Source of the DNA: the human T2T-CHM13v2.0 reference genome, Homo sapiens
Assembly (NCBI RefSeq): GCF_009914755.1
Contig: NC_060929.1
Strand: one strand, 5' to 3'
Length of the DNA: 64,000 nt
Below the pieces are notes generated by a model. It was given only the letters and a program-made list of their open reading frames with translations, was not told the DNA's origin and made no database searches. The translations under genes and the position numbers were made by a program. Below, one piece after another: positions 1-64,000 of the stretch. Each line of letters opens with the position of its first letter. The first letter of the stretch is position 1.

Positions 1-260
1 TTGCTATTGTAAACTGTGCTGCAGTAAACTTACATGTATATGTGTCTTTATAGTAGAATGATGTATAATCCTTTGGGTATATACCCAGTAATGAAATTGC
101 TGGGTCCAACGGTATTTCTGGTTCTATATCCTTGAGGAATCGCCACACTGTCTTCCACAATGGTTGAACTAATTTACACTCTCACAGACATTGTAAAAGT
201 GTTTCTATATCTCCACAGCCTTGCCAGCATCTGTTGTTTCCTGACCTTTTAATAATCACA
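1..260 (-). mobile_element. L1PA-type 3' fragment (runs off window edge)
   Basis: Antisense L1 ORF2-end/3'UTR sequence (ttgggtatatacccagtaatg...ttccacaatggttgaactaatttacact); paralogous to 5727-6428 and 29189-29886. Confidence 0.85.
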
Positions 261-520
261 TACTAAATCTTCTCAATATATAATATCATATAGCCACAGC
301 TCTCAGGAAAGAAATCTGTAGAAAGTGATATCTTTTCAGGAGAAATCTTTGACAGCATTCATGGCTGATTGTATTACATGTTAATGACAATGCAATTTTT
401 CCTGGAGCTTCATCACTATTCTTAAAGTACATTACTATTCATAATGTACATTTGGAGACTGCCTAGAAAAATGTGGTCTCTGATTGGTGCTCCTTAAGTG
501 GTGACAAGATACCTACGAAA

Positions 521-799
521 GAAACAGAGTCTCACTCCGTTGCCCAGTCTGAAATGTAGTGGCGCAATCTCTGCTCACTGCAAGCTCCGCCTCCCAGGTT
601 CATGCTATTCTCCTGCCTCGGTCTCCTGAGTATCTGGGAATAGAAGCGCCTGCCACCACACCCAGCTAATGTTTGTATTTTTAGCAGAGACCGGGTTTCA
701 CCGTGTTAATCATGATGGTCTCGATCTCCTGCCCTCGAGACTGGGTGCCTCGGCCTCCCAAAGTGCTGGGATTACAGGCGTGGGCCACCGCGCCCGGCC
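521..799 (-). mobile_element. AluY-like element lacking its poly(A) tail
   Basis: Reverse-complement Alu from acagagtctcactc to cgcccggcc with gcaagctccgcctcc AluY-type feature. Confidence 0.9.
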
Positions 800-1874
800 C
801 GTACTTGACTATTTTCCAAAATTGACTATTTTGGGAAAAGCTTAACGTCCTCACTGCCTGCCTTTGCCCCCCACAAGTAATTAGCATATGTCTAAATAAA
901 GTTTAAGCAAGCTAGCTCCACTATTCCCAAGCACATATTATCTGGGTCTAGTCTTTAGAAGTATAAAGTGCAAATCTTACATCTATACAAAAAGTTGTAC
1001 CCAAACTGGAAAGGCTTAAATGATCAATTGATGGATTTGTGTTTCCTACGGAAGAGGGTACAAAGCAGAGTGCTAATATATGTATATAGGGGAGAGGAGG
1101 TCAGGGCTTTTATGAAATGAATGCAGTCCAATCTTGGGAAGAGTTTCTTAAGTAGCATGAATGTTAGAGAGACGATTCATGACATTTCAACTTATTGCCA
1201 TGTCTAAAAATATCAAGACATAGCCAGCAGTTTTTAAAAAATACATTTTTCTCAATGAAACTATTATTGAGACAGAGGAGGTTTTTCCTTTATTTATTTA
1301 TTTTCCAATGACTTAGTTTTCTTAGTCACATATTCAAGGGAGCATACTGCTGTTTGGCAAAATGTGAGAATTCCACATCCTGTTTTTGTTTGTTTTTAAA
1401 GATGAAAGAGCTGAACAACCATGTTTTGTGTTAGACATACCACCAGATTATTCAAATTTCTTTAGAATCATACTCCAAAAATTAAACTATGATTTAGTTT
1501 CAAAAATTGTCTGTAGTGTTCTGTGAATTGACAGCTCATTAGGACATTCTTTAGTTTGGCTGAAACCAAAAAACCTGAAACCGTCAAAATGGAAAAAAAT
1601 GGAGTTTGCCAAATTCTGCTTCTTACACGTTCACCTACCATGCCATGTTCAAATATTGTACTTGATAAGTATTGGAAACTTAAGGTACTGTTAATTTCAA
1701 TAGAGTTTCACCAAAGTAGTATTTTTTGTGATAAAGCCATAATCTCATCAGTAATGCCTTTCTAAAAGATCCAACAGAAAATATGAACTAGCAACTCATC
1801 ATGACAAGAAAGTAAAACTCAGGAAAAATCCTAAGGCAGAGCAGCTTCAGGCTTCAGTGTGAAACTATCATAGT

Positions 1875-2235
<361 letters not shown>

Positions 2236-2510
2236 TTATTTTCAGAGTATTTGATAAAACACTTGTTTCCCTGTGAGTTAGAGACGTTTTTCTCAGACAC
2301 TGAAGTTTTCTAATGTGCAACTTCATAAAATATCTCATTTTTACTGTAAATAGTTTCTTTATTGTTGTGAAATGTGAACTTTGCAATTCTGTGAGGAAGA
2401 CTGAATTCTGAAATGCCCCCTGCATTTCCCACCCCTCAGAGACTCACCCTGTGTCTGCCCCTCCCTTGGGTGTGGGCAGAACCACGAATTGATGAGCCCG
2501 CCCAAATCCC

Positions 2511-2586
2511 TGATTAGATTAGGGATATCCTGAACCAATAGCTGCTAAGGGCTGGGTCTAATTCAATCATCTGAGCTCTTTATAAG
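2511..2586 (+). promoter_or_regulatory. TAF11L promoter cassette: two DUX4-type motifs, CCAAT, TATA-like
   Basis: TGATTAGATTA 2511-2521 (rc TAATCTAATCA), CCAAT ~2535, TAATTCAATCA 2559-2569, TTTATAAG 2579-2586; fits DUX4 consensus TAAYBBAATCA. Confidence 0.75.
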
Positions 2587-2940
2587 GGAGGACTGAACCT
2601 CCCTGAGATTACATTCCCCCGTGGGAGATTCCCCAGCACTGGCTGTGCAGACCTAGGGAGCCTCACAGCCCAGACCTGGGCAACACTTGTAGGAGCTGAG
2701 AGCATCCTCACAGCAGCAGGCAGAACAAACAAGTGGGCCTGGGGCTCACAACCCTAAGGCATTGAATTCTGCCACCAACACGAATGAGATTGAAGACAGA
2801 CCCTTCTCACGTGAAGGTAATGACCACACAGCCAGACCCATCCTGGAGGTCCGTCATGTGACTCTGAGCAGGAGGCAGTCACTTGGCCTAGCAGTACTTC
2901 TGACCTGTGAGCTGGTGTTTGTTTTAAATATCCAAAATTG

Positions 2941-3133
2941 GTGAGAATTTATTCTGCATTGATCTAAAACTAATATACTCTCCATCCACAAGTTTCTTCA
3001 CATTGTGGAAGTGAGAACATTCAGTGTGTGTGTTTGCGTGTGGGAAGGGGAGGCAGGGGGCTGTGTCCAGTTATGGTTAAACTGGCACAGCAGAAACACA
3101 GCAGCTCAACTCTTTGAAAGGTTCTCATTGCAG
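2941..3133 (+). other. Candidate 5'UTR intron of TAF11L
   Basis: Donor-like TTG|GTGAGA at 2941 and acceptor-like TTCTCATTGCAG|AT at 3133; GTGAGA and the AG are retained in the other three + strand copies; no transcript evidence. Confidence 0.4.
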
Positions 3134-3208
3134 ATCCATAATCGAACCACCCCAGCCAGAACTTCTGCCTGTACAGCTGCTGTCACGGAGCAGACTTGAA
3201 TCTCACCC

Positions 3209-3802
3209 ATGGAGACAGGCAGGCAAAGAGGTGCGTCTGCTGAGATGTTCGCCATGCCCCAAGGTCTGAAGGGCAGCAACAAGGATGGAATCCCTGAGGA
3301 CCTAGATGGGAACTTGGAAGAACCCAGGGATCAGGAAAGTGAGCTCAGAAGTCAGGATGTCATGGACCTCACAGAAGGTGACAATGAAGCATCAGCCTCA
3401 GCTCCTCCTGCAGCCAAAAGACAGAAAACAGATACCAAGGGGAAGAAGGAGAGGAAGCCCACCGTGGATGCAGAGGAGGCTCAGATGACAACCCTGCTGT
3501 ATGCCATGTCTGAGGAGCAGCTATCCCGCTACGAAGTGTGTCGCCGGTCAGCTTTCCCAAAAGCACGCATTGCAGCTCTGATGCAGTCTATCACTGGCAG
3601 ATCGGTGTCTGAGAACACCGCCATTGCCATGGCTGGAATAGCTAAGGTCTTGGTTGGAGAGGTGGTGGAAGAGGCCCTGGACGTGTGCGAGATGTGGGGA
3701 GAAACGCCCCCGCTGCAGCCCAAGCATTTAAGGGAGGCCGTTCGCAGGTTAAAGCCCAAGGGCCTCTTCCCCAACAGCAACTATAAAAAAATCATGTTCT
3801 AA
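3209..3802 (+). CDS. TAF11L12: TAF11-like protein (197 aa), uninterrupted retrogene ORF
   Basis: TAF11 histone-fold signature [18 protein letters not shown]...[43 protein letters not shown]; family call firm, paralog number inferred from order relative to H3Y1. Confidence 0.85.
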
Positions 3803-4053
3803 GCCCAAGGCCAGAGGGAAGGGTCTGTTTGTGCAGGAATAAGTATCGCATTCATCTTCCAATGACAGGACTGCATTTGCTGGAGCTTCCTTATCTCAGT
3901 CCACCCTGGATTCACCCACAATCTTAGTGTCTGAAACTGTGAAGTTGACCTTACCTAGGTGAAGACAGCAGATTGTTTCACAGTAGCCTTGGCTAAATGT
4001 TTGGGACTCCAGGGGCATATTGAGGCATTTTTCTCTGTCTTTCTAGTTGGAAG

Positions 4054-4316
4054 AATAAAGGTGCCTGGGCCTTGAGCATCCTGTGGACAGGTAGCTGCAT
4101 TTGGAGAGGGAAACCCTTTCCAGGAGATTTGTACGGTTTCATTCTGAAGCCTGGTGTTGCTGTGTCTTACCTTGTATGCTGATGTCTGGGTTTCAGTAAG
4201 CGAAGCCTCCAGAAATGTTTCCCAATTGTTGTCCTCCTCTGATTTTCAATGCTCATATGTATTTGTTTTAGTCATCACAAAAGCAGTTAAACTGTTTTCC
4301 AAACTGCAGAAATAAA
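4054..4316 (+). terminator. Candidate poly(A) signals of TAF11L copy
   Basis: AATAAA at 4054 and 4311 (latter followed by T-rich tract); another at 4804. Confidence 0.45.
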
Positions 4317-5726
4317 AATATAATCACAAAGAATTTTTTTTTCTCCATGTTGACTCTTCCATTCCTGCCTACTTTGCTTACGTCAGCAAGTGGCCCTGTA
4401 GTTTAATCATAATGCAATACAGTATAGGTGCATCGTGTAAGACTAGAGAGAAACCAATTCCAAAACCACCTTTCCTCAAGCCTCCATTTGTAATGATCAT
4501 ATGGGCAGTTCCAAAGACACAGACAGAGCCAATTGATACTGCATGTTCGCTACACATGGTTATTTTACCAGTGCTTCCGGAGACACTGAAATTTAGTTCC
4601 AAACATTCCTTTAGAGGAGTCTTGATTTTATTCATTCTACCAATGAGCCACTCAGGAAATCAAACCTGAGTACAGAGACATTGGAGAAGTCGTTAAAGTA
4701 TTGGACCAAGTAGGTTCATCATGAGTGACAAAGTTATTTCACACTCTACTTGTACATACTCTGCTTTACCTTTATGATGGAAAAGAGTAATTTTTCATTA
4801 TAGAATAAAGACCTGAGAGTTATTATAGAATCACTGTGACCCTTCCAAGCACAGCTCACCAATATCCACGGTGCTGTTTCTGTCTGTTTACCTTTGCCAT
4901 GTGTCCCCTGAATCACAGAGTGTAAGCAAAAAGTATCAAAAAGACCCCATAGTTCAGCTCTAATATTGAATGGAGAATAATATTTACTCTTTCTTCCTGA
5001 AGCCAAAGATACCCCCATAAAATATAGTTTTATTTCCTCATACACTCAGCTTTTGCTCTGAAAATAGGACTTATTGTACATAGAATCTGCCTTTGGGTAT
5101 CACACAAATTTCTAAACTTTACCAAGTATGGGGAAATTCTGTGTCATACCTCCATATTCTGACATGGTTTAGCTTTCCTTTTATTTCACCAACTTTCTTG
5201 TAAAGGCATCTAACAAGTTAGACCATTGCGTCTGAGAGACACAAGGAGGGTACAGGTTCTTGGAAGAACTGATGGAGATGGGAGGGCTCTCTCAGGAATT
5301 AAAGTGCTGGAGCAACCAAAACAAGTAAGATCCAAGAGACTTAATATCTCCCAGTCTTTAGATTGCTCTCAGCTCATTCCTTTTCCATGGCACTGAGGAG
5401 TCATGGAAGCTGTATTTTGTCAGATGTTACAGGTCTAGCACTTTCTGAACAGTAGAGGAAAAGAGAACCTGGCCCAAGCAGCCTGAGGTGGAGAGAAGCA
5501 TCTGTAGAGAGTAGTGCTATGGTGATTCCACACACAAGCCTATAACATTTCTCTGGCCTCTCATGGAACTCAATATTTTGAATGGGGTCTGAGTAAAGCT
5601 GAACTGCTGAAGACAGAAACAAGTTCCCATCAAGGTCTCAGAGGTCAGGTCAGGAGCAGGAACACAGTGTTGTTTTCTCAGAGAGGAAAATTGGATTAGC
5701 TGAGAAGGTTCAGCGTCCTTACAGAT

Positions 5727-6428
5727 TCTTTTTTTTCTTTTTTACTTTATGTTATGGGATACATGTGCAGAATGTGCAGGTTTGTAACAAAGCTTTACAT
5801 GTTCCCTAGTGGTTTGCTGCACCAATCAACCCATCATCTAGGCTTTAAGCTCCGCATGCATTGGGATTTTTCCTAATGCTCTCCTTTCCCTTGCCTCCCA
5901 CCCCTTGACAGGCCACGTTGTGTGATGTTCCCCTTTCTGTGTCCATGTGTTCTCATTGATCAACTCCCACTTATGAGTGAGAACATATGGTGTTTGGTTT
6001 TCTGTTCCTGTATTAGTTTGCTGAGAATGATGGTTTCCAGTGTCATCCATGTCACCGCAAAGAACACGAACTCATTCTTTTTTATGGCTGAATAGTATTC
6101 CCTGGTGTATATATGCCACATGGTCATTATCCAGTCTATCATTGATGGGCATTTGGGTTGGTTCCAAGTCTTTGCTATTGTAAACTGTGCTGCAATGTAT
6201 CATGTGTATGTGTCTTTATAGTAGAATGATTTATAATCCTTTGGGTATATACACAGTAATGAGATGGCTGGGTCCAATGGTATTTCTGGTTCTAGATCCT
6301 TGAGGAATCACCACACTGTCTTCCACAATGGTTGAACTAATTTACACTCTCACAGACATTGTAAAAGTGTTTCTATATCTCCACAGCCTTGCCAACATCT
6401 GTTGTTTTCTGACTTTTTAATAATCACA
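5727..6428 (-). mobile_element. 5'-truncated L1PA 3' end
   Basis: poly(T) then gggatacatgtgcagaatgtgcaggtttg; minus ORFs give L1 ORF2 C-terminus-like WHIYTREYYSAIKKNEF. Confidence 0.9.
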
Positions 6429-6999
6429 TACTAAATGTTCTCAATATATAGTATCATATAGTCACTGCTCTCAGGAAAGAAATCTGTAGAAAGTGGTACC
6501 TTTCCAGGAGAAATCTTTGACAGCTTTCATGGCTGATTGTATTACATGTTAATGACAATGAATTTTTTCCTGGAGCTTCATCACTATTCTTAAAGTCTAT
6601 CTCATAATGTGCATTTGGAGACTGCATAGAAAAATGTGGTCTCTGATTGGTGCTGGTAAAGTGGTGACAAGATACCTAACAAATAAAGTGACTGTACTTG
6701 ACTATTTTCTATCATTTTCTATTTTGGGATAAGCTTAACATCCTCACTGCCTACCTTTGCCCCCACAAAATGCCTAAATAAAGTTTAAGTAGGCTAGCTC
6801 CACTATTCCAAGCACATATTATCTAGGGTCTAATCTTTAGAAGTATAAAGTACAAAGCTTACAAGTACAACTACACTAAAATTTGTACCCAAACTAGAAA
6901 GGCTTAAATGATCAACTGATGGATTTTTGTTTCCTATGGAAGAAGGTACAAAGCAGAGCACTAATATACATATATAGGGGAGAAGAGGCCAGGGCTTTT

Positions 7000-7331
7000 A
7001 TGGATGGCACAGAGCTAGGTGTCTTCAAAGAGGTGCAACAGGTAAGCCTCACTGGGCTCCTGCAGGTCGCCAATGGTAGCGCTTGGAAGCGCAGGACGAG
7101 GATGATGGCCTGGGAGATCTTGCGCACCAGGCGCTGGAAGGGCAGCTTGAGGAGTAACAGCTGCATGGACTTCTGGTACTTTCTGATTTCGCGCATTGTC
7201 AGGCCTGTAGCGGTGAGGCTTCTTGATCCCTCCTGTAGGCCGCGCCCTTTTGCTGGCGGCTTTAGTGGCCAGGGTCTTTGTGGTGCCTGCCAGGCGGTGG
7301 CTTTGCTGGCTGTTGGCTTGGTGCATGCAGT
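7000..7331 (-). pseudogene. H3.Y-like pseudogene, 3' truncated
   Basis: [24 protein letters not shown] and [21 protein letters not shown] in different frames; ATG replaced by ACT, ~8 nt deletion, cut after CAIH-equivalent codons. Confidence 0.9.
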
Positions 7332-7663
7332 GACCTGGGGCTGTGGTCTCTCTCCTGTCCTTGGGCTGAGCCAGGTTAACTGGAGGCAGCGCTGGTTTCA
7401 GACTGCAATGATGGTGGGGCTGTGGACAAAAATCAGAGAGTCTGGGAGTTGAGATTCATGCAAAAGACTCTTCAGACACTTAACCCCTTCCAAACCAGCC
7501 CCAGACTTACCAGCTCGCAAGTGTGTGGGTCAGAGGTCCTGCTGCTCGGTCTCCCGGGGGTCCTGGGCTTCCTTGGTCTACACATCAGCTGTGGTAAATC
7601 TCCCTCCCCCGAGGCAGCCTGGCTCTGGCTGGACATCTGTGTAGTCTCAGCCAAGTCCAGCCT

Positions 7664-7770
7664 ATTATAAGGGGCTCAGATGATTGCATTAGACCCACGC
7701 AGCTACCTTCCATTGCTCTCACTGCTTCGCCAGACCCTCAACCTCATCAGGGTTGTGAAAACACAATCAA
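7664..7770 (-). promoter_or_regulatory. H3.Y-type promoter cassette
   Basis: ttataag ~7665 and TGATTGCATTA 7681-7691 (rc TAATGCAATCA); homologous to 48070-48175. Confidence 0.6.
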
Positions 7771-8549
7771 GTCCTGGGTTCTGCATGCAGCCCTGGAAGG
7801 GCTGAACCTCTGGACTGTGCCTCATGGGAGAGATGATAGGTGAGAGTTAGCTAGAATCTAGGTGCCAAAGAGATCCCAAAAGTTTACATTTCACGATCAT
7901 CATGGAAGTTACAATGAAAAAGACATTTCAATACAGTTGCACATTAGATGACTTCCGTGACTGCCGCAAAACACCAAGGGTGCCATCGTGAGGTGTCTCT
8001 CAGGTTCTCTGAGGATGAGTTGAAACCGGGAGGGATGGATGGAAAATCAAAAAGGTCACTCTTCTATTAGGGATGCTCCGGGGGACAGGTTTTCTCCCCC
8101 AAAGTGATATTCGTGGAAATTTGGGGGTAGCCTTTGGGGGAAGCTGAGACTTTTTGATCAAACGGTCATATATGCCTGTCACTGAGGCATCCTGGCTCCT
8201 TTTTTTACCTTGACGCCAGGGCTGAGCCTTGTTTCCATTGCCCATTTTGGAAATGGCATGAGGCCCAGTGAAGGCCCTGAGTTCACTGCACTGCTGAACC
8301 CAGGTCACAGCTGCTACCTTCATACTTCTGGCTCCATGAGAACAAGTAAAGCAAACAAAAACAAACAAACAATCAAACAATACACATACAAAAGGCCCCT
8401 ATTTTGATACACTATTAACAGGCTTCTCTGATACTTGTAGTAGAAATTGAATGCCCTTCTATGCAATGCACAGACCATGCCCAGAACAGGAAATCCCATG
8501 ATAATCAATACTCACAAAATAAGTTCACATTTTAAAAAAAGTTTTAAAA

Positions 8550-10460
8550 GGAGAGCTACTTTTGTAGAAAACCTTAAGTTCACAGCAAAATCAGGCAGAA
8601 GGAGCAGAGGTTTCCCTTATCCCCTTTCCCCACATATGCATAGCCCCCTTGACTATCAACTTTCTGCTCCAGAGTAGTATGTTGGCTACAGTCATTCAAC
8701 CTGCATGGACACATCACTCTGACTCCAAGACCATAGCTCTCCTTAGGGACTTACTTGGGTGTTGTACATTCTATGGACTCGAGCAAAGGTGTAATTACAT
8801 GTATCCACCGTTATTGCATTCTGTGGACTAGTTTCACTTCTGTACAAATGCACTGTGTCCCATCTCTGCACTCCCCCTTGACCCTCGGTCTCTTGCAACC
8901 ACTCAACTATTGATTTATTTCTTTTTATTTAAAATACACACATCTCATTGTATATATTTCTTATGTACATAATGCTGTTATAAAGTATGAACACATTGTC
9001 TAATATCTAAATTAGGTAACTGACAGCCATTAGCTGACATACGTATTATTGTGGTGAGAACATTTCACATCCAGGCTAATAGCACTTCTCAAGAATATGA
9101 TCTATTGTTAAATTATAGTCACCGTGTTGTAATATAGTCCTTGAGCTTATTCTCCCTATATAACTGAAATGCTGTGTATTTCGACAAATGTCTTCTCAAT
9201 CCTTCACCCACAGCCACCCAGCCCCTGACAACCAGAATTCTTCTTTTTGACATCTATTAGATTAACTTTGTGAGATTCCACATATCATTGAGATGACGTG
9301 GTATTTGTCTTCCTACACCTGGCTTATTTCACGTAGCATGATGTTCTCCAGGTGCACCCATGTGTCACAAATGACAAGATGTCCTTCTTTAAGACTGCAT
9401 AGTATTCCATTGTGCATGTATATCAGATTTACCCCATCCTGTCATCCAGTTTTGGACATTTAGGTGAATTCCATATCTTAGCTATTGTGACTTAACATGG
9501 GAGTGCAGATATCTCTTCAATACTGATTTAATTTCCTTTTGGTATATACCTGGCAGTGTGGGATTGCTGGATCATATGGTAGCTCTATTCTTTCCATTTT
9601 TGGAGGAATGTCCATCCTGCTTTCTATAATGGCTGTCCTAATTTACGTTCCCATGAATAGTGCAAGGGTTCCCTTTCCTCCACATCCTCATCAACAAGTG
9701 TTGTCTTTTGACTTTTTGATCATAGACATCCTAATGAGTGTGAGGTGGTATCTTCTTTCAGTTTTAACTTACATTTCTCTGATGATTAGCGATGTTGAGC
9801 ATATATACGTATATACATACCAGTTGGCCACTGTATGTCTTCTTTTCAGAAAGGTATGTCATTTAGGTCCTTTGCCCGGTTTTTAAATTGTGTTTTTTCT
9901 TGCTATTGAGTCATTTGAGTTCCTAGAGTATTTTGGACAGTAATTAATCCCTTATATGATGTAGTGTTTGCAAATATTTTCTCTCATTTTGATTTTGTCT
10001 CTTCATGATGTTTATTGTCTTGTCGGCTTTGCAGATTTTTTTTTTTTAAGTTGGATGCAATCCATCTGTCTATTCACCCTTTTGTTGTCTGTGCTTTTGG
10101 GTCATATACCAAAAGTTTTTGGCTTAACCAGAGTCAATGAGGATGTCCCCTGTTTTCTTCTAGTTGGTTTATACTTTCTAGTTTTTAATTTATTTGGATT
10201 TATTCTTGTGTACAGTAAGATATAGGGGTCCAATTTCATTTTTCTTCATGTGGCTACCAGGTTTCCCTATCGCCATTGATGGAAGAAACTGTGGTTTTGT
10301 GGTGGTGAGTTGTTGGCACCCTTTTAAACTATCAGTTGGCTGTATATGGATGGACTGATTTCTAGACTCTCTGCTCTGATCCGGTGGCTTAAGTGTCTGT
10401 TTTTATGCCAGTGTTATGCCATTTTGGTTCCTACAGATTGATAGCATACTTTGAAGATAG
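8550..10460 (-). mobile_element. Old L1M-type fragments
   Basis: Degenerate antisense L1 3' sequence (aagttcacagcaaaa..., ggattgctggatcatatggtagctctatt); paralogs at 13870-15530, 31870-33770, 57985-59930. Confidence 0.75.
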
Positions 10461-11509
10461 AAAACCATGAAATCTTTTTGTTTTCTCTTTGTATTTGCCA
10501 CTGACATCATCACTCAGAGAGATTTCCAAGGAGATACTGATTCTTTGCTTTTTCAGTTTTTTTCTCATTGTGAAGATAGAGTGATGACATTGAATTTTCT
10601 TAGGAGTCACCCCAAAAACTGGAACTCCATTTTATTTTTGCTATATATTTATTATCATTTATCTTATATATATGGTATTTGGCAATTACATGTCAGTACA
10701 ATTACAAATAGGCTTCAATTACACAAAATATTTAATGCTCAAATCCTACAGTGAGAGGACATTATATTTTTAATACAGTAATCTGCAAAATAAACTAAAA
10801 ATAAAACATCATGTAGTATAAGGATATATTGTTATTGTATGCATTTCTGTTTTAGACATGCATGAAACACACATCAATATGTTCTTCCAGCCATTAATAT
10901 AGGTTACATTGGGACCAGCTCTTTGGAGGCGAATGTGTGGAAATGAATGAAGATATTTGACAGGGTCTCTGGGGTTTGTGTTTCTCTGTGTAGTTTTTCA
11001 TGCAGCTCCTACAGGGTTCTACCCTCCTAACATCATGAAAGATCACTCCATGACATAAAACAATCTTGGTCCGAATGTGAAAAAACCCATTTTAGAGGAA
11101 AAACTAATTTTTAATTTCATTTTTATTTTTGCAAGCTGAAAAACAGTTGGTTGATTTCCCAGGAAAAGTTATGGAAAAGTATTAAATGTTTACAAGGTAA
11201 CTATTCCAGTGCTCTTAGAAAGCCCGGGACCTTCTGGATAGAGTATTGTAAGGGAAGACTTACTGTTTGTTTTATCTCCTTAAAATCACATTTGAGCAAA
11301 AACATCCAAAGTCATAGCAACTTCAGGATTCAGTGTGAATCCACCATAGTCTCTTAAAAGGATGTCTTTTTTCTCTCTGAAAACAGCTCCCCGTCCACAG
11401 GATGCCCAAGGCCCATGCTCCTTTCTTCCTCCAACTAGGAAGACCCAGAAAAGCACCCACTCATGCATGGACCTCAGAGAACCAAATATAATGACAATGA
11501 TTGTTAGTT

Positions 11510-11800
11510 TTTTGAGACAGAGTCTTACTCTGTTGGCCAGGTGGAAGGGCAGTGATGTCAATTTGGCTCCCTTTAACTTCCACCTCCACAGCTCAATCAG
11601 TCCTTCTACCTCAGCCTCCAAGTAGGTGAAACCATAGACACCAGCAACCGCACCCAGCTAATTTTTTTTTTTTTTTTTTGGAGAGGAGGTTTTGCCAACA
11701 TTCCTGGCCTGGACAGGAACTTCTGAGCTCAATCGATCTGCCGCCCTTGGCCACCCAAAATGTTGGTTTTACAGAAATGAGTCATTGTGCCTGGTCTGAG
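11510..11800 (-). mobile_element. Diverged AluJ-type element
   Basis: ttttgagacagagtcttactctg...cattgtgcctggtc; paralogs at 16400-16690, 34810-35085. Confidence 0.8.
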
Positions 11801-11874
11801 ATATAAACATGATTGAAAGGGATTATGAAACTGGCTGCTGCCTTCATCTGGGTGAGACCAATATCTTCCCAGAG

Positions 11875-12125
11875 GAAGATGATTTTTTTAGTTTATTTTG
11901 GTACTGGATGTTGGGGAAGCAGGACCTGGGTTGTCCCATGTGAAAGGCCTTTTTCCAGTGCTTGGGTGTCACAGGGGCATTTTCCCACATCTCACACATG
12001 GCCAGGGCTTCTCCTACCACCTCCCCGACAAAGTTCTGGGTCATTACAGCCATGTGCATGGCAGTAACCTGGTTCTAGGACACTGACCTGCACCTGACGG
12101 AATGCATCAGACTTCTACAGGGTGC
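11875..12125 (-). pseudogene. TAF11-like C-terminal remnant
   Basis: [24 protein letters not shown] resembles TAF11[25 protein letters not shown]. Confidence 0.85.
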
Positions 12126-12719
12126 CTCTCTCCCTTTCCCACCACAAACACGCCCACACTGGTAATTCTGCCAACCCTAATGTGAAGTGACTTATGGATA
12201 CAGAGTCTATTCATACAGAATCTATTCATATTGTAGAAAGTAGAGATCAATGTATGTTCATAGCAAACTAGGAGGAACAGCCAAGGTGACAGGGAACATT
12301 GCAAACATGGAACTGTATATGGAGAAAGCCAAAGTGTGGATCTCCTCTACTGTTTGATCAATCACAGGAGACATTATCGGTTTGACGCCTATAAGTTTCT
12401 TTGGTTTTTAATAAAATTAAGGAACCAGTTTTTTTCAGAATTGTTCTTGATTTGAACTAGTGAAACGTGTTCACTCAGACATTTCCACTTGACATGAATG
12501 CATTAACTCCTCAATGTAGATTGAAAATTTACAATTAAAAGAAAATAGAAAAACAGTCTCTACCTGTGATTTTTGCTTCGGTTTCTGTTCTCAATCGTAT
12601 GCTTAGCTACTTTTAGACCCCGTGCAGGAAATGATACTGATACTGAACACAACTTCTAACATCATATCTATCATTAACAGAGAGAAGAGGAAAAACACAA
12701 CAGGACGCAAAGGAAACCA

Positions 12720-13158
12720 TTTACAATGCAAGATTTCCCAGGAGGGCTCTTCAGCACCCTCTCCACGGAGGCTGTGGGCCAGCTGCACGTCTCTTGGCAT
12801 AATTGGGACGCTTCTGGCATGGATGACATACAGGTTGGTGTCTTCAAAGAGGCGCACCAGGTAGGCCTCATTGGTCCCCTGAAAGCACCAACGGCCACGC
12901 TCTGGAAGCCCAGGTCCCGGCTGATGGTCCGGGGGATCTCGCGCACCAGGCGCTGGAAGGTTAGCTTGTGCTGGAGCAGCTGAGTGGACTTGTGGTACTT
13001 CTGATTTCACTCAGCGCCATGGGGCCAGGTCTGCAGCTGTGAGACTTCTTGATCCATCCTCTAGAGGGCGCCCTTTTGCGGACGGCTTTTGTGGTCCGGG
13101 GCTTCCTGGGAGCCTGCCAGGTGGTGGCTTTGCAGGCGGTCTGTTTGATGGGCCCCAT
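12720..13158 (-). pseudogene. H3.Y/H3.X-like pseudogene (frameshifted, promoter deleted)
   Basis: MGPIKQTACKATTWQAPRKP... and [28 protein letters not shown] in different frames. Confidence 0.9.
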
Positions 13159-13869
13159 GGGGGCGGGCAGTAGCCTCTCCCCTCTCCTTGGGCTGAGCCT
13201 GGCCCACTGCAGGCGGCGCTGGAGTCAGAGAGCAAGGGCACTGGGGCTGTGGACAGGATTCAGAGAGCCCGTGAGTTGAAATCCATGTACAAGATGCTCC
13301 CACACACTGAGCCCCTTCCAACCCACCCCAGACTTACCAGCAGGAGAAGATGCAAACCGAAATGGTCACTCCTCTACCAGGGATGCTCTGGGAGCATTTT
13401 TCTCTCCCAAAGTGACATTCATGGAAATCTGCGCGTAGCCTTCGCGGGAAGCTGAGGCTTTTTGTTCTAATGGTCATATGTGCCTGTCACTGAAGCCCTC
13501 CCTGGGTCTTTTTTTACCTTGATGGAGGGGGTGAGCCTTCTTTCCATTGCCTGCTTTGGAAATGCCATGAAGCCCCGCGAAGCCAGCCCTGAGTTCACTG
13601 AGCTGCTGAACCGAGGACTCAGCAGCTACCTTCATACTATTGGCTTCATGAGTAAAAGCAAAGCAGAGTAAAGAAAAGAAACAAACAAATAAACAACACA
13701 CCAACCAAAGGCTCCTATTTCAATACACGGTGCACAGGCTTCTCTGACAACTTATAGTATAAATTTAATGCCCATGCATGCAATGCATATACCACACACA
13801 GAACAGGAATTTCCAGGAAAATCAATACTCACAAAATAAGTTCACATTTCTCTTTAAAAATAGAGCTCA

Positions 13870-15530
13870 TTTTGTAACAAACCTTTAGGTTCTTGCCAAA
13901 ATTGGGCAGAAGGAACATAGGTCCCCAATATCCTCTCACCACACATATGCATAGCCCCCTTCACTATGAACTTTCTGCCCCAGAGTGGTACGTTGTCTAC
14001 AACCTTTCAACCTACATGGACACATCACTGTGACTCCAACTCCATCGCTCTCCTTAGGATTCACTTGAGTGTTGTATATTCCATGGATTCAAGCAAAGGC
14101 ATAATTGCATGTATCCACCATTATTGTATTCTATGGACTAGTTTCACTTCCATGCAATCGTACTCTGTCCAGTCTCTGCACTTCTGCTTCACTCTCGGTC
14201 CCTTGCAACCACTCAACTATTGACTTGTGTATTCATATTTAAAGTGTGGACACATCTTGTTGTATATATTTCTTATGTACAAAATGCTGTTTTAAAGTAT
14301 GTACACATTGTCTAATATCTAAATCTAGGTAGTTGACATTCATTACCTCACATATATATTACTGTGGTGAGAACACTGCACATCCATGTTAATGAGATTT
14401 TTCAAAAATACGATCTATTGTTAACTATAGTCATCATGCTATACAATAATCCTTGAACTTATTCCCCCTATGTAACTGAAATGTGTATTTTGACCAATGT
14501 CTTCTCAAATTCCCCACCGCCTGTCACCACAGCACCAAACAACCACTTTTCTTCTCTTTTACATCCATCAGACTACCTTTGTGACATTCTACATAGCATT
14601 GAGATTATGTGGTATTTGTGTTCCTACCTATGCCTGACTTATTTCACTTAGCATGATGTTCTCCAGGTGCACCCATGTGTCACAAATGACAAGATTTCCT
14701 TCTTCTTTAAGGCTGTATGGTATTCCCTTGTGTATATATGTCAGATTTTCCTCCTCCTGTTATCTGCTTTTGGATATTTAGGTGGATACCCTATCTTAGG
14801 TCTTGTAAGTAGTGCTGCAATCAATGTGGGAGTGCAGATATCTCTTCAATAGACCGATTTCATTTCCTTTTGATATAGACCTCCCAGTGTGGGCTTGCTG
14901 GATCGTATGGTAGCTGTATTTGTTTAGTTTGTGGAGGAAGGTCCATACTGTTTTCTATAATGGCTGTCCTAATTTACATGGCGAGGAAGAATGCAAGGGC
15001 TCCCTTTCCTCCACATCCTCGTCGACAAGTTTTGTCCTTTGATGTTTTGATCATAGCCATTCTAATGAACATAAGGTGTTATCTTCTTTCAGTTTTTATT
15101 TGCATTTCTCTGGAGATTAGTGATGTTGAGTATATATATATACTAGTAACAGCAGGTATATATGGATATATACCTGGTGGCCACTTTCATGGCTTCTCTT
15201 CAGAAATGTCTATTATTTAGTTCCTTTGCCCAGTTTTTAAATTGTATTGTTTCTTGGTTTCGAGTCCTTAGAGTTCCTAGTATATTTTGGACAGTAAATA
15301 GTTAATTCCTTATTGAATGTAGGGTTTGCAAATATTTTCTCTCTTTATGATTCTGTCTCTTCATGGTGTTGATTGTTTTGTCGGCTCTGCAGATTTTTTG
15401 TTTTTTCATTTGGATGCAATCCATTTATGTATTTTCCCTCTTGCTGTCTCTGATTTTGGGACATATTCCAAAAATCATTGGGTTAACCATTGTCAATGAG
15501 GACATCCCCTGTTTTCTTCTAGTAGGTTAT
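13870..15530 (-). mobile_element. Old L1M-type fragments
   Basis: Paralog of 8550-10460. Confidence 0.7.
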
Positions 15531-16399
15531 ACATTTGTTACCATTTATCTTATATTCAGGGTATTGGATCAATTACATGTCAGTATAATTACAAATAATG
15601 TTCAATTACACAAAATATTTAATGGTCAAGTCCTACACTGAGAGGGAATTTTATTTCTAATTTTTGTGTTCTTATGGAATAATTTGGAAAATCAAGTAAC
15701 AATTGAATGTTATCTAGTATGAAAATGTATTGTCATCATACGTATTTCTGTTTTAGAGAAGCACAAAACAGAAATAAACATGTTATTTCAGCCATAAACC
15801 TAGTTTACATTGGGGCCATTCCTTGGAGGTGAAGGTGTGGAAAGGAGTGCCCAGATGAGACGGGGTATCTGGGGTCTGTGCTTCTCTTAGTTTTCCATGT
15901 AGATCCCAGAGTGTGTTACCATTCTGACATCATCAAACATCATTCCCCGACATGAAACAGTCTTGGTAGGAAAGTAAAAAGAGTCATTTTAGAGAAGAAT
16001 AGTTTTTTAATTTCATTTTTATTTTTACACGCTGGGAAAGAGGTGCTTGATTCCCCAGGAAAAGTTATGGAAAAGTACTAAATGTTTCCAAGGGCAGCTA
16101 CTCCAGTACTCTTAGAAAGCCCAGCACCTTCAGGATAGAATATTGTAAGGGAAGACTTTGTTGTGTCTCCTTAAAATCACATATGAGCAAAAATCCTGTT
16201 ATATCCACTTAAGGATTCGGTATGAAACCACCATAGTCTCTTAAAAGGGTTTCTTTCTTCTCTCTGAAGACAGCTCCACATCCAAAGGATGCTCAAGGCC
16301 CATGTACCTTTGTTCTTCCAGCTAGGAAGCCCTAGAACAATGCCTGCTCATACATGGACCTCAGAGACCCAAACATGATGATAATGATTGTTATTTTCT

Positions 16400-16690
16400 T
16401 GAGCCAGGGTCTCACTCTGTCAGCCAGGTAGGAGGGCAGTGGTTCCATCTCGGCTCACTATAATCTCCACTTCTGGAGCTCAAGAGATCCTCCTACCTCA
16501 GCCTCTGGAGTAGCTGAAACAGCAGGCACCAACCACCACATTTAGCTTTTTTTTTTTCCATTTTAATTGTAGAGGGGAAGTTTTGTCATGTTGCCCAGGC
16601 TGGTCTGGAACTCCTGAGTTCAAGTGATCCACCAACCCCGGTCTCCCAAAATGCTCTCTGATCATAGAAATAAGCCATTGTGCCCCATCT
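16400..16690 (-). mobile_element. Diverged AluJ-type element
   Basis: gagccagggtctcactctgt...ttgcccaggctggtctggaactcctgag. Confidence 0.8.
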
Positions 16691-16899
16691 GAGATACAAA
16701 TATGATTGGATGACATTATTAATCAGGCTGCTGCCTTCATCTGGGTGAGACTAATGTAAGATGTAAGAAAGATGTTAAGTCATGGTTAAGTCCAGGATGG
16801 GCTGAGATACTGAAGCTCCAGCCTACAGAGGGCTCTGTCATAGAAAGACTGGAACCAGTACTTTTTCCTCTAAGATCAGGCCTTTCTTTCTAGACTGGG

Positions 16900-17150
16900 G
16901 CCCAGAGGAAGATGACTTTGTTTTGTAGTAGGTGTTTGGGAAGTGGTCACTGGGCTGTCCCCTGAGAAAGGTCTCCCTCCAATGCTTGGGCTGCAGTGGG
17001 GCATGTCTCCCCACATCTCAAACATAAGCAGGGCCTCTCCTACCACTTCCCTAACCAAGACCTGTATCATTCCAGCCATGGCCAGGGCTATGACCACGTT
17101 GCAAGAAGCTGAGCTTCTGGGGATGGACTGCATCGGACTTCTCACAGGTG
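16900..17150 (-). pseudogene. TAF11-like C-terminal remnant
   Basis: MQSI...NVVIALAMAGMIQVLVREVVGEALLMFEMWGDMP. Confidence 0.85.
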
Positions 17151-17733
17151 CCTCTCTCCCTTTCCCACCCACAAACAGACCCACACTGGTTCTTGCCTCC
17201 CATAATGTGAAATGACTTGTGTATAGAGACTCTATTCACATTTTAGAAAGTAGAGTGTAATGTATGTTCATAGCAAACAAACACACAGGAATAGCTCAGG
17301 AGACAGGGAACATTGAGAACACGGAGCTGCATATAGGAAAAGTCAAAGTGTGGATCGCATCTGCTGTTTGATCAAATGCAGGAGACATTATCTATTTGCC
17401 ACCAATAAGAAATTTATTTGGTTTTCAATAATACTAATGAGCACATTTTTTCACAATTGTTCTTGATTTGAACTGTTGAAAGGCGTTCAGTGAGAAATTC
17501 CCAGTTGACATGAATGTATTAGACCCTCAATGTAGATGGACAGTTTACAAACAAAAGAAAACAGAAACACTCATACCCTTTATATCTGCCTGTGTTGTTA
17601 CTCCTAATCATGTGCAGGGCTGCTTTTGGACCCCATGAGGGACATAAAACCAAAAATGAAGAGAACTGCTAATATCAGAACTATGATTAACACAAAGACG
17701 TTGAAAAACACAACCAAATGGAAACGAAGCCGT

Positions 17734-18176
17734 CTAGAGTGCAGCGTTTCCCAGGAGCGTGGGCTCCCCAGCACCCTCTCTGCCGAGTTGGCAGGCCAGC
17801 TGCATGTCTCTGGGCATAACTGTGACACGCCTGGCATGGATAACACATAGGCTGATGTCTTTAAAGAGGGGGACCAGGTAGGCCTCGCTGTTTCCCTGAA
17901 ATCGCCAGTGGCCGCACATTGGAAGCGCAGGTCTGGGTTGATGGCCTGGGCAATCTCGTGCTCCAGGCGCTGGAAGGTCAGCTTGTGCAGAAGCAGCTGT
18001 GTGGACTTCTGGTACCTCCTGGTTTTGTGCAGCGCCAGGGTGCCAAGCCTGTGGCGGTGAGGCTTCTTGATCCCTCGTGTAGCCAGGACCCTCTTGCCGG
18101 TGACTTTGGTGGCCAGGGGCTTCCTGGGGGCCTGCCAGGCGGTGGCTTTGTGGTCAGTCTGCCTAATGCGAGCCAT
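17734..18176 (-). pseudogene. H3.X-like pseudogene with one frameshift region
   Basis: [24 protein letters not shown]...[10 protein letters not shown] then, in another frame, [10 protein letters not shown]...[27 protein letters not shown] (H3.X-type tail). Confidence 0.9.
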
Positions 18177-18507
18177 GGTGTAGGGCTGTGGCCTCTGCCT
18201 TGTCACTGGGCTGAACCTGGTGAACTGGAAGCAGTGCTGGTACCAGACAGCAATGGTGGTGAGGCTGTGGGCAGGATTCAGAGAGTCTGTGTGTTGGGAT
18301 CTATGCAGAAGATGCTGCCATACACTTAGCCCCTTCCAACCCAGCCCCATACTTACCAACTCACTGATCAGTGGGTCTGAGGTCCCTGTATTGAGTCTCC
18401 TTGAGTAGCCTTGGGATTCCTCGGTCTACACACAGCAGTGGGGAATCTTTCTCCCAGGCAGTCTTGCTCTAGCTGGAGATCTCTGTGATCTCAGCCAAAT
18501 TCAGTCA

Positions 18508-18593
18508 TTTATAGGAGGCTTGGATGATTGGATTAGACCCACCCAGCTACTTTTCACTGCATTCTGTGCTTCAGCAGATGCTTAACCTAATCA
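18508..18593 (-). promoter_or_regulatory. H3.Y-type promoter with two consensus DUX4-type motifs
   Basis: tttatag ~18508 (rc CTATAAA), TGATTGGATTA 18525-18535, TAACCTAATCA 18583-18593. Confidence 0.7.
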
Positions 18594-18777
18594 GGGCTGT
18601 GAAAGCCCATTAAGTCCCTGCATTCTTCCTCACCCAAGAGAGGTACAGACCTCTGGATTGTGCATTGTGGGAGGGATGGTAAATGAGATCTGTCACTTAA
18701 CGTTTTGGGTGCCGAATGGATTCTGAAAGTTTACATTTTATTTACATCAAGGAAATAGTTACTTAAAGTTGCATATT

Positions 18778-19086
<309 letters not shown>

Positions 19087-19739
19087 TTAGACAACTTACA
19101 TGTCTGTGGAAAAACACCAAGGCTTGAGATCATGAGGTCTTCATCAGATCCCATGAGGATGAAGTGAACTGGGAAGGGGAATATGGAAACCTGAAATGGC
19201 CACTCCTCTATGAAGGATTCTCCTGGGGCATTTCTCTCTTCAAAGGTGATGCTCCTGCAAATCTGCTGGTAGCCTCCTGGGGAAGGCAAAGCTGTTGTGA
19301 GAAAACAGTGACATGTGACTGTCACTGATGCCCCCTTTGGCTTCTTTTCCACTTTGAATGTGGATTTGATGCCTGAACAGAGCTATCCTGTTGTTGCCCA
19401 GGATGAAAACACCATGAGGTCCTGAGAAGTCAGCCCCGACCTCTCTGAATTGCTGAACCGAGGTCACAGCTTAGCTAAGTAAATATTGAAAACATTTCAT
19501 TATTTGAATAGCTTTAGCAGTACCAAATTGTTTTGGGCACCATAGATGAATTGTACAGTGGTGAAGTCTATTTCAGTTTACTCTTAATGAACTTTTGTGA
19601 TACTTGTAACATAAATTATTGTTCAATTCAATGCAGATTTCATGCACAGAATGACAAATTTTATGATATCAATATTACAAAATACATTCCTGTTAGCATT
19701 TTTTTAATTAGAGCTTAGTATTATTATTTTCTAGTTGTG

Positions 19740-20755
19740 TAGTTTTTTAAAAAAAATTATGTTTCATTAGCTTGTAAAAACCACTCATAAGTGGTTTTTG
19801 TTCCATACGTGAATTGTATGGTGTTGAAGTCAAGAATTTTAGTGCGCTCATCACGTGACTACTATACCTACATTGCACCCAGTAGGCAGTTTTTCATCCC
19901 CCCATCACCCTGCCACTTCTGAGTCTCTAATGTCTGTGTTACCACCCTGTATGCCTTTCCTACCCACAGCTTAGCTCCCACTTCTAAGTGAGAATGTGCA
20001 CCATTTTGCTCTAGATTCCTGAATGACTCCACTGAGAATAATGGCCTGTAGTTTCATCCACGTTGCTGTAAAAGACATGATTTCATTGCTTATGGCTGAG
20101 TAGTAGTCCATGGCATATATGAACCCCATTTAACTTTACTCACTCATCAGCTGATGGGCACTCAGGTTTATTTTATATCTTTGCAATCGCGAATTGTGCT
20201 AGGGTAAACATATGTGTGCAGGTCTGTTAAGTGGTGTGAGTTCTTTTTCTTTTGTGTGTCTACCCACTATTTGGATTACTGGATCGAATGGGAGATGTAC
20301 TTTGAGATATCTTCATGCTGTTTCCTACAGAGATTACATTAATTTGCATTGTGACAGCAGTGCCTAAGCATTCCCTCTCACCACATCCACCCCAGCATCT
20401 ATCATTTTTGACTATTGAATAATGGTCATTCTGGTGGGGTAAGGTGATACGGCACTGTGGTTTTACTTTGCATTTCTCTGATGATTAGTGATGCGGGGCA
20501 TCTTTTCCTCTGTTTTTTTTTTTTTTTTTTTTTTTGGAATTGTTGTATCTTCTTCTGAGAAATTTCTATGCACATCACTTGCCCACTTTATAGTGGGATT
20601 ATATTTGTTTTTTTCTTGTTTATTTGTTAGAACTGCTTGTAGATTCTGGATCTGTTAGTCCTTTGTCAGATGCATAGTTTGCAGATGGTTTGTCCCATGC
20701 CATAGGTTGTTTGTTTACTAAGGATTATTTCTTTTGTTGTCCAAAAGCATTTTCT
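19740..20755 (-). mobile_element. Old L1 (L1MA/PB-like) 3' fragment
   Basis: cttagctcccacttctaagtgagaat..., ctgatgggcac...; paralog of 49050-49430 plus 56350 onward. Confidence 0.75.
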
Positions 20756-21762
20756 ACTCAATAAGAAATTTGATGATAATAAAATGAAAAACTCATGGTA
20801 TCTGAATATGTAAGGCACTGTCAATTATGTATCCACATTCAGTATTTGTATAATAATTAAAGAAGTAACACTACAAGGAACCGTCCTGGAACTATACTGG
20901 ATAAACTTAGAGCCTCTAACACATTGCTTGGTTTTCTGACAGACCAAAACCATTAAGAAATTCCCAGCCTGGCTAATGTAAACAAAAATTCAGAGTAATA
21001 CTTGAAAATATCAGATTTTTAAATGTCTAGAGTGGAAGAATTCAACTTCACAAATACAGCATTTCCTCCAGGATACATAGCATGTAGAAAAGTGTTCAAT
21101 AAATATTTGCTGAAAAATAGTTTTTTGAGTCTGTTGTCTACAAAGGGGATGTCAGTGATCAAGAAAACAGCCATCTAATTAGTACGTTTCTTATTTTTAA
21201 GTTAACAATTAGAGACACATAATGGTTTCGGGGTGTAACAGTTTTAAAACTTTCCTCTGCCAGCACCTTTATGGGTGCATCCGGAAAGGCTCTGCTTGTT
21301 ATGAATGCCTTTGTATACATTCTGCAAAATAATAATGGTGGTTCTGACGTAATTTAAAAAAATTTTTAATTGGGCATAGACAGAAATGGAAGAAATGCTG
21401 AAGAAAATTAAAAGAGATTTCAGAGCAAGAATTATAGTAACGGGATAAAGAATGATAATTATTTTCATGGGTAAAACTTTAAATGCTTTTATCCTTTTAA
21501 AAGCAATTCCAATATGTTCCTAACATTGATGCTTAGAAAGCAGCTAAGTGTGTTGTAGGGTACAAAGTGTCTGTAATTTTTCTCTGGAGACTATAAAATG
21601 TGACCTGGATCTGGCCCATAGGTTTCTGTGGCAGTCTATCTAATGCAATCAGAAGAGAGTGGATGGCTGAAGTTACTATCATCTGTGAGGTTTATGTTTT
21701 GGAAGAGTTAATCTAGGAGGCTCTTCTTATTTTTTTCCACTTGCATCTTATCAGTAAGAGCT

Positions 21763-22060
<298 letters not shown>

Positions 22061-22611
22061 GTAAAACATTTTTGAATAGCCCACATATATATCTGGTTAT
22101 TTATAAGCTTAATTTATGGGCTATAGTCATTTTGTATATAAACATTAGTTAATTTAATTCTTTTCCTTAGATAAAAATAAACATAAATCAACATTAAATT
22201 TTGTTCTTTGTGCCTCAATTATCTTGCATATTTTGGGGGCATGTGGCCTTCTAATCTTTTCATTTAAGAAGTCATTAATTTAGATCTCTCTCTAGGGTGT
22301 TTATCTCTCTAGATAGAGACCTACTAGAGTTTAAGAGAAAAATGAGGAGTATATAAAGCTTAGATAAATTCAGTGTCTTTTTAGAGTATAGTGAGAGATA
22401 ACTGTATATGGTAATTAATTTTTATGAGAAGTTTATGTATCTGTGTTTGTTTTATTTCAGGGGTTAATTTTCAAGTTTTGGATGGTTCTCCCTCTTTGAG
22501 TTGCCATTTGTTTCTGCTTATAACCTACTGATCATGACTTCAGTACCAGTAAATATTGGAAATGAAAGGCCCTATGTGACTTACAAAGATTCCGATGTAA
22601 ATATGTTTTCC

Positions 22612-22731
22612 TGGTAAAGACGGGTTTCACCATGTTGTCCAGGCTGGTCATGAACTCCTGACCTCAGGAGATCCACACAACTCCGCCTCCCAAAATGCTG
22701 AGATTACAGGCATGAGCCACCGTGCCTGGCC
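22612..22731 (-). mobile_element. Alu left-arm fragment
   Basis: gacgggtttcaccatgttgtccaggctgg...cgtgcctggcc. Confidence 0.8.
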
Positions 22732-22955
22732 AGTAATTTCATATCTTCTACCAACTATTTTTGAATAAACAAAAGCTCTTTAAAAGTCAGATATTTGAGT
22801 GTCTGCTTTATCTTCTGAAGTAGTTTTTATGCCATTTATCAACATAATTTTCCCTAAATGTGATGTAAATCTTTGTGCATGACGTAATTTTATGTCTCTT
22901 TGGTGCTTCTCTGTGACCTATGTATACATACACATGTAATATATAAAATTGAAAT

Positions 22956-23280
22956 CTGGGCGCAGTGGCTCATGCCTGTAATCCCTTCACTTTGAGAAAT
23001 CAAAGTGGGGCAGATCACTTGAAGTCAGCAATTCAAGATCAGCCTGGCCGGAATGGTGAATCCTCGTCTCTCCTTGAAAAAATACAAAAATTTGCCTGGC
23101 GTGGTAGCGCGCACATTTAGTCCCAGCTACTCTGGAGGCTGAGGCAGGAGAATCCGTTGAGCCTAGGATGCAGAGGCTGCAGTGGGCTGAGATCAGGCCA
23201 CTGTAATCCAGCCTGGGGGACAGAGCGAGACTCTGTCTCAAAAATAAATAAATAAATAAATATATTAAAAAAAATAACAT
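22956..23280 (+). mobile_element. Alu with target-site duplication
   Basis: Flanked by ataaaattgaaat (left) and ataacattgaaat (right); paralog of 1875-2200. Confidence 0.9.
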
Positions 23281-23600
23281 TGAAATCATATTTTCATATT
23301 CCCATCACCCAGCCCAGTTTATTTTCAGAGTGCCTGATAAATCACTTGTTTCCCTATGAGTTAGGGATTTTTTTCTCAGACATTTAAATTTTCTAATGCG
23401 CAATTTCGTAAAATGTCTCATTTTTACTGTAAATAGTTTCTTTATTGTTTCTTTATTGTTGTGAGGAATCATTCGATTCTGTGAAGAAGACTGAATTCTG
23501 AAATGTCCCCTGCATTTCCCTCCCCTCAGAGAGTCGCCCTGTGTCTGCCCCTCCCTTGGGTGTGGGCGGAAGCATGAATTGATGTGCCCGCCCAACTTCC

Positions 23601-23676
23601 TGATTAGATTAGGGATATCCTGAACCAATGGCTGCTAAGGGCTGGGTCTAATTCAATCATCTGAGCCCTTTATAAG
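23601..23676 (+). promoter_or_regulatory. TAF11L promoter cassette
   Basis: TGATTAGATTA 23601-23611, CCAAT, TAATTCAATCA 23649-23659, TTTATAAG 23669-23676. Confidence 0.75.
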
Positions 23677-24292
23677 GGAGGACTGAACCCCCCTGTGATT
23701 ACGCTCCCCTGTGGGAGATTCCCCAGCACTGGCTGTGCACACCCAGGGAGCCTCACGGCCCAGACCTGGGCAGCACGGGTAGGAGCTGAGAGCATCCTCA
23801 CGGCAGCAGGCAGAACAAACAAGTGGGCCTGGGGCTCACAACCCTAAGTCATTGTTGAATTCTGCCACCAACTCGAATCATATCGAAGCCAGACCCTTCT
23901 CAGGTGGAGGCAACGACCGCACAGCCAGACCCATCCTGGAGGTCCCTCGTGTGACTCTGAGCAGGAGGCAGTCACTTGGCCTAGCAGAACTTCTGACCTG
24001 TGAGCTGGTGTTTGTTTTAAATATCCAAAATTGGTGAGAATTCGTTCTGCATTGATCTAAAACTAATATACTCTCCTTCCACAAGTTTCTTCACATTGTG
24101 GAAGTGAGAAAATTCAGTGTGTGTGTTTGTGTGTGGGAAGGGGAGGCCGGGAACTGTGTCCGGTTACGGCGAAACTGGCTCAGCAGAAACACAGCAGCTA
24201 AAATCTTTGAAAGGTTCTCATCGCAGATCCACAATCAAACCACCCCAGCCGGAACTTCTGCCTGTACAGCTGCTGTCACGGAGCAGACTTGA

Positions 24293-24898
<606 letters not shown>

Positions 24899-26673
24899 GC
24901 CCAAGGCCAGAGGGCAGGGTCTGTTTGTGCAGGAATAAGTACCGCGTTCATCTTCCAATGACAGGAGTGTGTTTGCTGGAGCTTCTGCATCTCAGTCCCA
25001 CCTGGATTTACCCACGATCTTAGTGTCTTAAAATGTGAAGTTGCCCTTACCTGGATGAAGACAGCAGATTGTTTCATAGGAGCCTTGGCTAAATCTTTGG
25101 GCATTTTAATGGGATGTGGAGGCGTTTTTCTATGTCTTTCCAGTTGGAGGAATCAAGGTGCCTGGGCCTAGAGCATCCTGTGGACAGGCAGCTGCATTCA
25201 GAGAGGGAAGCCCTTCCCAGGAGATCTGTATGGTTTCCTGCTGAAGCCTGGTGTAGCTGTGTCTTAGCTTGTATGCTTATGTCTGGGTTCCAGTAATTGG
25301 AGCTTGCAGAAATGTTTCCCCGATTGTTCTTCTGTACATTTTCAATGCTCATATGTATTTTTGTGAGTCATCTTGAAAACAGTTAAACTGTTCAACTGGT
25401 TTCCAAACTGCAGAAATCAAAATGAAATCACAAAACACTTTTTTTTCCCCAAGTTGACTCTTCTATTCCTGCCTGCTGTGCTTTATGTCAGCAAGTGACC
25501 CTTTCCTGTATTATAATGCAATATAGTATAGATGCATCATGTAAGACTAGAGAGAAACCAATTCCAAAACCACCTTTCCTCAAGCCGCCATTTGTAACGA
25601 TCATATGGGCGGTTTAAAGGACACAGAGAGGGCCTATTGATACTTCACTTTGGCTATACGTGGTGATTTTTGCAGTGCTTCCGGAGACACTGAAATTTAG
25701 TTCCAAACATTGCCTTAGAGGATTCTTGATATTATTCATTCTGCCGATGATCCACTCAGAAAATGAAACCTGAGTACGGCGACATTGGAGAAGTCGTTAA
25801 AGCATTGGACCAAGTCGGTTCATCACGAGTGACAAAGATATTCCACACTCTAGTTGTACATACTCTGCTTTACCTTCATGATGGAAAAGAGTAATTTTTC
25901 GGTATAGAGTAAAAACCCGAGATTTATTATGGAATCACCGTGAACCTTCCCAGCACAGCTCACAGATCATACGCCAAAAATTACAGTGTGATTCAGTTTC
26001 AAAAATTGTCTGTAGTGACCTGTGAATTGACAGCTCGTGAGGACATTCTTTAGTTTGGCGGAAACCAAAAAACCTGAAACCATTGAAATTGAAAAAAATG
26101 GAGTCTGCCAAATTCTGCCTCTTACACTTTCAGCTACCATGCCATGTTCAACTATTGTACTTGATAAGTATTGGAAACTTAAAGTACTGATAATTTCAAT
26201 AGAGTTTCACCAAAGTAGTATTTCTTGTGAGAAAGCCATAATCTCGAATCAGGTCAAAGCCAGACCCTTCTCAGGTGAAGGCAACGACCACACAGCCAGA
26301 GCTATCCTGGAGGTCCCTTGTGTGACTCTGAGCAGGAGGCAGTCACTTGGTCTAGTAGAACTTCTGACCTGTGAGCTGGTGTTTGTTTTAAATATCCAAA
26401 ATTGGTGAGAATTGATTCTGCATTGATCTAAAACTAATATACTGTCCATCCACAAGTTTCTTCACATTGTGGAAGTGAGAAAACCAGTGTATGTGTTTGT
26501 GTGTGGAAAGGGGAGGCAGGGAGCTGTGTCCAGTTGTGGCTAACCTATGGCTCAGCAGAAACATAGCGGCTAAAATCTGTGAAAGGTTCTGATTTCAGAT
26601 GCATAATCAAACCACCCCAGGTGGAACTTCTGCTTCTACAGCTGCTGTCATGGAGCCAACCTGAATCTCACCC

Positions 26674-27267
26674 ATGGAGACCGGCAGGCAAACAGGTGTG
26701 TCTGCTGAGATGTTCGCCATACCCCGAGGTCTGAAGGGCTGCAACGAGGATGGAATCCCTGAGGCCCTAGATGGGAACTTGGAAGAACCCAGGGCTCAGG
26801 AATGTGAGCTCAGGAGTGAGGATGTCATGGACCTCACAGTAGTTGACAATGAGGCCTCAGCCTCAGCTCCTCCTGCAGCCAAAAGACAGAAAACAGATAC
26901 CAAAGGCCAGAAGGAGAGGAAGCCCAGTGTGGATGCAGAGGAGGCTCAGAGGATGACAACCCTGCTGTCTGCCATGTCTGAGGAGCAGCTGTCCCGCTAT
27001 GAAGTGTGTCGCCAGTTAGCTTTCCCAAAAGCACTTGTTGCACGTCTGATGTGGTCTATCACTGGGAGATCGGTGCCTGAGAACATGGCCATTGCCATGG
27101 CTGGAATAGCCAAGGTCTTTGTTGGAGAGGTGGTGGAAGAGGCCCTGGACATGTGTGAGATGTGGGGAGAAATGCCCCCATTGCAGCCCATGGATTTAAG
27201 GGAGGCTGTTTGCAGGTTAAAGCCCAAGGGCCTCTTCCCCAACAACTATAAAAAAGTCATGTTCTAG
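26674..27267 (+). CDS. TAF11L14: TAF11-like protein (197 aa), no own core promoter
   Basis: Full ORF, more divergent in fold ([20 protein letters not shown]); paralog number inferred from order. Confidence 0.8.
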
Positions 27268-29188
27268 GCCCAAGGCCAGAGGGAAGGGTCTGTTTTTGCA
27301 GGAGTAAGTACTGCATTCATCTTCCAATGACAGGACTGTGTTTGCTGGAGCTTCTGCCTCTCAGTCTACCCTGTATTTACCCATGATCATAGTGTCTTAA
27401 AATGTGAAGTTGGCCTTACCTGGATGAAGACAGCAGATTGCTTCATAGGAGCCTTGGCTAAATGTTTGGGCCTCTGAGGTCATATTGTGGCATTTTTGTA
27501 TGTCTTTCCAGTTGGAAGAATAAAGGTGCCTGGGCCTAGAGCATCCTGTGGACAGGTAGCTGCATTCAGAGAGGGAAGCCCTTTCCAGGAGATTTGTATG
27601 GTTTCATGCTGAAGCCTGGTGTTGCTGTGTCTTAGCTTGTATGCTTATGTTTGGGTTTCAGTAAGTGAAGCCTCCAGAAATGTTCCCCAATTGTTGTCCT
27701 TCTCTGTATTTTCAATGCTCTTTTGTATTTTTGTGAGTCATCACAAAAACAGTTAAACTGTTTTCCAAACTGCAGAAATAAAAATAAAATCACAAAGCAT
27801 TTTTTTCTCTAAGTTGACTCTTCTCCTATTCCTGCCTACTGTGCTTTATGTCAGCAAGTGACCCTTTACTTTATTAAATGTGATACAGTATAGATGCATC
27901 ACGTAAGACTAGAGAGAAACCAATTCCAAAGCCACCTTTCCTCAAGCCGCCATTTGTAATGAACATATATGTAGTTTAAAAGGCACAGAGAGAGCCTACT
28001 GATACTTCATGTTTGCTACACATGGTGATATTACCAGGGCTTCCAGAGACACTAAAATTTAGTTCCAAACATTGCTTTAGAGGAGTCTTGATTTTATTCA
28101 TTCTACTAATGAGCCACTCAGGAAATCAAACCTGAGTACAGAGACATTGGAGAAGTCGTTAAAGTATTGGACCAAGTAGGTTCATCACGAGTGACAAAGT
28201 TATTCCACACTCTACTTGTACATACTCTGCTTTACCTTTATGATGGAAAAGAGTAATTTTTCATTACAGAATAAAGACCTGGGATTTATTATGGAATCAC
28301 CGTGAACCTTCCCAGCACAGCTCACAGATATCCATGGTGCTATTTCAGTCTGTTTTCCTTTGCCATGTGCCCCCTGAATCACAGAGTATAAGCAAAAAGG
28401 ATCGAAAAGACCCCATAGTTCAGCTCTAATATTGAATGGAGAATAACATGTTCTCTTTCTTCCTGAAGCCAAAGATACCCCCATGAAATATATTTTTATT
28501 TCCTCATACACTCAGCTTTTGCTCTTAATATAGGACTTATTGTACATAGAATCTGCCTTTGGGTAGCACACAAATTTCTAAACTTTACCAAGTATGGGGA
28601 AATTATGTTTCATACCTCCATATTCTGACATCGTTTAGCTTTCCTTTTATTTTACCAAGTTTCTTGTAAAGGCATTTAACAAGTTAGACCAGTGTGTCTT
28701 AGAGACACAAGGAGGGTACAGGTTCTTGGAAGAAATGATGGAGATGTGAGGGCTCTGTCAGGAATTGAAGTGCTTGAGCAACCAAAAGAAGTGAGATCCA
28801 AGAGACTTAATATCTCCTAGTCTTTATATTGCTCTCAGCTCATTCCTTTTTCATGGCATTGAGCAGTCTTGGAAGTTGTATTCTGGCAGATGTGGCAGGT
28901 CGAGCCCTTTCAGAACACTAGGAAAAGAGAACCTGGCCCAAGCAACCTGAGGTTGAGACAAACATCTGCAGAGAGCAGTGCTGATGGTGATTCCACACTC
29001 AAGCTTAGAACATTTTTCTGGCCCCTGATAGAACTCAATACTTTGAGTGGGGTCTGAGTAAAGCTGAACTGAAGACAGAAACAAGTTCCCATCAAGGTCT
29101 CAGAGGTCAGTTCAGGAGCTGGAACACAGCGTTGTTTTCTCAGAGAGGAAAATTGGATTAGCTGAGAAGGTTCAGTGTCCTTACACAT

Positions 29189-29886
29189 TCTTTTTTTTTT
29201 TTTCCTTTAAATTTTGGGATACATGTGCAGAATGTGCAGGTTTGTTACAAAAGTATACATATGCCCTAGTGGTTTGCTGCACCTATCAACCCATCATCGA
29301 GGCTTTAGGCCCAGCATGCATTGGGTATTTGTCCTAATGCTCTCCTTTCTCTTGCCTCCCACCCCCTGACAGGCCACGCTGTGTGATGTTCCCCTCTCTG
29401 TGTCCATATATTCTCATTGATCAACTCCCATTTATGAGTGAGAACATGTGGTGTTTGGTTTTCTGTTCCTGTGTTAGTTTGCTGAGAATGATGGTTTGCA
29501 GTGTCATCCATGTCACGGCAAAGAACACGAGCTCATTCTTTTTTTATGGCTGCCATGTATTCTATGGTGTATATATGCCACAGGTTCTTTATCCAGTCTA
29601 TCATTGATGGGCATTTGGGTTGGTTCCAACTCTTTGCTATTGTAAACTGTGCTGCAATAAACATATATGTGTATGTGTTTTTATAGTAGAATGATTTACA
29701 ATCTTTTGGGTATATAGCCAGTAATGAGATTGCTGGGTCCAACGGTATTTCTGATACTAGAGGAATCACCACACTGTCTTCCACAATGGATGAACTAATT
29801 TACAGTCTCATAAACATTGTAAAAGTGTTTCTATATCTCCACAGCCTTGCCAGCATCTGTTGCTTCCTGACTTTTTAATAATCACA
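29189..29886 (-). mobile_element. 5'-truncated L1PA 3' end
   Basis: Paralog of 5727-6428; minus [23 protein letters not shown] is L1 ORF2 C-terminus. Confidence 0.9.
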
Positions 29887-31869
29887 TACTAAATCTTCTC
29901 AATATATAATATCATACAGCCACAGCTCTCAAGAAAGAAATCTGTAGAAAGTGGTATCTTTCCAGGAGAAATCTTTGACAGCTTTCATGACTGATTGTAT
30001 TACATGTTAATGAAGTTTTTCCTGGAGCTTCATTACTGTTCTTAAAGTCTATCTCATAATGTACATTTGGAGACTGCCTAGAAAAATGTGGTCTCTGTTT
30101 GGTGCTGGTAAAGTGGTGACAAGATACCTAATAAAGTGACTGTACTTGACTATTTTCCATAATTTACTATTTTGGGATAAGCTTAACATCTTCACTGTCT
30201 GCCTTTGCCCTCCACAAGTAATTAGCATATGTCTAAATAAAGTTAAGCAAGGTAGCTCCACTTTTCCCAAGCACATATTGTCTAGGGTCTAGTCTTTAGA
30301 AGTATAAAGTACAAAGCTTAAAAGTACAACTCACAAAATTTTGTACCCAAACTAGAAAGGCTAAAATGATCAATTGATGGATTTGTGTTTCCTATGGAAG
30401 AGGGTAGAAAGCAGAATGTTAGTATACATATATAGGGGAGAAGATGGCAGGGCTTTTATAAAATGAATGTGGTCAAATCTTGGGAATAGTTTCTTAAGCA
30501 GCATAAATATTAGAGAGGCAATTCATGAAAGTTCAACTTATTGCCATGTCTAGAAATATCAAGACATAGCTAGCATATTTTTAAAAATAAATTTTTCTCA
30601 ACGAAACTATTAATGAGACAGATGAGATGTTTCCTTTATTTTTTTTTTCCAATTACTTAGTTTTTCTTAGTCACATATTCAAGGGAGTATACTGCTGTTT
30701 GGTAAAATGCGATAATTCCACATCATGTTTTTGTTTGTTTTTAAAGATGAAAAGCTGAAAAACCTTGTTTTGTGTTAGCAATACCACCAGATTATTCAAA
30801 TTTCTTTAGAATTATACTCCAAAAATTACACTGTTATTTAGCTTCAAAACTGTTTGTAATGGACCTGTGAATTGACAGCTCATTAGGACATTCTTTAGTT
30901 TGGCTGAAACCAAAAAACCTGAAACCCTCAAAATTGAAAAAATAGTGTTTGCCAAATTCTGCTTTTTACACTTTCACCTACTATGCGATGTTCAAATATT
31001 GTACTTGACAAGTATTGGAAAATTCAGGTCATGTTAATTTCAAAATACTTTCACTAAAATAGTATTTTTGTGAGAAAGCCATAATCTCATCAGTAATGCC
31101 TTTTTAAAAAGTCCAGCAGAAAATATGAACTAGCAACTCATCATGACAAAAAAGTAAAACTCAGGAAAAATCCTAAGGCAGAGCAGCTTCCGGCTTCAGT
31201 GTGAAACCATCATAGTCCCTTAGAAGGAGATTCTCTCTTAGAGCAGTTCACTGTCCAGAAGATGCTCAAGGACCATATACTTTTCTTCTTCCAACTATGA
31301 AGATGTAGAAAAATGACAATTCACTCAAGGAGGAAAAAATATTTAGGGAAAGTTATTATGAAAAAGGCTGCTTCAACGATCTAGGTGAGATGAATGTCAG
31401 AATTTGAGGAAGATGTTAAAATCGAGGGTGATTCCAGGGTAGACTGAGATACAGAAGTTCCAGCACACAAAGTCTTCTGTCACCCTGCCTGTCACTGAGG
31501 CACCCTGGCTCCTTTTTTACCTTGATGCCAGGGCTGAGCCTTGTTTCCATTGCCCATTTTGAAAATGGCATGAAGCCCTGTGAAGGCCCTGAGTTCACTG
31601 AACTTCTGAACCCAGGTCACAGCTGCTACCTTCATACCTCTGGCTGCATGAGAAAAAGTAAAGCAGACAAAAACAAACAAGCAAATAAACAAAAACCACA
31701 CATACAAAAGGCCCTTATTTCAATACACTATTAACAGGCTTCTCTGATACTTGTAGTAGAAATTTAATGCCCTTGTATGCAATGCACAGACCATGCACAG
31801 AACAGGAAATCCAGTGATAATCAATATTCACAAAATAAGTTCACATTCCTGTTTTAAAAGGAGAGCTAC

Positions 31870-33770
31870 TTTTGTAGAAAACCTTTAGGTTCACAGCAAA
31901 ATTGGGCAGAAGGAACAGGGGTTCCCCGTATCCTCTTTCCCTACATCTGCATACCCCCTTCACTATCAACTTTCTGCCCCAGAGGGGCACATTGGCTACA
32001 GTCATTCAACCTACATGGACACATCTCTCTGACTCCAAGACCATAGCTCTCCTTAGGGATTCACTTGGGTGTTGTACATTCTATGGACTCACGCAAAGGC
32101 AAAATTACATGTATCCACCGTTATTGTATTCTATGGACTAGTTTCACCTCCATACAAATGCACTGTGTCCCGTCTATGCACTCCCCCTTCACCCTTGGTC
32201 TCTTGCAACCACTCAACTGTTGATTTATTTATTTGTATTTAAAACAGGCACATCTCATTGTATATATTTCTTATGTACATAATGCTATTATAAAGTATGT
32301 GCACATTGTCTAATATCTAATTTAGGTAATTGACAGCCATTAGCTGACGTATGTATTATTGTGGTGAGAACACTTCACATCCATGCTAATAGCATTTTTC
32401 AAGAATACGATATATTGTTAACTATAGTCACCATGTGGTAATATAGTCCTTGAGCTTATTCTCCCCATATAAACGAAATGTGTATTTCGACAAACATCTT
32501 CTCAATCCTTCATCCATGGCCACCCAGCCCCTGACAACCAGAATTCTTCTTTTTGACATCTATTAGATTAACTTTGTGAGATTCCACATATCATTGAGAT
32601 GACCTGGTATTTGTCTTCCTACACCTGGCTTATTTCACTTAGCGTGATGTTCTTCAGGTACATCGGTGTGTCACAAATGACAACACGTCTTTCTTTAAGA
32701 CTGCATAGTATTCCATTGTGCATGTATATCAGATTTATCCCATCCTGTCATCCATTTTTGGACATTTAGGTGAATTCCATATCTTAGCTATTGTGAATTA
32801 ACTTGGGAGTGCAGATATCTCTTCAGTACTGATTTCATTTCCTTTTGGTATATACCTGGCAGTGTGGGATTGCTGGATTATGTGGTAGCTCTATTCTTTC
32901 CGTTTTTGGAGGAATGTCCATCCTGCTTTCTATAATGGCTGCCCTAATTTACGTTCCCATGAATAGTGCAAGGGTTCCCTTTCCTCCACATCCTCATCAA
33001 CAAGTGTTGTCTTTTGACTTTTTGATCATAGACATCCTAATGAGTGTGAGGTGATATCTTCTTTCAGCTTTAATTTGCATATTTCTGATGATTAGTGATG
33101 TTGAACACATATATATACACACACACACATACCTGTTGGCTACTGTATGTCTTCTTTTCAGAAATGTTTGTTATTTAGGTCTTTTGCCAGGTTTTTAAAT
33201 TGTGTTGTTTTTTGCTATTGAGTCATTTGAGTTCCTAGAGTATTTTGGACAGTAATTAATCCCTTATATGATGTTGGGTTTGAAAATATTTTCTCTCATT
33301 ATGATTTTACCTCTTCACGGTGTTGATTGTTTTGTCGGCTTTGCAGATTTTTTTTTAAGTTGGTTGCCATCCATTTGTCTATTCACCTTTTCATTGTCTG
33401 TGCTTTTGGGTCATATTCCAAAAGTTATTGGCTTAACCAGTGTCAATGAGGATGTCCCCTGTTTTCTTCTAGTTGGTTTATAGTTTCAAGTTTTTAATTT
33501 ATTTTGATTTACTCTTGTGTACAGTATGAAATAGGGGTCAAATTTCATTTTTCTTCATGTGGATACCGAGTTTTCCTATCACCATTGATGGAAGAAACTG
33601 TGGTATTGTGGTGGTGGGTTGTTGACACCTTTTTAAACAATCAGTTGCCTGTATATGTATGGACTGATTTCTAGACTCTTTGCTCTGATCCAGTGGCTTA
33701 GGTGTCTGTTTTTATCCCAATGTCTTGCCATTTTGGTTCCTACAGCTTGGTAGCATACTTTGAAGATAAA
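31870..33770 (-). mobile_element. Old L1M-type fragments
   Basis: Paralog of 8550-10460. Confidence 0.7.
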
Positions 33771-34809
33771 AAACCATGAAATCTTTTTATTTTCCCTTTG
33801 TATTTGCCTCTGACATCATCACTCAGAGAGATTTCAAAGGAGATATTGATGCTTTGCATTTTCAGTTTTTTTCTGATTGTGAAGTTAGAGTGATGACATT
33901 GAATTTCCTTAGGTTTCACCCTGAAAACTGGAGCTCCATTTTATTTTTGCTATATATTTATTACTGTTTATATTATATAATGGGTATTTGGCAATTACAT
34001 GTCAGTACAATTACAAATAGGCTTCAATTACACAAAATATTTAATGCTCAAATCCTACAGTAAGAGGACGTTATATTTTTTAATACAATAATCTGAAAAA
34101 TAAACTAAAAATAAAACATCATCTAGTATAACAATATATTGTTATTGTATGCAGTTCTGTTTTAGACAAGCACAAAACACACACCAATCTGTTATTTCAG
34201 CCATTAATATAGTTTACATTGGGAACAGGTCTTTGGAGGTGAAGGCGTGGAAATGAATGAAGAGATTAGACAGGGTCTCTGGGGTTTGTGTTTCTCTGTG
34301 TAGTTTTTCATGCAGCTCCTAGAGTGTGTTACCACCCTAACGTCATGAAAGATCACTCCGTGAATTAAAACAATCTTGGTCCAAATGTGAATATCCCATT
34401 TTATAGGAAAAACTAATTTTTAACTTCATTTTTATTTTGCAAGCTGAAAAACAGTTGGTTGATTTCCCAGGAAAATTATGGAAAAGCATTAAATGTTTAC
34501 AAAGTACCTATTCCAGTGCCTTTAGAAAGCCCGGGACTTTCTAGATAGAGTATTGGAAGACTTACTGTTTGTTTTATCTCTTCAAAATCACATTTGAGCA
34601 AAAACATCCAAAGTCGTAGTAACTTCAGGATTTAGTGTGAATCCAGCACAGTCTCTTAAAAGGATGTCTTTTTTCTCTCTGAAAACAGCTCCCCGTCCAC
34701 AGCATGCCCAAGGCCCATGTACCTTTCTTCCTCCAACTAGGAAGACCCAGAAAGACCCCGCTCATGCATGGACCTCAGAGAACCAAATATAATGACAATG
34801 ATTGTTAGT

Positions 34810-35085
34810 TTTTTGAGACAGAGTCTTACTCTGTTGACCAGGTGGAAGGTCAGTGATGTCGATTTGGCTCCCTGCAACTTCCACCTCCAGAGCTCAATCG
34901 ATCTTTCTACCTCAGCCTCTGAGTAGGTGAAACCACAGGCACCAGCAACCACACCACCTAATTTCTTTTTGGAGAGGAAGTTTTGCCAAGATTCCTGGCC
35001 TGGACAGGAACTCCTGAGCTCAATCGATCTGCCCCTGTCGGCCACCCAAAGTGCTGGAATTAGAGGAATGAGCCATTGTGCCTGG
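34810..35085 (-). mobile_element. Diverged AluJ-type element
   Basis: Paralog of 11510-11800. Confidence 0.8.
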
Positions 35086-35159
35086 TCTGAAATATAAACA
35101 TGATTTGAAGGGATTCTGAAACCAGCTGCTGCCTTCATCTGGGTGATACCAATATCTTC

Positions 35160-35412
35160 CCAGAGGAAGATGATGATTTTTTTTTGTACTGGATGTTGGG
35201 GAAACAGTATCTGGGTTGTCCCCTGTGAAAGGCCTTTTTCCAATGTCCGGGGTGTAACTGGGGCTTCTTCCCACATCTCACAGACGTCCAGGGCTTCTCC
35301 TACCACCTCCCCGACAAAGACCTGGGTCATTACAGCCATGTCCACGGCAGTAACCTGGTTCTAGGACACTGACCTGCACCTGATGGAATGCATCAGACTT
35401 TTACAGGATGCC
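35160..35412 (-). pseudogene. TAF11-like C-terminal remnant
   Basis: [24 protein letters not shown]. Confidence 0.85.
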
Positions 35413-35671
35413 TCTCTCCCTTTCCCACCACAGACACACCCACACTGGTTATTCTGCCAACCCTAATGTGAAGTGACTTGTGGATACATCGTCTATTCAT
35501 ATTGTAGAAAGTAGAGATCAATGTATGTTCATAGCAAACTAGGAGGAACAGCCCAGGCGACAGAGAACATTGCAAACATGGAACTGTATATGGAGAAAGC
35601 CAAAGTGTGGATCTCATCTACTGTTTGATCAATCACAGGAGACATTATCGGTTTGACACCTATAATTTTTT

Positions 35672-39517
<3,846 letters not shown>

Positions 39518-39909
39518 ATTCCACCATAGTCTCTTAAAAGGGTTTCTTTTTTCTCTCTGAAACAGCTCCCTATCCACAGGATGTTCAAGGGCCATGCACC
39601 TTTCTTCCCTCAACTAGGAAGACCCAGAACAATGCCTGCCCATTCATGGACCTCAGAGATCCAAATATGATGATGATAATTGTTATTTTTTTTAGACAGA
39701 GTCTTGTTCTCTTAGCCTGGTGGGAGGGCAGTGTCGCCATCTCAGCTCACTGCAACCTCCATCTTCCAAGACTTAAGAAAGATGTCAAATCATGGGTAAA
39801 TCCAGGATGGGCTGAGGTACTGAAGCTCCAGCCCACAGAGGATCCTGTCATAGAAAGACTGGGATGAGTAATTTCTTCTTTAAGATCAGGCCTTTCTATC
39901 TAAGCTGAG

Positions 39910-40150
39910 GTCCAGAGGGAGATGAATTTTTTTTGTACTCAGTGTTTGGGAAGTGGCCCCTGGGCTGTTGCCTGCTAAAGGCCTCCCTCCAATGCTTGGA
40001 TTGCAGTGGCGGTATGTCTCCCCACATCGCACATATGTCCACAGCCTTCCCTACCACCTTGCTGATCAAAATCTGGGTCATCCCAGCCATTACCTCATTC
40101 TAGGGCATCCACCTGCCAGCGATGGACTTCATCAGACTTCTAAAGTGTGC
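39910..40150 (-). pseudogene. TAF11-like C-terminal remnant
   Basis: MAGMTQILISKVVGKAVDICAMWGDIPPLQSKHWREAF. Confidence 0.85.
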
Positions 40151-40782
40151 CTCTCTCCCTTTTCCATCCACGAACAGACCCACACTGGGTTTTCTTCCTC
40201 CTTTAATGTGATGTGACTTTTGGATAGAGACTCTATTCACATTTCAGAAAGTAGAGTTGAATGTATGTTCATAGCCAATTAGCAGGAACAGCCTAGGAAA
40301 CAGGGAACTTTGGAAACACATAGCTGCATATAGCAAAAGTCAAAGTGTGGATCTCACCTACTGTTTTGTTCAAGTGTAACAAACATTGAGTTGCCATCAA
40401 GAAGAAATTTAATTGGTTTGAAGTAGTCTAAATGTAGGCATAGTCCAGTGAAATGGACTATGTGAAAATGAACCGATTTCTTAACAATTGATGTAAACTT
40501 CTGAAACTCACTCACTGAGACACATCCACTTGACACTAGTGCCTTACAACCCTGGGGTTTCTTTGCTCCGACATTTAAGTTGTCTAATGTGCAACTTCAT
40601 AAAATATGTAATTTTTACTGTAAATGTTTTCTTTATTGTTGTGAAATGTAAACTCTGAGATTCTGTGAGGCACACAGAATTCTTAAATGCCCCACACATT
40701 TCCTGCCCCTTGGAGACACACCCTGCATCTGACCATCCCTTGAGTGTGGGCGGAATCATGAATTGATTAGCTCACAAATCCC

Positions 40783-40858
40783 TGATTAGATTAGGGATAC
40801 CCTGAACCAATGGACATTAAGTGCTGGGCCTGATCCAATCATCTGAGCTCTTTATAAG
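40783..40858 (+). promoter_or_regulatory. TAF11L promoter cassette (variant)
   Basis: TGATTAGATTA 40783-40793, CCAAT, TGATCCAATCA 40831-40841, TTTATAAG 40851-40858. Confidence 0.7.
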
Positions 40859-41256
40859 GAACTGAACCTCCCTAAGATCACAGAGATCTCCAGGCAGAGA
40901 GAAATTTTTCCCCACTCGAGAGTCCCCAGCAGTGGCTGTGCAGATCCAGAGATCCCCACAGCCCACACCTGAGTGACATCTCTAGGAGTGAGAATTTATT
41001 ATGCATTGATCTAAAACTAATATACTCTCCATACACAAGTTTCTTCACATTGTGGAAGTCAGAAAAACCAGTCTGTATTTTTGTATGGGGGAGGGGGAGG
41101 CAGGGAGCCGTGCCTAGTTGTGGCTGAACTATGGCTCAGAAGAAACACAGTAGCTAAAATCTTTGAAAGGTTCTCATTGCAGATCCATAATCAAACCACC
41201 TTAGCTGGAACTTCTGCCTCTACAGCGCTGCCGTGGACCATATCTGCATCTCGCCC

Positions 41257-41857
41257 ATGGTGGCAGGCAGACAAACAGGTGTGTCTGCTGAGATGTTCAC
41301 CATGCCCCGAGTTCTGAAGGGCAGCAACAAGGATGGAATCCCTGAGGGCCTAGATGGGAACTTGGAAGAACCCAGGGATCAGGAAGGTGAGCTCAGGAGT
41401 CAGGACATCTTGGTTCTCAGAGCAGGTGACAAAGAAGCCTCAGCCTCAGTTCCTCCTGCAGCCAAAAAATGGAAAACAGATACCAAAGGAAAGAAGAAGA
41501 GGAAGCCCAGTGTGGATGCAGAGGAGGCTCAGAGGATGACAACCCTGCTTTCTGCCATGTCTGAGGAGCAGCTGGCCCGCTACGAAGTGTGTCGCCGGTC
41601 AGCTTTCCCAAAAGCACGCATTGCAGCTCTGATGCAGTCTATCACTGGCAGATCGGTGTCTGAGAACGCGGCCATTGCCATGGCTGGAATAGCCAAGGTC
41701 TTGGTTGGAGAGGTGGTGCAAGAGGCCCTGGACATGTGTGAGATGGGGGAGAAACGCCCCCGCTGCATCCCAAGCATTTAAGGGAGGCTGTTCACAGGTT
41801 AAAGCCCAAGGGCCTCTTCCCCAACAGCAACTACAAAAAAAAAATATGTTCTTTTAG
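41257..41857 (+). pseudogene. TAF11-like copy with C-terminal frameshift
   Basis: ATG at 41257; GAG ATG GGG GAG vs GAG ATG TGG GGA in intact copies (1 nt loss near 41745) gives stop at 41781. Confidence 0.85.
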
Positions 41858-44096
41858 GCCCAAGGCCAGAGGGAAAGGTCTGTTTGTGCAGGAATAAGTA
41901 TTGCATTCATCTTCCAATGACAGGACTGTGTTTGCTGGAGCTTCTGCATCTCAGTCCACCCTGGATTTACCCATGACTTTAATGTCTTTCTCAAACTCTG
42001 ACACTGGCCTTCCCTAGATGAAGACAGTGGCTTGTTTCATAATCACTTCGACTAAATATTTGGGCTTCCTAGGGCATATAGAGGCATTTTTCTGTGTTTG
42101 CCTAGTTGGAAGAAGATGGGTACATGGGCCTTGAGTTTTTTGTGGGCAGGGAGATGCTTTCAGAGAGGGAAATCTCTTCCACGGGACTTGTATGGTTTTA
42201 TACTGAAGCCTGGAGTTGCTGTGTCTTAGCTTTTATGATTATGTCTGGTATCAATAAATGAAGCCTGCAGAGACTTTTCTCTTGTGTTCTTGTGCCCTGA
42301 AGGCTGTGTCTGAGCAGGAGCACTGCAATTGTTGTCCTTGTATGTATTTTAAATACTTTTATGGATTTTTTTGGGTCATCATTGAACTGTTTCCAACCTG
42401 AGGAAATAAAAACAAAATCACAAAGCATTATTTTCTCTTATTTGACTGTTCTCATAGGTATTCCTCCCTACTTTGCTTTATGTCAGCAAGTTGATTGTCT
42501 ACATTATTGGAAATTAACATAGTATAGGAGAATCTTATAAGACTAGAGAGAGAGAAACAGATTCCAAAAACCACCTGTCTGTGAACACCCATTTGTAATA
42601 TCATCCACAGTTTAAAAGACACATATAGAGAGAGCCTATTGATCCTGCAGGTTTGCTTCACGTGGTAATATTACCAGTGCTTCTATAGGCACCCAAATTT
42701 AGTTTAAAACACTGTTACAGAGTATTCTTGATTTTATGCTTTCTAGAGGCAATCTGCTCATAGAATTGAACCTGAGTACAGCAACATAAAAAATAAATTA
42801 TTGAGATATGGAACAAAGTAGGTTCATCAGGAGTTATAAAGTTATCCCATAGTCTCCTTGTACATACTCTACTTTACCTTTATTATGGCAAAGAAGACTT
42901 TTCCATCATAAAATAAAGACCTGAGATTTATTATCAAATCATTGTGAACATTCCCAGCACAACTCGCAGATATTGACGGTGCTAGTTCAGCCTGTTTACC
43001 TTTGCCCTGTGCCCCCTAAATCATAGAATATGAGCAAAAAGGATCTAAAACCCCTTCCAGTTCAGTTCTAATATTGAACAGAGAGTAACATCAATTATTT
43101 TTTCCTGAAGCCAAATAGACCCCCTCAAAACTGTTACTTTATTTATTTTTAAACTTAGCTTTAGCTCTTAAAATGGTACTTATGGTACATAGAACCTATC
43201 TTTGATTGGGTGAGTATTACAGAAACTTTTAAACTTTAACAAGGATGGGGAAATTCTGTTTCACACCACCATATTTTGACATTACATAGCTTTCATTTTA
43301 TTTTACCAACTTCCTTGTAAAGGCATACAACAAGTTAGACTACTGGGTCTAAGGGAGGGATATGGAGGGTACAGATTCTTGGAAGAACTCATGGAGTTGG
43401 GAGGGCTCTCTCAGAAATTAAAGTGCTTGAGCAACCAAAATAAGTAAGATCCAAGGGTCTCAATATCACCCAGGCTTTATACTGCTCTCAGCTCATTCCT
43501 TTTTCCATGGCACTGGGGAGTCTTGGAAGCTGTGTTCTGGCAGATGTGGCAGGCCTAGTGCTCTCTGAACACTAGAAGTAAAGAGAACCTTGCCCAAGCA
43601 ACCTGAGGTGGGACAAAAATCTACAGATAGCAGTGAGAGTAGTGATTGGACACACAAGGTTAGAATGTTTTTCTGGCCCCCACGTAGAACTCAATGCTTT
43701 TCGTGGTCTGAGTAAAGCTGAACTGCTGAAGACAGAAACAAGATCCCATCAAGGTCTCAGAGGTCAGGTCAGTTCAGGAGCAGAAACACAGTGTTGTTTT
43801 TTCAAAGAGGAAAAATGGATTCTCTGAGAAGGTTCAGTGCCCCTACACATTCTAAATCTTCTCAATATGTAATATCATATAGCCACAGTTCTCAAGAAGA
43901 AAATTTGTAGAAAGTGATATCTTTCCAGGAAAAATCTTTGACAGCTTTCATGGCTGGTTGTATTACATGTTAATAACAATGTAAGTTTTCCTGGAGCTTC
44001 ACTGCCATTATTAAAGTCTACCTCATAATGTGCATTTGGAGACTGCCTAGAAAAATGTGGCCTCTGGTTGGAACTGGTCAGGTAGTGAGGAGATGA

Positions 44097-44619
<523 letters not shown>

Positions 44620-46029
44620 TACAACTTCACAGTTATTTTCAATAATTTAGGATCACTCTGAAATAACCTTAACATCCGCCCTGGCTGCCTTTGCCCCCCA
44701 AAAGTACATAGTCTGTGCCCAAATAAAGTTTAAACAATCTAGCTGCACTGTTTCCAAGTGTGTAGTATCTAGGGTCTGATCTTCAAAAGTACAACTAAAC
44801 AAACTTGTACCCCAATTAGACAAGTTTAAATAATAATTTGATGGTGTTATGTTTTCTATGAAGAAGGATACAAAGTAGAGTGGTAACTTTCATATATGGC
44901 GGAGAAGGGGGCCATGCTCTCACAAAATGAATGGAGTCAGATCTTTGTAATAGTTTAATAACTATCATGAATATTGGAGAGACACGTCATATAATTTCGA
45001 GTTAGTGCCGAGTATAGGAATATCTAGTAGTCTATTTTATAAGAAAATATTTTCTTTTATATGAACCTATTAATGAGGTAGATGAAGTTTTTTTGTTTTT
45101 AATTCATTTTTCTTAGGCACATATTCAAGGGAGCATACTAGTGTTTGGTAAAACGAGATGATTCCGCATCAGGTTTTTGTTTTTAAAGATGAAAGAGCTG
45201 AAAAACCTTGTTTTGTCACAGCAATGCCATCCAGTTATTCAAATTTTTTGAGATCGTAATTCAAAAATTACATTGTGATTTAGCTTCAAATTTTTTTTTG
45301 TAATGACCTTTGAATTGACAACTTATTAAAATTTTCTGTAGTTTGGATAAAAACAAAACATTTGAAATCATCTAAATTGAAAAAATCGTGTTTGTCAAAA
45401 TCTACCTCCTACTCCCTCACCTAACCATGCCATGTTCAACTCTTGTACTTGAAAAGCATTGAAAAATTTAAGTTCTGTTAATTTCAATCCACTTTCACCA
45501 AAGTAATATTTTTTGTGAGAAAGCCATAATCTCATCAATAATGCCTTTAAAAAAATTCAACAGAAAATATGAACTAGTAACTGATCATGATAAGAAAATA
45601 AAACCCAGAAAAAGCAAAGTCCTAAGGCAGAGCAACTTCTGTCTTCAATGTGAAATCACCATAGTCTCTTGGAAGTGGTTTCTCTTTCAAAGCAGTTTGC
45701 TGTCCAGAGGGTGCAAAAGGCCCATACAAGTTTATTCTTCCAAATAGGAAGATGTAGAAAAAACTCAGATGTCAGAAACGATCCAAATATTTAGTCAAAG
45801 TGATAATGAAATAGGTTGCTTCCTTCATCCAGGTGTGGCCAATTTAAGAGTTTGAGGAAGATATAAAAATTGTGGGTAAATTCAGGGTAGATTGAGACAC
45901 TGAAGCTCTGGCACACAAAGTCTTCTGTCATAGGGAACATGGAACAAGTATGTTTCCCCCCAGGATTTCTTTTCTGGCCTTGAGTCTAAAATCACATGAT
46001 TTTTTGGTACTTGTTAAAAATGTGGCCCT

Positions 46030-46300
46030 CTGTAATCCCAGTACTTTGGGAGGCCGAGGTAGGCAGATCACGAGGTCAGGAGATCGAGACCATCTTGGCC
46101 AACATGGTGAAACCCCGTCTCTACTAAAAGTACAAAAATTAGCTGTGCATGGTGGCGCGTGGCTGTAGTCCCAGCTACTCGGGAGGCTGAGGCAGGAGAA
46201 TCGCTTGAACCAGGGAGTCAGAGATTGCAGTGAGCCAAGATCGCGCCACTGCACTCCAGCCTGGCGACAGAGCGAGAGTCCATCTCAAAAAAAGAAAAAA
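46030..46300 (+). mobile_element. 5'-truncated AluS(c)-type element
   Basis: ctgtaatcccagtactttggg...cctggcgacagagcgaga. Confidence 0.9.
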
Positions 46301-46302
46301 AT

Positions 46303-46636
<334 letters not shown>

Positions 46637-46850
46637 AGTGGCCCTTAAACTTGAACTTGCAGACAGCCTGCCTCAAATGGTTGGGCTGCAGCGGGGGCGT
46701 GTCTCCCCACGTCTCATACACTTCCAAGGCCTCTCCTACTACCTCCCCTACCAAGACCTGGGTCACTCCAGTCATGGCCATGGATGCGACCATATTCTAG
46801 GACGCTGAACTGCCAGAGATGGACAGTATCAAACTTCTAAAGGCTGCCTC
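46637..46850 (-). pseudogene. TAF11-like C-terminal remnant downstream of H3Y1, interrupted by Alus
   Basis: [49 protein letters not shown]; remainder resumes near 46020. Confidence 0.9.
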
Positions 46851-47091
46851 TTTCCCTTTCCTACCCAGGAACACACCCACACTGCCTCCCATAATGTGAA
46901 GTGACTTGTGGATACAGTCTATTCGTATTTTAGAAAGTGGAGTTGAATGTGTGTTCATAGCAAACTAGTAGAAACAGCCCATGACACAGGGAACATTGCA
47001 AACACAGAGCTGCATACAGGAAAAGTCAAAGTGTGGATCTCATCTACTGATCAAGTTAAACAAACATCACTGAGTTGCCATCAGGAAGAGA

Positions 47092-47097
47092 TTTATT
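47092..47097 (-). terminator. Candidate poly(A) signal of H3Y1
   Basis: tttatt = AATAAA on minus, ~230 nt past the stop; kept at 17413 in a paralog; no histone stem-loop seen. Confidence 0.55.
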
Positions 47098-47326
47098 TGG
47101 TTTGAAGTAGTCTAAACACAGGCATAGTCCAGTGAAAATGAACAGGTTTCTTGAAAATTGATGTAGAGCTGAAACTCGCTCACTGAAACATTCCCACCTG
47201 ACACTAGTGCCTTATGACCCTCAAGGTAGATTAGACATTAACAAACAAAAGCACACAGAAACACCACCAAGACCTGATTTCTGCCTGTTTCCACTCCCAA
47301 TCCTATGCTTAGCTACCTTTGGGCTC

Positions 47327-47737
47327 TTAAGGACCCTCTCTGCGGAGGCGGCGGGCCAGCTGCATGTCTCGGGGCATAATTGTGACGCGCCTGGCATGGA
47401 TGGCACACAGGTTGGTGTCTTCAAAGAGTTGCACCAGGTAGGCCTCGCTGGCCTCCTGCAGGGCGCCAATGGCCGCACTCTGGAAGCGCAGGTCCGGGCT
47501 GATGGCCTGGGCGATCTCGCGCACCAGGCGCTGGAAGGGCAGCTTGCGCAGGAGCAGCTGCGTGGACTTCTGGTACTTTCTGATTTCCCGCAGCGCCAGG
47601 GTGCCAGGCTTGTAGCGGTGAGGCTTCTTGATCCCTCCTGTAGGCGGCGCCCTTTTTCCGGCTGCTTTGGTGGCCAGGGGCTTCCTGGGGGCCTGCCAGG
47701 CGGTGGCTTTGCGGGCGGTCTGCTTGGTGCGCGCCAT
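47327..47737 (-). CDS. H3Y1: Histone H3.Y (primate-specific H3.3-derived variant)
   Basis: 136-aa [38 protein letters not shown]...SAAIG...RRLRREGP matches H3.Y as I know it. Confidence 0.97.
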
Positions 47738-47847
47738 GTCGCGGGGCCTTAGCCTCTCCCCTGTCCTTGGGCTGAGCCTGGCCGGCTGCAGGCGGTGCTG
47801 GCGTCAGAGAGCGAGGGCAGTGGTGCTGTGGACAGGATTCAGAGAGC

Positions 47848-47917
47848 CTGTGAGTTGAGATCCATGCGCATGACTCTCCCACACACTTAGCCCCTGCCAA
47901 CCCAGCCCCACACTTAC
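47848..47917 (-). other. Candidate 70-nt 5'UTR intron
   Basis: CTG|GTAAGT donor (47917-47912) and CTCACAG| acceptor (47848). Confidence 0.45.
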
Positions 47918-48069
47918 CAGCCCTCAGGTCTGTGGGTCGGAGGCCGCGCTGCTTAGTCTTTCCGGAGGGTCCTGGGTTTCCTTGGTCTACAAAGCAGCAG
48001 CCAGGAATCTCCCTCGCAGGCAGTCTCTTTCTGACTGGAGATCTCTGTGGTCTCAGTAAAACCCTGCCT

Positions 48070-48175
48070 CTTATAAGGAGCTCAGATGATTGGATTAGAC
48101 CCACCCAGCTCCCTTCCATTGTACTTCCTGCTTCACTAGATCCTCAACCTAATCAGGGCTGTGAAAACCCAATCA
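48070..48175 (-). promoter_or_regulatory. H3Y1 promoter: TATA-like box and DUX4-type motifs
   Basis: CTTATAAG ~48070, TGATTGGATTA 48087-48097 (rc TAATCCAATCA), near matches CAACCTAATCA 48145 and AAACCCAATCA 48165; H3.X/H3.Y are established DUX4 targets. Confidence 0.8.
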
Positions 48176-49823
48176 AGTCCCTGGGTTCTGCACACACCCA
48201 ATGGAGAACGAACCTTCTGGAGTGCGCCTTGTGGGAGGGATGGTAGGTGGGTGGGTCACCTAAAGTTCTAGGTGTGAAAGAGAGTCTGAAAGTTTACATT
48301 TCTCCATCATCATGGAAATATTGACAGTGAAAAATTTTTTTTAATAAAGTCGAAAGTTAGCCAACTTGCACATCTGCTTCAAAACACCAATGCATGAGAT
48401 CATGAGATTTTATCAGTTCCTTTGAGAATGAAGTGTTCCTGGAGCGGGGTGGGCGGGGGGGTATGGAAATTTGAAAAATTTGAAATGGTCACTTCTCTGT
48501 CAGGGATTCTCCTCTGACATTTTCTCCCCAAAAGTGACACTCGTGAAAATCTTCTCGTAGCCTCCAGCAGGTTTGGCTCCGGATAAGCCAAAGCTTTCCT
48601 GAGAAAAGAATCACGTGACTGTCGCTGGTGCTCCCCCTCAGCCCCCTCAAGCTCCTTTTCCCCTATGAAGGTGGAAGGGACACCTGAGCTGAGCTATCCT
48701 GCCGTTGCCCATGATGGGAATGCCACGAGGTCCTGAGAAGCCAGCTTTGACCTCACTGACCTGCTGACCCGAGGTCACAGCAGAGCTAAGAAAACATTGA
48801 ATATATTTTGTTATTTCAATATTTGTAGGGGTACCTGTGGCTTCAGGTTCCATGGATAAATTGTGTAGTTGTGAATTCTATTCAAATATACTGCTAAAAG
48901 ACTTTTGTGATACCTATAGTAGAAATTAGTGCCCAATTCAATGTAGGTATGGCACACAGAACAATAGTTTCCATGATATCAGTACTTACAAAATAAGTTC
49001 GTATTAGTGTTTTAAGATTCGAGCTTATTATTATTATTTTGTTGTTAAATTTTTTAAAATGTGTTTCAATAGCTCTAGGAGTACAAGTTGTCTTTCGTTC
49101 CGTAGATGAATTGTATAGTGCTGAAGTCTGGGATTTTAGTGCACTTATCACTCAGTTTACATTTTACTCAACAGGCAGTTTCTTCCTCCATCACCCTCCT
49201 CTCACTTTCCCCACTTCTGAGTCTCTAATGTTTAGTATATTACACTGCATGCTTTTGTGGACCCATAGCTTAGCTTTCACTTCTAGGTGAGATGGTGCAC
49301 TATTTGCTTGTAGATTGCTGAGTTACTTTACGGAGAATAATGGCCTCCAGTTCCATCCAAGTTGCTGAAATGACATAGTTTCATTCCTGTTTATGGCTGA
49401 GTAGCAGTCCATGGTGTATATGTTCCTGTTTTCTTTTTGTTTGTTTTCTTTTGTTTTATTATTATTTCAATAGTTTTTGGGGAGCAGGTGGTGCTTGGTT
49501 ACACAGATAAGTGATTTAATGGTGATTTCTGAAATTTTGGTGTGCCCATCACCTGAGCAGTGTACACTGTACCCAATGTGTAGTCTTTTATTCCTCACCC
49601 CTTTCCACCCTTCCATCTAAGTTCCACAAGGTCCACTGTAACATTCTTATGTTTTTGTGTTGTCATAGCTTAGCTCCTGTTTATAAGTGAGAACATATGA
49701 TGTTTGATTTTCCATTCTTGAGTTACTTCACTTAAAGTAATGGTCTCCAATTCCATCCAGGTTGCTGGGAATACCATTATTTCTTTCCTATTTTTGGCTG
49801 AGTTGTATTCAGTGGTATATCTA

Positions 49824-49851
49824 TACACACACACACACACACACACACACA
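49824..49851. repeat. (CA)n microsatellite
   Basis: Directly visible. Confidence 0.95.
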
Positions 49852-49860
49852 TCTATATAA

Positions 49861-50218
<358 letters not shown>

Positions 50219-52631
50219 TGGTTTCATATTTTTGCAATTGTGAATTGTGCTGCTATAAACACGTGTGTGCAAGAGTTTTTTTCATATAATGACTTATTTT
50301 TCTCTGGGCAGATACCCAGTAGTGGGATTGGTGGATCAAATGATAGATCTCCTTTTAGTTCTTTAAGGAATCTCCACCCTGTTTTCCATAGTGGTTGTGC
50401 TAGTTTACATTCCTGTCAGCAGTGTAAAAGTGTCCCTCACCTCCTCCACCATAACATCTATTATTTTTTGATTTTTTAATTATGGCGTTCTTGCAGGAGT
50501 AAGGTGGCATTGCATTGTGGTTTTGATTTACATTTCCATGATCATTACTGAACATTTTTTTCATATGTTTGGTGGCCATTTGTATATCTTCTTTTGAAAA
50601 TTGCCTGTTTATGTTTTAGCCCACTTTTTGATGGGATTGTTTGTTCTTTTCCTTGAGGCTTTGTTTTAGTTCCTTGTAGATTCTGAATATTAGTCCTTTG
50701 TAAGATACACAGTATGTGAATATTTTCTCCCACTCTATAGGTTGTTTACTCTGCTGATTCTTATTAAGTTTTTTTGCTGTGCAGAAACTTTTTAGTTTAA
50801 TTAAGTCCTATCTATTTATCTTTGTTTTTCTTGCATTTGCTTTTGGGTTCTTCTTGGTCATGAACTCTTTGCCTAAGCTAATGTCTAGAAGAGTTTTTCT
50901 GATGTTATCTTCTAGAATTTTTATGGCTTCAGGTCTTAGATTTAAAGTCTTTCATCCATCTTGAGTTGATTTTTGTATAAGGTGAGAGTTGAGGATCTGC
51001 TTTCATCCTTCTATATGAGGCTTGCCAATTATCCTGGCACTATTTGTTGAATAGGGTGTCCTTTCGCTCCTTTATGCTTTTGTTTGCTTTGTCGAAGATC
51101 AGTTGGCTGTAAGTATTTGGCTTTATTTCTGGATTATCTATTTTGTTTCATTGGTCTATATGCCTATTTTTATACCAGTAGCATGCTGTTTTGGTAACTA
51201 TAGCCTTGTAGTATAATTTGAAGTTGGGTAATGTGATGCCTCTATATTCCTTCTTTGTGCTCAGCCTTACTTTGTCTATGCAGGCTCTTTTATACCTCCA
51301 TATAAATTTTAGAACAGTTTTTTTCTAGTTCTGCGAAGAATGATAATGGAATATTGATGGAAATTGCATTGAATTTATAGATTGCTTTTGGCAGTATGGT
51401 CATTTTTACAATATTGATTCTACCCCTCCATAAACATGGGATGTTTTTATGTTTGTTTCATCTATGATTTCTTTCAGCAGTATTTTGCACTTTTCCTTGT
51501 AGAGGTCTTTCACATCCTTGGATAGGTATATTCCTAAGTATTTTACTTTATTTTTCGCAGCTATTATAAAAGGGGCTGAGTTCTTGATTTGATTCTCAGC
51601 TTGGTCACTGTTGGTTTATAGCAGTGCTACTGATTTGTATACACTGATTTTGTATCCTTAAACTTTGCTGAATTCATTTAACAGATCTAGGAGCTTTCTA
51701 CATGAGTCTTTAGATTTTCTAGGTATACAATCATACCATTGGAGACAGTGACAGTTTAAATTCCTCTTTAACAATTTGGATGCCCTTTATTTCTTTCTCT
51801 TGTCTGATTACTCTGGCTAAGACTTCCAGTACTATGTTGAATAGGAGTGGTGAGAAAGGGCAAACTTTTCTTGTGCCAGTTTGCACAGGAAGTGCTTCCA
51901 GCCCTTGACCATTCAGTATGATATTGGCTGTGGATTTATCATATACGGCTCTTATTATTTTGAGGTATGTTCCTTTGATACCTAGTTTATTGAGAGTTTT
52001 TAACATGAAGTGATGTTGAATTTTATGAAAGGCCTTTTCTACATCTATTGAGATAATCATGTGGCTTTTGTCTTTAGTTCTGTTTATGTGATGAATCATA
52101 TTTATTGATTTGTATATGTTGAACAAGCCTTGCATCACAGGGATGAAGCCTACTTGATTGTGGTGGATAAGCTTTTTGATATGCTGCTGGATTTGGTTTG
52201 CCAGCATTTTGTTGAAGAATTTTGCATCAATGTTCATCAAGGATATTAGCCTGAAGTTTTCTTTTTTGTTGTATCTCTGCCAGGTTTTGGTATCAGAATG
52301 ATGCTGGCCTAATATTTTGGAATAGTTTCTGTAGGAATGGTGCCAGCTCCCTTTTTTTTTTTTTTACTTCTGGTAGAATTCAACTGTGAATCCTCTGGTC
52401 CTGGGCCTTTTTTTGGTTGGTAGGCTATTAATTACTGCTTCAATTTTAGAACTTATTGGTCTATTTGAGGATTTGATTTCTTTCTGGATCAGTCTTGGTA
52501 GGGTATACGTGTCCAGGAATTTATCTATTTCTTCTAATTTTCTAGTTTATGTGCATGGAGGTGTTGTTTATAGTCTCTGATGGTTGTGTGTATTTCTGTG
52601 GGGTTAGTGGTGATATCCCCCGTATTTCTGA

Positions 52632-52939
<308 letters not shown>

Positions 52940-53802
52940 TGATTGTGTTTATTTTAATCTTCTCTTTTTCTTCTTTATTAGCCTAGCTAGAAGTTTATCT
53001 ATTTTATTAATTTTTTCAAAACACCTGCTACTGAATTCATTGATTTTTTGAAAGGTTTTTTTTGTGTCTCTATCTCCTTCAGTTCAGCTGTGATCTTGGT
53101 TATTTACTATCTTCTGTTAGCTTTGGCATTTGTTTGCTCCTGTCCTCTAGATGTTTAGTTGTGATGTTAGGTTTTTAACAAGTCCTTTCTAACTTTTTGA
53201 TGTGGGTGTTTAGTGCAACAAATTTCCCTCTTAACACTGCTTTAGCTGCATCCCAGAGATTCTGGTACATTTTTATCTTCATTCTCATTAGTTTCAAAGA
53301 ACTTCTTGATTTCTGCCTTAATTGCATTATTTACCCAAAAGTCATTCCAGTGCGGGTTGTTCAGTTTCCACGTAGTTGTACGGTTTTGAGTGAATTTCTT
53401 AATTTTGAGTTCTAATTTGATTGTGCTGTGGTCCAAGAGACTGTTATAATTTCAGTTCTTTTGCATTTGGTGAAAAGTGTTTTACTTCCAATTATGTGAT
53501 TAATTTTAGAGTAACTGCTGTGTGGTGAGGAGAAGAATGTATATTCTATTGTTTTTGGGTGGAGAGTTTTGTAGATATCTATTAGGTCCATTTGATCCAG
53601 AGCTGAGTTCAGGTCCTGAATATCTGTTAATTTTCTGTCTTGATGATCTGTCTAATATTGTCAGTGGGGTGTTAAAGTCTCTCATTATTATTGTGTGGGA
53701 GTCTAAGTCCACATTGTTTTATCATTATTCTTAGCTTCTTTCCATTGGGTTACAACATGATCTTTTAGGTCAGCGAAGTTTATTTTTATCCACATCCTGT
53801 AA

Positions 53803-54160
53803 TTTTTTTATTTTTTTATTTTTAAATTTTTTAAAAGTTTTTTTTATTATACTTTAAGTTTTACGGTACATGTGCACATTGTGCAGGTTAGTTACATATG
53901 TATACATGTGCCATGCTGGTGCACTGCACCCACTAACTCGTCATCTAGCATTAGGTATATCTCCCAATGCTATCCCTCCCCCCTCCCCCCACCCCACAAC
54001 AGTCCCCAGAGTGTGATGTTCCCCTTCCTGTGTCCATGTGTTCCCATTGTTCAATTCCCACCTATGAGTGAGAATATGCGATGTTTGGTTTTCTGTTCTT
54101 ACGATAGTTTACTGGGAATGATGTTTTCCAATTTCATCCATGTCCCTACAAAGGACATGA
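53803..54160 (-). mobile_element. Young L1PA 3' end, heavily 5'-truncated
   Basis: tactttaagtttt..gtacatgtgcacattgtgcaggttagttac...ccctcccccctccccccacccc. Confidence 0.9.
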
Positions 54161-55641
54161 TAGCAAATTTTAGCCATCTCAGTCTCAGCCCATTTCTGAG
54201 CCCTTGGTGGAGAGGTGTTGTGGTCATTTGGAGGAAAAGGGGCGCTCTGGGTTTTTGAGTTTTCAGGGTTTTTTTGTGCTAATTCTTTCTTTTCTTTTTT
54301 TTTTTTTTAAGAATTAAAAGAGGCAACATGAATTTCTTTTTTTTTTTCAAAATTGAAACTGATGAATATCAACATCACTTAGTAAAGTTCAGGAGAAAAA
54401 AATCAAGTTAGATATGCAAAAATGTGATACGAATGTGATAGGAGATGTTATTCTCTGAAGCTTAATTTCATCTGAAAGAAATGTAAGAGAAAATAAAAAG
54501 CATTGTCAAATTCTTTCTTATCTTTGTGGGTTTATCTAGCTTTAAGCTTTGATGTTGCTGACCTTTAGATGGGGGTTTTGGTTTTGTTGTGGTTGTTGTT
54601 TGCTGTTTGATTTTTTTTTTTTTTTAAACACTCTGGCCACTCTTCTGTAGGGCTGCTGCAGTTTGCTGGGTGTCTGCTCCAGATTGTAGTCACCTGGGTT
54701 TTTCCCATACTTGGAATTATCACCCTTGAAAACTGCAAAACAGCACAGATGGCATCTTGCTTCTTCCTCTGGAAACTTTGTCCCAGGAGGGTACTAAACT
54801 TGTTACTGGCTTGAATGTATATGTAGGAGGTGGCTGGTTACACTGCTTGGGAAAATCTCATGCAGTTGAGGGGAATAGGATCAGGGACATACTTAAGCAA
54901 TCTAACTGCTTTTTGGTGGAGCAGCTGTGCTGTATTGGAAATCCCTTCAGCCCCTGATCCATTAAGGCTCTCCAAGGCCCACAGGCTGGACCAGCTGAGA
55001 TGCCTGAACAGTCATGGTGGCAGCATGCCCTACCCCATGGGCACTTAGACTCAGGGAGAAATTAGAACTCTGTCAGCTGTAGAACAGAGGCAGGTATGGC
55101 TGGAGGCCCTGGCTGGGAGGACCCACCCCACAAGGAGCAGTGGATTGGGGTCCTGCTTAAAGAAGCAGTCTGGCTACATTCTGGGAAAGCAACTGTGCTG
55201 TGCTGGGGGCACCCTACCTCATCCCGACCATTTGGACTCTCCAAAGCCCACAGACCGAAACAGCCGAGTTGACCAAACAGCATAGATAGTAGCTTGGCCC
55301 TTTCCTGGGGTCTCTGTCCTGTCTCAGGCAGGCTCCACCTTGTTTCTTGTGGCTGGCTAGAATTCCAAGCCAGTGGGTCCTATCTTGTGAGTTGCCATGT
55401 AAGTGGGGCCTGCAGATTGTTGCTGCTCAGCCCCCAGGATTTAGCCCCCTTCCTAGGGTTATGCACAGACCTTCTGCCTTGCCTGAGCTGCAGATGTCCT
55501 TGCCAGGGATCCCGAGGCCAGAATATGTAAAGCTCCTGGGTCTCTGTACATGTTTGAGCAGCTGCTCTGTGGAGACTCCACACAGCTGTGTGCATCAGAT
55601 CAAAGGCGCTGGAGACACGGGCCTATAAGGGGACCTCCTGA

Positions 55642-56190
<549 letters not shown>

Positions 56191-56350
56191 CATCCTGCTT
56201 TTCTTCATTCTCCATGGGTCAGGTTGTTTTCCTACATAGTCTCAATGTGAGTACCTGGATATTTCAGTTGAAGGTGCTGCATTCACTCGCCCCTCTTCCT
56301 CTCTGTGAGTGCCACAGACCAAAGCTGCTTCCGATTGGCCATCTTGGGGC

Positions 56351-57980
56351 CCACTCGTCAGCTGATGGGCACTTAGGTTGATTTTATATCTTTGCAATTG
56401 TGAATTGTGCTGTGATAAAAATATGTGTGCAGGTTTCTTTGATATAATGACTTCTTTTTTTTAGGTGTGTACCCAGTAGTGGGATTGCTGGATGGAATAG
56501 TAGATCTACTTTGAGTTCCTTGTGAAATCTCTACACCGTTTTCTGCAGAGGTTGTACTAATTTACATTCCACCAGCAATGCCTAAACGTTTCCTTTTCAC
56601 CACATTTACGCCAACACCTGCTGTTCTTTGACTATTGAATAATGGCCATTCTCGCTGGGGTAAGGTGGGTGAGAAACTCAGCTGTTTTTCATTGTGGCTT
56701 TAATTTGCATTTCCCTGATAATTAGAGATGTGGAGCATTTTTCCCTGTTTATTAGTTGTTTGTGTGTCTTCTTTTGAGAAACGTCTATGCATGTTGTTTG
56801 CTCACTTTTTAATGGGATTATTTGTGTTTTCTTTGATTTGTTTCAATTTCTTGTAGATTCTGGATCTATCAGTCCTTTGCCAGAGGCATAATTTGCAAAT
56901 AGTTTCTCCCATTCTGTAGGTTGTTTGTTTACTCTGATGATTTATTTTGCTTTGGAGAAGCTTTTTCTTTTCATTAGCTCCCACTGATTTATTTTTGCTT
57001 TTTTTGAATTTGCTTTTGGGGTCTTTGTTATAAGTTCTTTGCCTAGGCCAATGTCTAGAAGAGTTTTTCCGGTTTTCTTCTAGAGTTTTTATTGTTTCAG
57101 GACCTAGATTTAAGTCTTGAAGTCACCTTAAGTAAATTTTTGTGTATGATGAAAGATAGGGATCCAGTTTCTTTCTTCTGTGTGTGGCTATTCAATGTTC
57201 CCATCACCATTTATTCAATAGGGTGTTATTTCCCCAGTCGATGTTTCTGTATGCTTTGTCAAAATCAGTTGGCTTTATTTTTGTTTTCTCTATTTTGTTT
57301 CATTGGTCTGCGGATCTACTTTTATGTCAATACCTCATTGTTTGGCATAGCCTTTTGGGATACTTTGAAGTCCGGTAATGTGATGCCTTCATATTTATTC
57401 CTTTTCCTTAGGATGGCTTGGCTATCCTAGCTGTTTTTGGTTCCATATGAACTGTAGAATTTTTTTTTTTCTAACTCTGCATAAAATGACATTGTTATTT
57501 GGGAAGAAATTGCATAGAATCTGTAGTTTGCTTTGGGCTGCATGGTTTTTTTTTTTTTTTTTTAACAATACTGTTTTTTCTAATCCACGGGCATGGAAAG
57601 TATTCCTGCTCGTTTGTACCATCTATTACTTCTTTCAGCAGTGCCTCGTAGTTCTCCTTGTTGGGATCTTTTACTTTCTTTTTAAAGTATATTCCCGTAT
57701 ACATATGTAGCTACTGTAAGAGGGATTGAGTTTTTGATTTAATTCTCATCTTGGCTGTTGTTGGTGTATAGCATGCTATTAATTTGTGTGCATGACTTTT
57801 GTAAGCTGAGATTTTACTGAATTTACCTATAAGGTCTGGCTGTCTTTTGTAGGAGTGTTTAAGGTTTGCTGTGTATACCATCAGATCACCAGGCAACAGA
57901 GATAGTCTGACTTGCTCTTTTCCAATGTTAATACCTTTTATTTCTTCCTCTTGCCTGATGGCTCTAGCTAAGAATTTTGT
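56351..57980 (-). mobile_element. Old L1 ORF2 fragment
   Basis: Degenerate ORF2 peptides (LARAIRQEEEIKGINIGKE). Confidence 0.8.
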
Positions 57981-57984
57981 GCTC

Positions 57985-59930
57985 ATTTTATAGAAAAGTT
58001 TTAGTTTTATGCAAAATTGGGCAAAAAGTAGAGAGTTCCCCTATATCCTTTCCCCCACATAGGCATAGCCTCCCTCCGGTATCAACTCCCTATCCCAGAT
58101 TGTATGTGAGTTACAATCATTGAACCCACATTGACATATTATTATCACTCAAAGTCTGTAGCTTACATTAGGGTTCACTATGTTTTTGTTGTACATTCTA
58201 TGGGTTTGGACAGATGCATCATGACAGGCATCCGCAACCATAGTGTCCTATGAAATAGTTTCACTTCTCTAAAAATCTTTTGTCTCTAGCTTCTCTATTC
58301 CTTCTTTCAGCACCAACCCCTTCCCACCATGGATCTCTATATTTATTTATTGGTAAATCTTGTCTACTGACATTTCATATTGTATATACTTGTTATGTAC
58401 AACATGATGTATTATATACATTTTACAATGTCAAAATCTAGCTAATTTTTACATAGTTATTGTAGTTTTGTTAAGAACACTTCACATTCACTCTTAGCAT
58501 TTTTCAAGAGCACGATATATTGTTAGGTGGAGTCACCACGCTGTAAAATAGATCTCTTGAACTTATTCCTCCCACGTGACTGAAATTTTGTATATTTTGA
58601 CTGTCTCCTCAAATACCCCACCCCTGCCACCCCAACCCATGGTAACTACCATGCTACTGTCTACTTCTATAAGATCAACTTTTTTAGATTCTACGTAAGA
58701 TTGAGGTCAAGTAGTATTTGTCTTTCTATGCCTTGCGTATTTCACATAGCATAACATAGCATAATGATCTCCAGGTTCATCTATGTGTCCTTATTTTTTT
58801 AGGCTATTCCTTAAGTAGCCTTAAAATATAAGAACACATAGATGAACCTGGAGATGTATTTTGTTGTGTATACATATCACATCTTCTTTATCCAATCATC
58901 TTTTTTTGGACACTTATGTTGATTTTATATCTTAGCTATTGTAAATACTGCTTCAATAGACATGAGCATACAGACAGCTCTTCAGTATACTAATTTTATT
59001 TCCTCTGGATATATATTTAGCAGTGTGGCATTGGTGGAACATATCGTAGCTCTATTTTTAGTTTTTGGAGGAACTGCCATACTAGTTTCTGTAGTGGTTG
59101 TACTAATTTGCATTCTCCCCAACAGGGCAAGCGGTTTCCCTTTTCTTCACATCTTCATCTACAATTGTTATCTCTTGACATTTTCATAACAGTTATTCTA
59201 ATGGGTGTGACGTAATATTTTATTTTGGTTGTAGTTTGCATTTCTGTGATGGTTAGTGATGTGGAGCATTTTTCCATACAACCACTGGCCATACCTTTCT
59301 GTCTTTTTTTTATAAATGTCTCTTTAGGTCTTTTGGTTATTTTTATTTTGGATTTTTGTTTTCTTCCTATTGAGTTGTTTGAGTTTCTTAGGTATTTTGG
59401 AAATTTATTCCTATCAGATATATGGTGTGCAAATATTTTGTTCCATTCTGCTGGTTTTCTCTTCACTCTGATGATTGTTTCCTTTGTTGTGCAGAAACTT
59501 GTTAGATGTAATTCCTTTTGTCTACTTTTGCTTTCGTTGTCTGTGTTTTTGGGTTATATCTAAAAGATCACTAGCCTAACCAGCGTTGGGGATGTTTTTC
59601 CCTACGTTTCTTGTAGTAGGGTCATAGTTGAGGGTCCTGCTCTGAAGTTTGAAAGAGATTTTAGTGTATTTTTGTATATGCTAAGAGAAAAGGGTATAAT
59701 CTGATTATTTTGCATGTGGATATCTAGTTTTCCTGTCACCATTGATTGAAAAGACAGTCATTTCTTCATTGTTGTTGTCACCTTTGTGTAAACTCAGTAG
59801 GCCGTACATGTCTGGATTGACTTCTGTGGCCTCTATTCTGTTCCAGTGGTCTAAGTGTCTGTTTTTAAGCCAGTGTTATTCTGCTTGGGTTACTATCATT
59901 TTATAGAATACTTTGAAGTGAGGAAAGCAC
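57985..59930 (-). mobile_element. Old L1M-type fragments
   Basis: More complete, diverged paralog of 8550-10460. Confidence 0.7.
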
Positions 59931-60001
59931 AGATCTTTTTATTTTCTCCGCAGTTTGCCCTGTGACCTCACTACTCAGAGAAATGTCAAAAGAGATGTTG
60001 A

Positions 60002-60355
<354 letters not shown>

Positions 60356-61467
60356 TGATGACGACTAAGCTCCATCCACGCCACCACGAACACCAGAAGT
60401 TCATTTGATTTTTTATTATACATTTGTTCCCATTTCTCTTATATTCAGAGTATTTGATGAATTATATGTCAGTGTAATTAGAAAGAGTGTTTTATTTTAA
60501 TGAAAATATTTAATGCTTAAATCTTATAATCATAGGAATTTTTTCTTTAATTTTTGCATTTTAACACCATAATATAAAATTAAAATATGTGAGAATTCTT
60601 ATGTACTATAAAATTACATGTCAGATGTATTTTTCTTTCTCCGAAGGACAACAGAGAGATCAGTATATTACCTTAGCTATAAAAATAGTTTACAGTAAAA
60701 CCGATTCTTCAGAGCTGAAGGCATGGAAATGAGTGCAGAGACTAGACAGTGTTTCTAGGGTCTGTTTTCTCTCTGAAGTTTTCCATGCGGCTTCTAGAAT
60801 ACTTTACCATTTTAATATTATCAAATAGCCCTCCCTGACATAAAACAATATTGGTAGCAATGTGAGTAAAGTCATTTTAGACAACAATTTGGTGTGTAAT
60901 TTTAATTTCATTTCTTGCAAAAGTCAGAAAATAGTTCAGTGGATGACAAATGAAAATTCAATTTTCATTCATTCAAATTTCATTCATTCAAATCAATTCC
61001 AGTCTCCTGGTCAGGACACAGCCTTCTGGATAGACTACCATAAGGAAATAGTTTCTGGAGGCTTCACCTGTTGAAATCAAGCAACAAGCATAAAAGCTAA
61101 GACATTGCAACTCCAGGCTTCAGTATGAAAACACATAAGTCTCTTGGAAGAGTTTTTCTCTCTTAAAGTAGCTTCCTGTCCCCAGGATGCTTTGGACCCA
61201 CACAACTTTTTTCTTCCAGGTAGAAAGAAACAGAAAAATGTGTCTATATGCCCTTAGAAGCACAAATATTTAGTCAAAGCAATTATGAAAGAAGCTGCTG
61301 CCTTCATCTAGATGAGATCAATGACACAGCTGGAGAAAGACTTTAAAATCGTCGGTCAATTCAGCCTAGACTAAAACACAGAAGGTGCAGGGCACAGGCA
61401 GTCCTGTCATAGAAACAGTGGATTCAGTTCTTTGTCCTTTAAGAACAGGCCTTTCTATCTAGACTGG

Positions 61468-61705
61468 GGCCCAGAAGAAGACAATTATTTTGTACTAGGT
61501 GTTGAGGAAGTGGCCCTTGGGTTTTCATCTGTGAACAGCCTCCTTCCAATGCTTGGGCTGCAGCGGGGCGTCTGATTCCCCATCTCACACACACCCAGGG
61601 CTGCTTCTACCACCTCCCTGAATAAGACCCCGGTCATTCCAGCCATGGGCATGGCCATGACCATGTTCTAGAACACTGACCTACCAGTGACGGACTGCAT
61701 TAGAA
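61468..61705 (-). pseudogene. TAF11-like C-terminal remnant
   Basis: rc reads ...ATGGCTGGAATGACC...GAGGTGGTAGAAGCAGCCCTGGGTGTGTGTGAGATG...CCGCTGCAGCCCAAGCATTGG. Confidence 0.85.
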
Positions 61706-62358
61706 ACTTCTAATAAGTGTCTCTCTCTTTCCTACCCATAAACAGACCCACGCTGGCTGTTCTGCCTCCTGTAATGTGAAGTGACTTGTGGATAGAGAGT
61801 CTATTCACTTTTTAGAAAGTAGAGTTGGATGTATTTTCATAGCAAACTAGCAGGAACAGCCCAGGAGACAGGGAACATTGAAACCATGTAGCTGCATATA
61901 GAAAACTTCAAAGTGTGGGTCTCATCTACTGTTTGATCAAGTGCAACAAATATCATCGAGTTTCCATCAAGAAGAAATGTATTTGCTTGTAAATAGTCTA
62001 AATGAGGCATTCTCCACACAAAAGAGCAAATGTATTGACAATTGATGTAGAGCTGAAGTGCTGAAACTTGCTCACTGACACATTTCCACTCAACACTAAT
62101 GCATTAGACCCTCAATGCAGAATAAAAGTTTACAAATAAAAGCAAATAGAAACACAGTCACTACCTGTGATTTCTGCTTATGTTTCCACTCCCAATCATA
62201 TTCTTAGCTACTTTTGGACCCCATGGGGGAAAAGAAACCAGAACGTAATAAAACTTCTAACATCAGAACTACCAGTAACTGAAAGAAGAGAAAAAAAAAA
62301 CACAACAAAAGAGAAACGAAGCCGTCTAGAGTGCAAGGTATCCCAGGAGCGTGGGCTC

Positions 62359-62774
62359 TTAAGTACCCGCTCCACGGAGGCAGCGGGCCAGCTGCATGTC
62401 TCTGGGCATAATTGTCATGTCACGTGCCTGGCATGGATGGCACACAGGTTGGTGTCTTCAAAGAGGCGCACCAGGTAGGCCTTGCTGGGCTCCTGCAGGG
62501 CGCTAGTGGTTGCGCTCTGGAAGCGCAGGTCCGGGCTGATGGCCTGGGTGATCTCGCGCACCAGGCGCTGGAAGTGCAGCTTGCGCAGGAGCAGCTGAGT
62601 GGACTTCTGGTACTTTCTGATTTTGCAGAGTGCCAGGGTGCCAGACCTGTAGCCGTGGGGCTTCTTGATCCCTCCTGTAGGCGGCGCCCTCTTGCTGGCA
62701 GCTTTGGTGGCCAGGGGCTTCCTGGGGGCCTCCGAGGTGGTGGCTTTGCAGGTGTTCTGCTTGATGTCCACTGT
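62359..62774 (-). pseudogene. H3.Y-like pseudogene
   Basis: [25 protein letters not shown]...[10 protein letters not shown]; ATG replaced by ACA; TGACA duplication near 62413 gives early stop. Confidence 0.9.
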
Positions 62775-63083
62775 GGTGCAGGGCCGCGGCCTCTCCCCTG
62801 TCCTTGGGCTGAGCCTGGCCAGCTGCAGGCAGCTCTGGCGTCAGGGAGCGAGGGCGGTGGGTTTGTGGACAGGACTCAGAGAGCCTGTGAGTTGAGATCC
62901 GTGCAGAAGACGCAACCCCACTCTTAGCCCCTTTCAATCCAGCCCTAGACTTACCTGCTCACAGGTCTGCGGGTCAGGCTGCTCGTTCGCCCTGTGGGGT
63001 CCTGGGCTTCCGAGGTCTACACACCGGCAGTGGGAATCTTCTTGCAGCTAGTCTTGCTCTGTGGTCTCAACCAAGTTTAGAGT

Positions 63084-63111
63084 CTTATAATTCGCTGCGA
63101 TGATTGCATTA
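63084..63111 (-). promoter_or_regulatory. H3.Y-type promoter remnant
   Basis: cttataa ~63084, TGATTGCATTA 63101-63111; homology to other copies ends near 63150. Confidence 0.55.
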
Positions 63112-63533
63112 GAGCCACCTGGCTAGCTTCCATTGCACTCATTGCTTCACGAGATTTTTAATTTAATGAGAACGAGCTGTCCCCATCCCATCCTACAAAG
63201 TAACTGGTCAGGGCTGAGTGCAGTCCTGGGGGTAAGGGGATGACATGCCCAGGTGTCAGCTCAAAGGATCTCTGCATCATCCTGAGGTGGGAGGCAGGGC
63301 AAGGAGCACCAATGAGGTTCTCCTCCCTCCCCCACCACCCCCCACAGTAAAAGCTTATCAAGTCTATGGGTAGTGCCACACCAAAGGGTGGTGTTACCTT
63401 CCATTGTATTTACGGGTTCACAGATTTGTAACCTAATCAAGGTATGAAAAACTAAGTTCATGGGTTCCTCCAACACTCAAAAGAGGGGCAGATATCTGGA
63501 GTATGCATTATGGGATGGATCATAGGTGGTGGT

Positions 63534-63921
63534 TGATACGGTTTTGTTGTCACCACCTAAAATCTCATCTTGAATTGTAATCCCTATAGTCCCCATACTC
63601 CCCATGTCAAGGGAGAGACCAGGTGGAGGTAACTGAATCATGGGGGCAGTTTCCCAGTTTCCCCCATGCTGTTCTTGGGATAGTGAGTGGGTTCTCATAA
63701 GATCTAATGGTTTTATAAGGGACTCTTCCCTCTCACTCTTCGCACTTCTCTCTCCTGCTGTCTTGTGAAGAAGGACGTGTTTGCTGCCCCTCCTGCCACG
63801 ATTGTAAGTTTCCTGAGGCCTCCCCAGCCATTCAGAACAGTGAGTCAATTAAACCTCTTTGCTTTATAAATTATCCAGTCTCAGATATTTCTTTATAGCA
63901 GTGTGACAACAGACTAATACC
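63534..63921 (+). mobile_element. THE1/MST-type MaLR solo LTR
   Basis: tgatacggttt...gtgagtcaattaaacctct...gactaatac with 5-bp TSD GTGGT (63529-63533, 63922-63926); contains TAACTGAATCA 63630-63640. Confidence 0.9.
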
Positions 63922-64000
63922 GTGGTCATCCAGAATTCTGCCTGCAACAGAGATTCTGACAGTTCACATTTTATGATAGTAATGGAAGTATTTATAATAA

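What the first reader, a model, noticed from the sequence alone, without database searches (positions are those of the whole stretch)
2505..2660. TAF11L and H3.Y promoters are homologous and share a DUX4-motif/TATA core
Seen: TAF11L GGGTCTAATTCAATCATCTGAGCTCTTTATAAG (2554-2586) vs H3Y1 GGGTCTAATCCAATCATCTGAGCTCCTTATAAG (rc ~48070-48102), two mismatches; both have an upstream CCCTGATTAG; the 40.8 kb copy continues GATCACAGAGATCTCCAGGCAGA like H3Y1 GACCACAGAGATCTCCAGTCAGA. Seven cassettes occur (2.5, 7.7, 18.5, 23.6, 40.8, 48.1, 63.1 kb), with the motif core apparently better kept than its flanks. Inference: a co-regulated DUX4 (cleavage-stage/FSHD/germline) module producing a variant TFIID histone-fold subunit and a variant histone.
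Basis: partly seen in the sequence, partly recalled or inferred. Interest (0 to 1): 0.75.

Follow-up and report, generated by a model that had tools for sequence, protein, structure and literature searches.

The report
Shared DUX4 promoter of TAF11L and H3.Y
The TAF11-like genes and the H3.Y-type histone genes on human chromosome 5p15.1 use copies of the same promoter with DUX4 binding sites; their switching-on by DUX4 is already published, so the finding is correct but mostly known.

Summary
The 33-base core occurs at all seven named places. It sits in about 400 bases of collinear homology between TAF11L-type and H3-type units. Across the two families, the four best-kept blocks are the proximal DUX4 site, an inverted distal DUX4 site, the TATA box and the start site. 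The annotated starts of TAF11L12 and H3Y1 fall on the same alignment column, 30 and 27 nt after TATAA.

The DUX4 reading is supported, but it is already in print. DUX4 ChIP and induction are published for H3.X/Y/Z (PMC6886682) and for TAF11L11/12 (PMC12776069, PMC8120133). KLF18 ChIP peaks lie on these promoters (PMC13224869).

What I add:
- **Origin of the H3 units.** Each is a TAF11L-type unit carrying an H3.3-type retrocopy (about 47831-46941), followed by a TAF11L C-terminal remnant. The promoter is therefore shared by descent.
- **Locus-wide motif state.** The cassette occurs 54 times, only at chr5:17.43-17.67 Mb. All 42 macrosatellite monomers carry a derived A>G change in the proximal DUX4 site; the 12 non-array copies keep A. 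This matches published weaker, more KLF18-dependent expression of the array copies.

I could not find the promoter homology stated in print, nor test whether the promoter derives from an LTR.

The parts
2232..2720 (+). TAF11L12 promoter and 5' UTR module, homologous to the H3-type units
   Evidence: blastn: 2232-2586 matches 48435-48070 (61.5%, 374 bases). 7-way alignment A1.
2468..2476 (+). GT box GGGTGTGGG, a candidate KLF/SP site; also present in TAF11L13 and as GGGTGTGTG in H3Y1
   Evidence: The published KLF18 ChIP peak at hg38 17610209-17610359 maps to about window 2428-2578 (PMC13224869 Table S3). Binding to this particular box is inferred.
2496..2503 (+). GC box GCCCGCCC, found in the full-length TAF11L-type cassettes only
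   Evidence: present in TAF11L12 and TAF11L13; absent from LOC391768 and from the 4 H3-type cassettes.
2511..2521 (-). Distal DUX4 site TAATCTAATCA in inverted orientation, at -100 to -90
   Evidence: This is the best-binding 'CT' form, and activity is orientation-independent (PMC4730607, Results read). Second-best conserved block (0.86).
2559..2569 (+). Proximal DUX4 site TAATTCAATCA, at -52 to -42
   Evidence: Best conserved block across the two families (0.92).
2581..2586 (+). TATA box (TATAAG)
   Evidence: The RefSeq start at 2611 is 30 nt downstream.
2611..2816 (+). TAF11L12 exon 1 (non-coding); its start aligns with the H3Y1 start
   Evidence: Hub annotation; alignment A1.
2622..2977 (+). 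MLT1E3 (MaLR) LTR fragment, mapped from a published hg38 annotation; it begins 11 nt after the start site
   Evidence: PMC8120133 supplement file 2 gives hg38 chr5:17610403-17610758. I mapped it with a +219 offset taken from the two start-site coordinates (inferred mapping).
3209..3802 (+). TAF11L12 coding sequence (TAFII28 histone-fold family)
   Evidence: Pfam PF04719, E = 3.7e-32.
23644..23676 (+). TAF11L13 cassette core; both DUX4 sites are exact (23601-23611 minus strand, 23649-23659 plus strand)
40826..40858 (+). LOC391768 cassette core; proximal site is TGATCCAATCA, distal site is exact; it keeps the 24 bases after the start that the H3 units also have
48070..48102 (-). H3Y1 cassette core: proximal DUX4 site 48087-48097, TATAA 48071-48075, start at 48048
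   Evidence: hub annotation.
48145..48155 (+). H3Y1 distal site CAACCTAATCA, one mismatch to the consensus
18508..18540 (-). H3P21 (published as H3.Z) cassette core; both DUX4 sites are exact (18525-18535 minus strand, 18583-18593 plus strand)
7664..7696 (-). H3P19 cassette core; proximal site TAATGCAATCA (G at position 5), distal site degenerate
63084..63116 (-). H3P22 cassette core; proximal site TAATGCAATCA; the upstream half is displaced to 63397-63529
46941..47831 (-). H3.3-type retrocopy holding the H3Y1 coding sequence (47327-47737) and its UTRs
   Evidence: 4 of 4 dispersed intronless H3 copies (L049-L052) align from 47831-47818. They end at 46941 (2 of 4), 46867 or 47076. Pfam PF00125, E = 4.6e-43.
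46636..46934 (-). Remnant of the TAF11L-type unit behind H3Y1: a piece matching TAF11L12 intron 2963-3051, then the C-terminal part of the TAF11L reading frame
   Evidence: homology starts exactly at 46934 in 3 of 3 TAF11L-type units hit; tblastn: aa 138-185 at 46784-46641.

Best explanation
The finding is one inherited promoter module, present 54 times in the 5p15.1 TAF11-like/H3.Y locus and nowhere else in this genome. It is a TATA-type core promoter with two DUX4 sites. The proximal site lies at -52/-42. The distal site lies at -100/-90 and is inverted. The TAF11L-type copies also have GT, GC and CCAAT boxes. DUX4 binds the two sites and activates transcription about 30 nt after the TATA box; KLF18, itself DUX4-induced, binds the same region. 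Behind this module lie two different intronless reading frames: TAF11L, and an H3.3-type retrocopy that became H3.X/Y/Z. The H3 units most likely arose when an H3.3 mRNA copy landed in a TAF11L-type unit, between its first exon and the TAF11L reading frame. The 5' half of that reading frame was then lost, and the unit was duplicated. The two gene families are therefore co-regulated because they share a promoter by descent. Shown here: the homology, the motif and TATA positions, the coincident start sites, the nested unit structure and the locus-wide motif states. Taken from papers: DUX4 and KLF18 binding, and induction. Inferred: the direction of the insertion, and that the motifs are what DUX4 uses at this locus.
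For: - **Homology.** About 400 collinear bases are shared by the 7 window cassettes. The four best-conserved blocks are the two DUX4 sites, the TATA box and the start site. The annotated starts coincide in the alignment (plus hub table).
- **Locus-wide distribution.** There are 54 cassettes in chr5:17428001-17672000. A loose pattern (DUX4 site, spacer, TATAA) finds 54 of those 54 plus 9 unrelated AT-rich matches in the whole genome, against 3 for the reversed control.
- **Nested units.** Behind H3Y1, 46934-46853 matches TAF11L12 intron 2963-3051, 46831-46636 matches coding sequence 3579-3768, and 46013-45601 matches the 3' UTR. TAF11L C-terminal fragments lie behind 6 H3-type units or remnants in the window.
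- **Retrocopy edges.** Four of 4 dispersed intronless H3 copies match H3Y1, UTRs included, from 47831-47818 to 46941 in 2 of 4. In 3 of 3 TAF11L-type units the homology resumes exactly at 46934.
- **Published binding and induction.** See PMC6886682, PMC12776069, PMC8120133 and PMC13224869.
- **Site biochemistry.** TAATCTAATCA is the best site, orientation does not matter, half-sites are inactive, and two sites give about 20 times the activity of one (PMC4730607).
Against: - No binding or reporter data were produced here. Motif necessity at this promoter is untested.
- **Direction of the H3 insertion.** No poly(A) tail is visible. The candidate target-site duplication of about 20 bases is not significant (alignment scores 12-18, shuffle maxima 18-20). 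About 140 bases between the shared 5' UTR and the retrocopy (47973-47832) have no significant match in TAF11L-type units.
- **Divergence.** Outside the conserved blocks, TAF11L-type and H3-type units are only 58-66% identical. That is more than expected for families reported only from primates, and I cannot explain it.
- **H3.X.** It has a non-consensus proximal site (G at position 5) and a degenerate distal site, yet it is strongly induced when DUX4 is overexpressed (about 17,600 normalised counts; PMC13224869 Table S2). An exact consensus match is therefore not required.
Confidence: 0.8

Rival explanations
1. The shared promoter is the unannotated 5' (U3) part of the MLT1E3 MaLR LTR that lies in each unit. 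On this reading the locus is one more case of a DUX4-responsive MaLR LTR promoter. This concerns the origin of the host module and is compatible with the best explanation.
For: PMC8120133 lists TAF11L12 and TAF11L14 as DUX4-induced LTR fusion transcripts with MLT1E3 (supplement file 2). Mapped to the window, the MLT1E3 fragment starts 11 nt after the TAF11L12 start site, directly behind the cassette. PMC3018141 and PMC5687341 report an MLT1E3 in every 3.4 kb monomer. PMC4730607 notes that many DUX4 peaks lie in MaLR elements.
Against: The published annotation stops short of the TATA box and both DUX4 sites. The cassette architecture has no dispersed copies. My genome search for dispersed relatives of the cassette found only locus copies. 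That result is uninformative, because the annotated MLT1E3 piece itself also finds only locus copies. No repeat library was available.
Confidence: 0.35
2. An H3.Y gene with this promoter came first. A TAF11 retrocopy then landed downstream of it, and the TAF11L units arose later by deletion of the H3 segment.
For: Both unit types share the promoter and the TAF11L 3' part, so either order yields the same two structures. No clear target-site duplication or poly(A) tail marks the H3 segment.
Against: The gap between the unit types ends within 7 bases of the 3' end of the H3 mRNA-like segment: 46941 against 46934, identical in 3 of 3 TAF11L-type units. A deletion that removes a retrocopy so exactly is unlikely. 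The H3 units hold only the C-terminal part of the TAF11L frame, and all share a breakpoint near TAF11L12 3577-3629. That pattern is what a secondary loss in a single ancestral H3 unit would give.
Confidence: 0.12
3. The high identity of the core reflects short gene-conversion tracts between paralogous promoters, not selection on DUX4 and TATA function.
For: The locus is a recombining, variable-copy array (PMC3018141). Paralogues are not independent samples, so the conservation statistics overstate the evidence.
Against: Conservation comes as four separate short islands that coincide with two DUX4 sites, the TATA box and the start site. Between them the sequence is about 25-50% identical, which is not one contiguous tract. 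The copies differ at the tolerated motif positions (T, C or G at position 5) while keeping the rest. Function is independently documented by published ChIP and induction data.
Confidence: 0.1
4. The similarity is chance or convergence: two unrelated promoters each acquired a DUX4 site and a TATA box.
For: None beyond the fact that DUX4 sites near TATA boxes occur in other target genes.
Against: There were 0 of 100 shuffles with any match to the 33-mer. About 400 bases are collinear, and unit homology continues downstream. The architecture is unique to this locus.
Confidence: 0.01

Closest known systems
Direct DUX4 target promoters with clustered sites (ZSCAN4, FRG2, TRIM43, LEUTX, KHDC1L)
   Same: They have one or more TAAT-N-N-AATCA sites close to the start site. 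Several sites act in synergy. They are induced in DUX4-expressing myoblasts, FSHD myotubes and cleavage-stage cells, and some are co-bound by KLF18 (PMC4730607, PMC13224869). TAF11L11/12 and H3Y1 are themselves on published target lists.
   Different: Here one promoter sequence is copied 54 times and drives two unrelated reading frames. The copies form a natural series of site variants.
MaLR/ERVL LTR promoters activated by DUX4 (LTR fusion transcripts)
   Same: TAF11L12 and TAF11L14 are listed as MLT1E3 fusion transcripts induced by DUX4 (PMC8120133 supplement). The first exon lies in the LTR fragment.
   Different: The annotated LTR fragment begins after the start site, and the DUX4 sites and TATA box lie upstream of it. 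The link to Young et al. 2013 is recalled; that paper was not read here.
D4Z4 macrosatellite carrying the DUX4 retrogene
   Same: It is a primate macrosatellite with a repeat unit of about 3.3-3.4 kb. Each unit holds an intronless reading frame, copy number is polymorphic, and expression is in germline and early embryo (PMC3018141, PMC5687341).
   Different: The TAF11-like array is a target of DUX4, not its source. Here the most strongly DUX4-induced copies in the published datasets I read are the diverged edge copies rather than the array monomers.
Retrogenes that gain expression by using a host promoter and 5' exon
   Same: Intronless TAF11-like and H3.3-like reading frames sit behind a non-coding first exon and a pre-existing promoter. 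General knowledge of retrocopy evolution (e.g. PMC4772013) was seen only as a search listing and not read.
   Different: Two different retrocopies appear to have used the same host promoter in turn, one nested in the unit of the other. I did not test the TAF11 parent-gene relationship.

Membership tests
Direct DUX4 target promoter | Match to the DUX4 consensus (TAAYYBAATCA) near the start site | tested here: met
   (10 matches, 0.69 expected). The proximal site is exact in 7 of 12 non-array cassettes. Both sites are exact in TAF11L12, TAF11L13, H3P21 and its distal twin.
Direct DUX4 target promoter | DUX4 occupancy in ChIP-seq or CUT&RUN | not testable with these tools
   Published: PMC6886682 for H3.X/Y/Z; PMC12776069 for its 63-gene list, which includes TAF11L11/12; PMC13224869 Table S3 marks TAF11L3, 4, 5, 7, 9, 10 and H3P18 as having a DUX4 peak by nearest-gene assignment.
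Direct DUX4 target promoter | DUX4-dependent induction of the transcript | not testable with these tools
   Published tables read: log2 fold changes of 8-16.
Direct DUX4 target promoter | Loss of induction when the sites are mutated | not tested
   I found no reporter study of this promoter (paper searches).
TATA-box core promoter | TATA element about 25-31 nt upstream of the mapped start | tested here: met
   TATAA at 2581 with start at 2611; TATAA beginning at 48075 with start at 48048; TAF11L11 +31 (starts from RefSeq).
Processed retrocopy (H3.Y-type genes) | Intronless and collinear with the parent mRNA, UTRs included | tested here: met
   4 of 4 dispersed intronless H3 copies share about 80-90 nt of 5' UTR and about 380 nt of 3' UTR with H3Y1. 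The parent gene itself was not aligned.
Processed retrocopy (H3.Y-type genes) | Poly(A) tail and target-site duplication | tested here: inconclusive
   No A-run at 46941-46934. The candidate duplication of about 20 bases is within the shuffle range.
TAF11 / TAFII28 histone-fold family | Pfam PF04719 above its gathering score | tested here: met
   TAF11L12 110.6 bits and TAF11L13 104.7 bits, cut-off 27.
Histone H3 | Pfam PF00125 over the full length | tested here: met
   H3Y1 146.8 bits, residues 8-132.
MaLR LTR-derived promoter | Start site and upstream elements lie inside an LTR of the family | not testable with these tools
   No repeat library was available. The published MLT1E3 annotation begins 11 nt after the start site. 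The control shows that the genome search cannot see old repeats.

The most novel reading that the evidence does not exclude
The locus holds a two-tier promoter series made by evolution. The edge copies (TAF11L2-like, L11, L12, L13, H3.Y, H3.Z) keep intact DUX4 sites and would be first-wave direct targets. The 42 tandem-array monomers all carry a derived A>G change at position 8 of the proximal site, and 29 of 42 also have a broken distal site. This change would make them weak, KLF18-dependent second-wave genes. It may also limit the dose of a TFIID-like subunit produced by, or the amount of DUX4 bound at, a copy-number-variable array. In addition, one host promoter would have been used in turn by two retrocopies (TAF11, then H3.3) whose products both act on transcription start regions.
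Probability: 0.35. Interest if true: 0.55.

Novelty: already known. Interest (0 to 1): 0.35.

Why it matters
DUX4 drives the first wave of human embryonic transcription and causes FSHD when it is expressed in muscle. H3.Y and the TAF11L genes are among its strongest targets. Showing that they share one promoter by descent explains their co-regulation without any special mechanism.

The 54 copies form a natural mutant series:
- both sites exact;
- one site exact;
- the A>G variant of the proximal site;
- G at position 5 of the proximal site.

This series can be read against copy-resolved expression and ChIP data to calibrate which DUX4 sites work in chromatin. The fixed A/G difference is also a practical marker. 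It separates reads from edge copies and array copies in a region where multi-mapping hides the signal, and where array length varies from about 10 to 98 units between people (PMC3018141).

Tried and rejected
- **Dispersed relatives of the cassette.** An own-genome DNA search found only locus copies (48 candidates, 40 scored). I do not use this as evidence, because the annotated MLT1E3 piece behaves the same way (51 candidates, 40 scored).
- **TAF11 parent gene.** A DNA search with 2600-4400 was saturated by 40 locus copies. The retrocopy origin of TAF11L therefore rests on its intronless reading frame only.
- **Target-site duplication around the H3 retrocopy.** Local alignments of 47990-47815 to three TAF11L-type units scored 12-18, against shuffle maxima of 18-20. 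BLAST found no TAF11L-type hit for the 5' junction. I report it as a weak lead at the expected collinear position.
- **LTR ends.** A look for LTR ends or duplications at 2180-2420 and 2880-3240 gave nothing decisive.
- **Paper searches.** The searches for retrogene wording and embryo wording were too loose, since any two terms sufficed. None of the 15 papers listed in each held TAF11L or H3.Y.
- **Structure and complex prediction.** Not used. No claim here depends on them.
- **Dating by divergence.** The Jukes-Cantor distances implied by 58-75% identity (my arithmetic, no call) are implausibly large for primate-only families, so I give no dates.

Full report
**1. Observation**

The 33-base string is at 2554-2586 on the plus strand. 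Its H3Y1 counterpart is at 48070-48102 on the minus strand, with two mismatches.
- With up to three mismatches there are 4 matches (2554, 23644, 40826, 48070) and none in 100 shuffles.
- The 10-mer CCCTGATTAG is present upstream, but it is not rarer than chance by itself (8 matches, 4.8 expected).

Its meaning comes from context. In TAF11L12, TAF11L13 and LOC391768 it is the first half of TGATTAGATTA. That is the reverse complement of TAATCTAATCA, a second DUX4 site in inverted orientation. The DUX4 consensus has 10 matches in the window against 0.69 expected. Eight of these lie in cassettes, and one more lies in the displaced upstream half of the H3P22 cassette.

**2. Extent and pattern of the homology**

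A seven-way alignment shows collinear similarity from about 280 bases upstream to about 110 bases downstream of the TATA box.

Outside a few blocks the two families are far apart. TAF11L12 against H3Y1 is 58% identical over 359 aligned columns, but 31/33 in the core (Fisher p = 1.9e-5). The region was chosen after the fact, and paralogues are not independent samples.

Scoring all 12 TAF11L-type by H3-type pairs, the best 11-column windows are:
- the proximal DUX4 site (0.92);
- the distal DUX4 site (0.86);
- the TATA box (0.78);
- the start-site region (0.77).

The mean is 0.40.

The RefSeq starts of TAF11L12 (2611) and H3Y1 (48048) fall on the same alignment column. They lie 30 and 27 nt after the first T of TATAA. 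TAF11L11 starts 31 nt after its TATAA (hub table).

**3. What lies behind the promoter**

Pfam places TAF11L12 and TAF11L13 in the TAFII28 family and H3Y1 in the core histone family.

The units share more than the promoter. Behind H3Y1, on its strand, come three matches to TAF11L12:
- a piece matching intron 2963-3051;
- a piece matching coding sequence 3579-3768;
- a piece matching the 3' UTR.

tblastn finds C-terminal TAF11L fragments (residues about 111-197) behind six H3-type units or remnants: H3P20, H3P21, 35.3 kb, 40.0 kb, H3Y1 and H3P22. All start near the same breakpoint.

The H3-specific segment looks like a processed copy. Dispersed intronless H3 copies on other chromosomes share its UTRs. 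Four of four fetched copies align from 47831-47818, ending at 46941 (two of four), 46867 or 47076. In three of three TAF11L-type units, homology to the H3Y1 unit resumes exactly at 46934.

The simplest reading is that an H3.3-type mRNA copy landed in a TAF11L-type unit, downstream of its promoter and first exon. Half of the TAF11L frame was lost afterwards. Wiedemann et al. had speculated that H3.X/Y derive from H3.3 although they are intronless (PMC2935562, passages). That paper does not mention TAF11.

Weak points:
- no poly(A) tail is visible;
- the candidate target-site duplication is not significant;
- about 140 bases before the retrocopy are unexplained.

**4. The whole locus**

The own assembly could be searched. 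All matches to the core and to the 401-base promoter lie in chr5:17.43-17.67 Mb.

After fetching chr5:17428001-17608000, I found 54 cassettes in 244 kb. A loose pattern (DUX4 site, 13-nt spacer, TATAA) finds those 54 plus 9 unrelated matches genome-wide, against 3 for the reversed control.

Forty-two cassettes are 3,434-base array monomers, 33 on the plus strand and 9 on the minus strand.
- In 42 of 42 the proximal site reads TAAT[C/G]CAGTCA, with G at position 8. None matches the consensus.
- The distal site is intact in 13 of 42.

The 12 non-array cassettes all have A at position 8, so G is the derived state.
- The proximal site is exact in 7 of 12: the distal-edge TAF11L copy at 17437018, TAF11L11, TAF11L12, TAF11L13, H3Y1, H3P21 and its twin at 17452009.
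- It reads TAATGCAATCA in four: the H3.X position 17431514, 17442146, H3P19 and H3P22.
- It reads TGATCCAATCA in LOC391768.

**5. What is published**

- *DUX4 binding and induction of the H3 genes.* DUX4 ChIP-seq binding near the starts of H3.X, H3.Y and H3.Z, and their induction, are in PMC6886682 (passages).
- *TAF11L11/12 and H3Y1 as top targets.* They are among the top ten of 63 ChIP-bound DUX4 targets in FSHD mutant myotubes. H3P21 (H3.Z) reaches 55-110 TPM, while H3Y2 reaches 0.3-0.9 TPM (PMC12776069, passages and Table S1).
- *Nanopore direct RNA reads after DUX4-fl expression* (three replicates; PMC8120133 supplement file 2). TAF11L11 gives 416/1004/883 reads and L12 gives 259/663/577. 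L14 gives 51/139/97, L13 gives 13/60/61 and L2 gives 9/20/26. None of the eight names L3-L10 occurs in that file.
- *MB135iDUX4 short-read data* (PMC13224869 Tables S2 and S7). All annotated copies are induced. L11-L14 give about 1,900-4,000 normalised counts, L2 about 690, and L3-L10 about 80-165. Multi-mapping must depress the array values.
- *KLF18 dependence in the same tables.* Loss of KLF18 lowers the array copies more: KO2 log2 changes are -0.97 to -2.9, against -0.55 to -0.91 for L11-L14. In the VNTR-deleted KLF18 line, 8 of 8 array copies fall (-0.71 to -1.35), while 5 of 5 edge copies do not (-0.03 to +0.77).
- *KLF18 ChIP peaks.* They lie on the TAF11L11, TAF11L12 and H3Y1 promoters (Table S3). 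The TAF11L12 peak maps to about window 2428-2578.
- *A point against a simple 'array copies are unbound' reading.* The same table marks TAF11L3, 4, 5, 7, 9 and 10 as having a nearby DUX4 peak and no KLF18 peak, by nearest-gene assignment.
- *A point against strict consensus dependence.* H3.X, with a non-consensus site, is strongly induced under overexpression (about 17,600 counts).
- *Site biochemistry* (PMC4730607, Results read in full). TAATCTAATCA is the best site. Orientation does not matter. Half-sites are inactive. Every position but the fifth is selected for the consensus. Two sites give about 20 times the activity of one.

**6. Mechanism**

- *Shown here:* the anatomy of the module and its distribution.
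- *From papers:* DUX4 and KLF18 occupy these promoters and DUX4 induces the genes.
- *Inferred:* DUX4 acts through the two sites mapped here. Their number and quality set the strength of each copy. The array's A>G change weakens direct DUX4 drive, so that the array copies lean on KLF18.

The GT and GC boxes are the same in array and edge TAF11L copies. The difference in KLF18 dependence therefore cannot come from gained KLF sites.

**7. LTR question**

PMC8120133 lists TAF11L12 and TAF11L14 as MLT1E3 fusion transcripts. Mapped to the window, the fragment covers about 2622-2977, so it starts 11 nt after the start site. It ends where the H3 retrocopy was inserted in the H3 units (the mapping is mine, from the offset between start coordinates).

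The promoter may or may not be an unannotated upstream part of that LTR. I could not test this. There is no repeat library, and the genome search cannot detect old repeats, as the control shows.

**8. Novelty**

Five papers in the library hold both TAF11 and H3.Y. I saw passages of four of them: PMC6886682, PMC12776069, PMC11216401 and PMC13224869. The listing showed only these four; the fifth hit appears to be the bioRxiv copy of PMC12776069. Thirty-three papers hold TAF11L (listing only) and fifteen hold TAF11 with DUX4 (listing).

In what I read, none states that the two promoters are homologous, that H3 units are nested in TAF11L-type units, or that the array monomers carry a mutated DUX4 site. 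Subscription papers, and the supplements I could not open (Table S1 and the figure PDFs of PMC13224869), may bear on this.

The central inference, a DUX4 co-regulated TAF11L/H3.Y module, is already known. The additions are details of a known system.

**9. Verdict**

Interest is modest (0.35), mainly for the natural series of promoter variants and the nested retrocopy history.

Noticed in passing
window 12744-13843 (H3P20): H3P20 has no promoter cassette. Homology to the H3Y1 unit jumps from 48482 to 47921, so about 560 bases including the DUX4 sites, TATA box and start site are deleted.
   Followed up: partly
window 63084-63529 (H3P22): The cassette is split. The proximal site and TATA box are at 63084-63116, but the upstream half with the distal site is displaced to 63397-63529 by about 230 inserted bases. 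A short stretch is present twice.
   Followed up: partly
window 25966-27267 (TAF11L14): The TAF11L14 unit starts at the equivalent of TAF11L12 position 2781 and has no cassette. Even so, published counts are as high as or higher than for TAF11L13. Read-through from TAF11L13, 2.4 kb upstream, or initiation in the MLT1E3 fragment would explain this.
   Followed up: no
window 35166-35693 and 39793-40553: Two truncated, inverted H3-unit remnants hold an H3 3' UTR plus a TAF11L C-terminal fragment, with no H3 coding part. The second abuts the LOC391768 promoter head to head, at about 40553-40577.
   Followed up: no
L031-L033 (chr5:17431514-17452009) compared with window 2554-18508: The distal flank of the array repeats part of the order and spacing of the window's first cassettes: a TAF11L copy, an H3P19-like copy 5.1 kb on, then an H3P21-like copy about 10 kb further. 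The macrosatellite is therefore bracketed by a direct segmental duplication.
   Followed up: no
window 47826-47917 (H3Y1 5' UTR): A consensus-like splice donor (GTAAGT at 47917) and acceptor (CACAG near 47826) bracket about 90 bases just before the retrocopy. RefSeq gives a single exon. This may be a retained or optional intron of the host module.
   Followed up: no
window 2232-4193 compared with 48435-45601: Outside the conserved islands, TAF11L-type and H3-type units are only 58-75% identical. This seems too diverged for families reported only from primates. It is unexplained: fast evolution, old origin or poor alignment.
   Followed up: no
L034-L048 (array monomers): Array monomers fall into a few haplotypes. 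The proximal site has C or G at position 5, the TATA flank reads TTTATAAG or TGTATAAG, and the distal site is intact or doubly mutated. These occur in runs along the array and record its expansion history.
   Followed up: no
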